Shown here: piece after piece, positions 1 through 64,000 of the stretch
How the letters are laid out: every line of letters starts with the position of its first letter
How positions within the stretch are numbered: position 1 is the stretch's first letter
NCBI RefSeq assembly: GCF_964204645.1
Contig: NC_134031.1
Coordinates: forward strand, 13,317,807-13,381,806
Direction of reading: 5' to 3'
DNA length: 64,000 nt
From: Tubulanus polymorphus
Lineage: Eukaryota > Animalia > Nemertea
Program-made: the position numbers and the translations under genes
Notes under the pieces: model-generated
Seen by the model: only the letters and a program-made list of their open reading frames with translations
Databases searched by the model: none
What the model was told of the DNA's origin: nothing

Positions 1-92
1 TCTGTATTCTTTTAATTCTACCATTATTTATAACATAAAAAAATTACCGCTCATCACTAAAAATTAATCTTAATAAAATTTTTCCTTAATAA

Positions 93-1418
93 ATGGATGA
101 GAAGATACCATGTGAAATTTGTGGTGAACTTCTAAGAAAAAGTAATATGGCTCGACATATGAAAAAACATGATGAAAATTATAAACCCCCTAAAATAAAC
201 TGCCCAAAATGTAATAAATTATTCTCAAGAAATTATGTTAAAAAACATTCAGAGAAGTGTAGAATTAATGGCGCAACGGCTAATGTTGATAGTAACGAAA
301 GTAATAGTAATTCTGCTGAAGTTGAACCTGAAGTTATTTGGAAAATACCTTTCTTATTCTATGATAAGGATAATATAAAATATCATTTCTGTGAGCCTTG
401 TCGAATGAAATATAACCCTGAAAATATAGAAGATTGGGAGAATCATCAATTTCGTAAAGTACATATAGATAAAATTTCTAATAAATTTGAAACTGAATTT
501 AATGAAAGAAAAAATAAAATATTAGAAAAAATAAAATATGAGAAAACGTTACCAGATAATGAAGAAACAGTTGAAAAGTTAGAAAAACAATATAATGAAT
601 TAACAAGAAAAACATATTATTGTAAATATTGTAAATTGATTATTACAACAAGTAATTCAAATCTACATAATAGAACAATAAAACATAAAGAAAACGTAAG
701 AAAATACCAAGAGCTTAATGAAGATCTATTACCAATAAATTATAAACAAAAATGCCCACAATGTATTTATGCGACCTTAAGACAAGAGGGTACTGTGTTA
801 TTTTGTAATGAATGTGGATGGCAAAAGAATTTATGGGGTGAAGAAAAAACTAGAAATTTTCTCATAGATCCAAAATTAAATTATCTAGAAGAAATTTTTG
901 AAATATTTTCTATGGAAGATCATACACCAGAATATATGCAATGGCTTGAAAAAATGAAAATAATAGAAAATGAAAATGGTGAAATAACTAAAAAAGATAT
1001 TATAAAAACAATTATTCCACCAACATTTAACACAAAACAAAAGAAAATGTATTTATATTTATTATTTAACGATTATTATGAAAAACCTAAATTAACAGAA
1101 GAAGATATGGAAAATATAAAAAAAATATTTAAACAAATATTAATGTATCATTTGGAAAATAGAATAACAGATTCAATAAATTATGAATTCTTTTTAAATA
1201 AGATTGTAAATTATTTAAACATAGATATTATAATTCCATTTGATGAATTAACAAACAAAAAGAAACAAAGAGAGCGAGATGAAATGTGGAACAATATAAC
1301 ACGTTATTTAAATGAGAAAAATGAAATAGAAGAACCTAAACAAATTATACAAGAACAATTAAATGAAAAAGAAGAAACCAATAGTGATTTCGAGTTTGAT
1401 GATATTGATCCATTTTAA
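93..1418 (+). CDS. Multi-zinc-finger protein with C-terminal poxvirus VLTF3 (A2L)-like domain
   Basis: Intact 441-aa ORF from TAAATG. N-terminal C2H2-type fingers, then a CxxC-x13-CxxC ribbon (CPQC...CNEC), LTEEDMENIKKIFKQIL, SINYEFFLNKI and DEMWNNI, which recall VLTF3 motifs. Confidence 0.75.
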   Translation: MDEKIPCEICGELLRKSNMARHMKKHDENYKPPKINCPKCNKLFSRNYVKKHSEKCRINGATANVDSNESNSNSAEVEPEVIWKIPFLFYDKDNIKYHFCEPCRMKYNPENIEDWENHQFRKVHIDKISNKFETEFNERKNKILEKIKYEKTLPDNEETVEKLEKQYNELTRKTYYCKYCKLIITTSNSNLHNRTIKHKENVRKYQELNEDLLPINYKQKCPQCIYATLRQEGTVLFCNECGWQKNLWGEEKTRNFLIDPKLNYLEEIFEIFSMEDHTPEYMQWLEKMKIIENENGEITKKDIIKTIIPPTFNTKQKKMYLYLLFNDYYEKPKLTEEDMENIKKIFKQILMYHLENRITDSINYEFFLNKIVNYLNIDIIIPFDELTNKKKQRERDEMWNNITRYLNEKNEIEEPKQIIQEQLNEKEETNSDFEFDDIDPF

Positions 1419-4400
1419 TAACCATAAGGTAATGTTTTTATACCATCATCTGAAATATGTCTTTTATCATCAAATGGATTTAAACTAGTTTTTTCAACTT
1501 CATTAATGTACATCTCGTGATCTTCTGATCTTAAACAATTCATTTTGTGTTTCATTACAATTGAGCTATATAAACACTTTATATAATCTTGAAATTCTAT
1601 ATGTTTATCAACCACATGTTTTGTTATTCCTTTTAACTTTTTAGCTTCATGATCTTTTGTTCTGTAACTATACATTTTACTTCTTATCCCAACAAATTCA
1701 ATCATTTCATCACCTCCTAATTCATCTTTAAACTTACCAGGAATCTTTTTATTATCATTGCTAAATAGTTCATGATCTTTGGGATAATTGCTAAAATCAA
1801 AATAATGTTTTAATGTTTTTAAGTCTTTTGTTATGTCATTTGTCTTGATTTTTAGTATGTAGGCGTCAGTATTGAAGCAAATTAATGGAAATCCACAGTT
1901 AAATGTACCATCTTCAGTTGATAAATCATAAACATAATCTGTTGGGTTATATATTTCAAATAAATCTTTAACTTCTTCAGTTAAATCTTTTTCTGTGTGG
2001 CTTAGATTAAAGCAATTTGGTTTAGATTTAATCAATCCAATATTCATATTGAAGCCTAATGAATTACATAATATATTTAACCCTGATATAGCAACTTTTC
2101 CTTTCTGTGCAAAGGTTATCTTTTTATCCTTTGTAAATTTTTTAGTACCATCGGCTGCGTAGAATCCAATGAAGAACCATTTTCTTAAATTATTTTTTGC
2201 ATTTAATACATAATCTGGAACTATCATGTATTCTATAACATTGCGATTATGATTTTGAATGTTTTATGTGAATAAACTTCTTCACAGAATTTCTTAATTC
2301 TTTCTAATAATCTTAAGTCTTGATTGCATAAATACCAGCAATATTTATTACCCCAAACATAATTATACACACCTGCTGAACCATCGCCCATGAAAAATCC
2401 TTTGATAAAATATTCTTTTTCTTCTAATGTTTCGGGTTCTATATTATAAATATTATCAATTATTTCATTAAATGACATATGATTCATTCTCCAATTTTTA
2501 TATCAGTTGGTTTTATTTCATCACCATTTCGTTTAATTAAACTATGATCTTCTGTAACATCTACGAACCCTAATTTAGTTCTAACTCTATAGATTTTCTT
2601 ATTTGTTTTATGTCTAATAATATTCTTTAATTTTTTCCATCCATTTCTTGTCCAAACATCCATTAAACCATTTATTTGTATTAATTCTTTTTCTCCATAT
2701 GAAATATAACATTCATTTTGTTTTGGAATTATTTCTGAAATTCTTCTTACCAATATTTTATTATTACATTTTAATAATATTGGGGTGTCAGCTGTTACAG
2801 AATCAAAATATAATATTTCAATATGCTTTTCCCCAAAAAGTGGTTGTAAAACATTATAATAAAAATCATACATTAATAATTTTGATACTTCTAAAACAGT
2901 TGAACCAATAAATATAGGTTTATTAAATTTCATTGATGTTCTTTTTAATTTAACTGCTGTTAAATAATCTTCAAATCTTTTATTTCCTAAATGTCTAGGA
3001 CTTGATTGTAAATGTCTTAATCTTTCAGAATTATTCACTAATTCAATATCATTTCTATTTCTAATATTTTCACATGTTTTACCATAAAAACTATTATTCA
3101 TTAATTTGAAGAAATCTTTTTCAAAATCTGTTTTTGATATGGTTCTCTGTTGAGTATTGAAATCTATATATTTTTCTAACCACTTCGATTGATTAAATTC
3201 AATATATCTATGTACTTTCTTTAATTTCATTCCTTGTTTTAGATAAAATTTTAACATTCTATAATGAACAATATAATTGTATTTATTATTTTGAGTAAGT
3301 ATTAATTTTTCTGTAAAAACATGATCTTTCGGTTTTATTTTCTTCTGGTATTCACTTAAATAACTATCATCTACAGTTAAATGTTCTGGGCAATAAGGTA
3401 AGTTTCTTGTTTTAAACTTTATATTTTCAGGATATTCTAAATCAACTACAAAGAAATAACCAATTGGTGCTTCATCTTTTAAACTCGCAATTGCGTTTTC
3501 CCAATCAGTTTTATCACCATTTTCAACTTCTGTTAATATAAAATTTTTATATGGTTGAGGTTGCATCATTGCCCAACCATATAAATGATTGGCATCAATA
3601 TATAATAATTTATATTCATCATTTGCTTTAAAATACCTATCTCCCATAACACCACTAATTCCACCTCTAATTGGTTTTTCAAATAATAAAACCATATCTG
3701 GTTCTTTTAATAAATCTAATTCTACATTTGTATATTTTAAACCACATTGCCAGGTTAAACCAGGACTAGAGTAGCAATAACAAGGATCAACATTAAAATG
3801 ATTCAAATTAACTTCTCTAAATTTTTCAAATATGTCAGCCAATATCATAACATCTGATTTTAAATATAAATCAACTAATTCGCCATGATTTTTCATCTTA
3901 AAATGGTTCCAAATATTTAATGTTCTATTAAACACTTCGTCTTTCACATACTCCTCTTTTAATTGATCATAAAATTGATCTTTTAATAATTCTGTTATAT
4001 TAAAATCATCATGTGTTTTATAAAATGAATAAGGAATTGCACCTTTATATCTCAATAATTTAAAATCTTGGTCATTTGGATAATAATATCGAGTTATAAC
4101 AAAATCATTATCAACTAAACTTTTTGATAAATTATCTAATGAACTTGCTAGAAATCTATAAGAATCTAAAAATCTAATGCAACCAAATTGAAATGAAATA
4201 TAATTTTCAGATGTTTTAGCTAATAGTTTAAAATCATATTTTCTTACATTTACACCATTCATAACATTATATTCTTCTATTTCTTGATTAATTGCACCCA
4301 ATTTTCCCGATAATTGTTTTATAAATAGATGGGTATCATATCCTGATAAATTATGAAATAATATTGGTACGAAATTTACTTTTTTAGCTTGTAAATTGCA

Positions 4401-6350
4401 ATCTTCATGAGCAGCTCCACGATATTTTGAATTCAAATGATCATGATCTCTAACTTTTTTATCAAATGAATAAAAACGTTTTTCACAGTAACAACAATGA
4501 GTTGCATAATTAAAATCAATTTCATCTTCTTTTGTCATAACTATTCTTTTATTTTTGTTTAATAATTTTGCAAAATCACTTTCTAATTCAATCATTTTAT
4601 CACAAAAATCATTAACTACATTTTCACCTCTAAAAGAAATATATTGACTTTCATATAATTCGGGATAATTTGATTTTATATAAATTCCATAAGCAGCAGC
4701 TCTTTGATGAACTTTTTTAATTGTATTTATAATTGGTGGGTCTTGTATTGTGTCTTCATTTAATTCATTTCCTTTATCCATTGATTTTAATAATTGCTTT
4801 TTGTTATATATTTCTTTTCTATCTTGATCAGTTAATTCTTTATTCAACGATTCAAAATCCCCATAAATTACAAATGGAACAATATTCTTAAATTTATGAT
4901 TAGTAAATTTCAATTTATAATCTTTTTCTTTTGGCATTATTAATTTACAAAAATCTTTATTATCACATAATTCTTTATGTTTTAATAATGTATTCTCAGT
5001 CATAAATTTAGATAAACATTTTCTACATAGATAAATTTTATTATGATGATCACTTTCTGTTCTAAAGAATAAATCAATTTGTTTTAACCACATATAATGT
5101 TCATTTTCATCTTTTTTGTAATATAACAAATCTATAGCATTTTCATCATCATAATATTCTGTTAAATATAAAGCTTCCAATGTATAATCTTTAATATTTT
5201 CACCTTTTGTCTTTGGTAATTGCATTAATTCGAATACATTTATTTCTAAATTATTAACTTTTTCTATTTTAGGAATCATTTTTATAGTTACTGGATATTG
5301 ATCAATTTTATATAATGTTTCATATTTCCGATAATCTGTTATTCTACAAACATTTTCCTGTGTTGGATGTAAGCAACTAATAATTGACCATAGAAAACAT
5401 TTATTATCTTCATTTTGAATATTTATTACTGCTTTTGTTGTAAATGATAATTTAATATAAGATGATGCTTTAATATCCTTTTCTGTTGTAAAGTTTGAAT
5501 CATTTTTAAACATTTTATTACTTTTTGATGTTTTATTCCTTTTTGTATTATAAACATTTAAATCTAAATATATAATTTCATTCAATGTTAAGCCAGAACC
5601 CTCAAAATATCTTTCTTCAATATGACGTTTAAATTCATTTAATATTTTTTCTAACTTCTCTTTTATTTGTGTTTTTGAAATTATTTCTTCAGAGAGTGTT
5701 TGAATATTATAATTCATTTTTTCTTCTGACTTTATAAAACTTACTTTCCCAGAGATACTAATTTTTGGATATTCAACATCTGTTATCAAATCTAGTATTT
5801 TTTCTATTATTTCACTAAATTTGCTATAATCTTCTATTGTTGTTCCTTCCATTTTAAAAAATCTAAATATAATAGCTGCAGGACCAAATTTACTATGTAA
5901 TGTTTCTAAAATTTCAATTGTATCTTTTATTTCTAGTGAATCAATATAATTTCTAACATTTTCCATGTAAGGTTTATTTGAAATGGATTTAGTTTTTGAA
6001 GTTGGTTTTTTTACTTTTTGAGGTTTATCGTCAAAATAATCTTTTCCTAAAACATTATTACGCAAATTTTGATGGTGTTTTTGTGATTCGAGATGTCTAT
6101 TATAATTCCTTTTTACTATAAATTCATTACAAACTTCACATTTTATTTCATCCACATTCATATTTTCTAATCGTTCTTTTCTTTCATTGGAATTTTCTGG
6201 AGTTTCAAAATCTATTACATTTTTTATATGATTTGCAGTTTTTTCATGTCGTGTTTTATTAGATGTATCGACGTATTTTTTACAATATTGGCAATAATAT
6301 TGATTTTTATTAACATTATTGTTTTCTGGCTGGTGTTCATTCTCTCCCAT
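1415..6350 (-). pseudogene. Protein-primed family B DNA polymerase (pPolB) with intein; breaks confined to the intein
   Basis: N-terminal Zn fingers; vOTU-like DNKCFLW...HYMW; exonuclease YGDFES and FHNLSGYD; EndoVII-like RDHDH...AAHEDCN; YIDANHLYGWAM; KLMNNSFYGK; YFD[intein]TDAY; KMYSY. Open 1288 aa from 6350. Confidence 0.93.
1871..2801 (-). other. Intein with degenerate LAGLIDADG homing endonuclease in pPolB motif C
   Basis: Starts SVTADTPILL right after YFD; block B DVTEDHSL; GFFMGDGS and GFYAADGT; block F YVYDLST; ends ICFN/TDAY. 931 nt versus 1065 nt in copy C because of internal deletions. Confidence 0.92.
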
Positions 6351-6810
6351 TTATTAGGAAAAAAAATTACTTGTGGTGATGAGTGGTGTCTCGTCCTCTG
6401 ATCTGAAAGCCTACTTTCCTAATTACTTCCGTGCCAGCCGGGGCTGAAATTACCGTACATGGGTTGGCTCGGATTAAAGGGCCGGAAGGGTTATATATGA
6501 CCACTTCCGAAGGTAGTCAGATTACCGGCAGCCTGTATGTAGTACCTACTGCACAGGAAGCCGGTTCCGTGGTATGCAATCGCGTAGTAGTACGGGTGCG
6601 AAACCCATCCCGCCGCGATGTGTCGATTCAGGCCGGAGCGATTATTGCTTCTGCCGTGCCTGTCGATTTCGTGGCGGGGCGTAGGTTTGTATCGGAGGAC
6701 GGGGAGATTAGTCCTTCAGGCATCGATGGTGCTACGCCGGATCTTGATACTCCTCCTCCCCGGAGGTCTCTAACGATAATGTTGCTCCTCAAAAACCTTG
6801 GCACGCATCT

Positions 6811-8487
6811 TTGTCGCGCGAGGATTTTATAAAACTGTTCCAAATGGATGGCGTAATACCTGAGGCTAGATCGAAACTCGAAGATCTGCTGTGGATGTGG
6901 CGATCTATTTTCGCAATGAGTGATCTCGACATGGGACGTACGAGTTTAATAGAACACAGGATTAACATGTCTGGTCCTACTCCTGTTCATCAGAGGTATC
7001 GGAGGATTCCTCCGGCGATGGTTAATGAAGTTAGGGAACATCTGCGCATGATGTTGGAAGCAGGTGTGATACGCCCGTCCAACAGTGCGTTTGCGTCTCC
7101 TATAGTTCTTGTTCGGAAGAAAACTGGAGAACTTAGGTTCTGTATACACTACCGTGAGTTGAACGAGAGAACCATTCCTGACAGGTTTAGCCTCCCTAGG
7201 ATCGACGAGCAGCTGGGTGCACTAGCTGGTTCCACTTACTTCTCATGCCTTGATCTCAAGAGCGGTTATTGGCAAGTAAGCATGGCTCCGGAGCATCGTG
7301 AACGTACAGCTTTTACTGTTGGTCCGGGGTTCGGATTTTTTTAATACAATGTAATGCCTTTTGGGTTAACGGGAGCACCAGCCACGTTCCAACGTCTTAT
7401 GGAGAACTGTTTAGGCGAATTAAATCTCCAGGAATGTCTTGTTTATATTGACGATATAATTGTTTTTAGTGACACCATTGATGAGCATATCGTGCGTCTG
7501 TCTGACGTGTTTAGGAAGCTTCAACAGGCCGGGCTCAAGTTAAAACCCTCAAAATGTACTTTTTTTCGCGAGAAAGTTTTGTACCTGGGACACATCGTGT
7601 CAGCGGCTGGTATTGAACCCGACCCCAAGAAATCTCAGGCTGTCCGAGACTGGGTTGTTCCCTCGACTGTTGCGGAACTCCGTAGCTTCTTAGGATTTGC
7701 CTCGTATTATCGTCGTTTCGTGAAGGGTTTTTCAGCTATTGCAAAACCTCTAAATGATCTTTTGAAGGGGTTGCCTAAATCTCGTAGGAACGAGGAGAAG
7801 ATTCCTTGGAACGACGTCCAACAGCAGGCTTTTGACCAACTAAAGTCAGTACTTTCTGAGCCTCCGGTTTTGGCTTACGCTGATTATAAACTTCCGTTTG
7901 AGCTTCATACGGACGCTTCTCTTGACGGGCTTGGTGCGTGTTTGTACCAACGCCAGGACGGAAATCTGAGACCTATCGCTTTCGCTAGTCGCGGTTTAAA
8001 AGATGCCGAGCGAAAGTATCCTATACATAAACTTGAATTCCTCGCTCTCAAGTGGGCTGTCAGTGAGGTGTTTTATGATTATTTGTACGGCAACGAGTGC
8101 GTCGCTAAGACTGACAGTAACCCATTAACATATGTTCTTTCTTCGGCGAAATTGGACGCTATGAGTCACAGGTGGCTCCAAGCTCTGTCCATTTGCAATT
8201 TGTCGCTTGAGTATTTATCCGGAAAGTGCATAGATGCGGACGCATTGAGTCGTCAAGTTCACGTTTCACCGTTAGTAGTGGATGCTTTGTGTCATTCGGC
8301 GGTGGCTACGCCAGTGCACTTTGTTGATGACAAACTTGATCAACCCGTGAACGGCCTGGGTTTTGCTCGGTGTGATCTCATGGCGGCTCAAGAAGCTGAT
8401 ACTGATATCCGTCGTATTGTCAAGCAGATCAAATCAGCTGGTCGTTACGTGCCGTCTTCTCGGTTGGATCGGAAATGGCAGAAATAA
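6811..8487 (+). pseudogene. pol: Gypsy reverse transcriptase / RNase H
   Basis: ASPIVLVRKK, LDLKSGYWQV, MPFGL, YIDD, TDAS, LEFLALKWAV; stop at 7342-7344. Confidence 0.92.
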
Positions 8488-9815
8488 ATAACTACGCTAT
8501 GAATGATGGCTTGTTATGTCGTCGTGTTGTCGAGGACAAATCCGAAATTTTTAAAGTTGTTTTGCCGTCTGCGGAGATCCCTTTTGTTTGCAAGATGTTG
8601 CATGATAACCTGGGTCATCCGGGTCGAGATAAAACGTTGGGTATGATTCGTGAGAGATTTTTCTGGCCGGGGATGTTTTCAGATATTGACCGATACGTTA
8701 AAAGTTGTTCGCGTTGTGTTATCCATAAAGCTCCTACTCCTTCACAACAGGCTACTTTAGTTCCTATCACCACGTCTGAGCCTTTGGAGGTGGTGTGTCT
8801 CGATTTCTTAACTTTGGACAAAAGCAAAGGTGGTTTTGAGAACGTTTTAGTCATCACTGACCATTTCACTAAGTATGCTTTAGCTGTTCCGACACGGAAC
8901 CAGACTGCACGAACAACGGCCCGTGTTCTATTCAATTCTTTCATTTCAAATTTTGGAATCCCTAAGAGGATTCACTCTGATCAAGGTGCGAACTTTGAAA
9001 GCGATCTCATAAAGGAATTATGTTCGATTTTCGGCATCAAGAAATCGCGCACTACGCCGTATCATCCCATGGGAAACGGTGCTTGTGAGCGCTTTAATTC
9101 AACTTTAATTCAACGTTTGGGTCTTTTGGAACCTGCAAAGAAAATTGCATGGAAAGATCATTTGTCTTCGTTTCTGTTTGTGTACAATTGTACGCCTCAC
9201 GAGTCCACTGGTTTTTCGCCATATCGCTTAATGTTTGGCAGGACTCCGATTTTGCCTGTAGACGAGGTTTATCAATTAAGCAAGCCTTCACGGCAATATA
9301 CAGCTACTCTTCAGGAGGAGTTTAATTCTTTATGGGCTCAGGCCAAAGTAAAGTTAGCGAAGTCAGCCGAGAATTCAAAGAAATACTATAATTCCAGGGT
9401 TCGTGGTATTTCGGTCGCCGTGGGTGACTTCGTTTTGGTGAAACGTGTAGGCATTAAGGGACGCGATGAACTCGGGGACAAGTGGGAAGAAAATCCATAT
9501 GTGATTGTATCCCAGCCTAATACGGAAATACCCGTCTACGTGGTCAGAGACACTGTGTCTGGTAAGACGAGGACGCTTCATCGGAACTGGCTGTTGTTCC
9601 TTTCAGTACCGCTGCGTCCAAATCGCAGCTCTGAGGTCGTTGGAGTTGGGAAACATGGTTCCGGGATTAGGAGAGATAAGACTAGTTTAGTTGAGCCTGC
9701 GGAGTCGGTCAGCAGCACGAGTTGTGATGAGACCGATGAGTTTATCTTGTTCGATCGGGGAGCGTCTCAGGGGACTTTTCCTCTTAATGAGGAATTGTCT
9801 GGTATCCCTCGTTAA
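8475..9815 (+). pseudogene. pol: Gypsy integrase (HHCC + DDE), frameshifted from RT
   Basis: H-x4-H...CxxC, LDF, HSDQG, YHPMGNGACER. Confidence 0.92.
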
Positions 9816-10838
9816 TTAACAGTAGACACCCCCGACGACGAATCTACTTTATCTGTAGTCGCATCGGACGTGAGTCCGGAAAGTCATTCTGTCGTTGAAT
9901 CGCCCCCCGTTGAGTGCGTTTCTCCAGATGAGGCTAGGCCCGACGTCAGTCCGCTAGGTGTTGATACGTCTCTTGTTGCGGACGTGCCTTTTGATGAGAT
10001 TAGGCCGGAGGTCGATCCATCTAATGAGGTGCAATCACATGATTTTTCCGTGCGTCCAGCCCATGCCGATCGTCCTACAAGGGTAAGACGTATGCCTGAA
10101 CGGTTTGCTGACTATCAGGTTGGCGCTTTAACGGTAGGTCCTTCGTGGCAACAGAAGCTGGATACTTTGTTATTGGCAAGCAAAGATGCTTCGATAAGCG
10201 GAAATCCGACTCTGTTGGCAGCGGTCTTGAAACTGTGTGAATAAGTATTTTTAAAATGTCATCAAATGTCCGGGTTATTGAAACATATATATCCATTATT
10301 TATCTAGTATATCCATTATTTTGCGTTGTGCGTTTTAATTCATTTTGGGTTTTTTTTTCTTGTCTCTTCATTTTCGTGATGTCTATAAGATGAAGTCGTG
10401 TATTACGACAAATTCTTTGAAGCTACGTCGCTTCTTATGTGTTTATTTATCTCGATCTGGGGACAGATTTTCTTTGGAAGGGTGGTGTAGATATGCCGGG
10501 TCTTTCAATATATATATATTAATTTATGTGTGTGATGTAAGTTACACGCCTGTATGTGAAACTGGGTGTAAAGTTTGAGGTGAATTTTTTTAGAATTAGT
10601 ATTATAAATAACTGTGGGAGTGGTTTGGATTTTGTTTATGTAAATTCCATTAAGTCACTAGTAATTAAGAGCTTGTAGTAGTTCTTGGTCGGTAATCTGT
10701 GCTTTGTTCTGAATGATTTCTCGCTGCGTTCCGTCCATCTGGAAGGTTGGGAATTTTAAAAAAATATTAGATTGCTTAAACGACATCCTGTTTATGTCAC
10801 TTATTTCGGGGACGAAAGTTCTTGACGTTAAGGGAGGG

Positions 10839-11235
10839 TGTTGCCGGGCTGTTTATTCGGCGGTATAATTGATAGCCTCCGTTCGGTGCTGCCATCTTAA
10901 TGGTCTGCATATAGTTTGAAGTCTTGGCGGGAACAGTGTTAGTTTGTTGGCGGTCGCCTTCCAGGCAACCACTCTGTGAAATATATGTTGATGTGATTTA
11001 CACCGTTCCCGCAGGTAAGAAAGCTTCGTATGATTCTGACTTAATTATTTAGCATGTGTAATATTTATTGGTTAGTTTGTTAGCGGTCGCCTTCCAGGCA
11101 ACCACTCTGTGAAATATATGTTGATGTGATTTACACTGTTCCCGCAGGTCTTTCGTTGTTGTTTAATGTTGGTTGGTGGAGTGGACCTCCGGACAGACGA
11201 GGCATATACAGGATTTACAAGAAAGCCCCGTCACA
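10839..11235 (+). repeat. 3' LTR of Gypsy 1 with internal 77-bp direct repeat
   Basis: Follows the PPT; ends TGTTGCCGGGCT...AGCCCCGTCACA; repeat copies at 10938-11014 and 11071-11147. Confidence 0.75.
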
Positions 11236-12008
11236 TAAAGACATAAGATAAACTAATTAGTATTCTATAATCTATGTCTCGTTGTTTGTCCAAATCAAAG
11301 AGGAATGATTACAGTTAATTTCCAACAACATGTGAACTGGATTCACTAGTAATTGTAGAAAGACTAAAGTGACTCAATTAGCTAATTTAAAAACCTTCTC
11401 AAGCCCATTCACAGTTTAAATTTGCCTAAAAAGATTAAAGGAAAGATTATTAGTAAAGTGTTGGTGGGATTGAATATCGTTTGATTAGATAAGCATACTG
11501 GTTATATACAGTACTTAAAAAAGATTTCTTGCACAAATATCAACTTTGTTATTTGTTTATTGTTCTGTCCAGGCGAAGGTTTATTATTTGCAAATTCAGG
11601 ATAACCTGATATGGTTAGTCTGAATTGGTTATTATTGTCAGTAATCAGTTATAAGTAACAACTTGTAGGGGCCATGAATTAATCTTTCTATCACATTCCT
11701 GCCCGGGTTATTGAGCCTATTTCTCAAAAAAGCAAATTTATACAGATTTTACCTGCATATTCCTGAATGTTTGGTCATTAAAGTTTGGTCAGTGAATATT
11801 TTTGTTTGATATTGTAAGTTAAGAATTTTGTTAATCGGTTTTTTGAATGTTTAATTAGCCTGTTAGTGAATAACTGAGTGAGTATTTTCAGATTACAGGA
11901 AACTACTGACGGATAATTAGCAATTTAATTCATGAATTCCTATCACCCAACATATAAAACAGGGAGTTCGGTGACAAAGTTTCATCAGTTAGTTCATATA
12001 CAGTAGCT

Positions 12009-13863
12009 ATGGCAGTTGAAATTATCAAGACAGCAAAAGGTGGACACAAGATATGCCTAAATGGTTATATGTATGTAAAGCAATACGAACGAAACAACAA
12101 GATTCGATGGTCATGTGTAAAGAAGAAGACAGATAGATGTCCTGGTAGTGTCATGACTAATGTAATGATGGGAGAACAAGGTAGAAAGTGTACAACACAA
12201 CCACGGTCGAGATGATACGGCAGTAGAGGTTACAAAAGTTAGAATCCAGATGAACACCAAAGGAGAAACATTACACAGCAACTCCGTCCAGGTTTACTCC
12301 GAAGTTATTGCAGCAGTGAATGACAACATTGTTAAAGCACAGCTTCCAACAGAAGATGTTTGTAAGAAAGCGATAAGACGTCATCGAAGAAAGAATCTCC
12401 CAAAAGAGCCCAGCAGTTTAGCAGATCTTGAAATTGATGGCCGATGGCTGATGACTGGTGATGATGAAGATGAAAGATTCCTCTTGTATGACAATAGACG
12501 TGATGACATGAGAGTGGCGATATTTGCTTCAGATACTGGGTTAGAAAAATTGGGAAGATCAAGGCAGTGGTTCATGGATGGAACATTCAGCATGGCCCCG
12601 CCACTTTTCGAACAAGTCTATGTGATACGGGTACCACTCGGATCCTCGTCGATTTCGGTTGTGTATGCCTTACTTGAGCGTAAGAACAAGGAAACTTATG
12701 AAGAAATGTTACAAGCTATCCTCCGAGAATTCCAAGATCGACAGATGTTTCCAGAGCCAGAATTCGTCATGGTAGACTTTGAATTGGCAGTACACCAAGC
12801 AATCAGTATATCATTCGAAGACACAGTTCAAGCTCGGGGATGTTTCTACCATTTAGCCCAATCTACATGGCGAAAAATACAGTCACTTGGCTTACAACAG
12901 CATTACAACGAAAATCAGAACTTTCAGTTATTTGTTGGGATGATCGATGGACTTGCATTTTTACCCGTTCATGGATGGAACATTCAGCATGGCCCCGCCA
13001 CTTTTCGAACAAGTCTATGTGATACGGGTACCACTCGGATCCTCGTCGATTTCGGTTGTGTATGCCTTACTTGAGCGTAAGAACAAGGAAACTTATGAAG
13101 AAATGTTACAAGCTATCCTCCGAGAATTCCAAGATCGACAGATGTTTCCAGAGCCAGAATTCGTCATGGTAGACTTTGAATTGGCAGTACACCAAGCAAT
13201 CAGTATATCATTCGAAGACACAGTTCAAGCTCGGGGATGTTTCTACCATTTAGCCCAATCTACATGGCGAAAAATACAGTCACTTGGCTTACAACAGCAT
13301 TACAACGAAAATCAGAACTTTCAGTTATTTGTTGGGATGATCGATGGACTTGCATTTTTACCCGTTAATGATGTTAGTGCTGGATTAGAATATTAACTCA
13401 CTATTGTGCCGGATGAGGGGATAGAACTATTGGATTATTTCAGTGCTACGTACATAAATGGAACTTATCGTCGTGTTAGGGCGCCAAATGGACTACTGAG
13501 GTTTAGGCGTACACCTCCTTTGTTTCCGGTGGCATTATGGAATGTCAATTGCGCGACATAAAATGATGATGCTCGAACCAACAATATATGCGAGGCTTGG
13601 AATAACAAATTCAACTATCTTGTGGGACACAAACACCCTTCGATTTGGCGGACAATCCAGTCATTTCAACAAAAAAAAATGCAACAGTATCTGCTGCAAT
13701 TGAACAAGACAGTATTGGGCAGCGTCCTGCCAAAAGAATAAGACAAAAATATATTGACCTGCAGCTTCGCTTAAAGAACTTATGCATTGATTACAGAGAC
13801 GGGCGTAAAAACGTTAGTGAATTCTTGCGTGGAATCGGCTATAACATGCGCGTTTTAAAGTAA
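12009..13863 (+). pseudogene. FLYWCH-MULE (Mutator-like) transposase, disrupted
   Basis: FLYWCH-like N-terminus, WFMDGTF, VDFE, GCFYH, RTNNICEAWN. Frameshifts, stops and an internal tandem duplication. Confidence 0.9.
12570..13363 (+). repeat. 397-bp tandem duplication within MULE transposase
   Basis: 12570-12966 repeated apparently identically from 12967. Confidence 0.9.
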
Positions 13864-13987
13864 ACAACGATCTTAAAATGTTTTTATCTGTATCATTGAA
13901 GAAACTGTGCTGCTAATTTTTATATTTATAAAGAAAAATAAAATATTGAGTCGATATCTAAATGTTGTTCCTGTTTATTTACGTGTC

Positions 13988-14225
13988 AGTAATAGGGGTA
14001 ATAGGCTTTCATACCAAAGGTCGAGAGGTCGAGAAAGTAAAAAAATAAAAAATAAATTCTCGCACACTCGAATTTATTTTTTATTCACTCGCCCCTTCAA
14101 CCTTTGATATGAAAGCCTATTACCCCTATTACTCTTAAAATATTCATATACATGAATAACATTTGAATTGACAGATTATTCAATATAAAAGTGTGAGCTC
14201 TTATAGAATAGATATATAGATATAT
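13988..14225 (+). repeat. Left TIR of Polinton B; terminal 146 bp self-complementary
   Basis: Inverted match to about 35790-36035; internal inverted copy of the terminal ~34 bp ends at 14133. Confidence 0.9.
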
Positions 14226-14366
14226 TTTAAACATTATTTCAATATTTATATTTGTATGAGTTAGATTTTTAAACATTAAAAGTGTTAGTAAAGTGTGATT
14301 GAAATAATACATGATATAAATCAGTGAACTTCTAAAATCAATTTTAATAAAAAATTTAGTATTAAA

Positions 14367-17300
14367 ATGGAAGCAAGTACTACTGCCCAACATGTAATAT
14401 CAATATAGATAAATCCCAAAAAGCAAGACAAAATAAAACTAAAACACATTTAGAGAATGAATTGAAACTAGAATATAAAGATGATATATTAGAAACTAAA
14501 TTAGATGAATTAAAGAATGAAAAAGAAACATACAAATGTGATACATGTAATCTATCATTCAGTGATAAAAGATATTATAATGAACATTTAAAATCTCAAA
14601 GTCATATTAGAAATATGAATAATGATATTTTAGGTGAAGATTATTTTGATAAAGATAATGATATGAAACAGAAGACAATTAAAAGCATAAAAAATAAATT
14701 AAACAATAAAAGACCATACATGGAAGATGTAAGAAAATATATTAATTTATTGGATAATAAAAAAGATATAGAGATAACCGAAGCATTTAAAAGTGATATT
14801 GGTCCAGCAGCTATTGAGTTTAAATTTCATAAAGGAAAAACATTAGAAGAAAATAAAAAACATTTAGAAAATATGAAAGAAATAATAAAAATAATAACTG
14901 ATGTTGAATATCCTAAAATTAGTATATCTTCTAAAGTAAAGTTTATAAAATCTGAAGATAAACCAATATATAATATAAATTCTCATTCACAACATATTAT
15001 ATCTAAACAACATATAGATGATAAATTAGATAAATGTTATAACGAAGTAAAAACTAAAATAGAAGAGAAATATTTTGAAGGATCTGGTTTAATATTTGAT
15101 GAAATAATATTTATGACTTTACATGTGTATAACACAAAATATAATAAGTTAACTAAATCAAAACCAATAGATGAAAATAATGTATCATATTATAAAGAAC
15201 AAGATATTGAAGCATCAAGTTATATAAAACTACCATTTAAAACTAATGCTGTAATAAATGTACAAAATGAAGATGATAAATGTTTTCTATGGACAATTAT
15301 AAGTTGCTTACATCCAACAGAAGATATTACACATAGTTTTAGATTAACAAATTATAAACCATTTGAAAATGATTATAAGATAGATAAGTATCCTGTTATA
15401 ATTAAAAACATCCCAAAAATAGAAAGAGATAATAATATAAAGATAAATGTATTTTATTTAATCAAATTACCAAATACAAAAGGTAACAATATAAAACATT
15501 ATACATTAGAACCTTTATATCTATCAAAAGATTATGATTCAAATGATGTTATAGATATATTATATTATGAGAATCATTATATGTGGATTAAACAAAATAG
15601 ATTTATTCTTTAGAACAGAAAGTGATCACCATAATAAAATATATCTATGTAGAAAATGTTTACATAAATTCAGTAATGAAAGTACATTATTAAATCATAA
15701 ACAATTATGTGAAAATCATGATTATTGTAAATTAGTTTTACCAAATGAAAAGGATAAAATATTAGAATTCAAAAAATATGATTACAAAAATAAAGTACCA
15801 TTTGTAATATATGGAGATTTTGAATCATTAAATAAAGAATTAACTGATCAAGATAGAAAAGAAATATATTATAAAAGAAAGAAATTAAATTCTAATGAAA
15901 ATGATTTTTCAGATGAACCACCAAAAACAAATACAATTAAAAAGATTCATCAATCAGCTGCTGCTTTCGGGTTATATATCAAATCTGATTATCCAGAACT
16001 AATTGAAAGTGAATATTATGATTATAGAAATGAAAATGTTATCAATCATTTTTGTGACTTATTAATTGAATATGAAATAAGATTTAGTAAATTATTGAAT
16101 ACAAATATAGGAATTATAATGACAGAAGAAGATAAAGAAGCATTTTAGTTTGCAGATAAATGTTATTATTGTGAAAAGATATTTAATTATAAAGATAAAA
16201 AAGTAAGAGACCATGATCATTTGAATGGAAAGTTTAGAGGCGCTGCACATGAAAATTGTAACTTACAAGCTAAGAAAATTAACTTTGTACCAGTTATATT
16301 TCATAATCTATCAGGATATGATGCACATTTATTCATCAAACAGTTATGCCATAAAATAGATGAAATTAATAATGAAATAGAAAGATTAAATTCAAATAGA
16401 TCAAATGATAAAATACCAACTTATAAATTTAGAATGTTAGCTAAAACATCTGAGAATTATATATCATTCCAATTTGGTTGCCTAAGATTTATAGATTCAT
16501 ATAGATTTTAAAATACTTCATTAGATAACTTATCAAAATCATTAGTTGATGATGAATTAAAAATATTAAAGCAACACTACCCAAATAATGATGATTTTCA
16601 ATTAATGAGATATAAAGGCGCAATTCCATATTCATTTTATAAATCACATAATGATTTTAATATAACTGAATTATTAAAAGAACAATTCTATGATGAATTA
16701 AAAAATGAATATGTTAAAGATGAAGTATATAATAGAACATTGAATATTTGGAATCATTTTAGAATGAAAAATCATGGGCAATTAGTAGATTTATATCTAA
16801 AATGAGATGTATTATTATCAACCGATATATTCGAAAGGTTTAGAGATGTAAACCTAAAATATTTTAACATTGATCCTTGTCATTGTTATTCATCATCAAC
16901 AAATATAGATCAATTACTATTATTTGAAAAATCTATAAGAGGAGGTATTTCAGGTGTATTAGGGGATAGATATTTCAATGTAAATGATAACCCTGGATAT
17001 AAGTTATTATATATAGATGCAAATAATTTGTATGGTTGGGCAATGATGGAACCACAACCTTATGGAGTATTTGAAATAAGTGAAGTTTTACAACATGAAA
17101 ACAATGATAAATTTGATTGGAAGAAAAGAATCCTAGATATTGCAGATGATTCAGATACTGGTTACTTTTTTGTTGTAGACTTGGAATATCCTGAACATAT
17201 TAAATTTAAATCTAGAAATCTAGCATACTGTCCAGAACATAAAACTGTAACTCATGAAGAATCATCAAATTATCAAAAAAGAATTAAACCCGAAAATCAT

Positions 17301-18350
17301 ATTCATACAGAAAAGTTAATGGTAACTCAAGAAGATAAATATAATTATGTAGTACATTATAGAATGTTAAAGTCTTATCTAAAACAAGGAATGGTTCTAA
17401 AAAAAGTACATAGATATATTTCATTCAGTCAATCTAAGTGGTTAGAAAAATATATAGATTTTAACACCAAACAGAGAACTAAAGCTAAAACTGATTTCGA
17501 GAAAGATTTCTTCAAGTTAATGAATAATGCATTCTATGGTAAGACTTGTGAAAATATTAGAAATAGAAATGATATTGAGTTAGTCAGTAATGGTAAAAGA
17601 ATTAGACATTTACAAACATATCCTAAGTTCATGGGTAACAGAATATTTGATGAAAATTTAGCCGCAGTTAAAATGAGAAGAACATCAATGAAATTTAATA
17701 AACCAATCTATGTTGGAGCATCAGTTTTAGAATTATCAAAATTACTAATGTATGAATTCTATTATAATGTATTACAACCACTTTTTGGAGAAAAACATAT
17801 AGAAATACTATATTTTGATACTGACAGTTACATATTAAAGATAAAAACTAATAACATAACTGATGATTTAAAAACATTAAAACATCATTTTGATTTCAGT
17901 AACTATCCTAAAAATCATGAATTGTTTAGCAATGATAATAAAAAAGTTCCCGGTAAATTCAAAGATGAATTAGGTGGTGAAGAAATTATTGAATTCATTG
18001 GTATTAAATCTAAAATGTATTCATATAAAACAAAAGAACATGAAGCTAAAAAGTTAAAAGGAATAACCAAAAGTGTAGTAGAAAAGAATATTCATTTCAA
18101 AGATTACATCAATTGTATATTCAATGAAGAAGTTAGAAAACATAAAATGAAATGTTTAAGATCTGAAGATCATGAAATGTTTATTGAAGAAATTGAAAAG
18201 ATAAGTCTAAACCCATTTGATGATAAAAGATATATTCTGGATGATGGAATTCATACAGTTGCATATGGTTGCAATTTAGATGAATACTTAAAATTTAAAA
18301 GAGAAGAAACAAAAGAGAAGGAAATAATGAAAAGAATTCTAACGTGTTAA
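14367..18350 (+). pseudogene. pPolB of Polinton B, intein-free allele, multiple stops/frameshifts
   Basis: ORF pieces 14462, 15567, 16221, 16605 and 17028 share motifs with the A/C pPolB; contiguous LYFDTDSYILKIK at about 17810-17845. Confidence 0.92.
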
Positions 18351-18372
18351 TCAAATTTTAATAAAAAATAAA

Positions 18373-18714
18373 CAAACACACAGTGAGAACAACAAATTAT
18401 TTCTAGATAGAATAAAAGATACTTCAAATGTCAAATCAGTAGATTATAAATTTAAGAAGTTAAAAGAATTAATAATCCATAAGAAATATCTAATTACAAA
18501 TATTGATACAGTTACTATCAAATATGGAGACAAATTAGTTATTCACTTAGAATATGAAGGATTAAAAGGAAATATATATAAATTCAGAACATATTTACCA
18601 GATAGATTTCATAGATTATCAAGTGAAGATTTTGAAGAATTATGTTCTGGTGATTTCTATTTCGTATACAAAGGTAAGAATGAAAAGGGGCACCATGAAA
18701 TAGATTTCGAATAA
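18373..18714 (+). pseudogene. Small conserved Polinton protein (start codon lost), homolog of 58055-58381
   Basis: Open frame ...KYGDKLVIHL...TYLPDRF...YKGKNEKGHHEIDFE*, not in the ORF track because it lacks an ATG. Start approximate. Confidence 0.7.
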
Positions 18715-18728
18715 AATATGTAAAATAA

Positions 18729-19484
18729 ATGGTAGAATTAAAAGAATACAGAATATTTGTTGATTCTAGAAGACTTACAAATTATAAATCACATAATTTA
18801 CTAGTACAATTAGATAGAGAATTCAAGAATTGTGTAGATTTAAAATTAGTTAATATAAGTTTATGTAATTCTTTTCATAATATATCGAATAAAAGTCTTG
18901 ATCATTTAGCTTTTAAAATTCATGTTAGAAATTTGAACCAATGGTTTCATCTTTATCTAAAACCAGGATTATATAATTTAGAAACATTAGCGCAAAAAAT
19001 TAATAGAAGAGCTCGTTTAAAAACTGGCGCAGCTGCTAGATTTGAAATTAAATTTATCAAAAGTGATAGTTCGAATAAAATAAGAATAAAGTTAACTTAT
19101 GAACAACATAGATTTCTAGTAAGAAAACCTTTAGCTAAACTGTTTGGAATTCTCCCAGATAGAGATTATTCAAGTATCGAAACTTATACAAATTTAATGA
19201 CTTTTACACATTTTTATATTTATTGCAATTTAATTAATCCTACAAAAACATTTGAAGCAACTAAAGATATAATTTGTAATTCTAGTATATTAAATATTTT
19301 ACCATTAAAAAATGTAAAACAATTTGGAACGCAAATAAATTATAATTTAGCTGAATGTGATTTTAAACCTTGTACTCCACATTTCAATAATTTTAAATTA
19401 GAAATAAGAAATCATAATGGATATTTAATTGATTTGAATAACTTTCCTGTGATATATGAATTAGTTATAAGATGTAGAGAGTAA
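18729..19484 (+). CDS. Putative minor capsid (penton) protein
   Basis: IFVDSR at the N-terminus, YIYCNLI, LEIRNHNGYLIDLNNFPVIYELVI at the C-terminus, typical of Polinton minor capsid proteins. Confidence 0.7.
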   Translation: MVELKEYRIFVDSRRLTNYKSHNLLVQLDREFKNCVDLKLVNISLCNSFHNISNKSLDHLAFKIHVRNLNQWFHLYLKPGLYNLETLAQKINRRARLKTGAAARFEIKFIKSDSSNKIRIKLTYEQHRFLVRKPLAKLFGILPDRDYSSIETYTNLMTFTHFYIYCNLINPTKTFEATKDIICNSSILNILPLKNVKQFGTQINYNLAECDFKPCTPHFNNFKLEIRNHNGYLIDLNNFPVIYELVIRCRE

Positions 19485-19500
19485 TTTTGTCATTATATAA

Positions 19501-19855
19501 ATGAATATAACTGTTGGACCGAGTATATGTTTTGGGTTTGATTTTAAACGTGAGAAAGAAATGAAATTTAACATTAATGATGTAATTACACATATCAAAA
19601 AATATTGCATTTTCTAATGAAACAACATTTGAGTATGAAACAACAATAGATAAAGAAACTTTAAATATAGAAAAGATTACTAATTTAATTAGAGAATCTT
19701 TAAGATTTTATGAATTAGATGAAGATTTTATCATCGATGATATTAAAAAAATAATAATTGAAATATATACAAATGAAACTAGTAATGAAATAAATGTTGA
19801 ATTTATCATCACTAAGATAACTAAATATTTTGATGATAGTAATTTTTTTGATTAA
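19501..19855 (+). pseudogene. Hypothetical Polinton protein (homolog of 49148)
   Basis: TAAATG start, frameshifted, close match to the copy in C. Confidence 0.6.
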
Positions 19856-19858
19856 TAA

Positions 19859-20079
19859 ATGAGTGATAATAAGTGGATAATAACTGGATTATATAATGGA
19901 GCATTACTATCAGTTGGAACTGTTGGTTATTCAATGGTATTAAAAAAGTATTCAAAATGGGAAGTGTTAATGTTGATAGATTTGATATAAATGATATCTT
20001 AAAATTAACATTAGCAGTTACTTTATCTAATTTAACTATTGATTATTTGGAAAAACAAAAATATATTCTTCCCATATAA
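19859..20079 (+). pseudogene. Small hydrophobic protein (homolog of 49510)
   Basis: TAAATG start, 1-nt frameshift relative to the copy in C. Confidence 0.6.
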
Positions 20080-20819
20080 ATGCATAATTTTTTTGCTACA
20101 TAAATGGCTTGTGCAATTATAACTATTATAGGATCGGCAATTGTTAACGCTTTAGCATTTACTGGTGGTGGTTATTTATTCAAGCATATTGATAAAAATA
20201 GTTCATTAGGAGAACAAAGAAGACATAACTTAGCATTAGAAAAATACAATAAAGCAGCAAAAGAATAGAGAAAAGAGACAAAACTATATGGATTATATTA
20301 ACAAGGAATTATATGATCAGAAGATTTCACATAGAGATTTTCAATCAGTTGATGATGCAATGAGTTTATATAACGCGGTAACCAATAAAGAAAAATTACA
20401 TCTATACAAACCTAAATTATCAGATTATTACACCCCAAGTAAAGAACAACAGAATTATGAAATAATATGGATTTTAGGTGGAACTGTTATTGTTATATTT
20501 GTTGCTTATAACAGGGAAGTGTGATGAGATGGAATACGGACGCTATTGTGCAGCTCTTGTTGAATGTGCGTTGTAATTGCCCTAAAGCCGATAACGGTTC
20601 GTCGGCGAGCGCTTTGTTACGTAACGCGCCGATAAGCGATAACCAGCGAGATCAGGAATCGTAATAATTCAGTTGTTTCCGAAAATCGGTTTTTCATCCC
20701 ATAATAAACTTATATAAAAATTCCTCTGTAAACTGGTTAAACTCAACATCTGATTTCCCCTCATCAATTTTAGTCGATCAACTTGTATTCACAATTGTCT
20801 TAAATTTAAGTGCCCCCTA

Positions 20820-21062
20820 GTTTGTTTCTTAACTGCTTCTCTTTAATCTGTTTTAGCGTGTAACTGTTTCTACGTTAATTTTCCTTTAGTTAGTATCATC
20901 TCTGATTACTTGAATTAGTCTCTTTGTCTCTGGATTGTATATATCTCTCATAATTTCTGTAGTATTCATTATTTCTGAAGATGACTATTAGGACATAGAC
21001 GAAACGTTGAAAAAACTACTAACATTTTTGGACTTTTTCGTTATCATTGTGGGATTCTCTCT
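20820..21062 (+). repeat. Penelope-like repeat fragment with hammerhead-like core
   Basis: Reverse-complement match to the insert at about 55440-55690; CTGAAGA-stem-GAAAC motif at about 20975-21005. Confidence 0.55.
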
Positions 21063-22600
21063 ACATCGCTTCAGACGGATATAGTGTTTTATCAATCGTG
21101 ATATCGGTTCTTTCCGCTGTATTAAAATGGCAACGGTTGTCAACGAAATTATAAATGATGACGATTTTGACGATCTATTCTTTGATAGTGACGAATTGGT
21201 TCAGATCGATACGGAAATATTACGGGAATCCTCTGGATCAGGATCAACTAATTCGGCCGATTCTAGTGAGTGTTATTCCTTTTGAATCAATGAAATATCG
21301 GAATAGTTTCCACCTAATTGCAGGCAATTTATTCTTTCCTTTTCTTTTTCATATAGGTACTTCTCAGGCTCAGCTGACCAGAGACTGCGATCTGAACACG
21401 AGAAAACACACATACAGGTATTTTTTACATTTATTTTTATAATCAATACAATCCTTTTAGGTTATAAAATAATAAACGAATACAGAAAATAATATATAAA
21501 CATAATATAAAAAATCCAGATAAGTACATGTTAAAATAATAATCATTATTATTATTTTCGCAGGAACACTATATATTTGGAAAAGGCTATGACTGAAGTG
21601 ATTAACCATCGAGTATTTAAATTCAGTTCAAATGGAATGGCAGCAGTACATTATGGAAAATCGATCGATAAAATTTTGACTACAAATACGTCGCCGTCCA
21701 GACTTGGAATTAACCAGTGGTTTACAAAAATTCAAGATACATTATGTTCCGCCATTCACATAAGCACTGCGAAAGATTTGGATAAAATGTGGGCAAAGTT
21801 TCATGTTGTGATAGTCACAGGGACAGTTTTTTTTAACGTTTTTGTTCTTACGCCATTTTTGTAATTTGACACGACACATATTACAGATATATATCGGGTA
21901 TTTTTATCATCATCAAAATCAATGTTGAACAACTCCTTCACATGGCTTTTGAAATTATTTTTATCGATAGGACGACGATCCGGAGGTTTCGCATTTTTTC
22001 CACACAATCGACAAAGATCCATGACTAAAAACAAGAAAAGGTTAATTAAATGAGATTGCTGATGCTATTTAGGCAACTTGGTTTATATGGGGGACAATAA
22101 TTTGTAGGCCTTATTAAGTAACATTATCATGTAGTAAATACACATTTTAAAGATCATACTTCGTGTATATGTTTGTGTCGTAACATAGCAACATGACGTC
22201 AGAAACGAAAGCTGCGCGAGTCTGGGCCGAAATATTTGACATCTTCAAGGCCCAAATGACGCTAAACCCGGAATCGGAACGAACTGGCAAAAACATATGT
22301 TTAACACATAAAAACAGACTTTAATCACAATATAAATACTTAATGTTCCGATTCCGGGTTTCGGAGATATAGAAGAATAAAAATACATACCTTTTTGGAC
22401 AAATTTTACGAGAAATTGTTGAATTTCAACCGATTTTCTAAAGAAAAATATGTGTATACACAGCCACTTCCACGTGGTTCAATGAACTGCAGTGCGCATG
22501 CGTAGTATCGATCGCAGAACATTTATCGGGCTAAAACTATTGCGGGTTGTTCTGCGACCGAATCCAAGTTGATGTTGACTGGTATTCAGCTGGTAACACA

Positions 22601-25235
22601 GGGAGCGTACCACTAGTCCGGGGGTTCATTGGTCCGGGGGTTCACTAGTCCGGGGGTTCATTGGTCCGGGGGTTCATTGGTCCGGGGGTTCATTGGTCCG
22701 GGATTGGATTTTAAACCTAAATGAAAGTTCCGGTATGCTAAACAGTTAATGTAAGAACACACCGGACAACAATTGAAATTAAATACATTTTTTAAATAAA
22801 TTCTCATGACGTTCGCCTATTATTAGTTGTCAGGAGCGTGGGAAATTAAGACAATCTATATGTTCCCAATGATGTTGTTTCTCAGTAATGCGAGTATCTC
22901 TGCCATTCTCGTATTAAACGTGTTGACCGAGTGTACGATATGGCTCAGAGACCGCGACTATCCACTGGAAGTAGGGGTATTGGCAAAATTCTGATTAACG
23001 AAGGCTACAAGTACCATTTTAATAGGCAACTGAGCGAGTGCATGCTCTGGCGATGCTGGCGGAAAGACTGCCGATCCAAGCTGAAAACAAACAATTTCAA
23101 TAGAGACGACGGTGACCCCGGCAATATCACAGTTTTAGACGGTCCAGATGAACATAATCATGGCCACGACGATGCGGTGATTGAGGCGGGCGAATTTTCA
23201 AATACACTAAAAAATGAAGTCCGCACTGATCCCACAAAACCTGTTAAAAGAGTTTATGACCAAGAAATATCTAGGCTGCACCAACAAGGTGGTGGGGATC
23301 GCGATATTCCCGCGTTCAAGTCGGTGAGATCGGCAATTGCAAGAATAAAAACTAAGCATATGCCCGAAATACCACATGATATAGACTCTGTTAATGTCGC
23401 AGGTGAATGGGCCCGATGTTGGAATGGCAGGCGATTTTTGCTACACCATGATAACGATTGGGGAATCCTTATATTTGGAGCCGATCGAAATCTACGGGCA
23501 CTAAATGTAAGTAACACATTGTATATGGACGGCACGTTTAGAACCGCCCCAAGACCGTATCAACAAGTTTTCACAGTTCTGGGTGACTATCATGGGCGTG
23601 TCCTCCCGCTAGTTGTCGCACTTACTGTTAACCGTGAAATTGCTCATTATCGTCAGATAATACAGGTCTTAAAACGTGAAGTTAGAAGAGCAAGTAATCG
23701 TAGATGGCGACCAAATATGATAGTGTGTGACTTTGAGCTTGCGTTGATAACGGCTGTAGAAACAGAACTCCCTCAGACGAACATTGGTGGTTGCTATTTC
23801 CACTTTAACCAAGCTTTATGGCGACATGTCAAGTTGCTTGGACTTGTGAGAGCATATAGGCAAGATAACAGACTTCGTAAAATTGTACGGAAAGTAATGT
23901 CATTGGGCTTTTTGCCAGTCGCAATAGTTCGAAATAATTTTCGCCTGCTACTAAACAGAAATTCTACAAGAAGAGCGATCAGACAATACCCGACCCTTGA
24001 TGATTTCCTGTTTTATGTAGAAAACACGTACATAAATGGCCAGTTTCCAATACCACTATGGAATGTGTACGAGCGAAACATGGATTGCCGTACCAATAAC
24101 AATGCTGAAGGTAAAGGGCTTGGTTTTTCCTTAAATCTACTAAATGTCATGCGCAATTTTAATAGTACGTGCTTTGCGCCTTGTTATATTATGATAATCC
24201 TGATAATTAAGAAAAAATCCTAGATCCATATGCAATCAGACAGGTTATTAAAATCCTAATTTTTATGGTACTTTGGATGAACATGCCACCTTATACAGTC
24301 TAATAGGACAACCACGGGATTCCTATTTATCATAGATAAGGACGATTTTCGTCTGTCCCAACCAAAGTCAATACAAACTCGCATCAAAATATTTGTTTAG
24401 AAAGGGGATAGTGCGAAAATCCTGGTAATACGACACAATTTATACCGCGAGTTTTGTCGTAAGCCGAATCGTACTATCGGGGTTCGACTGCATATTCACT
24501 TAAACACAAAATGCTATTTTCAGCATTTCACAGGCGATGGAATGACCAGGTACAAGTCCGACATCCAAACTTATGGATCCTCATACGGCATCTGAAAGAT
24601 CTACAGGCACAGACGGCAAATAGTATTGCCCAAATGAACAGAGGTGGCGATCCCACTGTGCGACGTCGCAAATGGCGCAACTTGGAAACACGTCTCCGCA
24701 GACTCAAAAGAGAGTATGAGGATGGTGATAGAGATGCCAGTAACTACTGGAGAGCAGTTAGCCATCTGATAGCCGACTTCTAGAATTTTTTGCAAATAAT
24801 GGTTTTTACCATATAAAAATAAGGACGATATGTCAATAATCAACTGGTGATGTGATTCTCTGGTTACCGTAATTCGACTGACTGGTGTTTGTGTGGTTTT
24901 TCATTTGATTTTCTTTTAATTATTGGTTGTAAATACATGTACATGTAATTACGCTCACTGAATATAGAAACTACATTATACAGGTTTATATTACGTTTTG
25001 AAAAATATAATAGTCGCAATTTCATATTTGGCAAAATCTAATGGCTGTTTTAGGACCTGATGCGGAGAGAAAAATATGTCTACCGGTACACCGAGACACA
25101 TTTGACATAAAGCATCCCTGGATAGCAAAAACAAGTGATCAAAGCTAATCCCGGACTAGTGGACCCCCGGACTAGTGGACCCCCGGACTAGTGGACCCCC
25201 GGACTAGTGGACCCCCGGACTAGTGGGATGACCCC
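22601..25235 (+). mobile_element. MULE DNA transposon with tandem-repeat TIRs, apparently intact
   Basis: Inverted arrays of 17-bp units (CACTAGTCCGGGGGTT-like) at 22610-22702 and 25150-25225; direct repeat GTAACACA at 22593-22600 and 25236-25243. Confidence 0.88.
22940..24783 (+). CDS. FLYWCH-MULE transposase, two exons (22940-24110, 24524-24783)
   Basis: YMDGTF, CDFE, GCYFH. GT..AG intron 24111-24523 restores TNNNAE-AFHRRWN; spliced length 1431 nt, in frame. Confidence 0.85.
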
Positions 25236-25398
25236 GTAACACACACTCGATAAGCGTAGCTTACTGCTGTTGCGGTAACCTTTGATGTACGGGCTGAATT
25301 GAATAGCCTACATCCGGCAATTAAAAGCGCCCGTATTCCATCTCATCACACTTCCCTGCTTATAAGTTTACTAATTAGTAATTTTTTTTGCTAAATAA

Positions 25399-26001
25399 AT
25401 GGATGATAATATTGATATTATTCCTCATGATATAAATAAAACTAAATTAAAAATATATTTAGAAAAACAAATATTAGAATTTGAAAGTGACTTAAAGATA
25501 AAAAAGAAAAAATATTTAAAAAGTAAAATTATATATTATTTGATTATAAGTGGTTCGGTTACAATTAGTTCTGTAATAACATTTCTAGCAATATTCAGCC
25601 CATTAACACCTTTAGCTATATCAATTGGTGTATTAGGATTAAGTTCAAGTGTTTTAACTGGTATAAGTTCAAAATTAAACATAAAAAGTAATAAAGAAAA
25701 AATTAAAACTAATATTAAAGAAATTAACAAATTAAAGAATACACTAGATTATATAATAAGTTTAAATGGCCATATAACAGTTGAAGAACAAGATAAATTA
25801 TTAAAAGATAGTTTTCCAAAAGCTTTCCAATATAATAAATCAATTAAATATAATATTCCAGCAATAGATTTTAATAAAGATATTACATATAGAAATGAAG
25901 TTTTAGATTCATTAACTAATTTAGAAATTTATGTTACTGAAACTAATAATTTTAATGCAAAGATGGAAAATATATTTCATGTCTATTTAATTAATTTTTA
26001 A
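25399..26001 (+). CDS. Two-TM membrane protein, fused by a deletion to the start of the next gene
   Basis: Homolog of 50183-50617; the stop and the intergenic TAAATG seen in C are deleted at about 25808. Confidence 0.7.
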   Translation: MDDNIDIIPHDINKTKLKIYLEKQILEFESDLKIKKKKYLKSKIIYYLIISGSVTISSVITFLAIFSPLTPLAISIGVLGLSSSVLTGISSKLNIKSNKEKIKTNIKEINKLKNTLDYIISLNGHITVEEQDKLLKDSFPKAFQYNKSIKYNIPAIDFNKDITYRNEVLDSLTNLEIYVTETNNFNAKMENIFHVYLINF

Positions 26002-26004
26002 AAA

Positions 26005-27183
26005 TTGAAAGATGAAAAACAATGGTTATTAAAATCTAATATGAAGTATTGGCAGAACCAATTAAATTTTGCTGTTTATTGTGCAACAACTGGTTGTGGA
26101 ATTAGTTGGAATGATCATTTGAATAATTCTAAATATAAATTAATTCAAAGTTTATTTAGATTTCATACATACTTTCAAATCAGAATAATATTAAATGAAT
26201 TAGAGTGCGCTTTACCAGGATCTAGATATTTTAAAGAATTAGATAATAATATTAATTTATCAAAGTTTTATAAAATTTGTAATGAATTTAATATAGATAT
26301 AAGTAATTCTGATTTTAGAACGAAAATTGGAACAATAAGATCACTTCCTTGCCCTAAAAAGATTGCAGAATATTGTGCACTTCCCATACCATCTAATAGT
26401 TTTTATAATATCAATAATAATAAATTAGGTTATGGTAAAATAGAAACTAAGGATTTAGAAACATTAAATTTCAATAAATTACCGAAATTTTATGATCATT
26501 TAAAACAAGAAAACAATAATGGTTGGGTTTATTTTATTTTAGAAAATAGTGAAGGTTTTACTAAATCAGGTATAGTAAGAATAAATCAATCTATTAGAAC
26601 TTATTTGATATGTATTTTAGGTGCGCAAGTTGAAACAAGATCCCCAATAATTGGAAATTTAAATACATCATTTGATACACAGAAACAATTCAAAGTATTA
26701 TTTGAAGATTCTATTCATAATGATAAAAATAGATCGATTCCAGAAAACATTGTAAGATATCAAAATTATTTAGATAAATCACATATTAGATTAAATTATT
26801 GTATAGGCCCTAATCTATTTATTATTTCTAATGATTTAGTATTAAAGATGGGAAACATAATTGGTTACAATAATCTAATTAAAACTGCAACAATAAATAA
26901 TTCATTTGGATTAAATGATATAAATAAAAAGATAATTACTGCTCCAAAATTAATGGAAGGTGAAAAAAATAAAAAACATATTCAATCAACAGAAACTAAA
27001 ACTAATAATATTAAATTAAATAATGATTCTAAAATAAAAGATTACAATACATCAGAAAATATTAGAACTGATAATATTCAACATGAAATAATTAAACTAA
27101 ATGATGATAATAAATCCCATGAAAATACTAAATTAGCTATAACTTGTATAGGAATTGTAATCGGAGGAATATTATATTTTTAA
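26005..27183 (+). CDS. Conserved uncharacterised Polinton protein with hydrophobic C-terminus
   Basis: YWQNQLNFAVYCATTGCG motif; homolog at 50634-51925. Confidence 0.6.
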   Translation: MKDEKQWLLKSNMKYWQNQLNFAVYCATTGCGISWNDHLNNSKYKLIQSLFRFHTYFQIRIILNELECALPGSRYFKELDNNINLSKFYKICNEFNIDISNSDFRTKIGTIRSLPCPKKIAEYCALPIPSNSFYNINNNKLGYGKIETKDLETLNFNKLPKFYDHLKQENNNGWVYFILENSEGFTKSGIVRINQSIRTYLICILGAQVETRSPIIGNLNTSFDTQKQFKVLFEDSIHNDKNRSIPENIVRYQNYLDKSHIRLNYCIGPNLFIISNDLVLKMGNIIGYNNLIKTATINNSFGLNDINKKIITAPKLMEGEKNKKHIQSTETKTNNIKLNNDSKIKDYNTSENIRTDNIQHEIIKLNDDNKSHENTKLAITCIGIVIGGILYF

Positions 27184-27205
27184 TTTTAATTTTTTTATTA
27201 TGTAA

Positions 27206-28564
27206 ATGGATGTAGAAGGTGTAGAAGATTATGAAATGGGAGAAATGGGAAATAATAATGAAGGATATATTGATGATGATTATAATGATGCAGAAACTAA
27301 TATTGATAATGATGATGAATCAGCATATAATTCTAATTTAACAGATAGTAGTTCTAAAACCATATCAACAGGTGAATTTGATAGAAGAACTAAATCGAAA
27401 ATAAATCCTGAAAATGAAGATCCATATTTAGTAAGACAAGATTTAGATTATATAGACCAAATGTATAAATTCAAACCTATATTTATTCTGGATATAATGT
27501 AAATGATAGAGGCGCTAGACTTTTAGTACAAGAATTAAAATATTTAGATGACGAATATTATTATCATTTGAATGAAGAATATTATATTGATATCTCTTAT
27601 AAAAATCAAAACAAAATATTAGCAGAATCAACTTTGGAAAAATTAGAACCAGATAGAATTAAAAAAATAAGTATTAATAATGAAATAGAAAATGTAACAC
27701 AAGAAAAAATAAAACAAAATAGAAAAATATTTAAACAAAGAATTAATGAATTATTTGAAACAATCAATAATAATTTAGAACCAGAAACAACTTCTGGTAA
27801 ACTTAAATCAAATAAAGTACCAATTGAAAAACTTTTACCAAATGGATTACTTGATGCAACAGATCAAGAATTAGAAGATTTAGATATATTTTCTGATGAA
27901 GCAATTAGAGAAATTATTAGTATAAGAAATGAAGCTGATAAAATTGCACATAATAAAAGTATAAGATATTATTGAAGTTATTGAAGAAATTGAAATTAAA
28001 AAAAATGCATATTAAGAAAAAGAAATTGAAAAATTAGAATATAATATAGAATTTCAGAAAGAAGAGAGAGATATATTATCAAAAGAATATGGTAATAATT
28101 TTAAAAGGTTAAAAGATGTTTTTAAAAGATATCTAATAAAACCAAATTCTGAAATATCATTAAAAGATAGAATAAGATTATTATTTAAGTTTGAAGGAAT
28201 CACAATTCTTTCAATTCTAACAGCTGTAACTATGGTATTCACAACAATAGGTTTAGCAATATCAAATGCTTTAAAATCTACACCTACTCCCAATAACCCG
28301 GATAAACCCCCAGATAATAATTCAATACAATATAAAGTTAAGGATTGTTTAGAAAAATTAGCAAAATATTTATGGGAACTATCTAAAAAATCTGCTGCAG
28401 AATTACCCGGAGTTATTGCATCAATTGTTGGTTTTATATTGAAATCTGCTGGGAATATTCTTAATTCTGCTGCTGAACATATTATTTTATTTTTAATTAC
28501 AGTTGTAAGTGCAATTATTTTTGGGTTAGTGAATATGATATCAAACGATATCAAGAAAAAATAA
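27206..28564 (+). pseudogene. Large acidic/coiled-coil protein with C-terminal TM segments, frameshifted
   Basis: ORFs 27206, 27568 and 28232 join through frameshifts; identical breaks at 51951-53309. Confidence 0.7.
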
Positions 28565-28614
28565 TAAAAAATAAACATAATCAAAAATAAATAATTAATT
28601 TTTTTGTTAAATAA

Positions 28615-29862
28615 ATGAGTGGGAGTTATATAAGTCCTTCTAAGATTTCTAGAATATCTAATGCTATTAAAGCAGAAAGATCACATCATATTATTACTCA
28701 TAATCCTTCAAATATTAATCCCGATGAAACTTTATATGTTAGAATCCCTAGATTAACACAAAATACTTTTTATGTTCCAAATAGTATTTATTTATCAGCT
28801 GATATAAAAATAACCGGTAATAATAATAATTATGTTGTTGATAATGTTGGAAGATATTTGATTAAAAAATTAACTATAAAGATCGGCCCAGAAACAGTTT
28901 TCTCATTAGATGATTATAATTTATTTATGCATTATAAAGATTTATGGTTAACTAAAGAAAATAGAAATAATATGATATTTCAAGGTATTCAATCGGAAAA
29001 CCAAAATAAATTAAGATCTGAAGCCAATAATGCAGTAGTAGCTAATGACGTAGATAATTTGATTAAAAAGATTTATGGAAGCAAATATAAAATTCCATTA
29101 GACTTTGAATTGATAAATAATAATGCACCTTTATATAAATACGCAATTCAAGAAGACGTTATATTCGAAATAACATTTGCTCCTGTTAATGAAATTGTAA
29201 TATCTTGCGTTGTTAAAGATATGGGTTATAAATCATCGAATATATGTTTAGAATATGATACAGTAACTGATGAAAATATTGCTAACACAATTCAAACTCA
29301 ATACAATCAAGGATTTTCATTATTATATGATTATATTGATAAATTTAAAACTGTAACTATTAATGCAAATGATGAAATAATTAATGAGAATATTAACTTC
29401 CCAAGAAGATCTATTAAAGGTATATTAATATTTTTTACCATTGCAACATATACTAATGGTGCAATAAATGTTGATAATTATTATAATCCTGAAATAACAA
29501 AAGTAGAAATAACTATCGAAGGAATAGCAAATAAAATATTTTGTCAAGGAATGAGAATGATTGATCAATGGCCAGAAATTAGAAAACATTTTATGAATGA
29601 AAAAGTAAAATCATCTGAAAATTGTAATATTAATCAAATTGATTATTATACCGGTAATAAATATGCATTATGGTTAGATTTTAGAACAACAGAGGATAAT
29701 TCATTACATGGTTCTGGAAAAAAACTACAAAACACTAAAGATGGAATACAATTATTCATGACAAAGAATAAAGGAATCAAAAATTTTAAAATGCACATTT
29801 ATATTATATCTGACGCGCAATCAGATATTGTAAATTCTCAATTAAATAGTGTTATGTATTAG
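28615..29862 (+). CDS. Putative double jelly-roll major capsid protein
   Basis: 415 aa, beta-rich, located in the structural module; NPSNINPDETLYVRIP, PRRSIKGILIFF, ALWLDFR resemble Polinton MCPs. Confidence 0.75.
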   Translation: MSGSYISPSKISRISNAIKAERSHHIITHNPSNINPDETLYVRIPRLTQNTFYVPNSIYLSADIKITGNNNNYVVDNVGRYLIKKLTIKIGPETVFSLDDYNLFMHYKDLWLTKENRNNMIFQGIQSENQNKLRSEANNAVVANDVDNLIKKIYGSKYKIPLDFELINNNAPLYKYAIQEDVIFEITFAPVNEIVISCVVKDMGYKSSNICLEYDTVTDENIANTIQTQYNQGFSLLYDYIDKFKTVTINANDEIINENINFPRRSIKGILIFFTIATYTNGAINVDNYYNPEITKVEITIEGIANKIFCQGMRMIDQWPEIRKHFMNEKVKSSENCNINQIDYYTGNKYALWLDFRTTEDNSLHGSGKKLQNTKDGIQLFMTKNKGIKNFKMHIYIISDAQSDIVNSQLNSVMY

Positions 29863-29894
29863 AATTTTAACTTTAATAAAAATTTATATAATAA

Positions 29895-30782
29895 ATGGAA
29901 GGAGGTAAAGTATATAAACATATTCCATACATCGATACACATGAAAATAATGATGGTTTATATTATGTAATACCTTGTAATATAGCTTTGATATTTGATC
30001 CTATTTTCAAAATTTATAAAACTAAACTAAAAGAAATCGATAATAATAAAAGTGGTGTTGTTGATAATTTAAGTAATGTAATTGATAATAATGCAATACC
30101 TTCTACATCTAATAATGTAATACCTTCTTCATCTAATAATGCAATACCTACTACATCTAATAATGTAATACCTACTACATCTAATAATATAATACCTTCT
30201 ACATCTAATAATGCAATAATATTAAATATTAGTGAAAATAGAAATTATTGTGATTATTGTAAAGGTGAATTTTCAAACGCTCCATCAAATTGGAATAAAC
30301 ATATGAATACAAAGGTACATATTACTAATGTAATAGAACGTGTTGGTTTAAGAGAATTGATAGAACGCCCATTTATATATGTTACAAAGTTTGTTTCAAA
30401 TAAAAAAGTAAATGGTAAAGAATTATATGAAGATTTATTATTAGCAACACCTAATAAAGATGAATTAGATTTAACCGATGCTAATAAAATATTAGGATCA
30501 AACATTGTAAATGAAATATTAGGAGCAAACACTAATAAAGATAATAATGAAAATATAGTTACAGATATTGATAATAAAGATTCTATGAAACCTAAAGTAG
30601 AAAATAATGATAAATTTGATTGGATGAAAAAGCATAACAATGAAACAACTATTGATGATTCAGTAAAAAGGGTGAAGAATAAGTATAAAAATAATTCAAC
30701 TATTGATGTAGATTCGGTAGAGCATTTGAATATATTGCTAGGGCCTGATAGTGAATTGGAGAGTGATGATGAAAGTATTTAA
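29895..30782 (+). CDS. Hypothetical protein with 8-aa repeats and one Zn finger
   Basis: 24-bp tandem repeat (NNAIPSTS-like, about 5 copies, 30087-30218); CDYC...H...H finger; acidic tail. Confidence 0.65.
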   Translation: MEGGKVYKHIPYIDTHENNDGLYYVIPCNIALIFDPIFKIYKTKLKEIDNNKSGVVDNLSNVIDNNAIPSTSNNVIPSSSNNAIPTTSNNVIPTTSNNIIPSTSNNAIILNISENRNYCDYCKGEFSNAPSNWNKHMNTKVHITNVIERVGLRELIERPFIYVTKFVSNKKVNGKELYEDLLLATPNKDELDLTDANKILGSNIVNEILGANTNKDNNENIVTDIDNKDSMKPKVENNDKFDWMKKHNNETTIDDSVKRVKNKYKNNSTIDVDSVEHLNILLGPDSELESDDESI

Positions 30783-31319
30783 GATATTAAATATATTTAA
30801 CTCAAATTATAATATTGGTTGAAAATCGTATAAAATAATAGTAAATAAAAAAGGGGGTTTTAAGTATTTAAGGTATTTAAGGTATCTAATACATATCTAA
30901 TACAATCTAATACAATCTAATACATAAAATATCTTATTTTATAAACTTATATTCATATGGAAATTGAAACCTCAGTAATAATAAATAACCTTTATCATTT
31001 TCAAACTTATTCATATATTAGTTGAAAAAAATAAAAATAAATTGGTTGAAAATTGTATAAATAATATTTATTTTAAAAAAGGGGGTTTTAAGTATTCAAG
31101 GTATCTAATCGGGTATCAGGTATTAGGGTATCTAATAGGGTATCTAATACATAGGTATATTTTAAACATATTTCAATATTTATATTTGTATGAGTTAGAT
31201 TTTTAAACATTAAAAGTTTTAGTAAAGTTTTATTGAAATAATTCATATATATATATTCATGAATAACATATAAATGAATAACTTCTAAAATCAATTTAGT
31301 AAAAAAATATGTATAATAA

Positions 31320-31871
31320 ATGGAACCAGAACAACCGCAAAGTATTAATATTACAAATAACGCTGGTGTTATAAACATATACTACAAGAAGTGTTCTAAA
31401 TGTGAATTAGATAAATTAGCTTTAACAGAATTTAGTAAGCGTAAGATTAGCAAAGATGGTTTTCAATATTGCTGTGAAACTTGCACTAAACTATATACCA
31501 AACAATATCGAGAAGATAATATAGAACATTATAATTATTATATGACAGAATATATGAGAGACAGATATCAAACAGATCTTAATTTTAGATTGAAACAATG
31601 CTTAAGATCTAGATTAACACAATTATTCAACAAAGAAACGCATTCAGAAACACTATCTAATTTATTGGGTTGTTCAGATGAATTTTTCATATCATGGATA
31701 ATATATCAATTCGATGATAAAATGAATATAGATAATTATGGTGAATACTTTCATATTGATCATGTGTTGCCGATTTCTAAATTTAACATGAGTGATGATT
31801 ACAATAAGAAGCTAATATGGAGCTGGAGAAATTTAAAACCTTTAGAAAAGAAGGAAAACAATAAAATCTAA
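31320..31871 (+). CDS. HNH endonuclease of the giant-virus type, possibly C-terminally frameshifted
   Basis: CSKC...CETC, RSRL, LLGCS, NYGEYFHIDHVLP, NLKPL..KEN. Confidence 0.75.
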   Translation: MEPEQPQSINITNNAGVINIYYKKCSKCELDKLALTEFSKRKISKDGFQYCCETCTKLYTKQYREDNIEHYNYYMTEYMRDRYQTDLNFRLKQCLRSRLTQLFNKETHSETLSNLLGCSDEFFISWIIYQFDDKMNIDNYGEYFHIDHVLPISKFNMSDDYNKKLIWSWRNLKPLEKKENNKI

Positions 31872-33119
31872 TAAACTAGATTTACAGTTATATTTAGATC
31901 AACTGGATAAAGCAAAGACATTTGTTGAATTATGGAACTCAACACATAATGAAAAATACGTTGAAGCTTATGCGCTTAGAAAACCGGTTACTCTCGATCT
32001 ATGTCAAACCGCCTATATGTAATTGTATTAGGTTGTTTACAAAAACATCTGTGCCACATTTTATATTCAGTTGAATGGGGTGTATCTCATTTGAATATTG
32101 ATCGAATGTGCTATTTCAGTTGAAAAGGATTAATCAATTACATTACAAAGAACATCTGTTGCTCAGACAGTGTTTAGCTAGTGAATAACTGGCAGTTATA
32201 AGCGCACAACACATAAGCATAGGAACGCATAGGATATTCTCTCTATAAACACAATTTTAGGAGTTTACAGTTATAAATGTAAGTACTTTTTTGTTGTTAT
32301 TAAGGCGTCGGGAAACGTTAAACATGTAAAACTTATCCTGGTAAGATGCGCCACAAATGGTTATGTTTAAGTGCTGTAATTAATATTTTACCACTACAAC
32401 TTCAAGTTAGTTTTATTCTACGCTAGATATTTATCTTTTAGATAACAAAATGAAGGCCATTGAATCAAGAAAGTGAAGATAGGAGGATGTGGAATCAGAA
32501 ATAATGGATATTTCAACTCGATGAGACTGTAGCAGTTTAGCCTTACTGTATAGGCTTTCAATGCATTACGTTTGCCGGAATTTCAATTGCGTCATTAAGC
32601 TGTTGTTAATGAAACACAGTGACAGATGTTCTATTATACTTTATTGATTCCTGCATTCCACGCATACCTTACCGGGCCTGAAATGAGCGGCTTGGAATGT
32701 TGAAATCGATACTGACTGTAGAATAAAATATATGTGTTTATGAAATAGTATTTCCACCAGTCGTTTCTTTGAATTTATTTTCAGTTTTAGGATTTATTAT
32801 CGAGAATCCGAAATGACTTATCTGGACAGTTATAATTACTGCTCCTAATAGATAGACAATAGTAGTGAGATATTAAATCCTAATTTAAATAAAATATAAT
32901 AAAAAAACAATAACTTCAACTAGCTAGTGAATTCTATTATATTTTTTATATTTTCTTTTCAAAAAGAGAATACTTTATATTTTGAATAGATTCAAATAGA
33001 AATTCTTTAAATTCAAATAGCTAGTATCAGTAGTCAATACTAGAATTCTTTAACTTTAACTATCTTGTATCATTTTATAATACTTATAATATTTTTCTTA
33101 TTAAATTTCTCTAATATAA

Positions 33120-33722
33120 ATGTCAAAGAAATCGAGTAAGGATAGTATTGATATTGAAAAAACATTAGATGATTTGGGTATTTGTGATAATAAGGATCCA
33201 GTTGTTTCTAATTCTATTCAAGTTAATAACAATATTGATTATGAATACTACTTATATTGTAAACACCATCTTGAATTACTAATTGCTAGCGGAAAGTGTA
33301 AAGAGTTTTTAACTAAGATCATTACTTTTCAAGAATTAGATGCTATGAAACCAGATAAAGTAATAAAACATTTTAAGATTTATGAAGAGTCAAGATTAGC
33401 TAGAATAAATGATTCTATTTCAGATGGTAATGTCAAATGTTATTCTAAGTTATGTAACCAGTTAATACCAATTGATGATGAAAATAAATTATATAGTGAT
33501 TTGAAAAATGACTACTTAGTTATGACTGAATTACAAAAATGGGTTGGTTATGCTTCATTTCAATTAGGATCGGTTATGATATTAATTTCTACTGGCGTCA
33601 TAACATTTTCGAATATCAAGCCTATGGAATATAAATCAGGTAAGAACGAAACAGATGTACTACAACCAAACGTCGAAACAGAAAATGAATCAGAACAAAA
33701 ATTAACTAAAATAAATGAGTGA
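33120..33722 (+). CDS. Conserved hypothetical Polinton protein (homolog of 57004)
   Basis: TAAATG start; clear similarity to 57004-57609. Confidence 0.65.
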   Translation: MSKKSSKDSIDIEKTLDDLGICDNKDPVVSNSIQVNNNIDYEYYLYCKHHLELLIASGKCKEFLTKIITFQELDAMKPDKVIKHFKIYEESRLARINDSISDGNVKCYSKLCNQLIPIDDENKLYSDLKNDYLVMTELQKWVGYASFQLGSVMILISTGVITFSNIKPMEYKSGKNETDVLQPNVETENESEQKLTKINE

Positions 33723-34083
33723 TGGCGTTAAGAAAAAGCCTAGATCCGAGAAACAAATTAAATGGGCAAGAGAATTAGGTAAAAGATCTGCAGAATTAAA
33801 AAAAGCTAAGAAAAAGAAATTAACTGATATAAATGAATCACAGACTTTATCTGATATTGATTCAAATAATAATCCATCTGATTCTTCTAATGCTGGAAGT
33901 AATTATAAATTATATATAACAATTGGATTAGTAACAGTTATTATATTATCCGGTGTAATATATAAATCAAAATTCAAATCTGATGATAAAGATGATTCCA
34001 ATGATAATAAACCTATCATACCAGAAAATAAGTCAAATCATAAAGTCATTGAAACTAAATCTAAATTATTATTAATGGATTAA
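33715..34083 (+). CDS. Small basic single-TM protein (homolog of 57542)
   Basis: RSEKQIKWARELG motif, one hydrophobic segment. Confidence 0.6.
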   Translation: MSDGVKKKPRSEKQIKWARELGKRSAELKKAKKKKLTDINESQTLSDIDSNNNPSDSSNAGSNYKLYITIGLVTVIILSGVIYKSKFKSDDKDDSNDNKPIIPENKSNHKVIETKSKLLLMD

Positions 34084-34089
34084 AATAAG

Positions 34090-35180
34090 ATGAAAAAAGA
34101 ACAATATTTAAGAGAGTTATATTATAACCCAGAAAGTGAAGTATCATATTCTAACGTTTCAGAATTATGGAATAAAATTAAATCTGATAATGAAAATGGT
34201 AATATAAAATATAGTGAATTGAAATCATGGTTACAAAATCAACCAACATATCAAATACACAAGAAAATGGATAAAACTTATTTAACAAGAAAAGTTATGG
34301 TTTCATATATCGATCAACAATGGCAAGCAGATTTAATTGACATGAAGAACTTAGAAGAATACAATAAAGAATATTTCTGGATATTAAATATTATAGATAT
34401 ATTCAGTAGATACGCATGGTCAATTCCAATCAAAAATAAAACTGGTATAGAAGTGACAAATGCTTTTAAATCAATATTTAAAGAAGTTATTCCATATAAG
34501 ATACAATTTGATGAAGGTAAGGAATTTTATAATAAACATTTTAAAAAACTATTATCTGATAACGATGTAGATTATTTTTCAACACACTCAAATAAAAAGG
34601 CATCTATTATAGAAAGATTTAATAAAACATTGAAAACTAGAATGTGGAAATACTTTACTGCTAATGAAACATATAACTATATCGATGTGTTAGATGATTT
34701 AGTGAAAGGTTATAATAATTCTAAACATAGTTCTATAAATATGAAACCTATACAAGCTAGAAAAGAATATAATTCAGAAATAGTTTGGAATAATTTATAT
34801 GGCGCGTTTGTTACACATGATTTCGGAGAACCTAAATTTAAAATTGGACAACACGTTAGAATATCTAAATATAGAAAAACCTTTTATAAACGTTATACCC
34901 CTAATTTTACTGAAGAAATATTTAAATTAAAAAGACAATATTAACTAAACCTTTTGTTTATAAATTAGAAGATTTAAAAGATGAAGAAATATTAGGTTAT
35001 TTCTATGAACAAGAATTATCACTTGTACCAAATCCAGATGAAATAGAATACAAAATAGAAAAAGTATTGAAAACAAAAACTCTTAAAGGAAAAAAGTATT
35101 CTTTGGTGAAATATAAAGGATATGATGATAAATTTAATGAATGGATTTTATCTAGTAAAATTAAAAGAATAAATGAATAA
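34090..35180 (+). pseudogene. Retroviral-like (rve) integrase with C-terminal chromodomain
   Basis: WQADLIDM, IDIFSRYAW, FDEGKEF, IERFNKTLK; frameshift near 34930, then IEKVLK..VKYKGY..FNEW. Confidence 0.92.
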
Positions 35181-35784
35181 AGATTTATTTATATTTGAAC
35201 CGCATAATATGTTAGTTACTGGGGTAACCAACTGTGGTAAAACATATTTCATATTAGACTTGTTAGAAACTATTTATAAGAATCATTTTGATAATATAAT
35301 ATTATTCTGTCCTACTTATGAAATGAATAAAACATATAATAGAGATATAGTTAAGATAAAAAAGTTTATTATATTAGATCCTAAAACAGTAAAAGAAAAT
35401 TTAGATAATTGTATAAAAATAGCAATTGATACTTATAAAGGATCAAATACATTATTCATTGTAGATGATTGCGCAAATTTACATGATTCAAAAGTTAGAG
35501 AAAGTGAGTTATGCTATTTAGCTTTCTCTGGGAGACATTTCGGGATAACAACATGGGTTTTAAATCAAAAATATAATTCAATTGTTAAAGACTTTAGGGA
35601 GAATATAAGATTTCTAGTTTTATTTTATAAGAAAGATAAAAAATCTATGAAACAATCATTGGAAGAAAATCAAATTATACCTACTGAATTACATGATGAA
35701 TATATGAATAAATTAAGAAATAATAAAGGTTCAAAATTATTACTGAGATTACAATTTCCCTATGAATATAAATTTATAAAATAA
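35173..35784 (+). CDS. A32/FtsK-like genome packaging ATPase
   Basis: Walker A GVTNCGKT, Walker B FIVDD, GRH...Q motif. Confidence 0.9.
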   Translation: MNKDLFIFEPHNMLVTGVTNCGKTYFILDLLETIYKNHFDNIILFCPTYEMNKTYNRDIVKIKKFIILDPKTVKENLDNCIKIAIDTYKGSNTLFIVDDCANLHDSKVRESELCYLAFSGRHFGITTWVLNQKYNSIVKDFRENIRFLVLFYKKDKKSMKQSLEENQIIPTELHDEYMNKLRNNKGSKLLLRLQFPYEYKFIK

Positions 35785-35789
35785 CTATT

Positions 35790-36035
35790 TATATATCTAT
35801 ATATCTATTCTATAAGAGCTTACACTTTTATATTGAATAATCTGTCAATTTAAATGTTATTCATGTATATGAATATTTTAAGAGTAATAGGGGTAATAGG
35901 CTTTCATATCAAAGGTTGAAGGGGCGAGTGAGTAAAAAATAAAAAATAAATTCGAGTGTGCGAGAATTTATTTTTTATTTTTTTACTTTCTCGACCTCTC
36001 GACCTTTGGTATGAAAGCCTATTACCCCTATTACT
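35790..36035 (-). repeat. Right TIR of Polinton B (hairpin 35883-36035)
   Basis: Inverted match to 13988-14225. Confidence 0.9.
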
Positions 36036-36622
36036 CGCGTCATCTCGATAAACACGAGCCAGCCTATAATAAGGCTTACGAGACTAGGCTTAAAGATAAC
36101 GATTCGCTTGGTCTATCTATCATTGGTGATCCTAAATCATATAATGACTATAGGTCTACTTGTAAATTTCCCAGCCATAACTAATTGCAAGTGAACATTG
36201 TCATTAATTGTTATTCAATTATTATCCAGTATAGGTTTATATGTACCGTAATACATTATATATGGTCCTATAAATGTATAATAGTTGATATTGGGGTCAC
36301 TTTCTACACCTAAATAATAGAATTATAGTACTCTTTTAAAATTCTGGACGGAGGTATTTTGGACACATATGAGGGTATTCTGGGTGGAGGGATTGTGGGT
36401 GTGGGATTTTGGGCGGAGGTATTATGGGCGTATCCCGTGATTGGTGTGGCATGCTGGGGACTCCAATTCGGGGTTTCACAACACCAGTTACACACCATCA
36501 CATCACTGATATAAGAACGCATCCTCTACATCTTATGACCCCGTAACATACCATGTGGAACTCTTTACAAAATCAGATATAGATATTCATACACAGGAAA
36601 TAGCATGACTCTAATATAATAG

Positions 36623-37357
36623 TATACCAATACAAAATTGCTACACGTTTCTTCTACTAAAAGCGCCACATATTGGGCATTATTTTCATCAGTAAAAGAT
36701 GAACAATCGATATTTCATATTCATTTTCACGAATTCTTATTTTTGTAGTTTACATATTCCATTTATTTTGTAACATATCTATTTCTTTATTAAGTATGGC
36801 TGACACCATTGTTTTGTTTGGTTTGAACCTAGTAACAGGCAAACTCGGTGTTGAGAACAATACCTGAACAATCAAAATGTTAATCCGTTACCTGGTCCAA
36901 GGAGACGGAGCCAAAACCATGGAGGTCCAGTACAGGCCATACTATGACACTCTGGTTTTGGACTCCGACAAATAAACATCATAATCAAATAATATACAAT
37001 ATATATATTTGTCTATCTTCTTGGATATTACAGGTAAGCCAATATATACTTTTACTTTTTTATCAAACCTAGCAGTTTTAGTAAATGATTAATTTCATTC
37101 GATTTTTGGTCATTCATATCTTTATATGAATACGTATTTGTAACTATAATAATCTGTTGTATTTTTAAAATGCTTGGAATAATTTTATAATCATGTAGAC
37201 TCTGGTTTTTGAATCCGACAAATAAACATCATAATCAAATAACATACAATATATATATTTTTCTATCTTCTTGGATATTACAGGTTTTTCAGGTTGTTCG
37301 CTCTCACCACGCTAGTTACCCCCACAAATAGATATCGCACAGTTTTGTCATGTTATA
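36623..37357 (+). repeat. 5' LTR of Gypsy 2
   Basis: Direct repeat of 60455-61292 lacking about 100 bp; TATA..TATA ends. Confidence 0.9.
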
Positions 37358-37536
37358 ATGGTGTGAGAACGCCCGATCCCGATGCCGCAACCTATAAACC
37401 ACAGAAACGTACAATACGGACTGAGAACGAGGACATCAACACCGCTACCAGTTGTCAGCCAACCCAGTTCTCCAGCTTCAAGCAACGACCAACGAAATAC
37501 ATCTTTAAGTGAAACACAATTGTCGACGAAGGAAAC

Positions 37537-38480
37537 ATGGCACAGCAAGGACAGGAGGAAGATATCGTGAATCCATACGACGGGTTCAATAAAAAAAATC
37601 TAACGAAATTCGTCGGGAGCCAAAATGTAGATGCTTGGATTCGACAGTTTGGGCGTTGGGCGAATCATCACAGTGTCCTGGATAGCCTCCAACCTTACTA
37701 CTTTATTTCGAACTTGTCGCCGTCGGTAGAAACAGTCATCAGTGCGCTGAGTGACGATGACCAGAAAAGCATCACCAGTTTAAAGGATGCCTTGCGTAGA
37801 AGGTATCGTCCAGTTACAGACATTCTCCTTGCGGGTATAAAGCAAAACACGTCTGAAACCACCAAAGACTATCTCGATCGGGTAGAACGGGCGGCTACAA
37901 CATCAACTTGTGGTACAGCAGAAATTGTTCAACTCGCACTCAACGGTATTCGCAACTAGCTCAAGCCATACCTAGTCATTAATCCGCCAAAAACTTTGTT
38001 AGACTTACGAACAACGGCGCTAACAATTGAATCTCTCATGCCGACGCCTCAGACAGTTAACTGTTGCCGCGGTGGAGCAACATAATGCGCTAGGACCAAT
38101 CACGGAATTGATTTATTCGATCGGCCATCGTCTCACCAAAATCGAACAATACCAGGAGCGTAGTCAACAGGGTCACCAAACGATGAACTACAACCAACAA
38201 CCAAGGTACGACGATCGACACGATCATCCGAATCAACGTAGGAACCGCCAAAATCAACGACGACCACCACCACGACCAATCACTGGAAATCGGGAATTTT
38301 ATCAACCGAGTCGCAATCGGCAGTCTTGAAACTATCCGGTTAAGAGGGATGAATTTGGTAGGTGTTTTTATTGTCTCAATAACTGTACCCTTAGGGCTAA
38401 TTGTTCAGCATTGCACACTCAATGTCCAAAATGTCACAAAATAGGTCATACCTCAGAGGCATGTCAGGCGCCACTCCGCA
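37537..38480 (+). pseudogene. gag: Gypsy gag with CCHC zinc knuckle
   Basis: Capsid-like region followed by CPKCHKIGHTSEAC at about 38423-38464; stops and frameshifts. Confidence 0.75.
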
Positions 38481-38569
38481 GATAGGAATTCGCACCTATC
38501 CAAGAACCTGCTTCTTCGGATGGGCACCCACAAACTGACATAGCATTAGTCGCACATTTAGAAAAAAAT

Positions 38570-40090
38570 GTCACCGACGTTTACGTCACAGGACAACGTG
38601 TAGGTGCACTGGTAGATAGTGGAGCTAATATAAGCTCCGTATCTAGATCATTTCTAGCCAAGACTAAATTTGCTGATTCAAAATTAGGTACTAGTCATGT
38701 AAAACAAGTCGTCGGTGTAGGTGGTACTGTCATTCCAGTTGCAGGTACAATTGAACTCCCCCTTATATTTCCGGGCGTTCATGACCTAATATATTTCAAA
38801 TTCCACGTATTTGAACGATTACATCACAATTTGATCATAGGCATTGATTTCATGAAAGCCAAAAATGCAACTTTAGACTTTGCAAATAGATGTTTCAAAC
38901 TCGAAGACGTTACGGATAAAAACGAAGTTCATGTCCTACCAATAACCATCGAAGGCCCAGTAGCGTATTCGATCTCTTCAGTAAAACTGGAGCCTCAATC
39001 AGAAACCGATATTCCGTTCACTATACCTAAACATCTAAACAATACGGTCATACATCTAAACAATACGGTCATATTACTATCACCTCTCCCGGGGCTGACT
39101 CAGAATAATTTCACCGGAGCTCGCTGTCTAGTTAGAGTAGAAAAAGGTACTGCTCGTATGAGGCTTATTAATCCAACAAAGAAAACTATCTCTGTTCCAA
39201 GACATACTGCAATCGCGTCAATGGCTTCATTAGACGATACCTCTTCTATTATATCTCTCGATGAGTCCTCTGAAACCTTGGTAGCAACAATGGCCACGGC
39301 TCAGCACGATACAGGACATGTCGCCAGACATGGTCCGAAACCCGAAGCCCCGCCTGTGGAGGATATTAACTTTGACTTGTCCGAATCGGATCTAACAGAT
39401 GGCCAAAAAGAACAGCTTAGTCAATTTCTGCATCACTATCGTGACAGATTTTCGACCAATTTGTACGAACTAGGTCATACAAATATGCAGCAGCACAAAA
39501 TAGATACAGGCAATAACCCACCCGTGTGTAGCGCACCGTACCGCCAACCACCCCACATTCGCAAGGAGCAAGACCGCCAGATTGATGAAATGCTTAAAAC
39601 AGATATCATTACTCAGTCAAACTCACCCTTTACTTCACCAGTGGTGATGGTTAAGAAGAAAAATGGCGAATACAGATTTGCCGTAGATTACCGTGCCTTA
39701 AATCGCATCACTAAGACCACTTCTTATCCCTTACCGAAACTTGCCGATGTCGTCGATTCCATAGGTGAGTCACGAGCTTGCAGACAGTCACAACTCTAGA
39801 CATGACCTCGGGATTCTGGCAGATCAAATTAGATCCTGAAAGCCTCAAATTAGACCCTTTCCGTTAACAAACATTCCGTCTAATAAAAAGCCTCCTAAGG
39901 TAGATGACCAATTTCACGATATTGCTAAAATTCTACGTCTGCGATACTTTGACGGTAACCGACAGTTCTACGTCAAATGGGCAGATGGGTCCCCACCGTC
40001 TTGGGTAAGAGATGCTGATTTAACGGAGGCAGCAAAAATTGAGTATATCCGGACTAACACCCTCAGTGGAAAAGCGAGGAAAAGAATGAC
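38570..40090 (+). pseudogene. pol: Gypsy pol remnant: aspartic protease, RT N-terminus, large deletion, chromo-like tail
   Basis: ALVDSGA, IIGIDF, SPVVMVKKK, RFAVDYRALN, DMTSGFWQI, then a jump to FYVKWADG. Confidence 0.8.
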
Positions 40091-40281
40091 TTGCTTTAAG
40101 AGGTCGTACTTTTCACGACTGTCATCGCGAGTTCTTTCATTTTAACGCTTAGGACCTTGGACCACATAGCTCATAAGGAATTCAAAGAATTTAAACTGTG
40201 CTTTGGGGTCTGATCAACCTCATGAAACCTTCATTCCTAAGTCACTGCTTGTCTAACCCGCGTGTTTCTTTCTTAGGTGTC

Positions 40282-41384
40282 ATGGTTAAATCCTTACTCG
40301 TGATGATGGTTCTCACTCTCTTCTTTCAAAAGAGTTCCGGTCTCCAGCAACCTCTGAATTATGGTGTCCTATTCAATCACTTGGGTCAGGTGGGTCAAAG
40401 TAATGAATACTGGCTGCACACATTTGCATTCTCACTACCGACGCAGCTTAATCTAGCCACTTTTTGTGACCGCCCTGGTGACGACCCCACCTGTATACTT
40501 CGTAAGAAAATGGCTTTGCATCTCAATGAACTGCAAACAACACTCAATAGTCATATTAACCACGTGACGGATATTGTTACTGAGTTGATCCCTGTCAAAC
40601 TCAAGCGCACCACCAAATCTAGGAGCCGCCGCGCGGCAGTGCTCGGTTTCATTGGGCAATTGTCACGCACACTTTTTGGCACAGCTACTTTACACGACGT
40701 TGAGGTCCTCACCCAACACATCAAATGCACTTACGCGTCGCTCGAACGTCATGGTCCGCTCATTTTAACGACACGGGGCACATTTGTCATCGTATGTAAG
40801 TTTTCTACGCGAACTGATAACGCTTTTAGGGGCATTGCTTCGAACCACAGAGCTATTTCTGATCTTTTTACGAGGGTACAAACTTCTACCAATGAGATGC
40901 TGCGTACTTCCGTTGAAATGGATATAACTTGTACGCTGATTACGTGGAATCTAGTCGGCAAGCTGAACTGCAACTCTTAGAACTAAAACAGACTGTTATA
41001 CGAATTGCTACGAGGCAATTTGTCACCTACCCTCATCTCTAAAGATACCCTTAAAGATTCGATTTTTCAGATTAAGGCTATCTTATAAACAAAATACCAT
41101 GGTTTCACGTTGTCACATCTCGATCCAAATTATTATTTTGACCACGCCAAGTTAATAGCTTCTCGAAATGGATCCACCATCTACGTTTCCATCAAATTTC
41201 CAATGACATCGTTTGAGGCCAACCTAGATATCTATACTTTGATGTCCTTCCCGGTCCCTGTGAACGAATCTTCCTTACATTTGACACAACTACTCGATTT
41301 GCCATCATATTTCGTAGTACTACTCCTCTTTATCGGTATCAGAATTTCAGGCGTGTAATATAATTGCCGACACCTATCAATGTC
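40282..41384 (+). pseudogene. env: Envelope glycoprotein, N-terminal part (class I fusogen-like)
   Basis: Signal-peptide-like start, furin site RSRR followed by hydrophobic AAVLGFIGQLSRTLFGTA; pyrimidine tract + AG just upstream. Confidence 0.75.
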
Positions 41385-41950
41385 AGTAATTAGAAGATGG
41401 CGTTTTCAAACCAGAGTACGAGAGTACGAGCTCGTAAAAATGAAAAACATGAAAATAATAGCAATTTTTACCTGAATTAGTAGCGAAACTCATAAAAATG
41501 AACATTATTTACATGAACTTCATATATTTTAAAATCATTTATATGTTAATTATAAAAGTAATGAGTAATTAACGAGTTGATTAAAATTAGATTTTTAAAC
41601 ATAAAAGTGTGAGTAAAGTGTGAGTGAAATAACTCATTTAATACCAGACGAGACACCCGTCATCACAGCTAGGCGCTAGTGAGAACGGACGATTGCTCTG
41701 TGATACACATATACAGTTAGTGCGCGTAACAACAACTGCGCGTGGATAGATCGATACAGTGAGTCGCTACTGAGAACGGTTATTAACGCGTGTGCGATTA
41801 CTGTAGTACAGTGATTGCGTGTCAACTGTGCTCGGATAAATAGATGCTGTGAGGCTTGGGTGAGAACGGTTAATAGCGTGCTTGTTATATACAAGGGGAA
41901 GTAATCCCCACTCATCACCACAAGTAATTTTTTTTCCTTATAAATGGGGG
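41385..41950 (+). repeat. Left TIR of Polinton C with a ~245-bp insert
   Basis: Inverted match to 58373-58684 except 41667-41911. Confidence 0.88.
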
Positions 41951-44900
41951 AGAATGAACACCAGCCAGAAAACAATAATGTTAATAAAAATCAATATTAT
42001 TGTCCATATTGTAAAAAATACATCGATAAATCTAATAAATCTAAACATGAAAAATCTTCAAATCATATAAAAAATGTTATAGATTTTGAAACTTCAGAAA
42101 ATTCCAATGAAAGAAAATAACGATTAGAAAATATGAATGTGGATGTGATAAAATGTGAAGTTTGTAATGAATTTATAGTAAAAAGGAATTATAATAGACA
42201 TCTCGAATCACAAAAACACCATCAAAATTTGAGTAATAATGTTTTAGGAAAAGATTATTCCTCAACAAGTAAAAAAACCAACTTCAAAAACTAAATCCAT
42301 TTCAAATAAACCCTACATGGAAAATGTTAGAAATTATATCGATACTCTTGAAATAAAAGATACAATTGAAATTTTAGAAACATTACATAGTAAAATTGGT
42401 CCTGCAGCTATTATATTTAGATTTTTTAAAGGTACAACAATAGAAGATTATAGTAAATTTAATGAAATAATAGAAAAAATACTAGATTTGATAACAGATG
42501 TTGAATATCCAAAAATTAGTATCTTTGGGAAAGTAAGTTTTATAAAGTCAGAAGAAAAAATGGATTATAATATTCAAACACTCTCTGAAGAAATAATTTC
42601 AAAAACACAAATAAAAGAGAAGTTAGAAAAAATGTTTAATGAATTTAAACGTCATATTGAAGAAAGATATTTTGAGGGTTCTGGTTTATCTTTAAATGAA
42701 ATTATGTATTTAGACTTAAATGTTTATAATACAAAAAGAAATAAAACATCAAAAAGTAATAAAATGTTTAAAAATGATACAAACTTTATAACAGAAAAGG
42801 ATATTGAAGCATCATCTTATATTAAATTACCATTTACAACAAAAGCACTAATAAATGTTCAAAATGAAGATAATAAATGTTTTCTATGGTCAATTATTAG
42901 TTGCTTACACCCAACAGAAGATATTAAGCATAGATTTAGAATAACAAATTACCGGAAATACGAAACATTATATAAAATTGATCAATATCCAGTAACTATA
43001 AAAATGATACCCAAAATGGAAAAAGTTAATAATTTAAAAATTATGTATTCGGATAAATGCAATTACCAAAGACAAAAGGCGAAAATATTAAAGATTATAC
43101 ATTGGAAGCTTTATATTTAACAGAATATTATGATGATGAAAATGCTATAGATTTGTTATATTACAAAAAAGATGAAAATGAACATTATATGTGGTTAAAA
43201 CAAATTGATTTATTCTTTAGAACAGAAAGTGATTTTAACAGTCATAAAATGTATCTATGTAGAAAATGTTTATCTAAATTTAGAACTGAGAATGCGTTAC
43301 TAAAACAAAAAGAATTATGTGATAATAAAGATTTTTGTAAATTAATATTGCCAACAGGAAAAGATTATAAATTGAAATTTACTAATCATAAATTTAAGAA
43401 TATTGTTCCATTTGTAATTTATGGGGATTTTGAATCGTTGAATAAAGAATTAACTGATCAAGATAGAAAAGAAATATATAACAAAAAGCAATTTATTAAA
43501 ATCAATGGATAAAGGAAATGAATTAAATGAAGACACAACACAAGACCCGCCAATTATAAATACAATTTAAAAAGTTCATCAAAGAGCTGCTGCTTATGGA
43601 ATTTACATAAAATCAAATTATCCTGAATTATATCAAAGTCAATATATTTCTTTTAGAGGTGAAGATGTAGTTAATAATTTTTGTAACAAAATAATTGAAT
43701 TAGAAAATGATTTTGCAAAATTATTAAACAAAAATAAAAGAATAGTTATGACAAAAGAAGATGAAGTTGATTTTAATTACTCAACTCATTGTTGTTATTG
43801 TGAAAAACGTTTTTATTCATTTGATAAAAAAGTTAGAGATCATAATCATTTAAATTCAAAATATCGTGGAGCTGCTCATGAAGATTGTAATTTACAAGCT
43901 AAGAAAGTTAATTTCGTACCAATATTATTTCATAATTTATCAGGCTATGATACCCATCTATTTATAAAACAATTATCGGGAAATTGGGTGCAATTAATCA
44001 AGAAATAGAAGAATATAATGCTATGAATGGTGTAAATGTAAGAAAATATGATTTTAAACTATTGGCTAAATCATCTGAAAATTATATTTCATTTCAATTC
44101 GGTTGGATTAGATTTTTAGATTCTTATAGATTTCTAGCAAGTTCATTAGATAATTTATCAAAAAGTTTAGTTGATAATGATTTTGTTATAACTCGATATT
44201 ATTATCCAAATGAACAAGATTTTAAATTATTGAGATATAAAGGCGCAATTCCTTATTCATTTTATAAAACACATGATGATTTTAATGTAACAAAATTATT
44301 AAAAGATCAATTTTATGATCAATTAAAAGAGGGGAATGTGAAAGATGAAGTGTTTAATAGAACATTAAATATTTGGAACCATTTTAAGATGAAAAATCAT
44401 GGTAAATTAGTTGATTTTTATTTAAAATCAGATGTTATGATATTGGCTGACATATTTGAAAAATTAAGAGAAGTTAATTTGAATCATTTTAATGTTGATC
44501 CTTGTTATTGCTACTCTAGTCCCGGTTTAACCTGGCAATGTGGTTTAAACTACACAAATGTAGAATTAGATTTATTAAAAGAACCAGACATGGTTTTATT
44601 ATTTGAAAAATCAATTAGAGGTGGAATTAGTGGTGTTATGGGAGATAGGTATTTTAAAGCAAATGATGAATATAAATTATTATATATTGACGCTAATAAT
44701 TTATATGGTTGGGCAATGATGCAACCTCAACCATACAAAATTTTTATACTAACAGAAGTTGAAAATGATGATAAAACTGATTGGGAAAGCGCAATTGCGA
44801 GTTTAAAAGATGAAGCACCAATTGGTTATTTCTTTGTAGTTGATTTAGAATATCCTGAAAATATAAAGTTTAAAACAAGAAACTTACCTTATTGCCCAGA

Positions 44901-46991
44901 ACATTTAACTGTAGATGATAGTTATTTAAGTGAATACCAGTAGAAAATAAAACCGAAAGATCATGTTTTTACAGAAAAATTAATACTTACTCAAAATAAT
45001 AAATACAATTATATCGTTCATTATAGAATGTTAAAATTTTATCTAAAACAAGGAATGAAATTAAAGAAAGTACAAAGATATATTGAATTTAATCAATCGA
45101 AGTGGTTAGAAAAATATATATATTTCAATACTCAACAGAGAACCATATCAAAAACAGATTTTGAAAAAGATTTCTTCAAATTAATGAATAATAGTTTTTA
45201 TGGTAAAACATGTGAAAAGTAGTAAATAATTCTGAAAGATTAAGACATTTACAATCAAGTCCTAGACATTTAGGAAATAAAAGATTTGAAGATTATTTAA
45301 CATTAGTTAAATTAAAAAGAACGTCAATGAAATAAACCTATATTCCTAATAAACCTATATTCATTGGTTCAACTGTTTTAGAAGTATCAAAATTATTAAT
45401 GTATAATTTTTATTATAATGTTTTACAACCACTTTTTGGGGAAAAACATATAGAAATCTTATATTTTGATTCTGTTACAGCTGACACCCCAATATTATTA
45501 AAATGTAATGATAAAATATTGATAAGAAGAATTTCAGAAATAATTCCAAAACAAAATGAATGTTATATTTCGTATGGTGAAAAAGAATTAATACAAATAA
45601 ATGAATTAATGGATGTTTGGACAAGAAATGGATGGAAAAGATTAAAGAATATTATTAGGCATAAAACAAATAGGAAAATCTATAGAGTTAGAACTAAATT
45701 AGGGTTTGTAGATGTTACAGAAGATCATAGTTTAATTAGACGAAATGGCGATGAAATTAAACCAATTGATATAAAAATTGGAGATGAATTATTACATAAA
45801 AGATTTTTCCAAAGAATGAATCATATGTCATTCGACGAAATTATTAATAATATTTATAATAGAGAACCTGAAACATTAGAAGAAAAAGAATATTTTATTA
45901 AAGGATTTTTTATGGGTGGTGGTTCAGCAGGTGTGTATAATTATGTTTGGGGTAATAAATATTGTTGGTATTTATGCAATCAAGACTTGAAATTATTAGA
46001 AAGAATTAAGAAATTCTGTGAAGAAGTTTATTCACATAAAACGTTTAGAATCATGGATGTTATGAAATCATCAGCAGTTTATAGAATACTTGTAAATAAT
46101 CCTAAAGATTTTGCTATAAAATATAATGATGAATTCTATATTCATGCAATAGTGAAAAGTAATACTTCAACTAAAGAAAAGATAGTTCAAGATTATGTAT
46201 TAAATGCAAAAAATAATTTAAGAAAATGGTTCTTCATTGGGTTCTATGCTGCAGATGGTTCAAAAAGTTTCAAAAACCGCAAAACAATATCTTTAGCTCA
46301 AAATGGAAAAGTTGCTATATCAGGATTGAATATATTATGCAGTTCATTAGGTTTTAATATGAATATTGGATTGATTAAATCTTAACCAAATTGCTTTAAT
46401 TTAAGCCATGAAGAAAATGAGTTAAAAGAAGAAGTTTAAGATTTATTTGAAATATATAACCCAACAGATTATGTTTATGATTTATCAATTGAAGATGGTA
46501 CATTTAACTGTGGATTTCCATTAATAGCGGTCAATACGGATGCGTACATACTAAAAATCAAGACAAATGATATAAAAAAAGACTTAAAAACATTAAAACA
46601 TCATTTTGATTTTAGCAATTATCCCAAAGATCATGAACTATTTAGCAATGATTATAAAAAGATTCCTTGTAAATTTAAAGATGAATTAGGGGGTGATGAA
46701 ATGATTGAATTTGTTGGGATAAGAAGTAAAATGTATAGTTACAGAACAAAAGATCATGAAGCTAAAAAATTAAAAGGAGTAACAAAACATGTAGTTGATA
46801 AACACATAGAATTTCAAGATTATATAAAGTGTTTATATAACTCAATTGTAATGAAACATAAAATGAATTGTTTAAGATCAGAAGATCACGAGACATACAT
46901 TAATGAAGTTGAAAAAACTAGTTTAAATCCATTTGATGATAAAAGACATATTTCAGATGATGGTATAAAAACATTACCTTATGGTTATTAA
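41944..46991 (+). pseudogene. pPolB with intein (Polinton C), many stops/frameshifts
   Basis: Collinear with 6350-1415; same motifs. Confidence 0.93.
45471..46535 (+). other. Intein with LAGLIDADG endonuclease, 355 codons, two in-frame stops
   Basis: YFD/SVTADTP...DVTEDHSL...GFFMGGGS...GFYAADGS...YVYDLS...IAVN/TDAY; 1065 nt; stops at 46383 and 46437. Confidence 0.93.
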
Positions 46992-48312
46992 AATGGATCA
47001 ATATCATCAAACTCGAAATCACTATTGGTTTCTTCTTTTTCATTTAATTGTTCTTGTATAATTTGTTTAGGTTCTTCCATTTCATTTTTCTCATTTAAAT
47101 AAAGTTCTATATTATTCCACATTTCATCTCGCTCTCTTTGTTTCTTTTTGTTTGTTAATTCATCCAATGGAATTACAATATCGATGTTTAGAAAATTTAC
47201 AATCTTATTTAAAAAGAATTCATAATTAATTGAATCTGTTATTCTATTATCCACATAATATCTTAATATTTGTTTGAATGTTTCTTTTATATTTTCCATA
47301 TCTTCTTCTGTTAATTTAGGTTTTTTATAATAATCGTTAAATAATAAATATAAATACATTTTCTTTTCTTGTGTGTTAAATGTTGATGGAATAATTGTTT
47401 TTATTATATCTTTTTTAGTTATTTCACCATTTTTATTTTCCATCATTTTCATTTTTTCAAGCCATTGCTTATATTCTGGTGTATGATCTTCCATAGAAAA
47501 TATATTAAATATTTCATCTAGATATTTTAATTTTGGTTCTATGAGAAAATCTCTAGTTATTTCATCACCACATAAATTTTTTTCCCATCCACATACATTA
47601 CAAAATATCACAGAACCTTCTTGTCGTAAGTACTCATAAATACATTTTGGACATTTTTGTCTATCATTTCTTAGTAATAGATCTTCCTTAAGCTCTTGGT
47701 ATTTTCTTACGTTTTCTTTATGTTTTATTGTTCTATTATGTAGATTTGAATTACTTGTTGTAATAATCAATTTACAATATTTACAATAATATGTTTTTCT
47801 TGTTAATTCATTATATTGTTTATCTAACTTTTCAACTGTTTCTTTATTATCTGGTAACGTTTTCTCATATTTTATTTTTTTTAATATTTTGTTTTTTCTT
47901 TCATTGAATTCAGTTTCAGTTTTATTAGAAATTTTATCTATATGTATTTTGCGAAATTGATGATTCTCCCAAGCTTCTTTATTTTCAGGACTAAATTTCA
48001 TTCGACAAGGCTCGCAGAAATGATCTTTCATATTATTCTTATCATAGAATAAGAAAGGTCTTTTCCAAATAATTTCAGATTCAACTTCAGCAGAATTACT
48101 TTTACTTTCATTACTATCAACATTAGCCGTTGCACCATTAATTTTATACTTCTCTGAATGTTTTTAACATAATTTCTTGAGAATAATTTATTACATTTAG
48201 GGCAGTTTATTTTAGGGGGTTTATAATTTTCATCATGTTTTTTCATATGTCAAGCCATATTACTTTTTCTGATAAGTTCACCACAAATTTCACATCCTAT
48301 CTTCTCATCCAT
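46988..48312 (-). pseudogene. Zinc-finger / VLTF3-like gene (Polinton C copy)
   Basis: Homolog of 93-1418 with frameshifts in the 5' part. Confidence 0.75.
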
Positions 48313-48380
48313 TTATTTAGTAAAAATTTTATTAAAATCAATTTTTAATGATGAGCGGTAATTTTTTTATGTTGTAAATA

Positions 48381-49131
48381 ATGGTAGAATTAAAAGAATA
48401 TAGAATATTTGTTGATTCAAGAAAACTTACAAATTATAAATCTCATAATTTACTAGTACAATTAGATAGAGAATTTAAGAATTGTGTTGATTTAAAATGA
48501 GTTAATATAAGTTTATGTAATTCTTTTCATAATATATCGAATAAAAGTCTAGAACATTTAATGTTTTCAATCTTTTACAAAAAAGGAATAAATGGTTTTT
48601 TATATATTTAAAACCAGGATTATATAATTTAGATACATTAGCGCAAGAAATTAATAAAAAAGCTCGAGCTAAATTAGGAAGTGATTCCGGATTTAACATT
48701 AGATTTTCAAAAAGTGATAGTTCTAATAAAATAAAGATTAGGTTAGCTCATGATGAACAATTTGAATTTATTGTAAGAAAATCTTTAGCTAAACTGTTAG
48801 GAATTAACCCAGATATTGTTACAGTAAACGTAGAAGGTAGATCAAACTAAATACCTTACACACATTTCTATATTTATTGTAATTTAATTAATCCTACAAA
48901 AACATTTGAAGCAACTAAAGATACAATTTGTAATTCTAGTATATTAAATATTTTACCATTAAAAAATGTTAAACACTTTGGAACACAAATTAATTATTAT
49001 TTATCAGAATGCGAATTTAAACCTTGTATTTCAAGTTTTAACTTTTAGAAGTAAGAAATCATAATGGATATTTAGTTGATTTGAATAACTTTCCTGTGAT
49101 ATATGAATTAGTTATAAGATGTAAAGAGTAA
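48381..49131 (+). pseudogene. Putative minor capsid (penton) gene
   Basis: Homolog of 18729-19484 with internal stops. Confidence 0.7.
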
Positions 49132-49147
49132 TTTTTTCATTATATAA

Positions 49148-49505
49148 ATGAATATAACTGTTGGACCGAGTATATGTTTTGGATTTGATTTTGAACGTGA
49201 GAAAGAAATGAAATTTAACATTAATGATGTAATTATACATATTAAAAATATTGTATTTTCTAATGAAACAACATTTGAGTATGAAAAAACAATAGATAAA
49301 GAACCTTTGAATGTAGAAAAGATTACTAATTTAATTAGAGAATCTTTTATAGAGAGATTTTATGAATTAGATGAAGATTTTATCATCGATGATATTAAAA
49401 AATAATAATTGAAATATATACAAATGAAACTAGTAATGAAATAAATGTTGAAATAATCATAACTAAGATAACTAAATATTTTGAAGATAGTAATTTTTTT
49501 GATTA
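49148..49505 (+). pseudogene. Hypothetical protein
   Basis: Homolog of 19501; TAAATG start. Confidence 0.55.
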
Positions 49506-49509
49506 ATAA

Positions 49510-49731
49510 ATGAGTGATAATAAGTGGATAATAACTGGATTATATAATGGAGCATTATTATCAGTGGGAACTAATGGTTATTCAATGGTATTAAAAAAAG
49601 TATCTAAAATGGGAAGTGTTAATGTTGATAGATTTGATATAAATGATATTTTTAAATTAACATTAGCAGTTACTTTATCTAATTTAACTATTGATTATTT
49701 GGAAAAACAAAAATATATTCCTCCTATATAA
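49510..49731 (+). CDS. Small hydrophobic protein
   Basis: 73 aa, TAAATG start, homolog in B. Confidence 0.6.
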   Translation: MSDNKWIITGLYNGALLSVGTNGYSMVLKKVSKMGSVNVDRFDINDIFKLTLAVTLSNLTIDYLEKQKYIPPI

Positions 49732-49755
49732 TTACATAATTTTTTTGCTAAATAA

Positions 49756-50163
49756 ATGGCTTCTGTAATTCTAACTATTATAGGAACAGCAATTGTTAAC
49801 GCTTTAGCATTTACTGGCCGTAGTTATTTATTTAGGCATATAGATAAAAATAGTTCATTAGAAGAACAAAAAAGACATAACATAGCATTAGCTTCAGAAG
49901 AATACAGAGAAAAGAGGCAAAACTATATGGATTACATCAATAAAGAATTATATGATCAGAAGATTTCACATAGAGATTTTCAATCAGTTGATGATGCAAT
50001 GAGTTTATATAACGCGGTAACCAATAAAAAAAAATTACATCGATACAAACCTAAATTATTAGATTATTATACCCCAAGTAAAGAACAACAGAAATATGAA
50101 ATAATTTGGATTTTAGGTGAAACAGTTATTGTTATATTTGTTGCATATAAATTTACTAATTAG
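49756..50163 (+). CDS. Small protein with N- and C-terminal hydrophobic segments
   Basis: 135 aa, TAAATG start, homolog in B. Confidence 0.65.
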   Translation: MASVILTIIGTAIVNALAFTGRSYLFRHIDKNSSLEEQKRHNIALASEEYREKRQNYMDYINKELYDQKISHRDFQSVDDAMSLYNAVTNKKKLHRYKPKLLDYYTPSKEQQKYEIIWILGETVIVIFVAYKFTN

Positions 50164-50182
50164 TAATTTTTTTGTTAAATAA

Positions 50183-50617
50183 ATGGATGATAAAGTTGAT
50201 AATATTGATATTATTCCTCATGATATAAATAAAACTAAATTAAAAATATATTTAGAAAAACAAATATTAGAATTTGAAAGTGACTTAAAGATAAAAAAGA
50301 AAAAATATTTAAAAAGTAAAATTACATATTATCTTATTATTAGTGGTTCAGTTACAATTAGTTCTGTAATAACATTTCTAGCAATATTCTCGCCATTAAC
50401 ACCTTTAGCTATATCAATTGGTGTGCGAGGTTTAAGTTCAAGTGTTTTAACCGGCATAAGTCCAAAATTAAATATAAAAAGTAATAAAGAAAAAATTAAA
50501 ACTAATATAAAAGAAATTAATAAATTGAAGAATACACTAGATTATATAATAAGTTTAAATGGCCATATAACAGTTGAAGAACAAGATAAATTATTAAAAG
50601 AATTAATAAATTATTAA
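50183..50617 (+). CDS. Two-TM membrane protein
   Basis: 144 aa, homolog of 25399. Confidence 0.65.
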   Translation: MDDKVDNIDIIPHDINKTKLKIYLEKQILEFESDLKIKKKKYLKSKITYYLIISGSVTISSVITFLAIFSPLTPLAISIGVRGLSSSVLTGISPKLNIKSNKEKIKTNIKEINKLKNTLDYIISLNGHITVEEQDKLLKELINY

Positions 50618-50633
50618 TTTTTTAATTATATAA

Positions 50634-51925
50634 ATGGGGTTTCCAAAAGCTTTCCAATATAATTAATCATATAGATATTTAATTCCACCTATAGATTTTA
50701 ATAGTATTATAACATATAAAAATGTAGTTTTACCTTCATTAATTAATTTAGAAATTTATGTTACTGAAACAAAGTTTTTCATTTCTAGAATGGAAAACAT
50801 ATTTAATACATATGAAGTTACTTTTACTCGAGATGAATATAATATATATAAAATAAAATCTAATATGAAATATTGGCAGAATCAATTAAATTGTGCTGTT
50901 TATTGTGCAAAAACAGGGTGTGGTATAAGTTGGTTGATCACTTGAATAATTTATATAACAATTTGTCTTATTCAGATTTAAAATTCATTCATACAATATT
51001 TAGATTTCATGCGTACTTTCAAATTAGAATTATATTAAATGAATTAGAATGTCCTTTACCTGGATCGAAATATTTTAAAGAATTGGATAATAATATTAAT
51101 CTATCTAAGTTTTATAAAATATATAATGAATTTAATATAAATATTAATTCCGATTTTAGAGCGCATGGTAAATTGCAAGGTATTGGTGAAGAGTATGAAA
51201 TAAAAAGAATTGATTATATGCATAGAATTTCAGCTTATCATAATTAAAAAATCGATAATGATGATGGTTGGAATAATTTTATTATAGATAATGGTGAAGG
51301 TTTTACAAAACCTGGTATACAAAGAATAAATCAATCAATTAGAACTTATTTAATTTGTATTTTAGGCGCGCAAGTTGAAACAAGATCACCAATAGTTGGA
51401 AATGATAGTACTTCATTTGATGCGCAGAAACAATTCAAAGTATTATTTGAAGATTCTATTCATAATGATAAAAATAGATCGATTCCAGAAAACCTTGTAA
51501 GATATCAAAATTATTTAGATAAATCACATATTAGATTAAATTATTGTATAGGCCCTAATCTATTAATTATTTCTAATGATTTAGTATTAAAGATGGGAAA
51601 TATAATTGGTTATAATAATCTAATTAAAACTGCAACAATAAATAATTCATTTGGATTAAATGATATAAATAAAAAGATAATTACTACTCCAAAATTAATG
51701 GAAGGTGAAAAAAATAAAAAACATATTCAATCAACAGAAACTAAAACTAAGAATATTAAATTAAATAATGATTCAAAAATAAAAGATTACAATACTACAG
51801 AAAATATTAAAACTGATAATATTCAACATGAAATAATTAAACTAAATGATGATAATAAATCCCATGAAAATGCTAAGTTAGCTTTAACTTGTATAGGAAT
51901 TGTAATCGGAGGAATATAATATTTT
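50634..51925 (+). pseudogene. Conserved uncharacterised Polinton protein
   Basis: Homolog of about 25810-27183, disrupted. Confidence 0.6.
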
Positions 51926-51950
51926 AAATTTTAATTTTTTTATTATGTAA

Positions 51951-53309
51951 ATGGATGTAGAAGGTGTAGAAGATTATGAAATGGGAGAAATGGGAAATAA
52001 TAATGAAGGATATATTGATGATGATTATAATGATGCAGAAACTAATATTGATAATGATGATGAATCAGCATATAATTCTAATTTAACAGATAGTAGTTCT
52101 AAAACCATATCAACAGGTGAATTTGATAGAAGAACTAAATCGAAAATAAATCCTGAAAATGAAGATCCATATTTAGTAAGACAAGATTTAGATTATATAG
52201 ACCAAATGTATAAATTCAAACCTATATTTATTCTGGATATAATGTAAATGATAGAGGCGCTAGACTTTTAGTACAAGAATTAAAATATTTAGATGACGAA
52301 TATTATTATCATTTGAATGAAGAATATTATATTGATATCTCTTATAAAAATCAAAACAAAATATTAGCAGAATCAACTTTGGAAAAATTAGAACCAGATA
52401 GAATTAAAAAAATAAGTATTAATAATGAAATAGAAAATGTAACACAAGAAAAAATAAAACAAAATAGAAAAATATTTAAACAAAGAATTAATGAATTATT
52501 TGAAACAATCAATAATAATTTAGAACCAGAAACAACTTCTGGTAAACTTAAATCAAATAAAGTACCAATTGAAAAACTTTTACCAAATGGATTACTTGAT
52601 GCAACAGATCAAGAATTAGAAGATTTAGATATATTTTCTGATGAAGCAATTAGAGAAATTATTAGTATAAGAAATGAAGCTGATAAAATTGCACATAATA
52701 AAAGTATAAGATATTATTGAAGTTATTGAAGAAATTGAAATTAAAAAAAATGCATATTAAGAAAAAGAAATTGAAAAATTAGAATATAATATAGAATTTC
52801 AGAAAGAAGAGAGAGATATATTATCAAAAGAATATGGTAATAATTTTAAAAGGTTAAAAGATGTTTTTAAAAGATATCTAATAAAACCAAATTCTGAAAT
52901 ATCATTAAAAGATAGAATAAGATTATTATTTAAGTTTGAAGGAATCACAATTCTTTCAATTCTAACAGCTGTAACTATGGTATTCACAACAATAGGTTTA
53001 GCAATATCAAATGCTTTAAAATCTACACCTACTCCCAATAACCCGGATAAACCCCCAGATAATAATTCAATACAAGATAAAGTTAAGGATTGTTTAGAAA
53101 AATTAGCAAAATATTTATGGGAACTATCTAAAAAATCTGCTGCAGAATTACCCGGAGTTATTGCATCAATTGTTGGTTTTATATTGAAATCTGCTGGGAA
53201 TATTCTTAATTCTGCTGCTGAACATATTATTTTATTTTTAATTACAGTTGTAAGTGCAATTATTTTTGGGTTAGTGAATATGATATCAAACGATATCAAG
53301 AAAAAATAA
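51951..53309 (+). pseudogene. Large acidic/coiled-coil/TM protein, frameshifted
   Basis: Nearly identical to 27206-28564. Confidence 0.7.
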
Positions 53310-53359
53310 TAAAAAATAAACATAATCAAAAATAAATGATTAATTTTTTTGTTAAATAA

Positions 53360-54534
53360 ATGAGTGGGAGTTATATAAGTCCTTCTAAGATTTCTAGAAT
53401 ATCTAATGCTATTAAAGCAGAAAGATCACATCATATTATTACTCATAATCCTTCAAATATTAATCCCGATGAAACTTTATATGTTAGAATCCCTAGATTA
53501 ACAAAAAATACTTTTTATGTTCCAAATAGTATTTATTTATCAGCTGATATAAAAATAACCGGTAATAATAATAATTATGTTGTTGATAATGTTGGAAGAT
53601 ATTTGATTAAAAAATTAACTATAAAGATCGGCCCAGAAACAGTTTTCTCATTAGATGATTATAATTTATTTATGCATTATAAAGATTTATGGTTAACTAA
53701 AGAAAATAGAAATAATGACGTAGATAATTTGATTAAAAAGATTTATGGAAGCAAATATAAAATTCCATTAGACTTTGAATTGATAAATAATAATGCACCT
53801 TTATATAAATATGCAATTCAAAAAGATATTATATTTGAGATAACATTTGCTCCTGTAAATGAAATTGTATTATCTAACGTTGTTAAAGATATGGGTTATA
53901 AATTATCGAATATATGTTTAGAATATAATACAGTAACTAATGAAAATATTGCTAATACAATTCAAACACAATACAATCAAGGCTTTTCATTATTATATGA
54001 TTATATTGATAAATTTAAAACTGTAACTATTAATGCAAATAATGAAATAATTAATAAGAATATTAACTTCCCAAGAAGATCTATTAAAGGTATATTAATA
54101 TTTTTTACCATTGCAACATATTCTAATGGCGCAATAAAGGTAGATAATTATTATAATCCTGAAATAACAAAAGTAGAAATAACTATCGAAGGAATAGCAA
54201 ATAAAATATTTTGTCAAGCAATGAGAATGATTGATCAATGGCCAGAAATTAGAAAACATTTTATGAATTAAAAAGTAAAATCATCTGAAAATTTTAATTT
54301 TAATCAAATTGATTATTATGCCGGCAATAAATATGCATTATGGTTAGATTTTAGAACAACAGAGGATAATTCATTACATGGTTCTGGGAAAAAACTACAG
54401 AACACTAAAGATGGAATACAATTATTCATGAAAAAGAAAAAAGGAAGCTTAAATTTTAAAATGCACATTTATATTTTATACCTGACGCACAATTAAATAT
54501 TGTAAATTCACAATTAGATAGTATTCAATATTAG
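53360..54534 (+). pseudogene. Putative major capsid protein
   Basis: Homolog of 28615 with an in-frame deletion near 53715 and a stop at 54269-54271. Confidence 0.75.
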
Positions 54535-54564
54535 AAATATAAAGTTAAAATTAACGATATATAA

Positions 54565-56101
54565 ATGGTTGGTAAAAAAACTCCTAATACTAAAGAACAA
54601 TATTTAAGAAATTCATATTACAACCCTGAGAGTTCGGTTGCTTATTCTTCTACCAAAAATATATGGCGTCAAGTAAAACAAGATAAATTATATAAGATAA
54701 TCCCACAAAATTTAGTTAAATATAAAGATATAAATGATATATGTTAGAACAACCGACGTATACAACACATAAAAAAATTGTTAGAAAATATAAAACTCGT
54801 AAAACTATGGTAAGTTATGTAGATCAACAGTGGCAAGGAGATTTAATTGATATGAAAAATGTTAAGAAAGATAATGATGATTATTGGTGGATATTGAATA
54901 TAATTGATATTTTTAGTCGTTATGTATGGAGTTTCCCACTTTATAGAAAAGATGCTGTACAAACATCAAATGTTTTAAGAAAATTTCTTTCGGATGATAA
55001 ACTAAAACCAGAAAAAATACAATTTGCTGATGGAAAATAATTTGATAATCCACTTGTTCATGAACTCTTAGACAATCATAATATTAAATATTTTTCAACA
55101 AAATCGGATAAAAAAGCAGCAGTTGTTGAACGATTTAATACAACATTAAGAAGAAGAATGTGGAAATATTTTACAGCAAATAATACTTTTAAATGGATGA
55201 TGTTTTGATGTTTTACCAAAATTGATAGAAGGATATAATAATTCTTATCATTCTTCTATTGGAATGAAACCTATTGATGCTAGAAAACCTGAAAATGCTG
55301 AAATTGTTTGGAATAATTTATATGGAGCATTTCTCGTAGATGATTTTGGTGAACCTAAATTTAAAGTTGGTCAAAATGTTAGAATTTCTAAGTATAAAAA
55401 GATCACGATAGGTAGAACACAATATCCGTGTTGACGCGATGAGGAGAGAATCCCACAATGATAATAAAAAGTCCGAAAATGAAACTTCGAGATAATAGTT
55501 TATTTCAACGTTTCGACTATATCCTAATAGTCATCTTCAGGAATACTGAGATACTACAGAAATTATGAGATATATATACAATCCAGAGACAAAGAGACTA
55601 ATTCAAGTAATCAGAGATGATACAAACTAAAGGAAAATTAACGTAGAAACAGTTACACGCTAAAATAGATTAAAGGGAAGCAAACTACCCCGATTTCCTA
55701 TTGAAAAAAGCTCTACTTAAAGCTCGTACTACGCAGTTTTACTCTCGAAGTTTTATTTTCGGACTTTTTATTATCATTGTGGGATTCTCTCCTCGTATAA
55801 AAAGATATTTGATAAGGGATACGATCGAAATTTTACTAGAGAAATATATAAAATAAAAAAGGTAATAACAACAAAACCATATGTCTATAAATTAGAAGAT
55901 TTAAATGGTGAAGAAGTTGATGGGTATTTTTATGAAGAAGAATTGAGTTTAACTACTGAAAATCTAGAACAAGAATATGAAATTGAAAAAGTATTAAAAA
56001 CAAAAACTGTTAAAAGAAAAAAATATTCTTTAGTAAAATGGGTTGGATGGCCAGATAAATTCAATGAATGGATATTATCAAGTAAAATTGAAAATATATA
56101 A
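54565..56101 (+). pseudogene. rve integrase with chromodomain, disrupted and interrupted
   Basis: WQGDLIDM, IDIFSRY, VERFN, VKWVGW; insertion at 55404-55794. Confidence 0.88.
55404..55794 (-). mobile_element. Short Penelope-like insertion with inverted repeats
   Basis: 12-bp TSD GTATAAAAAGAT (55392-55403, 55795-55806); about 52-bp inverted repeats at 55441-55492 and 55743-55794; hammerhead-like core. Confidence 0.7.
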
Positions 56102-56709
56102 ATTAATAAGGAATTATTTATATTTGAGCCTCATAATATGTTAATTTCTGGTGTAACAAATTGTGGAAAAACTTATTTTATATTAAATTTATTAGAAACT
56201 GTTTATAAAAACTATTTTGATAATATAGTATTATTTTGTCCAACATATGATTTTAATCAAACTTATGATAGAAATATTACTAAAAATAATAAATTTATTA
56301 TATTAGATCCTATAACAGTAAAAGAAAAATTAGATAATTGTATTAAAATAGCAATTGATGTTTATAAAGGATCAAATACATTATTCATTATAGATGATTG
56401 CACAAATTTACATGATTCAAAATTTGAGAGAGTGAGTTATGTTATTTAGCTTTTTCTGGTAGACATTTTAGGATAACAACTTGGGTTTTAAATCAAAAAT
56501 ATAATTCAATCGTTAAAGATTTTAGAGAAAACATTCGATTTTTAGTTTTATTCTACAATAAAGATAGAAAATCGATGAAAAATGCGCTTGAGGAAAATGA
56601 TATTATTCCGCATGATTTACATAATGAATATATGGACAAATTGAAAAATAATAAAAGATCAAAATTACTATTTAGATTACAACACCCATTTAAATATGAA
56701 TTTATTTAA
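56102..56709 (+). pseudogene. A32/FtsK-like packaging ATPase
   Basis: GVTNCGKT, FIIDD; start mutated, frameshift near 56425. Confidence 0.88.
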
Positions 56710-56975
56710 ATTCAACTAGCTTGTTAATCTATTACATATTTAGTTAGATTCTAGTTGAATTCTATTTATTAGTAGTTGAAACAAAAAAATAAATAAAAAC
56801 AACAATATCTTAACTAGCTTGTTAATCTAGTATATTTTTAGTTACATTCTAGTTGAATTCTAGTTATTGGTAGTTGGAACAAAAATCAACTAGATTTAAC
56901 AAGAAATAAATAAAAACAATAATAATTCAACTAGTTTGTTAATCTAGTTGATTTTTAGTTACATTCTAGTTGCAA
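56708..56975. repeat. Intergenic array of palindromic CAACTAG/CTAGTTG repeats
   Basis: Three degenerate units of AACTAGCTTGTTAATCTA...ATTCTAGTTG. Confidence 0.65.
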
Positions 56976-57003
56976 CATCACAACTAATTTTTTTGTTATA
57001 TAA

Positions 57004-57609
57004 ATGGGAGGTGAAAAGAAAATCAAATCTAAAAATGGCCATGTTCCCATTGAAAAAACTTTAGATGATTTAGGAATAACAGAAACAAAATTAACTCCAG
57101 TTGATGGTGTTTTAAATAATGTTACAATAAATATTGATTATAAATATTCTCTTTATTGTAAACATCAATTAGAAATATTAATAGCATCTGGGAAATGTAA
57201 AAGTTTTATTAGTAAAAATTTAACTTATAATGAATCAGATACAATGAAATCAGATGAAATTATTAAATTATTTAAGATTTATGAAACTGCGAGAATAGCT
57301 AGAATTAATGACGCGATATCAGAAAATGTAGTAAAAGGTTATAGTAAATTATGTAATTATATGTTGCCAATTCAAGATGAAAAAAGATTATATTCCGATT
57401 TTAAAAATGATTATTTAGTTATGACTGAATTAAATAAGTGGATTGGATATTTATCATTTCAATTAGGTGGATTTATGACATTATTATCAACTGGAGTTAT
57501 AACATTTTCGAATATTGAAAGTAAAGATTTTTCTACAATAAATGAGCGAAGTGGAAGAAGTGAAGGAATTAACTGTGAAGAAAAACCTGAGAAGTCCGAA
57601 ACAAAGTGA
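57004..57609 (+). CDS. Conserved hypothetical Polinton protein
   Basis: Homolog of 33120. Confidence 0.65.
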   Translation: MGGEKKIKSKNGHVPIEKTLDDLGITETKLTPVDGVLNNVTINIDYKYSLYCKHQLEILIASGKCKSFISKNLTYNESDTMKSDEIIKLFKIYETARIARINDAISENVVKGYSKLCNYMLPIQDEKRLYSDFKNDYLVMTELNKWIGYLSFQLGGFMTLLSTGVITFSNIESKDFSTINERSGRSEGINCEEKPEKSETK

Positions 57610-57931
57610 ATGGTCTCGGCAATTAGGAATTAAATCACAAGAATATAAAAAAGCTAAAAAAGAAGGAATAAATAATGAAAATTTTAATAATAGTGAAAAT
57701 ATTGTTATTTCTACTCCTTCTAATAATAGAACATTTGATGAATGTCTATATTTAACAGTTGGATTTGTAATTGTATTCATTTTGATTGGGTGTAATTGGT
57801 ATAAGAAATCAAATAAAATTCATGATATTTATAATTCTGAAACAACTGCTATCAAAAATGAAAATACTTCTGAAATTCCAAAATTGACGATAAAAAAATG
57901 GACTAATATTTTAGAAAAAAGCAAAAAATAA
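57542..57931 (+). CDS. Small basic single-TM protein
   Basis: Homolog of 33715. Confidence 0.6.
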   Translation: MSEVEEVKELTVKKNLRSPKQSEWSRQLGIKSQEYKKAKKEGINNENFNNSENIVISTPSNNRTFDECLYLTVGFVIVFILIGCNWYKKSNKIHDIYNSETTAIKNENTSEIPKLTIKKWTNILEKSKK

Positions 57932-58054
57932 TTTCATTTTTAATCAATTAAATATCTCACTACTTTTGTCTATCTATGTGGAGCAATTAAATTGTCCAGA
58001 AGTCATTTCGGATTCTAGATATTCATTATTTTAATTGATTTATTTTTTTTAAGT

Positions 58055-58381
58055 TTAATCAACAATTTCTAAATCATGATGACCATCTTCATTTTTTCCA
58101 TGATAGATTATTTTAAATCCTTCTAAATCTTTTAATTCCTCTGTACTCAATGAAACCCATTTATCAGGTAAAAATACTTTAAATTCTCGTGATGTACTAA
58201 CATTGCAGTAGCTTAAATTAGCTGATATTTTATCTCCATATTTAGTTTTAACCTTTTCTAATTTCAATATTTTGTGTTCAATTTCTTTTGTAACATCGAC
58301 TAACTTTTTAATTTCAAATTGTTTTTTTGCTGGTTTAATTCTGTTATTTATTGTTGCTAAGAATGCTTTTCTATCTCCCAT
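58055..58381 (-). CDS. Small conserved Polinton protein, start codon inside the right TIR
   Basis: KYGDK...FLPDKW...YHGKNEDGHH; homolog at 18373-18714. Confidence 0.7.
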   Translation of the reverse strand: MGDRKAFLATINNRIKPAKKQFEIKKLVDVTKEIEHKILKLEKVKTKYGDKISANLSYCNVSTSREFKVFLPDKWVSLSTEELKDLEGFKIIYHGKNEDGHHDLEIVD

Positions 58382-58684
58382 ATATAAGGAAAAAAAATTA
58401 CTTGTGGTGATGACGGGTGTCTCGTATGTAATGAGTTATTTCACTCACACTTTACTCACACTTTTATGTTTAAAAATCTAATTTTAATCAACTCATTTAT
58501 TACTCGTTACTTTTATAATTAACATATAAATGATTTTAAAATATATGAAATTCATGTAAATAATGTTCATTTTGTATGAGTTTCGCTACTAATTCAGGTA
58601 AAAATTGCTATTATTTTCATGTTTTTCATTTTCATGAGCTTGTACTCTCGTACTCTGGTTTGAAAACGCCATCTTCTAATTACT
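58373..58684 (-). repeat. Right TIR of Polinton C
   Basis: Inverted match to the left TIR. Confidence 0.9.
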
Positions 58685-58690
58685 AATGTC

Positions 58691-59769
58691 CATTCAACAA
58701 GGCGCTTACAACCTTTAGACGCCCGTCATGTACATCCGCTCTCTATCTAGGTGTCAAACAAGATGTTATGAGGCTGTGCGATTTCAGGTTGCAACTGAAT
58801 CATGTCGTACCTCAGATTATTGAGCTAAATCCTTCTGAAGTTCTAATTTACCGGATACCTTCGATTCAAATGTCGTGCTCTAATTCTGAAAGACACCTGA
58901 CCGGTTGTAATTTTTGTATCATCAAGATCCCATGCCTTTGTCGTATTCACACACCATATCTGCAACTCAGACCTAGATTGAATTCCTGCAATTCAAAACC
59001 TAATGTCACACGCATTCATCCAGCCAATTTGGCGATCATCCAATCATTCTTTGATTCGACTATACATAAGTCTATCTCCGCAGCTACAAACTACACCCAG
59101 CCTATGCAGGTCATACCTCCCTCATTTTCGGTGTACAATCACTCTATGGATGCATTACTAGCAGATGATCACAAAAGTCACCTCAGTCTTCAGCGCGTGA
59201 CTACAGCCATTAAGAAGGATGCGAAAGTCTTTACTTCACTCTCGAACGCCATTGTGTCAGGCGAAGTACGAATCGCCCCGGACTGGTCGGATATGCACAC
59301 TTATCTATCAAGTGCAGCACTTTTGCTGTCCATTCTGTTAAGTATTGTTGTCATACTACAGCAGTCACGCATTCGAACTCTCGTTACGTCAGTTACTATG
59401 CTGAAAAACTTGAACGGCGTTCATGCCGCCGCACCTATGCCTACGCTTCATTATCGGCCAGCAATCCCCCAGTCATCGTCGTCACTAATTGATATCGATA
59501 CAATTCTCAAATATGGACTACATTCGCTCTGCGCCTTACTGCTACTTATAGGAATTTGTACAATAATCGTGTTCATGCATAGCAAGTTGCGTTACGCACC
59601 TCATTCAACGCTTGTCTTAGAACTTTCAAATTATTCCAGTTGCGTGCCAATTCCTTTAATCAGTTTCGAATTGTGCCCGTCATTTATCCACGTTCAAAAA
59701 TTGATGATATTAGCATATCGTATGGATGTATACCTAGACTCCATGCAATATGGCATATTTTTTCGATAA
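58691..59769 (+). pseudogene. env: Envelope glycoprotein, C-terminal part
   Basis: Cys-rich ectodomain and hydrophobic TM segments; continues env across the Polinton TSD. Confidence 0.72.
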
Positions 59770-60454
59770 CAAACACGCTTACGCGCAAAACTTGGACCGT
59801 GCCCGACTCATTCGTGCTGTCGCCTATTAAAGCGTATCAGGCACATCGTATTATAATGTCTCCAATAACATTTGCTTCTCACTTCGCCATAATCATTAAA
59901 TGTGCGACCCCGTCACCAGGTCACCGGCGACATTGTATAATAACGAATAACTGTGGTTTAACATTACAAAAACAATAGAAGATGTAAGTTGTATAGCATG
60001 GTATTACGTGGCTAGTTCGTAAATAGTTTTTTTGACATTTTTCTGTCATATGTAAATATGTATTGATAGCTGTACCTATGTATTATCGATTCTATCCATT
60101 ATAATGTATGTAAATGTTTTCCGACCACAATGTGGCGATTTTCGATTATTGTAATGATTTTTCAAACTATTGTAATCTTATGTTATACCTTTTATCGACA
60201 CAATTAGCGTTTTTCGCATGAATTGGCGATGTATTTAATCATGCCAACTTTTCATAGTTTCATTTAACGGTAATCTCACAGATCTATCGTCTTAAATAGC
60301 CACTACTAAGCTGGCTTCGGTATCAATCGACCTACGTATTTGCTAGGTATTATATGGGATCTTTTTCATTGGTTCACGAACTTTCGATTGAACTATAGAG
60401 TCATTTCATTTCAACTTTCGGGGACGAATGCTTGTTGGACGTAGTAGGGGAGGA

Positions 60455-61292
60455 TATACCAATACAAACTTGCTACACGTTTCTTCTACTAAAAGCGCCA
60501 CATATTGGGCATCATTTTCATCAGTAAAAGATGAACAATCGATATTTCATATTTCATATTCATTTTCATGAATTCTTATTTTTGTAGTTTACATATTCCA
60601 TTTATTTTGTAACATATCTATTTCTTTATTAAGTATGGCTGACACCATTGTTTTGATGAGCAGACATAAAGTCTGGCCAAGTATTGTTTAAATCTCAGAA
60701 TAGCTACTGAGCCAGAACAGCTAATTAGAACAAATTCACTAATTACTGGCATGTTTGGTTTGAACCTAGTAACAGGCAAACTCGGTGTTGAGAACAATGC
60801 CTGAACAATCAAAATGTTAATCCGTTGCCTGGTCCAAGGAGGCGGAGCCAAAACCATGGAGGTCCAGTACAGGCCATACTAGGACACTCTGGTTTTGGAC
60901 TCCGACAAATAAACATCATAATCAAATAATATACAATGTATTTGTCTATCTTCTTGGATATTACAGGTAAGCCAATATATACTTTTACTTTTTTATCAAA
61001 CCTAGCAGTTTTAGTAAATGATTAATTTCATTCGATTTTTGGCCATTCATATCTTTATATGAATACGTATTTGTAACTATAATAATGTGTTGTATTTTTA
61101 AAATGCTTGGAATAATTTTATAATCATGTAGACTCTGGTTTTGGACTCCGACAAATAAACATCATAATCAAATAATATACAATATATATATATTCGTCTA
61201 TCTTCTTGGATATTACAGGTTTTTCAGGTTGTTCGCTCTCACCACGCTAGTAACCCCCACAAAAAGATATCGCACAGTTTTGTCACGTTATA
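60455..61292 (+). repeat. 3' LTR of Gypsy 2
   Basis: Preceded by PPT GTAGTAGGGGAGGA; followed by TSD ATAG. Confidence 0.9.
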
Positions 61293-62003
61293 ATAGGGTA
61301 CTCCCTCACATTAGAGTCACAGAATTGTACAAAGTGACGAAGGACCGCCAATCTCATATCCAGTTTACATCAACCATGTTGCGAAAAGAGGTAAAGTCAT
61401 TAGGTGGGAAAACTGGGCCAGTTAGGTTTGGAGAAAAACCCTTTCAGCGACGCGCATACCGAAGGAAAATGTCTCTAATGATTTATGGAGAGAAATCAAT
61501 TACTACATTTTTTTTCGATTTCAATGCATTGTACTTAGATTCTTTATTTGATTGTTTATAACTAACTAGTATTGTAGACTTTGAAGATGAAGATGTCCGT
61601 GAACAAGAAAATTACTGGGAACAAGATGACCGGAAACAACAAGATGACCGTGAACAGGAAGATTAGATAGAACAACTGGATGAACAAAACAATGTGGTAC
61701 AGCAAGATAACAATTTAGAAGAACAAAACGATTTATTACAAGATTATATGGAAGAACAAAATCATTTGGTACAGCAAGATGATTGTTGACTTATCCAAAG
61801 GTAAATGTACAAAATAGAATGTACTACATACGTAAGTGAACTTACAGAAGGAAATATTGTAACTTTATTTTCGTTTTTTTGGAAATTGTAGACCTTATCA
61901 AGGAAATCGTAAATGCGATGAAAACAAGATCGACAAAGGTTCGACTTTTTTTAAATATTTCATATGAATCATGTAAACAAAACAAAACAAAAAAATTTTT
62001 TCG

Positions 62004-62937
62004 CGGGTCCTGCTAAAGTATAAAATGTAATACGAAACGAAAATTTTGTAATTTTTTGCGTTATAGCAGCGGATTCGTGGAGCTGGCTTAAACATGCGCA
62101 CCCAGTCTAGTGCGGCAGGGTTCCGTGCCGCGACTGAGTTTAGCGATGCCATCAGGGAGAATGATCTGCGCATGCTCGTATACAATTGAAGGTAGCGATT
62201 AATAAATTACGGGTTAGAGAACGAAGTGTGCCTTAAAATATATCCTGCAGTGTTTAGGCTAAAAAATTGATACCTCGTTTCTCCTCTGCTGAGGAGCTTA
62301 AAAGTTGACCCGACCGGCCGCTAATCTACCCTGTACATTAAAACTTTCGTTATAAAACGCCAATGATGTTTTCCCCGTCTGTTATGTTAATAATTGATAC
62401 ATGTGGTCAGCAGTATCGCACTGTATCATTTATTTTCCATTATCAAAATGAAATAAACTAAGACCTTTACCCTGTCTGGATTTTGCAAGGGATGCGGATT
62501 CGAAAAGAAAATTCACGGCCGGAATTTTTTTCAAATTGCTCGTCACTACGCTGTTAAGCGGTAAAAAGACCGTTATGTTGTCCATGTGTAGGGCCTATCA
62601 TTTTACTATGCTTTACCGCGTCTGAGTTCGTGGAAATGGCGCAGCGTATTCATTATTTGTTTTTGAGAACATCCTACAAGTTTCTACTAATTGTAGACGT
62701 TCTTAAAACCCTCCAGTTTAAGAAAATAAATTCTTGAATATGGTACTTTCAAAAGATCATTTACATGCACCGCCGAGATTTTTACAGTCCCGTAGCGTTA
62801 TAACGAGCTTTGACCAAAGTATGGGCGTGTGTTTGGAATTTGACCATTTCGTTTCGTATTTCGGTTCGTATTTTAGCACTACTGGCAAAAAAATTTCCAT
62901 TTCTTAATTTCGTAGTTTCGTACTTTAGCAGGACCCG
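62004..62937. mobile_element. MITE-like non-autonomous element
   Basis: 17-bp TIR CGGGTCCTGCTAAAGTA with subterminal ACGAAA/TTTCGT repeats; no clear TSD. Confidence 0.55.
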
Positions 62938-63678
62938 TCCTGGGGCCACTTGCTCAGACGTTGATTAAAGATAACATACCAGAGCGTATGTATGGTCTAT
63001 TTTGTTTCATCATATAAACAGATTAACAGATTATTCAAAGAAAGTTTTATCCTGTCTGAAGACATACTGCCTTACGTCCGGATCAATTTATTTCACAAGG
63101 TGAATTAATATGCGGATGAATACATCGCTTAACGTAAACGGGCAACTTGCACCAAGGGTCGGTACCGTAGAGGTCTTAATTCCTTGTTTTGTGCTGGGAA
63201 AATCAGTGGTAGTCTTTAAATTTGAAAGGTAGGCAGACAATGTCCTTGAAAGCCTTTAATTTTTACAGTGACATGAATTATCGCCGAATTGTATGACAGT
63301 GTGGCGTGCGTTTATTCATATTTACTGCATACACATTGCGTGGCAACCGTCGGCGTCTAGATCAGTGTACCTACATTAATGACGTTTTGACGGAGATTCC
63401 TCATTAACGGGGTTCCCTATGCATCGCAACAACCAATTAGAGCAACGCGCGCCTGCTATGGAGTCCCGTCGACAGACTGTTTAGTAATACATTTTCCTTG
63501 CGAAACTTGTAATTTAAATCAATATTGTATGAATAGAAATATTGATTTAAAAATATTTTGCGTTCTAAAATTGATTTTTGGTGCACCAGTGCTTGTTTTA
63601 GTGAATAAAACGTGCATATGAAAATGTGGATGAATTTTACACAAAACTTTTTTCCGTACAGAAAACACCAAACAGGTG

Positions 63679-64000
63679 AGTAATAGGGGTTTAGTTGGTT
63701 CAGGCCAAAGGTCGAACGGTCGAGCTCATTAAAAAATAAATATTGAAAGTAATTTAAAACTATAATATATTTTCATAGCCGTGTGTATTTTATATTATAA
63801 CTAAATATTTATTCTAAGATATTAATAATTTAAATTTTAAAAGCATATTGTATTAAATCAATTGGTCGCTCCGCTTCGCTAAAGCTCCGCTCCGCGACCA
63901 ATTGATTTATTTACAATACACAAATTCATATAATCAAATATATTCAAATAATAATAATTATTCTATTATTTAACTAAAATACACACGTCTATGAAAATAT
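63679..64000 (+). mobile_element. Probable left terminus of a fourth Polinton (D)
   Basis: AGTAATAGGGG start and CCAAAGGTCGAACGGTCGAG at the same offset as in the B and C TIRs; abrupt shift to very AT-rich DNA. Confidence 0.65.

Follow-up and report, generated by a model that had tools for sequence, protein, structure and literature searches.

The open reading frame at positions 93 to 1418 encodes a member of the VLTF3 family, in which four zinc fingers are fused to a complete VLTF3/A2 module. It belongs to the first of three Polintons (A, B and C) in the 64-kb window, i.e. the whole stretch of DNA that was analysed, and the genes of these elements have predicted promoters of the poxvirus late type. 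VLTF3 as such is a known cargo of Polintons; what is new here is the poxvirus-leaning version of the protein and the occurrence of late-type gene starts throughout the elements. The explanation that we place first, at slightly under even chances, is that a pox-type virus infecting the same cell provides the late RNA polymerase complex that transcribes the element, and that the VLTF3-like protein would join this complex and favour the promoters of the element.

The finger-fused VLTF3-like protein

93-1418, plus strand: VLTF3-like gene of Polinton A, an intact ORF of 441 aa with four N-terminal zinc fingers and a complete A2/VLTF3 module
111-686, plus strand: the four extra zinc fingers of this gene (aa 7-26, 37-56, 100-124 and 177-198), from motifs and a zf-U1 match (E 1e-6)
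753-1325, plus strand: VLTF3 module of this gene (aa 221-411), a CxxC-x13-CxxC ribbon and helical domains
46988-48312, minus strand: second VLTF3-like copy, in element C, 85% identical over aa 51-441, its 5' part broken by an in-frame stop and a frameshift

The sequence-only reading had described the gene product as a VLTF3 (A2L)-like factor with extra zinc fingers, and both points hold. The two motifs that it quoted are present. A motif scan places the CxxC-x13-CxxC ribbon at aa 221-241, where it is in register with poxvirus and giant-virus ribbons in alignments, and the module retains its ribbon cysteines along with F, NY and W at the conserved positions. The extra fingers number four, of which the first and the last are similar to fingers at the N-terminus of pPolB, the protein-primed PolB of the same element (43% over 35 aa, pairwise E 7e-8). 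An acidic tail is also present.

In a Pfam scan of the full-length 441-aa protein, zf-U1 alone exceeded the cut-off, and Pox_VLTF3 was missed at E<=10. Trimmed queries bring Pox_VLTF3 above its curated cut-off of 25 bits: the stretch 1050-1325 reaches 32.6 bits (E 8e-8) and the longer stretch 723-1325 reaches 28.3, in a match that covers profile positions 83/84-165 of 168 only. The Pfam family A2L_zn_ribbon gave no match to the protein despite the ribbon, and among six family members queried singly, Pfam found Pox_VLTF3 in one. Divergent finger-fused VLTF3 copies escape full-length Pfam scans.

Other methods agree with the trimmed Pfam matches. A poxvirus A2 profile scores 25.4 bits against aa 221-411, compared with 5.3 bits for the best shuffle (988 reported of 1000), and hhalign against 35 giant-virus-type VLTF3 sequences gives a probability of 91.8% (E 7e-7, 188 columns). 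In the ESM Atlas, 28 of 30 matches carry Pox_VLTF3 (top score 0.94). Structural comparison with A2 points the same way. An AlphaFold model (pLDDT 79) served as the Foldseek query, a single-sequence fold (pLDDT 47) having been discarded, and its best match in BFVD is cowpox VLTF3 (E 9e-7, TM 0.60, 203 columns, predicted model against predicted models). The cowpox protein and two entomopoxvirus factors take ranks 1, 3 and 5, and the nine BFVD rows at E<=0.001 comprise six named VLTF3 or late factor, two unnamed and one named exonuclease. Foldseek against the PDB returned nothing at E<=0.001 for the model, and PDB sequence searches gave no match for the VLTF3 module. The likeness to poxvirus A2L/VLTF3 (PF04947, PF08792) runs from the ribbon through the helical domains over about 195 aligned residues. 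The window protein differs in its sequence (14-24% identity in the Foldseek rows), in the four fingers and the acidic tail, and in that its gene sits in a Polinton without a Pfam-detected RNA polymerase or other late factor. A2L is described as a vaccinia late factor that is made at the intermediate stage (PMC11980589), and the VLTF3-like protein is a putative late-transcription factor for a viral RNA polymerase.

The fold could also be read in a way that needs no helper. Among the top matches in VIA are cyclin H, Brf1, TFIIB, ORC and Rb pocket folds (Z 6.1-6.4, rmsd 3.4-5.1, 83-107 residues aligned), as would suit a self-encoded TFIIB-like factor: with its zinc ribbon and cyclin-like helices, such a factor would bring host RNA polymerase II to the TAAATG promoters inside the nucleus. 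However, these Z values tie with those of nuclear-receptor domains and lie below the tool's threshold for helical folds. Together with the promoter data discussed below, this makes the TFIIB-like role quite improbable in our view.

To place the protein among VLTF3 types, 120 viral loci selected by a giant-virus motif and 120 selected by a motif shared with the window were used, which yielded 72 long giant-virus-type VLTF3 and 10 full-length poxvirus A2 sequences (labels inferred from gene order and sequence, with Pfam confirming a single member of each type). A profile of the window family gives 45-57 bits to the 10 poxvirus proteins and at most 24 bits (median 10.4) to the 72 of giant-virus type; with the selecting motifs masked, the values are 16-29 bits for poxviruses versus at most 11.8 for giant viruses. 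Base composition is not the cause of the poxvirus scores, because two poxvirus loci of 55 and 66% GC both reach 54 bits. In the reverse test, the window protein scores 10.3 bits with a profile of the giant-virus module, where shuffles reach 9.0 at most. Profile and fold scores hence favour an affinity to poxvirus A2 over giant-virus VLTF3, as the likeness to vaccinia A2 in the sequence-only reading had suggested, whereas the tree is less decisive. In this mixture-model tree of 31 rows (6 of the 10 poxvirus and 18 of 69 giant-virus modules, five family members and two proteins of a short Polinton type, with no entomopox, asfar, ego, irido or mriyavirus sequences among the rows), the family joins the poxviruses at 89/86 support, but both alternatives are unrejected (AU p 0.14). 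The short VLTF3-like ORFs, which come from two control Polinton loci (L289 and L294), fall into a group of their own. These ORFs (L289:9668-10189 and L294:2740-3228; 163-174 aa) are without the middle helices; Pfam VLTF3 is absent from them, they score 17.8 and 11.7 bits with the giant-virus profile, and the one in L289 adjoins pPolB.

Close relatives are few. A protein search of 1.84 billion representatives returned four sequences, three of which are real relatives (48, 38 and 41% identity); P0003 was rejected as a repeat-protein match over 28 residues. P0001 and P0002 have the finger fusion in common, and P0004 consists of the VLTF3 module only. On L241, the contig of the best relative, an intact VLTF3-like gene lies tail-to-tail with pPolB, as in A, and the pPolB of this contig is intact and intein-free. 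Word-indexed protein searches with the family matched P0004 alone, itself part of the query alignment. Related-locus searches of viral contigs and metagenome contigs gave no loci, and 15 viral loci fetched by a family motif contained no family member. Within the window, the reported presence in A and C and absence from B is borne out, with the qualification that the copy in C is broken: six-frame profile searches found no VLTF3-like remnant in B. In raw reads from a second study, depth over the VLTF3-like gene is about 230-270, against about 8-14 over the flanks, which are themselves repeats, so that no copy number follows. The high depth and the many variants indicate a multi-copy family.

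Three Polintons in the window

1-6427, no strand: element A, cut by the window edge, terminus ending at 6427
13988-36035, no strand: element B, with terminal inverted repeats, a 6-bp target duplication with one mismatch (5/6) and a MULE insertion; no VLTF3-like gene, same TAAATG promoters
41385-58684, no strand: element C, a complete Polinton in a decayed state that has terminal inverted repeats; its 6-bp target duplication is perfect
1415-6350, minus strand: protein-primed PolB of A, oriented tail-to-tail to the VLTF3-like gene and broken off inside its intein; start T8-N5-TAAATG
1871-2801, minus strand: LAGLIDADG intein in pPolB motif C of element A, bounds inferred by alignment to L241
about 45460-46535, plus strand: LAGLIDADG intein in pPolB motif C of element C
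28599-29862, plus strand: likely major capsid gene of B, start T7-N6-TAAATG; an about 93-98% identical copy lies in C at 53344-54568
34090-35784, plus strand: integrase (retroviral type) and packaging ATPase (A32) of B; TAAATG marks the start of the ATPase, not that of this integrase copy

A, B and C are Polintons, and the terminal repeats and 6-bp target duplications of B and C identify them as integrated. The elements have 24% GC. The hallmark Pfam families DNA_pol_B_2, rve and Pox_A32 were matched, in an assessment based on B and C, A being cut by the edge. The double jelly-roll capsid of B and C was recognised from weak Capsid_N matches and from ESM Atlas neighbours. Among the ORFs scanned by Pfam, several of them from decayed or unassigned genes, there was no match to an adenovirus-like maturation protease, a typical gene of group 1 Polintons, and none to an RNA polymerase, a capping enzyme or other late factors. 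The pPolB intein occurs in A and C but not in B or L241. Its PDB match to PI-PkoII, an intein endonuclease from an archaeon, is weak (E 3e-4). PMC11161782 mentions that homing endonucleases have inserted into pPolBs of polintons.

Several further observations concern the elements and their surroundings. The capsid blocks of B (26490-29898) and C (51235-54568) are 93-98% identical and the pPolBs about 73%, a contrast that would be in line with a recent module exchange between Polinton families. A small unassigned gene (18388-18708, plus strand) follows pPolB in B, at the place where A and C have the VLTF3-like gene. Its counterpart in C (58058-58381, minus strand; 31% identical) is preceded by a copy of the pPolB promoter and adjoins the far terminus. 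The flanks and inserts at 6497-9815, 12250-13396, 22940-24223 and 38852-40980 contain retroelement pol sequences (RT, RNase H, integrase; weak Baculo_F) and MULE/FLYWCH transposases, a content that points to an invertebrate as the probable host. Over 40000-59900, the summed contig depth in run X1 is hundreds of times higher over C than over the flank, and X5 raw reads are raised about 20-60-fold in most bins; these values give no copy number, and extrachromosomal amplification of element C is only a possibility. At 55504-55548, in the integrase region of C, thousands of X5 reads end or loop back, probably on account of a high-copy short repeat or a small mobile element.

Gene starts and predicted late-type promoters

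74-95, plus strand: predicted poxvirus-late-type promoter of the VLTF3-like gene of A, with an A-rich stretch, T5, a 6-nt spacer and TAAATG
49132-53362, plus strand: seven gene starts in C with T6-7, a 6-7 nt spacer and TAAATG, at 49148, 49510, 49756, 50183, 50634, 51951 and 53360

In most intact genes of the elements, the ATG directly follows TAA. In a blind count of element ORFs of at least 90 aa, fragments of broken genes included, 18 of 37 start at TAAATG; the controls have 12/488 in 50 pPolB loci and 3/56 in the 10 AT-richest of these (Fisher p 9e-16, elements at 18/37). TAAATG accounts for 6-8% of all ATGs in the elements as a background. The pattern extends upstream: 41.4 kb of element DNA contain 19 distinct T5-N3-8-TAAATG sites, versus 2.7+/-1.8 expected from 500 local shuffles (maximum 11), and the 22.6 kb of non-element DNA contain one. 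Gene starts make up 18 of the 19 sites and represent 11 gene families, the copies in B and C not being independent; the spacer is 6 nt long in 14 sites and 5 or 7 nt in the rest. A T ten bases upstream of TAAAT is found in 25 of 31 listed element starts (a curated list, partly drawn from the TAAATG list and not blind), and the same position is the T peak (58%) in 52 poxvirus TAAATG starts. The exact hexamer is missing from the starts of PolB and integrase of B, the copy of gene 18729 and the ATPase of C, and gene 58381.

The vaccinia late promoter is described as an A/T-rich stretch, a 6-bp spacer and TAAAT(A/G) (PMC7117657), in which the tenth base before TAAAT is a conserved T (PMC11980589), and the vaccinia late layout as a whole as a T-rich core, a spacer of 5-7 or 6 bp and TAAAT(G/A) (PMC5294985, PMC7117657, PMC11980589). 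The element gene starts have this layout and are predicted late-type promoters. A second promoter class may exist, in which an A-rich core replaces the T-run, at the starts 18729, 29895, 31320, 33715, 35173 and 54565, similar to poxvirus intermediate promoters. The four VLTF3-like genes of A, C, L241 and L242 all have Ts behind an A-rich stretch, which may represent a hybrid promoter. As a specific signal, the poxvirus early terminator TTTTTNT was rejected: with synonymous shuffles, 23 were observed in the elements versus 34.9 expected, and control Polintons drop alike (35 versus 53.1).

The distribution of TAAATG starts outside the window is uneven. A pPolB motif fetched 70 loci, 53 of them of at least 4 kb, and from these the 50 controls were taken and three loci set aside (L259, L306 and L314). 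The latter have TAAATG starts in 7/7, 5/10 and 5/11 ORFs (17/28 jointly), and their gene sets differ from those of the window elements. VLTF3 was not detected in the parts of these loci that were examined, and the promoter is thus not tied to the VLTF3-like gene. The three loci may represent further helper-dependent lineages. On L241 and L242, all three long ORFs start at TAAATG. The control loci with the closest capsid relatives have no such starts (L307 0/21, L322 0/7). Ten poxvirus loci, which cover one orthologous stretch, have 60/147, and giant-virus VLTF3 genes 2/69.

TAAATG could instead be a by-product of dense packing, either as part of an upstream poly(A) hexamer or as a translation context, with the VLTF3-like gene as a captured cargo, repurposed or drifting; we judge this account unlikely. 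The 24% GC of the elements would suit it, as would AATAAA, a possible poly(A) signal, which is read at 16/26 starts, but the other 10/26 keep TAAATG without it, and AT-rich controls lack the pattern. Coupling of stop and start was rejected, since the TAA is not the in-frame stop of the upstream gene and at most 21 open codons precede it. Moreover, the PolB genes of A and C, beside the terminus, and the divergently oriented VLTF3-like gene of C have the full pattern with no upstream gene on the same strand, and the fixed 6-nt spacer would be left unexplained.

The promoter data also bear on a TFIIB-like factor acting with RNA polymerase II. The 6-bp target duplications, which imply integration in the nucleus, would agree with it. 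Against it, B and the three loci set aside have TAAATG starts without a VLTF3-like gene, and the promoter of the VLTF3-like gene is itself of the same type. With the established TATA spacing, polymerase II would start downstream of the ATG from a TATA-like box at -19 to -3.

Proposed helper dependence and possible roles of the VLTF3-like protein

The sequence-only reading had considered that the protein could redirect or inhibit the late transcription of a helper. The tie to helper late transcription gains independent support from the poxvirus-late-type promoters across the elements. In the mechanism that we put first, the Polinton integrates in the host genome, and most of its intact genes lie behind predicted late-type promoters. 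The polymerase of a co-infecting helper would then initiate within TAAAT and add 5' poly(A) leaders by slippage. The VLTF3 gene would have been captured from such a helper and have gained fingers like those of the element's pPolB, and its product would act as a feed-forward booster of the element's own promoters. The protein would not be the trigger, because its own gene has the same promoter type, and the gene would be accessory, because B, which lacks it, has promoters of the same kind and a capsid block that is nearly identical. Nor does the helper have to be a true poxvirus, because yeast linear elements use a TAAAN initiator.

Rather than boosting element promoters, the fused protein might be a decoy. 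With the same dependence on a helper, it would then be a dominant-negative factor that binds the helper's late complex or DNA and lowers its late output, in competition or in defence of the host. The gene is dispensable in B, and the added fingers are of a nucleic-acid-binding type. It also evolves faster than PolB, as an arms-race factor might: identity to L241 is 45-48% for the VLTF3-like gene and about 70% for PolB, and dN/dS between the copies in A and C is 0.75 (CI 0.45-1.33), above the values for PolB pieces (0.19-0.49) and capsid (0.37). The value of 0.75 is however not distinguishable from 1 and would be accounted for to the same degree by relaxed selection, decay after integration or an arms race. 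A dN/dS comparison with L241 was discarded as unreliable, the AT-rich synonymous sites being probably saturated. A decoy is further disfavoured by the completeness of the module, with its cysteines and conserved positions, and by the fact that the element genes appear to need the same late complex, so that a general block would silence them too. We hold a decoy to be improbable, although not as much so as the TFIIB-like role. The same dN/dS value would suit a drifting cargo, as would the VLTF3-like cargo known from other Polintons and the short type in L289 and L294, but in L241 an intact gene is found in the same gene order, at the identity given above.

VLTF3 in Polinton-like elements is not without precedent. 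The sequence-only reading had stressed that it is not a standard Polinton gene, which overstates the surprise: homologues are described in coral polintoviruses (PMC11131425, with reference to Krupovic and Koonin 2016), two PLV clusters have one in about 30% (10.64898/2026.06.19.733378), and PMC8502044 mentions VLTF3 where the legend of a figure deals with non-animal MELD viruses. The window gene resembles the coral polintovirus and PLV genes in being a patchy accessory gene. As far as the descriptions go, it is set apart in that the latter are linked to giant viruses or mimivirus, and that no finger fusion, poxvirus affinity or promoter motif is described for them. One supplementary file of PMC11131425 does not contain VLTF3, and VLTF3 or VLTF is not mentioned in PMC4642659 and PMC11161782. 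PMC11253617 calls VLTF3 undetectable outside Nucleocytoviricota, and the window gene adds to the exceptions to its use as a marker of this group. The literature searched, which mostly excludes subscription journals and does not cover figures and bioRxiv supplements, describes no TAAATG promoter motif in Polintons and, in the portions available, no finger-fused, poxvirus-leaning VLTF3.

Reliance on the late transcription of a helper has parallels as well. Virophages are described as sharing the late promoters of their helpers, and mavirus as integrating and being reactivated (PMC6428243). Like the genes of the window elements, those of mavirus and Sputnik, which are small DNA viruses, have a late promoter motif, in their case that of the helper, and mavirus integrates with a retroviral-type integrase. 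Their hosts are protists, whereas the window element is a Polinton in a likely animal and has a poxvirus-type motif and its own copy of a late factor. PLVs are reported from entomopoxvirus occlusion bodies (PMC11296320) and are, as Polinton-like elements, proposed to be hyperparasites of poxviruses, but were found in the occlusion bodies and not as chromosomal copies; the main text of that paper does not contain the words 'promoter', 'transcription', 'VLTF' or 'TAAAT'. The yeast elements pGKL1/2 (PMC6211774) are likewise pPolB elements with a vaccinia-like TAAAN initiator, but are described as having their own RNA polymerase and capping enzyme and no integration.

A more far-reaching proposal, which we consider conceivable but somewhat doubtful, is that this Polinton lineage is a mavirus-like provirophage of an undiscovered poxvirus-like virus of the host. 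All genes would then be read by the late polymerase of the helper, and some members of the lineage would have captured and re-armed the helper's A2 to take over the polymerase. The transcription of animal Polintons and their unaided particle formation are a long-standing question, and no virions of them have been observed according to 10.64898/2026.06.19.733378. If true, the provirophage reading would explain why virions of animal Polintons went unseen, and motifs at gene starts could predict the helpers of other Polintons. The late-type promoters and the poxvirus-leaning late factor suggest the class of helper to look for, and would make the helper dependence of an animal Polinton directly testable.

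Follow-up and report, generated by a model that had tools for sequence, protein, structure and literature searches.

Element A, an integrated Polinton at positions 41385-58684, raises the question of which machinery transcribes a DNA element that starts nearly every gene with the same short motif. A first-pass annotation had proposed endogenous Polintons that are transcribed by a pox-like helper virus, as virophages are, and that could act as a heritable antiviral reservoir in an animal. We analysed the element within its window, i.e., the whole stretch of 64,000 nucleotides, and all coordinates below are positions within that window.

Element A is a full-length but decayed Polinton

Element A carries terminal inverted repeats (TIRs), a target-site duplication (TSD), a DNA polymerase B of the protein-primed type (pPolB), an rve integrase, a double-jelly-roll (DJR) capsid and an A32 ATPase. 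Its boundaries are exact. The ends read AG...CT, the left TIR (41385-41666, plus strand, beginning with AG) and the right TIR (58407-58684, minus strand) are 94.7% identical over 283 columns, and an identical hexamer is present on both flanks as a 6-bp TSD (41379-41384 and 58685-58690). The very AT-rich genes described at first are reflected in a GC content of 21-26% in most 1-kb bins. Stops and frameshifts affect pPolB, minor capsid, major capsid, integrase and ATPase alike; copy A is a fossil. As it cannot encode its core proteins, the claim of a heritable antiviral reservoir is unsupported.

The insertion site is the env-like ORF of a host LTR retroelement (36623-61294, plus strand; LTRs at about 36623-37359 and 60455-61294). 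The LTR pieces are 95-96% identical, and the env-like ORF gave a weak Baculo_F match (E 0.0013, on 40222-40977). Read depth yielded an estimate of ~30 copies, and the family is integrated in an estimated tens of copies in what is probably an invertebrate animal genome.

Gene content

The leftmost gene encodes pPolB (41944-46991, plus strand; PF03175, E 6.7e-13) with N-terminal zinc fingers and an endonuclease VII/HNH domain, starts at a T-run followed by TAAATG and is split into 6 pieces with 4 stops. It contains an intein with a LAGLIDADG endonuclease in motif C (45471-46535, plus strand; TIGR01445, PF14890, PF14528), which is likewise broken. A gene for a VLTF3-like late transcription factor follows on the minus strand (46988-48312; PF04947 on 47090-47374), again with N-terminal zinc fingers and a T-run plus TAAATG start, and with a frameshift close to its 5′ end. 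Divergent from it lies a broken gene (48381-49132, plus strand) which, from position and sequence pattern, we take to encode the minor capsid (penton) protein; for this candidate, a 251-aa ORF, the copy in the related element B (see below) gave a weak DUF5901 match (E 0.036).

All further genes except the last are on the plus strand. Four small conserved ORFs of 85, 73, 135 and 144 aa (49148-50617), each at TAAATG, are 62-86% identical to homologs in the metagenome locus L005, and the 144-aa ORF is weakly SLATT-like (SLATT_fungal, E 0.008 for B's copy). Two conserved genes (50634-53309; about 440 and 485 aa in L005), both broken and both at TAAATG, precede the DJR major capsid gene (53360-54534). 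The latter is broken in A and was assigned from a model of B's ORF (pLDDT 83.7; Foldseek to DJR capsids, E 4e-17). Downstream are the broken gene for an rve integrase with C-terminal chromodomain (54565-56101; PF00665, PF00385), interrupted by a ~400-bp repeat at about 55392-55795 which the reads skip, the broken A32-type packaging ATPase gene (56102-56709; PF04665, E 3.8e-7), and two conserved ORFs of 201 and 129 aa, both at TAAATG (57004-57931). A conserved 108-aa ORF (58055-58381, minus strand; 72% identical to L005:125-469) points inward from the right end, and the region upstream of it is similar to that upstream of pPolB (positions 6316-6394 match 58348-58425). Among 112 stop-to-stop ORFs of A and B, Pfam searches yielded no match to RNA polymerase families, in line with the first description, and none to protease families (cysteine protease included), VLTF2 or TBP families, or Sputnik_MCP.

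A TAAATG motif at gene starts

The T-run plus TAAATG starts noted initially were confirmed by counting. In element A, TAAATG was found at 12 of the 14 ATG starts compared to 41 of 683 other ATGs, the ATPase being left out since its start codon is lost, and the two remaining starts are one base off the motif. A run of at least four T plus TAA precedes 11 of 12 tested starts versus 8 of 685 other ATGs (Fisher p 2e-18). Element B has TAAATG at 12/14 starts despite the absence of VLTF3. A capsid tree, which holds unnamed relatives only, delimited a clade with SH support 99; here the motif occurs at 75/84 starts versus 159/3438 other ATGs, these starts not being independent as the genes are orthologous, and outside the clade at 0/30. 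With automated ORF calling it was found at 42/48 starts. Besides the capsid gene, pPolB, VLTF3 and accessory genes (HNH in B, a deoxynucleoside kinase in L005) carry it.

The frequency of T peaks at −12 (0.89), which is 9 nt upstream of TAAAT, and is 0.75 at 10 nt upstream. The spacer between T core and TAAATG measures 5-7 nt in 36/75 and 5-8 nt in 45/75 clade starts, and 17/75 are without a T-run of four. A pyrimidine at −3 is an unfavourable context for translation; T occupies this position in 90% of clade starts, whereas A or G does so in 83% outside the clade. Poxvirus late transcripts bear a non-templated 5′ poly(A) leader. Vaccinia late promoters consist of a T core, 5-7 bp and TAAAT(G/A) (PMC5294985), with T conserved at about 10 nt upstream (PMC11980589). 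The Polinton start geometry matches this promoter type. The sister lineage L016 has a different, bipartite motif, TTCT-N8-9-TATA, seen 9 times versus 0.44 in shuffles.

The motif might simply be a by-product, be it of AT bias, of stop-start packing, of a polyadenylation signal that overlaps it or of translation context. The elements are indeed about 76% AT, and 6/12 TAAATG starts of A overlap AATAAA. Nevertheless, 5/12 have TATAAA instead, so the poly(A) signal was rejected, and only 4.6% of other ATGs carry the motif. AT-richness is no explanation, because the motif persists at 40-44% GC (L006 3/4, L008 3/4; clade range 20-44%). Stop-start packing was dismissed as TAA is the stop of the upstream gene at only 1/12 L005 junctions; moreover, the motif opens first genes and head-to-head pairs, with no upstream gene end at that site. 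We consider a by-product very improbable indeed. Two further candidates failed: a Pol II TATA box would lie too near the ATG, and a trans-splice acceptor would need the AG that is missing ahead of the ATG.

The motif in other virus groups

TAAATG is not pox-specific. The motif is found at 22/49 starts in four loci of iridovirus type, whose selection was in part due to the search pattern; in two of them, with the selecting start removed, it remains at 7/15 and 5/13. It occurs at 6/17 starts both in an entomopoxvirus locus and in L074, at 4/7 (2 by selection) in a Sputnik-type virophage, and at only 48/413 in AT-rich giant-virus loci, and the virophage locus L154 (Sputnik_MCP match 2e-93) has ATAAATG starts. 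In two IMG/VR promoter-pattern scans, none of the 120 loci listed in each came near the clade's motif frequency, and the highest informative loci among those listed were of iridovirus type plus one virophage. Thus, the fit of the geometry to the vaccinia late promoter stands, but the pox-like helper of the first-pass annotation is over-specified, since TAAATG starts are common in iridovirus-type loci and also occur in a virophage.

The VLTF3-like gene

PF04947 matched a 95-aa piece of A (E 8.7e-7, 29.2 bits, cut-off 25) and copy C (E 1.3e-6). The match is confined to trimmed C-terminal pieces; neither the full-length ORFs nor two longer A pieces gave it. Atlas and fold search agree on VLTF3, with a zinc ribbon and a helical domain, and over the aligned part A's protein is 82% identical to an unbroken 441-aa ORF in copy C (93-1418, plus strand). 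Lack of VLTF3 homology by HMM or structure had been named in advance as speaking against the proposal; homology was found by both.

The best BFVD matches of the model were cowpox at rank 1 (E 1.3e-6) and entomopoxvirus VLTF3s at ranks 4 and 5, a ranking that may favour poxviruses as one of the nine alignment rows is an entomopox-like protein. In the fold search, the scores of non-pox and pox VLTF3s differ by no more than roughly two orders of magnitude. VLTF3 is a TFIIB-like factor; a PDB Foldseek search gave nothing at E<=0.001, and its weak rows include chains that we take to be TFIIB and Rap94. A word-index search with the VLTF3 region returned 0/834 candidates, and phmmer over 1.84 billion representatives gave 5 matches, one of them a repeat artefact. 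Only three VLTF3 homologs were seen in the comparison loci.

VLTF3 had been taken to link the elements to a helper. The homology holds, but VLTF3 is already reported from a subgroup of Polintons (coral polintoviruses, PMC11131425), and mriyaviruses, believed to use the nucleus for replication, retain both VLTF2 and VLTF3 in the absence of an RNA polymerase (PMC11253617). We rejected VLTF3 as proof of helper dependence.

The mriyaviruses likewise favour an autonomous nuclear virus, the VLTF3 of which would steer host RNA polymerase II to an initiator inherited from nucleocytoviruses, copies devoid of VLTF3 being served in trans. This would suit the about 30 genomic copies with no helper in evidence, and L016, where a VLTF3-like ORF (PF04947, E 6e-4, below cut-off) accompanies the different motif as if both co-varied. 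Against it, VLTF3 and pPolB share the motif of the capsid gene and no separate early class is visible, the 112 ORFs lack a VLTF2 or TBP match, and there is no 5′ UTR, so that T at −3 would be unfavourable unless transcripts started inside AAA. We regard such autonomy as the main rival reading, possible though clearly less probable.

Related copies

The window contains two relatives. Element B (13988-36035, plus strand), a related Polinton with nested insertions, has TIRs 93.8% identical over 274 columns and a TSD with one mismatch. Its pPolB has no intein and its capsid ORF is unbroken (28615-29862); extras are a zinc-finger ORF (29895-30782) and the HNH gene announced earlier (31320-31871), which is real as an HNH gene (phrog_1035, E 5.5e-13, in a library of phage families only), its giant-virus type being putative. 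Element C (1-6394, minus strand) is a partial copy with an intein-bearing pPolB, 92% identical to the left arm of A. Element A itself is a mosaic, its left arm resembling that of C and its capsid block that of B.

Beyond the window, the metagenome relatives L001, L004 and L005 have unbroken ORFs and the full motif. The capsid is 37-39% identical to many proteins of large contigs, one named from the bivalve Mactra antiquata. IMG/VR scans with capsid, ATPase and pPolB queries found no clade members; the 2 short contigs from a GTDB scan are probably contaminants in bacterial MAGs.

These copies bear on whether the motif is relic wiring, left by helper-dependent ancestors, with the present copies spreading by intragenomic transposition or read-through and no longer meeting a helper. 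None of A's core genes is intact, other transposons interrupt or flank A, B and C, and DNA reads (12% of one run) showed no pile-up of molecule ends at the TIRs, i.e., no free ends. However, the differences between copies reflect purifying selection (dN/dS 0.07-0.46 in nine comparisons; 0.65 for VLTF3), the motif is retained on accessory genes and in the unbroken metagenome relatives, and the mosaic structure of A points to recent co-replication. Relic wiring is therefore improbable in our judgement.

An intein in pPolB motif C

As first described, an intein interrupts motif C of pPolB; it lies between D and T in A and C and is absent from B. TIGR01445 matched with 29.1 bits (cut-off 24.5), LAGLIDADG_3 matched as well, and an N-terminal splicing block, Ser1, a terminal Asn before Thr and a LAGLIDADG domain are present. 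Both intein copies in the window are interrupted; P0135 and P0136 carry unbroken frames. The site is that of 101 YGD-site PolB inteins. In a quick tree using 55 of 64 full-length inteins, the five pPolB inteins form one group (SH-aLRT 100) amid same-site inteins of RNA-primed PolBs. The closest carriers are giant-virus PolBs that resemble Pol-delta, along with a small T4/RB69-like group (P0144, P0145, P0151), not poxvirus PolBs. Among the best 20 viral contigs for same-site carriers, 19 have giant-virus MAG labels (42/79 overall). Since the RB69-like carriers are close by and the fork lacks resolution, the donor is not certainly a nucleocytovirus. The intein is physical evidence that DNA of a Polinton and of another virus met in one cell, and it would place a predicted homing intein, in tens of copies, within what is probably an animal genome.

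Proposed mode of transcription

A promoter-like motif of nucleocytovirus, post-replicative type on nearly every gene, VLTF3 and the shared intein fit helper-dependent transcription. It is our favoured and, on balance, probable reading that this Polinton lineage depends on nucleocytovirus late transcription machinery, as virophages do. The T-rich core, a spacer of about 6 nt and TAAATG would form the transcription initiator, with RNA starting inside AAA. The putative helper would supply polymerase, capping and late factors, and the element's VLTF3 may tune or compete for this machinery or help to switch on an integrated copy. Replication and packaging of the genome by pPolB, capsid and ATPase would follow in the helper's factory or close to it, after which rve would insert the genome anew. 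A single homing event from a co-infecting virus likely brought the intein into pPolB. How a nuclear integrated copy meets a cytoplasmic polymerase is a difficulty for helper dependence, and the lack of a pile-up of molecule ends at the TIRs in the DNA reads (12% of one run) also speaks against it.

A pox-type virus would be the putative helper that best suits the geometry, with an iridovirus-type virus of invertebrates as a real alternative. The clade-fixed promoter code predicts that the host has a large DNA virus still to be discovered. If late starts of any virus found combine a T peak at −12 with TATAAATG variants, they would indicate a pox-type helper; only (T/A)AATAAATG would indicate an iridovirus-type one.

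More speculative, and rather unlikely at present, is that this whole clade of animal-associated Polintons consists of endogenous virophages, present in the germ line in tens of copies, activated by pox-type or iridovirus-type late machinery and dampening that virus, the promoters of sister lineages serving as a helper barcode. The L016 motif would then represent an ASFV-like late-promoter geometry. If true, such elements would give animals an inherited defence of the virophage type.

Comparison with known systems

With Mavericks/Polintons (Polintoviricetes; adintoviruses, PMC8502044) the elements share TIRs, a 6-bp TSD, pPolB, rve plus chromodomain, DJR capsid and A32 ATPase, and the endonuclease VII/HNH domain of their pPolB is comparable to the HNH insertion of Polinton pPolB2 (PMC10748475). 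Set apart from these, the clade has the T-run plus TAAATG starts (0/30 in relatives outside it), the elements carry a Hint plus LAGLIDADG intein in motif C, and GC is very low in the window's sub-clade. Most Group 1 Maverick-Polintons have an adenovirus-type cysteine protease (10.64898/2026.06.19.733378), which is lacking among the 112 ORFs of A and B.

Mavirus shares the late promoter of its helper. Like the elements described here, it combines pPolB and rve. Integration, the lack of an RNA polymerase and one late-type promoter motif before all genes are further features in common with virophages (mavirus, endogenous mavirus-like) and helper-dependent PLVs of the Gezel-14T type. In contrast to virophages, the elements have no virophage-type capsid (mavirus MCP at rank 39 in Foldseek, no Sputnik_MCP match) and no maturation protease, with a probable animal host and a VLTF3 of their own.

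The entomopoxvirus-associated PLVs AHEV_PLV1/2, CBEV_PLV1 and Ca_PLV1 are small DJR viruses, three of the four about 12 kb and from occlusion bodies, proposed to parasitize poxviruses in invertebrates (PMC11296320). By description they are set apart, as all four encode a protease of adenovirus type and rve is missing from each (they have a tyrosine recombinase or no integrase); the main text of that report makes no mention of promoter, TAAAT, VLTF or intein.

Motif-C inteins of giant-virus RNA-primed PolBs share the D/T site, the N-terminal start and a length of about 330-370 aa, with 30-41% identity. The carrier here, however, is the protein-primed PolB of an integrating element, the inteins form their own group, and intein-plus (A, C) and intein-free (B) alleles occur in one genome. 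We found no earlier account of a true pPolB intein or of a clade-wide Polinton promoter in the literature.

Elements in the window

The background of the window (~31-47% GC) is rich in transposons, including Gypsy RT/RNaseH/integrase, MULE and FLYWCH-MULE sequences and an LTR element with an env-like ORF, and three related AT-rich elements break into it. A near-perfect 397-bp tandem duplication (12570-13370), possibly recent or an assembly artefact, lies within a MULE transposase. Element A (41385-58684) is bounded by TIRs of 283 bp (94.7% identity); its ends read AG...CT and the 6-bp TSD is free of mismatches. A is inserted in the env-like ORF of an LTR retroelement (36623-61294) whose LTR pieces are 95-96% identical, and the LTR divergence of 4-5% bounds the age of the insertion. 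The interrupted ORF shows a weak baculovirus F match. Element B (13988-36035) has separate TIRs, its TSD shows one mismatch and it is interrupted by nested insertions; element C (1-6394) is a partial copy with 92% identity to the left arm of A. A is mosaic in structure: the left arm (replication and VLTF3) is C-like (41908-48404 versus 1-6386), its capsid block is ~90% like B (48373-54568 versus 18719-29898), and pPolB and the right end have just 67-81% similarity to B, which points to recombination between co-replicating elements.

At the left end of A, a GC-richer stretch of ~240 bp (41667-41907) lies between TIR and pPolB start; many reads stop before it, with loose ends at 41908. One small high-copy repeat is common to the integrase of A (55392-55795) and the nested insertion of B (20834-21102). 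A 24-bp coding repeat in 5.5 copies (30086-30218) is part of the zinc-finger ORF of B, an ORF whose slot is without a gene in A.

The elements encode a protein-primed PolB (pPolB, PF03175), an rve integrase with chromodomain, an A32-type packaging ATPase and a DJR capsid (structure model pLDDT 83.7; Foldseek E 4e-17). In A, pPolB, VLTF3, minor and major capsid, integrase, ATPase and two genes without assigned function are broken. Median depth over A in the genomic run X5 (~12% of the run, 88% likeness threshold) was ~315-fold versus ~10-fold in four flank bins, corresponding to roughly 30 genomic copies if the flank is single-copy; the mapped reads mostly showed 90-99% similarity to copy A. 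The capsid query matched 581 homologs and 46 metagenome loci. Some capsid relatives sit on large contigs, of which one is named from a bivalve; together with the transposon types of the window, they suggest an animal host. Capsids of the TAAATG group annotated in several Bartonella sp. assemblies (cluster P0046; contigs <2 kb wherever their length is stated) are probably host-derived contamination.

Gene starts

The first-pass annotation had described T-runs followed by TAAATG at gene starts, and this observation was confirmed. TAAATG is present at 12 of 14 ATG starts in A, versus 41/683 other ATGs, and at 12/14 starts in B. Scoring 114 starts in 25 elements, with near-duplicates, loci without usable start and uncurated loci left out, yielded TAAATG at 75/84 starts in a group with 51-77% capsid identity (the clade) and at 0/30 in the remaining elements, the scored starts not being independent as many are orthologs. 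An automated start count gave 42/48. In the capsid tree (FastTree; 11 TAAATG rows, 3 with other starts, 28 without DNA), the TAAATG elements lie together to one side of a branch supported at SH 99. The motif is kept at 40-44% GC (loci L006 and L008) and occurs at first genes, head-to-head pairs, pPolB, VLTF3 and the HNH gene of B, as well as at a deoxynucleoside kinase of metagenome locus L005 (L005:10340-10981; PF01712 E 1.7e-31), a gene absent from A and B. It is highly improbable that the motif is an artefact and not a promoter.

Upstream, A prevails at -18 and T reaches its maximum at -12 (0.89). The spacer from the last T-run to the motif measures 5-8 nt in 45/75 cases, and 17 lack a run of four T; at position -3, 90% of clade starts have T and 83% of the starts outside the clade have A/G. 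In vaccinia, late promoters are described as a T core followed after 5-7 bp by TAAAT(G/A) (PMC5294985), and a T lying 10 nt upstream is conserved (PMC11980589).

TAAATG was also found at 96/940 starts of 79 viral loci retrieved for their intein-bearing PolBs (48/413 in the subset <30% GC), and at 6/17 in L049, which is of entomopoxvirus type by MSV199, NAD ligase and A2L. Two promoter-pattern scans of IMG/VR placed near the top loci whose gene content (MSV199, DUF3627, WIV domain, RNase III) suggests an iridovirus type; they have TAAATG at 22/49 starts, each of the form (T/A)AATAAATG and with a T peak that is weaker (0.59), and 7/15 in L305 and 5/13 in L313 when the selecting start was removed. 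The Sputnik-type virophage L154 has 4/7, two of them via search-pattern selection. TAAATG is thus a wider nucleocytovirus signature. In a comparison that covered the fetched loci, the TATAAATG variants (15/42) and the sharpness of the T peak agree best with the pattern published for vaccinia. The proposed interpretation is partly supported, with pox-like too narrow a label for the helper: geometry and T peak are vaccinia-like, but the motif is shared with iridovirus-type loci and a virophage.

A sister lineage (L016:1-10290, near-duplicate L017; 49% GC, 43% capsid identity) carries a different, bipartite motif, TTCT-N8-9-TATA, seen 9 times versus 0.44 in shuffles and adjoining an ATG in 6. In spacing, this motif is similar to the late promoter of ASFV, with TATTT at -15 to -11 and TATATA at -1 to +5 (PMC5294985).

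VLTF3 and intein

The predicted VLTF3-like gene came out positive by both HMM and structure. Trimmed C-terminal pieces exceeded the PF04947 cut-off (C 28.7 bits, A 29.2 bits), which neither the full ORFs nor two longer pieces of A passed, and the Atlas assigns VLTF3 clusters at 0.95-0.96. A fold search with the model (pLDDT 80.5; an entomopox-like protein was one of the 9 alignment rows) returned cowpox VLTF3 first, entomopoxvirus VLTF3s fourth and fifth and giant-virus VLTF3s close behind. Homologs occur in at least three further proteins or clusters, and L016 has its own VLTF3-like ORF (6543-7052); B has no VLTF3 gene. For VLTF3 in polintoviruses, PMC11131425 cites Krupovic and Koonin 2016.

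As anticipated, motif C of pPolB is split by an intein, which is 355 codons long and contains a LAGLIDADG domain; A and C carry it and B does not. Among the best 120 of 177 matches, the first four (47-62%) are pPolBs or a fragment of one, the rest being RNA-primed PolBs along with a few topoisomerase IIs; a YGD-site insertion was seen in 101/115 of these listed matches having an N-terminal match. In the type II topoisomerases with this intein family (P0203, P0207, P0211, P0213, P0217) the site is a D-x-D motif. Many intein-bearing pPolBs belong to cluster P0136 (136 members from another assembly set, contigs up to 1 Mb), in which the intein starts at motif C in 7/15 listed members and the pattern matched 0 of the other 8. 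Five pPolB inteins form one group (SH-aLRT 100; quick tree, 55 rows), whose sister group the tree did not resolve. Four carriers tested were all Pol-delta-like, P0144 is RB69-like, as are, clearly, two more in a comparison of 95, and of the 79 viral contigs retrieved with the nearest carriers 42 bear giant-virus MAG labels. A single transfer from a giant-virus-type PolB would be the likeliest origin.

Separately, pPolB contains an endonuclease VII domain (PF02945 E 1.8e-5), at 16149-16508 in B and in the corresponding part of the gene of A, which can be likened to an HNH insertion described in pPolB2. Insertions of endonucleases into pPolB have been reported (PMC10748475, in passages without the word intein) and have been proposed to derive from intein invasions (PMC11161782). 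Neither a true intein in pPolB nor poxvirus-type promoters in Polintons were found in the largely open-access main texts searched. Polinton-like viruses associated with entomopoxviruses, the precedent invoked earlier, are indeed reported by Barth et al. (PMC11296320), with promoter analysis absent from the main text. Related literature includes PMC8502044, 10.1101/2024.03.23.586382, PMC12220804, PMC11788076, PMC3671162, 10.64898/2026.10.09.758095, 10.64898/2026.10.13.758929 and 10.64898/2026.06.19.733378.

Transcription of the elements

No match to RNA polymerase, TBP, VLTF2 or protease families was obtained in 112 stop-to-stop ORFs (>=55 aa), many of them unannotated, in agreement with the expected lack of a polymerase. 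Since VLTF3 is retained in mriyaviruses, where RNA polymerase is absent (PMC11253617), and a polintovirus subgroup with VLTF3 is already published (PMC11131425), this gene alone does not prove helper dependence. Transcription by host Pol II together with the element's own VLTF3 is the main alternative but appears rather unlikely. Relic wiring, with helper-dependent ancestors and present copies no longer meeting a helper, is improbable; although A is dead, pairwise dN/dS between copies of 0.07-0.46 (VLTF3 0.65) indicates that the lineage was recently under selection.

We favour, with moderate confidence, a helper-dependent lineage: a single late-type initiator on every gene class without a polymerase implies that an outside polymerase must start the cycle. 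Pox and iridovirus types are both compatible as helper; iridovirus replication begins in the nucleus (PMC5294985), which would give easier access to an integrated copy. The elements could hypothetically dampen a virus or protect the host. Nucleotide kinase, HNH, VLTF3 and intein are consistent with life beside a large DNA virus. The polymerase of such a helper would start the element's cycle as in the virophage arrangement, in which mavirus shares the late promoter of its helper.

Follow-up and report, generated by a model that had tools for sequence, protein, structure and literature searches.

The locus studied here raises the question of whether a protein-splicing, homing element can reside in the chromosomes of an animal and, if so, by what route it came there. 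Inteins are absent from metazoan genomes according to the available part of a review (PMC8529194), and a eukaryote-wide survey, in the portion of its text consulted, restricts its list to fungi, algae and giant viruses, iridoviruses included (PMC5784728). A preliminary description of the window, that is, of the whole 64,000-nt stretch of DNA that was analysed, had nevertheless pointed to an intein in the catalytic motif of a protein-primed DNA polymerase (pPolB) of a Polinton, and had called inteins essentially unreported in animal nuclear genes; this last statement agrees with the review, and no counter-report was found in the literature searched. On the basis of the results below, we consider it probable (roughly 0.8) that the insertion is a pol-c homing intein in the Polinton polymerase of a likely animal genome, with splicing predicted, homing likely and a single, old entry probable.

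The intein and the elements that carry it were assigned as follows:

45471..46535, plus strand: predicted intein of 355 codons, comprising Hint N-part, LAGLIDADG endonuclease and Hint C-part (HMMs, AlphaFold model, motif table)
45471..45806, plus strand: predicted Hint N-terminal region with blocks A and B (TIGR01445 over residues 2-88; beta-rich model)
45894..46370, plus strand: predicted two-motif LAGLIDADG homing endonuclease (LAGLIDADG_3, structural matches, motif table)
41944..46991, plus strand: family-A pPolB hosting the intein, broken by a stop and frame changes, with motif C split YFD / TD (PF03175 in the sister copy)
2801 to 1871, minus strand: second copy of the intein, 931 nt long with two internal deletions, carried by a sister family-A Polinton
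1415..6350, minus strand: sister family-A pPolB; the N-extein reads as 1183 uninterrupted codons before the insertion site (PF03175)
14366..18350, plus strand: intein-free family-B pPolB (empty site) sharing ~73% identity with family A (sequence comparison)
13988..36035, plus strand: family-B Polinton encoding capsid protein, integrase and ATPase, with other transposons nested in it (TIR and TSD)
28615..29862, plus strand: candidate double jelly-roll (DJR) major capsid protein (415-residue frame; low-confidence model, pLDDT 56)
54592..56705, plus strand: degenerate counterparts, in the intein-bearing element, of the integrase and the A32-like ATPase (DNA match to 34096-35777)

The focal insertion occupies 1065 nt in frame between ...HIEILYFD and TDAYIL... 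of the family-A pPolB. Its boundaries could be read directly because an intein-free allele sits in the third Polinton of the window, the family-B pPolB of which runs uninterrupted through YFD-TDS (HIEILYFD-TDSYIL) at 17819-17820. The site is likewise empty in 105 of 118 further pPolB hits that were scored. Reading frame and empty allele thus bear out the earlier claim of 355 codons inserted exactly between YFD and TD, and the second copy that had been noted at 1871-2801 is present on the minus strand. The insertion follows the first Asp of PolB motif C and lies ahead of TD, which is the pol-c position; Mimivirus and archaeal PolBs have YGD-TDS at the same place, as given in the available text of PMC549080. 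The residues expected at such a site were also found where they had been described: Ser1, a block B TEDH at residues 83-86, N355 as the last residue and Thr at +1, together with VYD in block F. Both LAGLIDADG motifs could be located (motif 1 near 45894-45923, motif 2 near 46227-46259), but the first is damaged at its metal-binding position in the focal copy; the two are intact in the 8 other pPolB inteins.

For domain searches, the focal intein was translated with X at its two stops. The check for Hint and LAGLIDADG domains that had been proposed gave TIGR01445 (intein_Nterm) at 29 bits against a cut-off of 24.5 over residues 2-88 and LAGLIDADG_3 at 25 bits against 22.5 (Pfam/NCBIfam), with Intein_splicing (PF14890, E 4.5e-8) slightly below threshold at 33.5 bits, 2.3 short of its cut-off of 35.8. 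An AlphaFold model built from 40 sequences reached a pLDDT of 93 and a pTM of 0.92. The top Foldseek matches of this model in the PDB were all endonuclease-bearing inteins (intein homing endonuclease II, PI-PfuI and PI-SceI, with the best E value, 3.7e-18, for TliVMA), and I-DmoI and PI-type structures were among the matches for the endonuclease part. In BFVD, the best named viral structural matches were PolBs of a phycodnavirus, Pandoravirus, Marseillevirus and Megavirus. The penultimate His is absent from both window copies (Val in the focal one, Phe in the second) and was found in only 77 of 177 full-length relatives, being missing in the other 100; judging from these sequences, it appears not to be required in this intein family. 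Taken as sequence and model, 45471-46535 is identified as a Hint plus LAGLIDADG intein at the pol-c site, of class 1 by its residues.

The carriers have the gene set of Polintons: pPolB, rve integrase, A32-like ATPase and a DJR capsid protein, the last from a low-confidence model (pLDDT 56) for which every listed PDB match was a DJR capsid protein. The rve and Pox_A32 matches fall on the family-B copies of the integrase and ATPase, and the capsid homolog of the intein-bearing element lies at 53360-54568. No Pfam match to an adenovirus-type maturation protease or a minor capsid protein was obtained among the 23 frames scanned, sub-cut-off weak Pfam matches on small Polinton frames were dismissed, and no tRNA gene was found in the window. 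The family-B frame at 31320-31871 has a Cys-rich start and an HIDH motif, no Pfam match and a homolog in locus L002; we take it to resemble an HNH-type nuclease. The capsid-region genes of families B and A (26490-29898 and 51235-54568) are 93-98% identical, against only ~73% for the polymerases, a contrast that points to exchange of modules between the two Polinton families.

Whether these elements belong to a nuclear genome, and to that of an animal, was addressed through their ends, their neighbours and independent reads. Two transposons of the window are relevant here:

22592..25236, plus strand: FLYWCH-MULE transposon nested in the family-B Polinton, with target duplication (domain match, reads)
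38486..41666, plus strand: Ty3/gypsy element that lies immediately upstream of the intein-bearing Polinton and has an F-type env-like frame (Baculo_F E 0.0014, below cut-off)

The TIRs of the family-B Polinton are 93.8% identical across 274 nt, and its 6-bp target duplication matches at 5 of 6 bases; for the intein-bearing elements, both ends were located in neither. Its terminal repeats at 13988-14133 and 35882-36036 are themselves palindromic over ~150 nt. The insertions nested in it at 20502-25357 and 22592-25236 are flanked by 8-9 bp target duplications, and reads of the corresponding empty sites occur in run X5, sequenced from the genomic library of a second study that gives the same species label. 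Reads of this run covered all 30 bins of both stretches, with Polinton, intein and flanking transposons included, at a depth of ~130-330x for the intein, 570-680x for the family-B polymerase, ~50x for the Ty3/gypsy and FLYWCH-MULE elements and 11-15x in the lowest bins. Since its depth is ~10-20x that of the lowest bins, the intein belongs to this same genome in multiple copies. Chromosomal integration of the Polintons is seen from the TIR and TSD and from the nested transposons with duplications of their own, and the read coverage of run X5 agrees with it.

No cellular gene occurs within the window, so the argument for an animal host rests on the types of transposon. The FLYWCH-MULE atlas clusters were all eukaryotic, most commonly from Arthropoda, with an oomycete in the MULE-only row, and FLYWCH domains are 'seen primarily in animals' according to the part of PMC1702500 available. 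The env-like Ty3/gypsy frame was only weakly recognized in the atlas; elements with F-type env are described as widespread across metazoans in the available text of PMC13524379, whose survey covered invertebrates only. On these two neighbours, the host is very probably an animal, as had been supposed. The lack of a cellular gene would also suit a genuine intein and Polinton in a protist, a fungus or a contaminant of an animal assembly; Polintons and MULEs occur outside animals too, and the available text of PMC10710043 records endogenised viral PolB inteins in algae and a labyrinthulomycete. This possibility is set against a FLYWCH-MULE nested within the Polinton itself, a Ty3/gypsy element of a metazoan-wide type, and a genomic library from a second study, under the same species label, that covers Polinton, intein and transposons together, and we consider it improbable, although it survives better than any of the alternatives discussed below.

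With a probable animal as the host, the next question is whether the intein has functioned there. Both window copies are broken: the focal one carries in-frame stops at codons 305 and 323, and the N-extein of its polymerase one stop and frame changes. The read table suggests that these two intein stops are not shared by most other genomic copies. Between the two window copies, a single pair, dN/dS was 0.19 for the whole intein, 0.09 and 0.16 for the endonuclease, and 0.09-0.23 across the endonuclease and Hint N-part. The values of 0.09 and 0.16 argue that purifying selection kept the endonuclease. For the same two elements, dS was 0.27 in the intein versus 0.09 in the exteins, so the two inteins appear to have had a separate history longer than that of their host genes.

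The damage in both window copies could alternatively mean that the intein is a passenger which neither splices nor homes, the filled Polintons being copied in trans by the polymerases of empty elements; empty family-B elements, ~3x deeper in the reads than the intein, would be potential helpers. However, Ser1, TEDH, VYD and the terminal Asn are retained in 9 of 9 aligned pPolB inteins, the dN/dS values just given extend over endonuclease and Hint N-part, and 7 of the 15 listed members of one related Polinton cluster (P0027) are full-length intein-bearing open frames, with 6 of these 7 inteins 98-99.7% alike. An inert passenger is therefore very unlikely.

The distribution of the intein among Polintons was patchy. 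It was present in only 3 of the 120 best pPolB hits (105 were empty, one of them called on a mis-picked site, and 12 were without a callable site) and in 1 of 80 metagenome loci, 59 being empty and 20 uncalled. On an N-extein tree of 40 rows, the 6 intein carriers require 6 changes, and constraining them to one clade was rejected (p-AU 9.8e-102). The nearest polymerase to that of the window, P0462 (86%), is empty. P0030 and the focal element share only 17.5% identity in the polymerase against 57% in the Hint part. Filled and empty alleles may also be nearly identical: P0451 (filled) and P0454 (empty) agree at 571 of 573 positions in the N-extein and at 169 of 169 in the C-extein, and a comparison of 12 of the 136 members of the P0027 cluster put the identity between filled and empty polymerases mostly at 97-98%.

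In the P0027 cluster, all 10 columns that separate 7 filled from 5 empty members fall within -6 to +44 of the site. Upstream, the filled flank agrees with P0228 at 7/7 positions versus 3/7 for its own empty alleles; downstream, it agrees with P0029, from another clade, at 11/12 versus 8/12, and at positions -60 to -8 its own family is matched at 53/53. By this comparison, a co-converted flank from another Polinton family travels with the intein. Patchy spread, flank co-conversion and purifying selection together give the signature of homing, and the present-day spread is likely to have proceeded from Polinton to Polinton. Two further observations were set aside. The DNA identity of 90-93% between families A and B over the 60 nt upstream of the site, versus ~78%, was not read as co-conversion, the protein being conserved there, and reads that skip the intein exactly do not show an empty family-A allele, for they carry family-B-like letters. 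The empty alleles P0440, P0442-P0444, P0446 and P0447 of the P0027 cluster display at least three site sequences (LHYTD-CDS, CQYFD-TDA and YHYGD-TDA); escape from the endonuclease is one possible explanation of this variability.

A pPolB intein of ancestral age, inherited vertically and precisely lost many times, might also yield a patchy pattern, for the change counts are blind to gain versus loss, and the focal intein and that of P0026, which are sisters in the intein tree, have hosts in the same larger pPolB clade. It accords poorly with an intein found in so few of the 120 hits and 80 loci, with an intein dS above the extein dS in the same two elements and with a close intein in the 17.5%-identical polymerase P0030; the foreign flank that moves with the intein strongly disfavours it. 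We thus regard vertical inheritance as highly improbable and continue with homing between Polintons.

As to the source of the intein, the closest relatives were inteins in other Polinton pPolBs, with 45-64% identity: 61% for P0026 and 45-47% for P0027, P0028, P0029, P0030 and P0031, while partial ones reach up to 71%. PF03175 and intein domains occur together in the long open frames P0026, P0027 and P0030; these and P0451 are intact intein-bearing pPolBs. Inteins of RNA-primed PolBs come next, at no more than 39% identity over the full length; giant-virus MAG contigs carry relatives of the nearest of these PolBs, but some near ones are T4-like phage polymerases. On viral contigs, identity stayed at or below 39% in the best 80 of 422 confirmed matches. 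None of the best 85 viral/prokaryotic loci bears a pPolB, and 84 of them carry the intein at YGD-TDS; viral contigs scanned with P0026 and P0003 yielded no relative, and the phage collection gave one weak match of 27%. Of 225 extracted inteins, 184 are at YGD-TDS and a few in topoisomerase II.

In a FastTree of 177 inteins, 9 pPolB inteins were joined at 0.94 and nested, under midpoint rooting, among RNA-primed PolB inteins, and an IQ-TREE analysis (LG+G4, 40 rows, with 12 rows of long branches and near-duplicates omitted) separated 7 pPolB inteins from 33 others with a group support of 100/100; these trees are without outgroup rooting and without named archaeal or Mimivirus pol-c reference sequences. 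When three long-branch phage-type rows were included in a quick mixture-model tree, the support of the group was only 67, and in a Hint-only FastTree four such rows were nested inside it, so single entry and donor are not firm. One entry into pPolBs followed by spread among Polintons is nonetheless likely on the trees. The proposal that the intein had come from an RNA-primed viral PolB stands in part: the nearest non-Polinton relatives are such inteins, many of them on giant-virus contigs, but a direct or recent move does not follow, as the Polinton inteins are closer (45-64% versus at most 39% in the best 80 of 422 confirmed matches) and form one group. The idea that this Polinton family took up the intein recently and directly from a co-infecting giant virus, for which only the shared site and family with giant-virus PolB inteins speak, can on the same identities and grouping be practically discounted.

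Several further observations concern the family at large. Ahead of its intein, near residue 1183, P0026 has YGD as in giant-virus PolBs, a Gly shared by only 2 of the aligned empty pPolBs; this could be a relic of the donor flank. The same intein family was found at D-TDG in type II topoisomerases (P0078, P0083, P0089, P0093, P0094, P0096, P0097, P0110 and P0127) and at GGD-TD of the ADP-ribosylglycohydrolase P0045, suggesting that it jumped between unrelated genes that share D-T-D. P0033 has tandem inteins at motif C of one PolB, the second beginning two residues past the end of the first. Related PolB inteins at YGD-TDS with 28-34% identity (L219-L223) lie on contigs filed in archaeal and bacterial MAGs, which may be viral contigs binned with them.

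These results can be assembled into a tentative course of events. Class 1 splicing proceeds by an acyl shift at Ser1, transfer to Thr+1 and cyclisation of Asn. By this chemistry, splicing through Ser1, Thr+1 and Asn would restore the catalytic D-T-D of the pPolB, and intact splicing would be selected at each copying of the element because the polymerase would be dead without it. Empty YxD-TD sites in other Polintons that share the nucleus would be cut by the endonuclease; in their repair on the filled template, the intein would be carried over with ~7 codons upstream and 12-45 codons downstream. According to the trees, the family probably made a single, ancient entry into pPolBs, its source being an RNA-primed PolB in a large DNA virus, with a giant virus a more likely donor than a phage. 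This first crossing may have been aided by shared motif-C DNA: compared with the family-B empty site over its 18-bp core, 39 giant-virus empty sites agree on average at 11.4/18 positions and 59 other Polinton sites at 11.1/18, and the best Polinton-giant virus pairs reach 16/18. The crossing is plausible, since the Polinton core is as close to giant-virus as to Polinton sites. Overall, it seems fairly likely, with less assurance than for the intein itself, that functional homing inteins have become established in animal chromosomes through Polinton polymerases, by one crossing from RNA-primed to protein-primed polymerases followed by spread across families and hosts, target escape and a need of splicing for replication.

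Compared with known systems, the intein resembles the pol-c inteins of Mimivirus, phycodnavirus, other giant-virus and archaeal PolBs in its motif-C position, in Ser1, Asn and Thr+1 and in the combination of Hint and LAGLIDADG, as these are described in the available parts of PMC549080 and PMC5784728. It differs in that its host protein is the protein-primed PolB of an integrating Polinton, that it belongs to an intein group of its own and that it is multi-copy in a probable animal nucleus. Homing-type nucleases within Polinton polymerases are themselves known, as HNH or VSR insertions in pPolBs (PMC10748475); these are described there as nuclease domains only, whereas the present insertion is a complete Hint and LAGLIDADG intein that splits the catalytic motif. 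The available text of PMC10748475 does not use the word intein, and that of PMC11071308, which cites it, suggests 'intein invasions' as the source of the nuclease insertions in pPolBs. The endogenised viral polymerases of Klebsormidium, Tetrabaena and a labyrinthulomycete likewise place a viral polymerase intein on nuclear scaffolds, going by the part of PMC10710043 available; unlike these viral-like PolBs of algae and a protist, the carrier here is a Polinton present in many copies in a probable animal, with signs that homing continues among them. Invertebrate iridoviruses provide a further parallel, as intein-bearing DNA viruses that replicate in animal cells (PMC5784728, in the text available), but they are free viruses and the present elements are chromosomally integrated. 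The word intein is absent from PMC8502044, and inteins are mentioned in general terms only in the accessible parts of PMC12220804, PMC5718144 and PMC3671162. In the literature searched, with supplements and subscription journals outside its scope, neither a pPolB nor an animal genome was reported to contain a Hint-domain intein; a pol-c homing intein in the Polinton pPolBs of a probable animal genome has thus apparently been unreported so far.

If a homing intein does reside in the multi-copy Polintons of this probable animal, it would be an exception to the absence of inteins from metazoans stated in the available part of PMC8529194 and, within the literature searched, the first intein found in a protein-primed PolB. 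It would also be evidence that genes pass between large DNA viruses and Polintons in cells that they share, and the dozens of copies within one genome would offer a natural system for reading homing, target escape and co-conversion. If the reading is true, protein splicing would be required for the replication of endogenous Polintons in animal cells.
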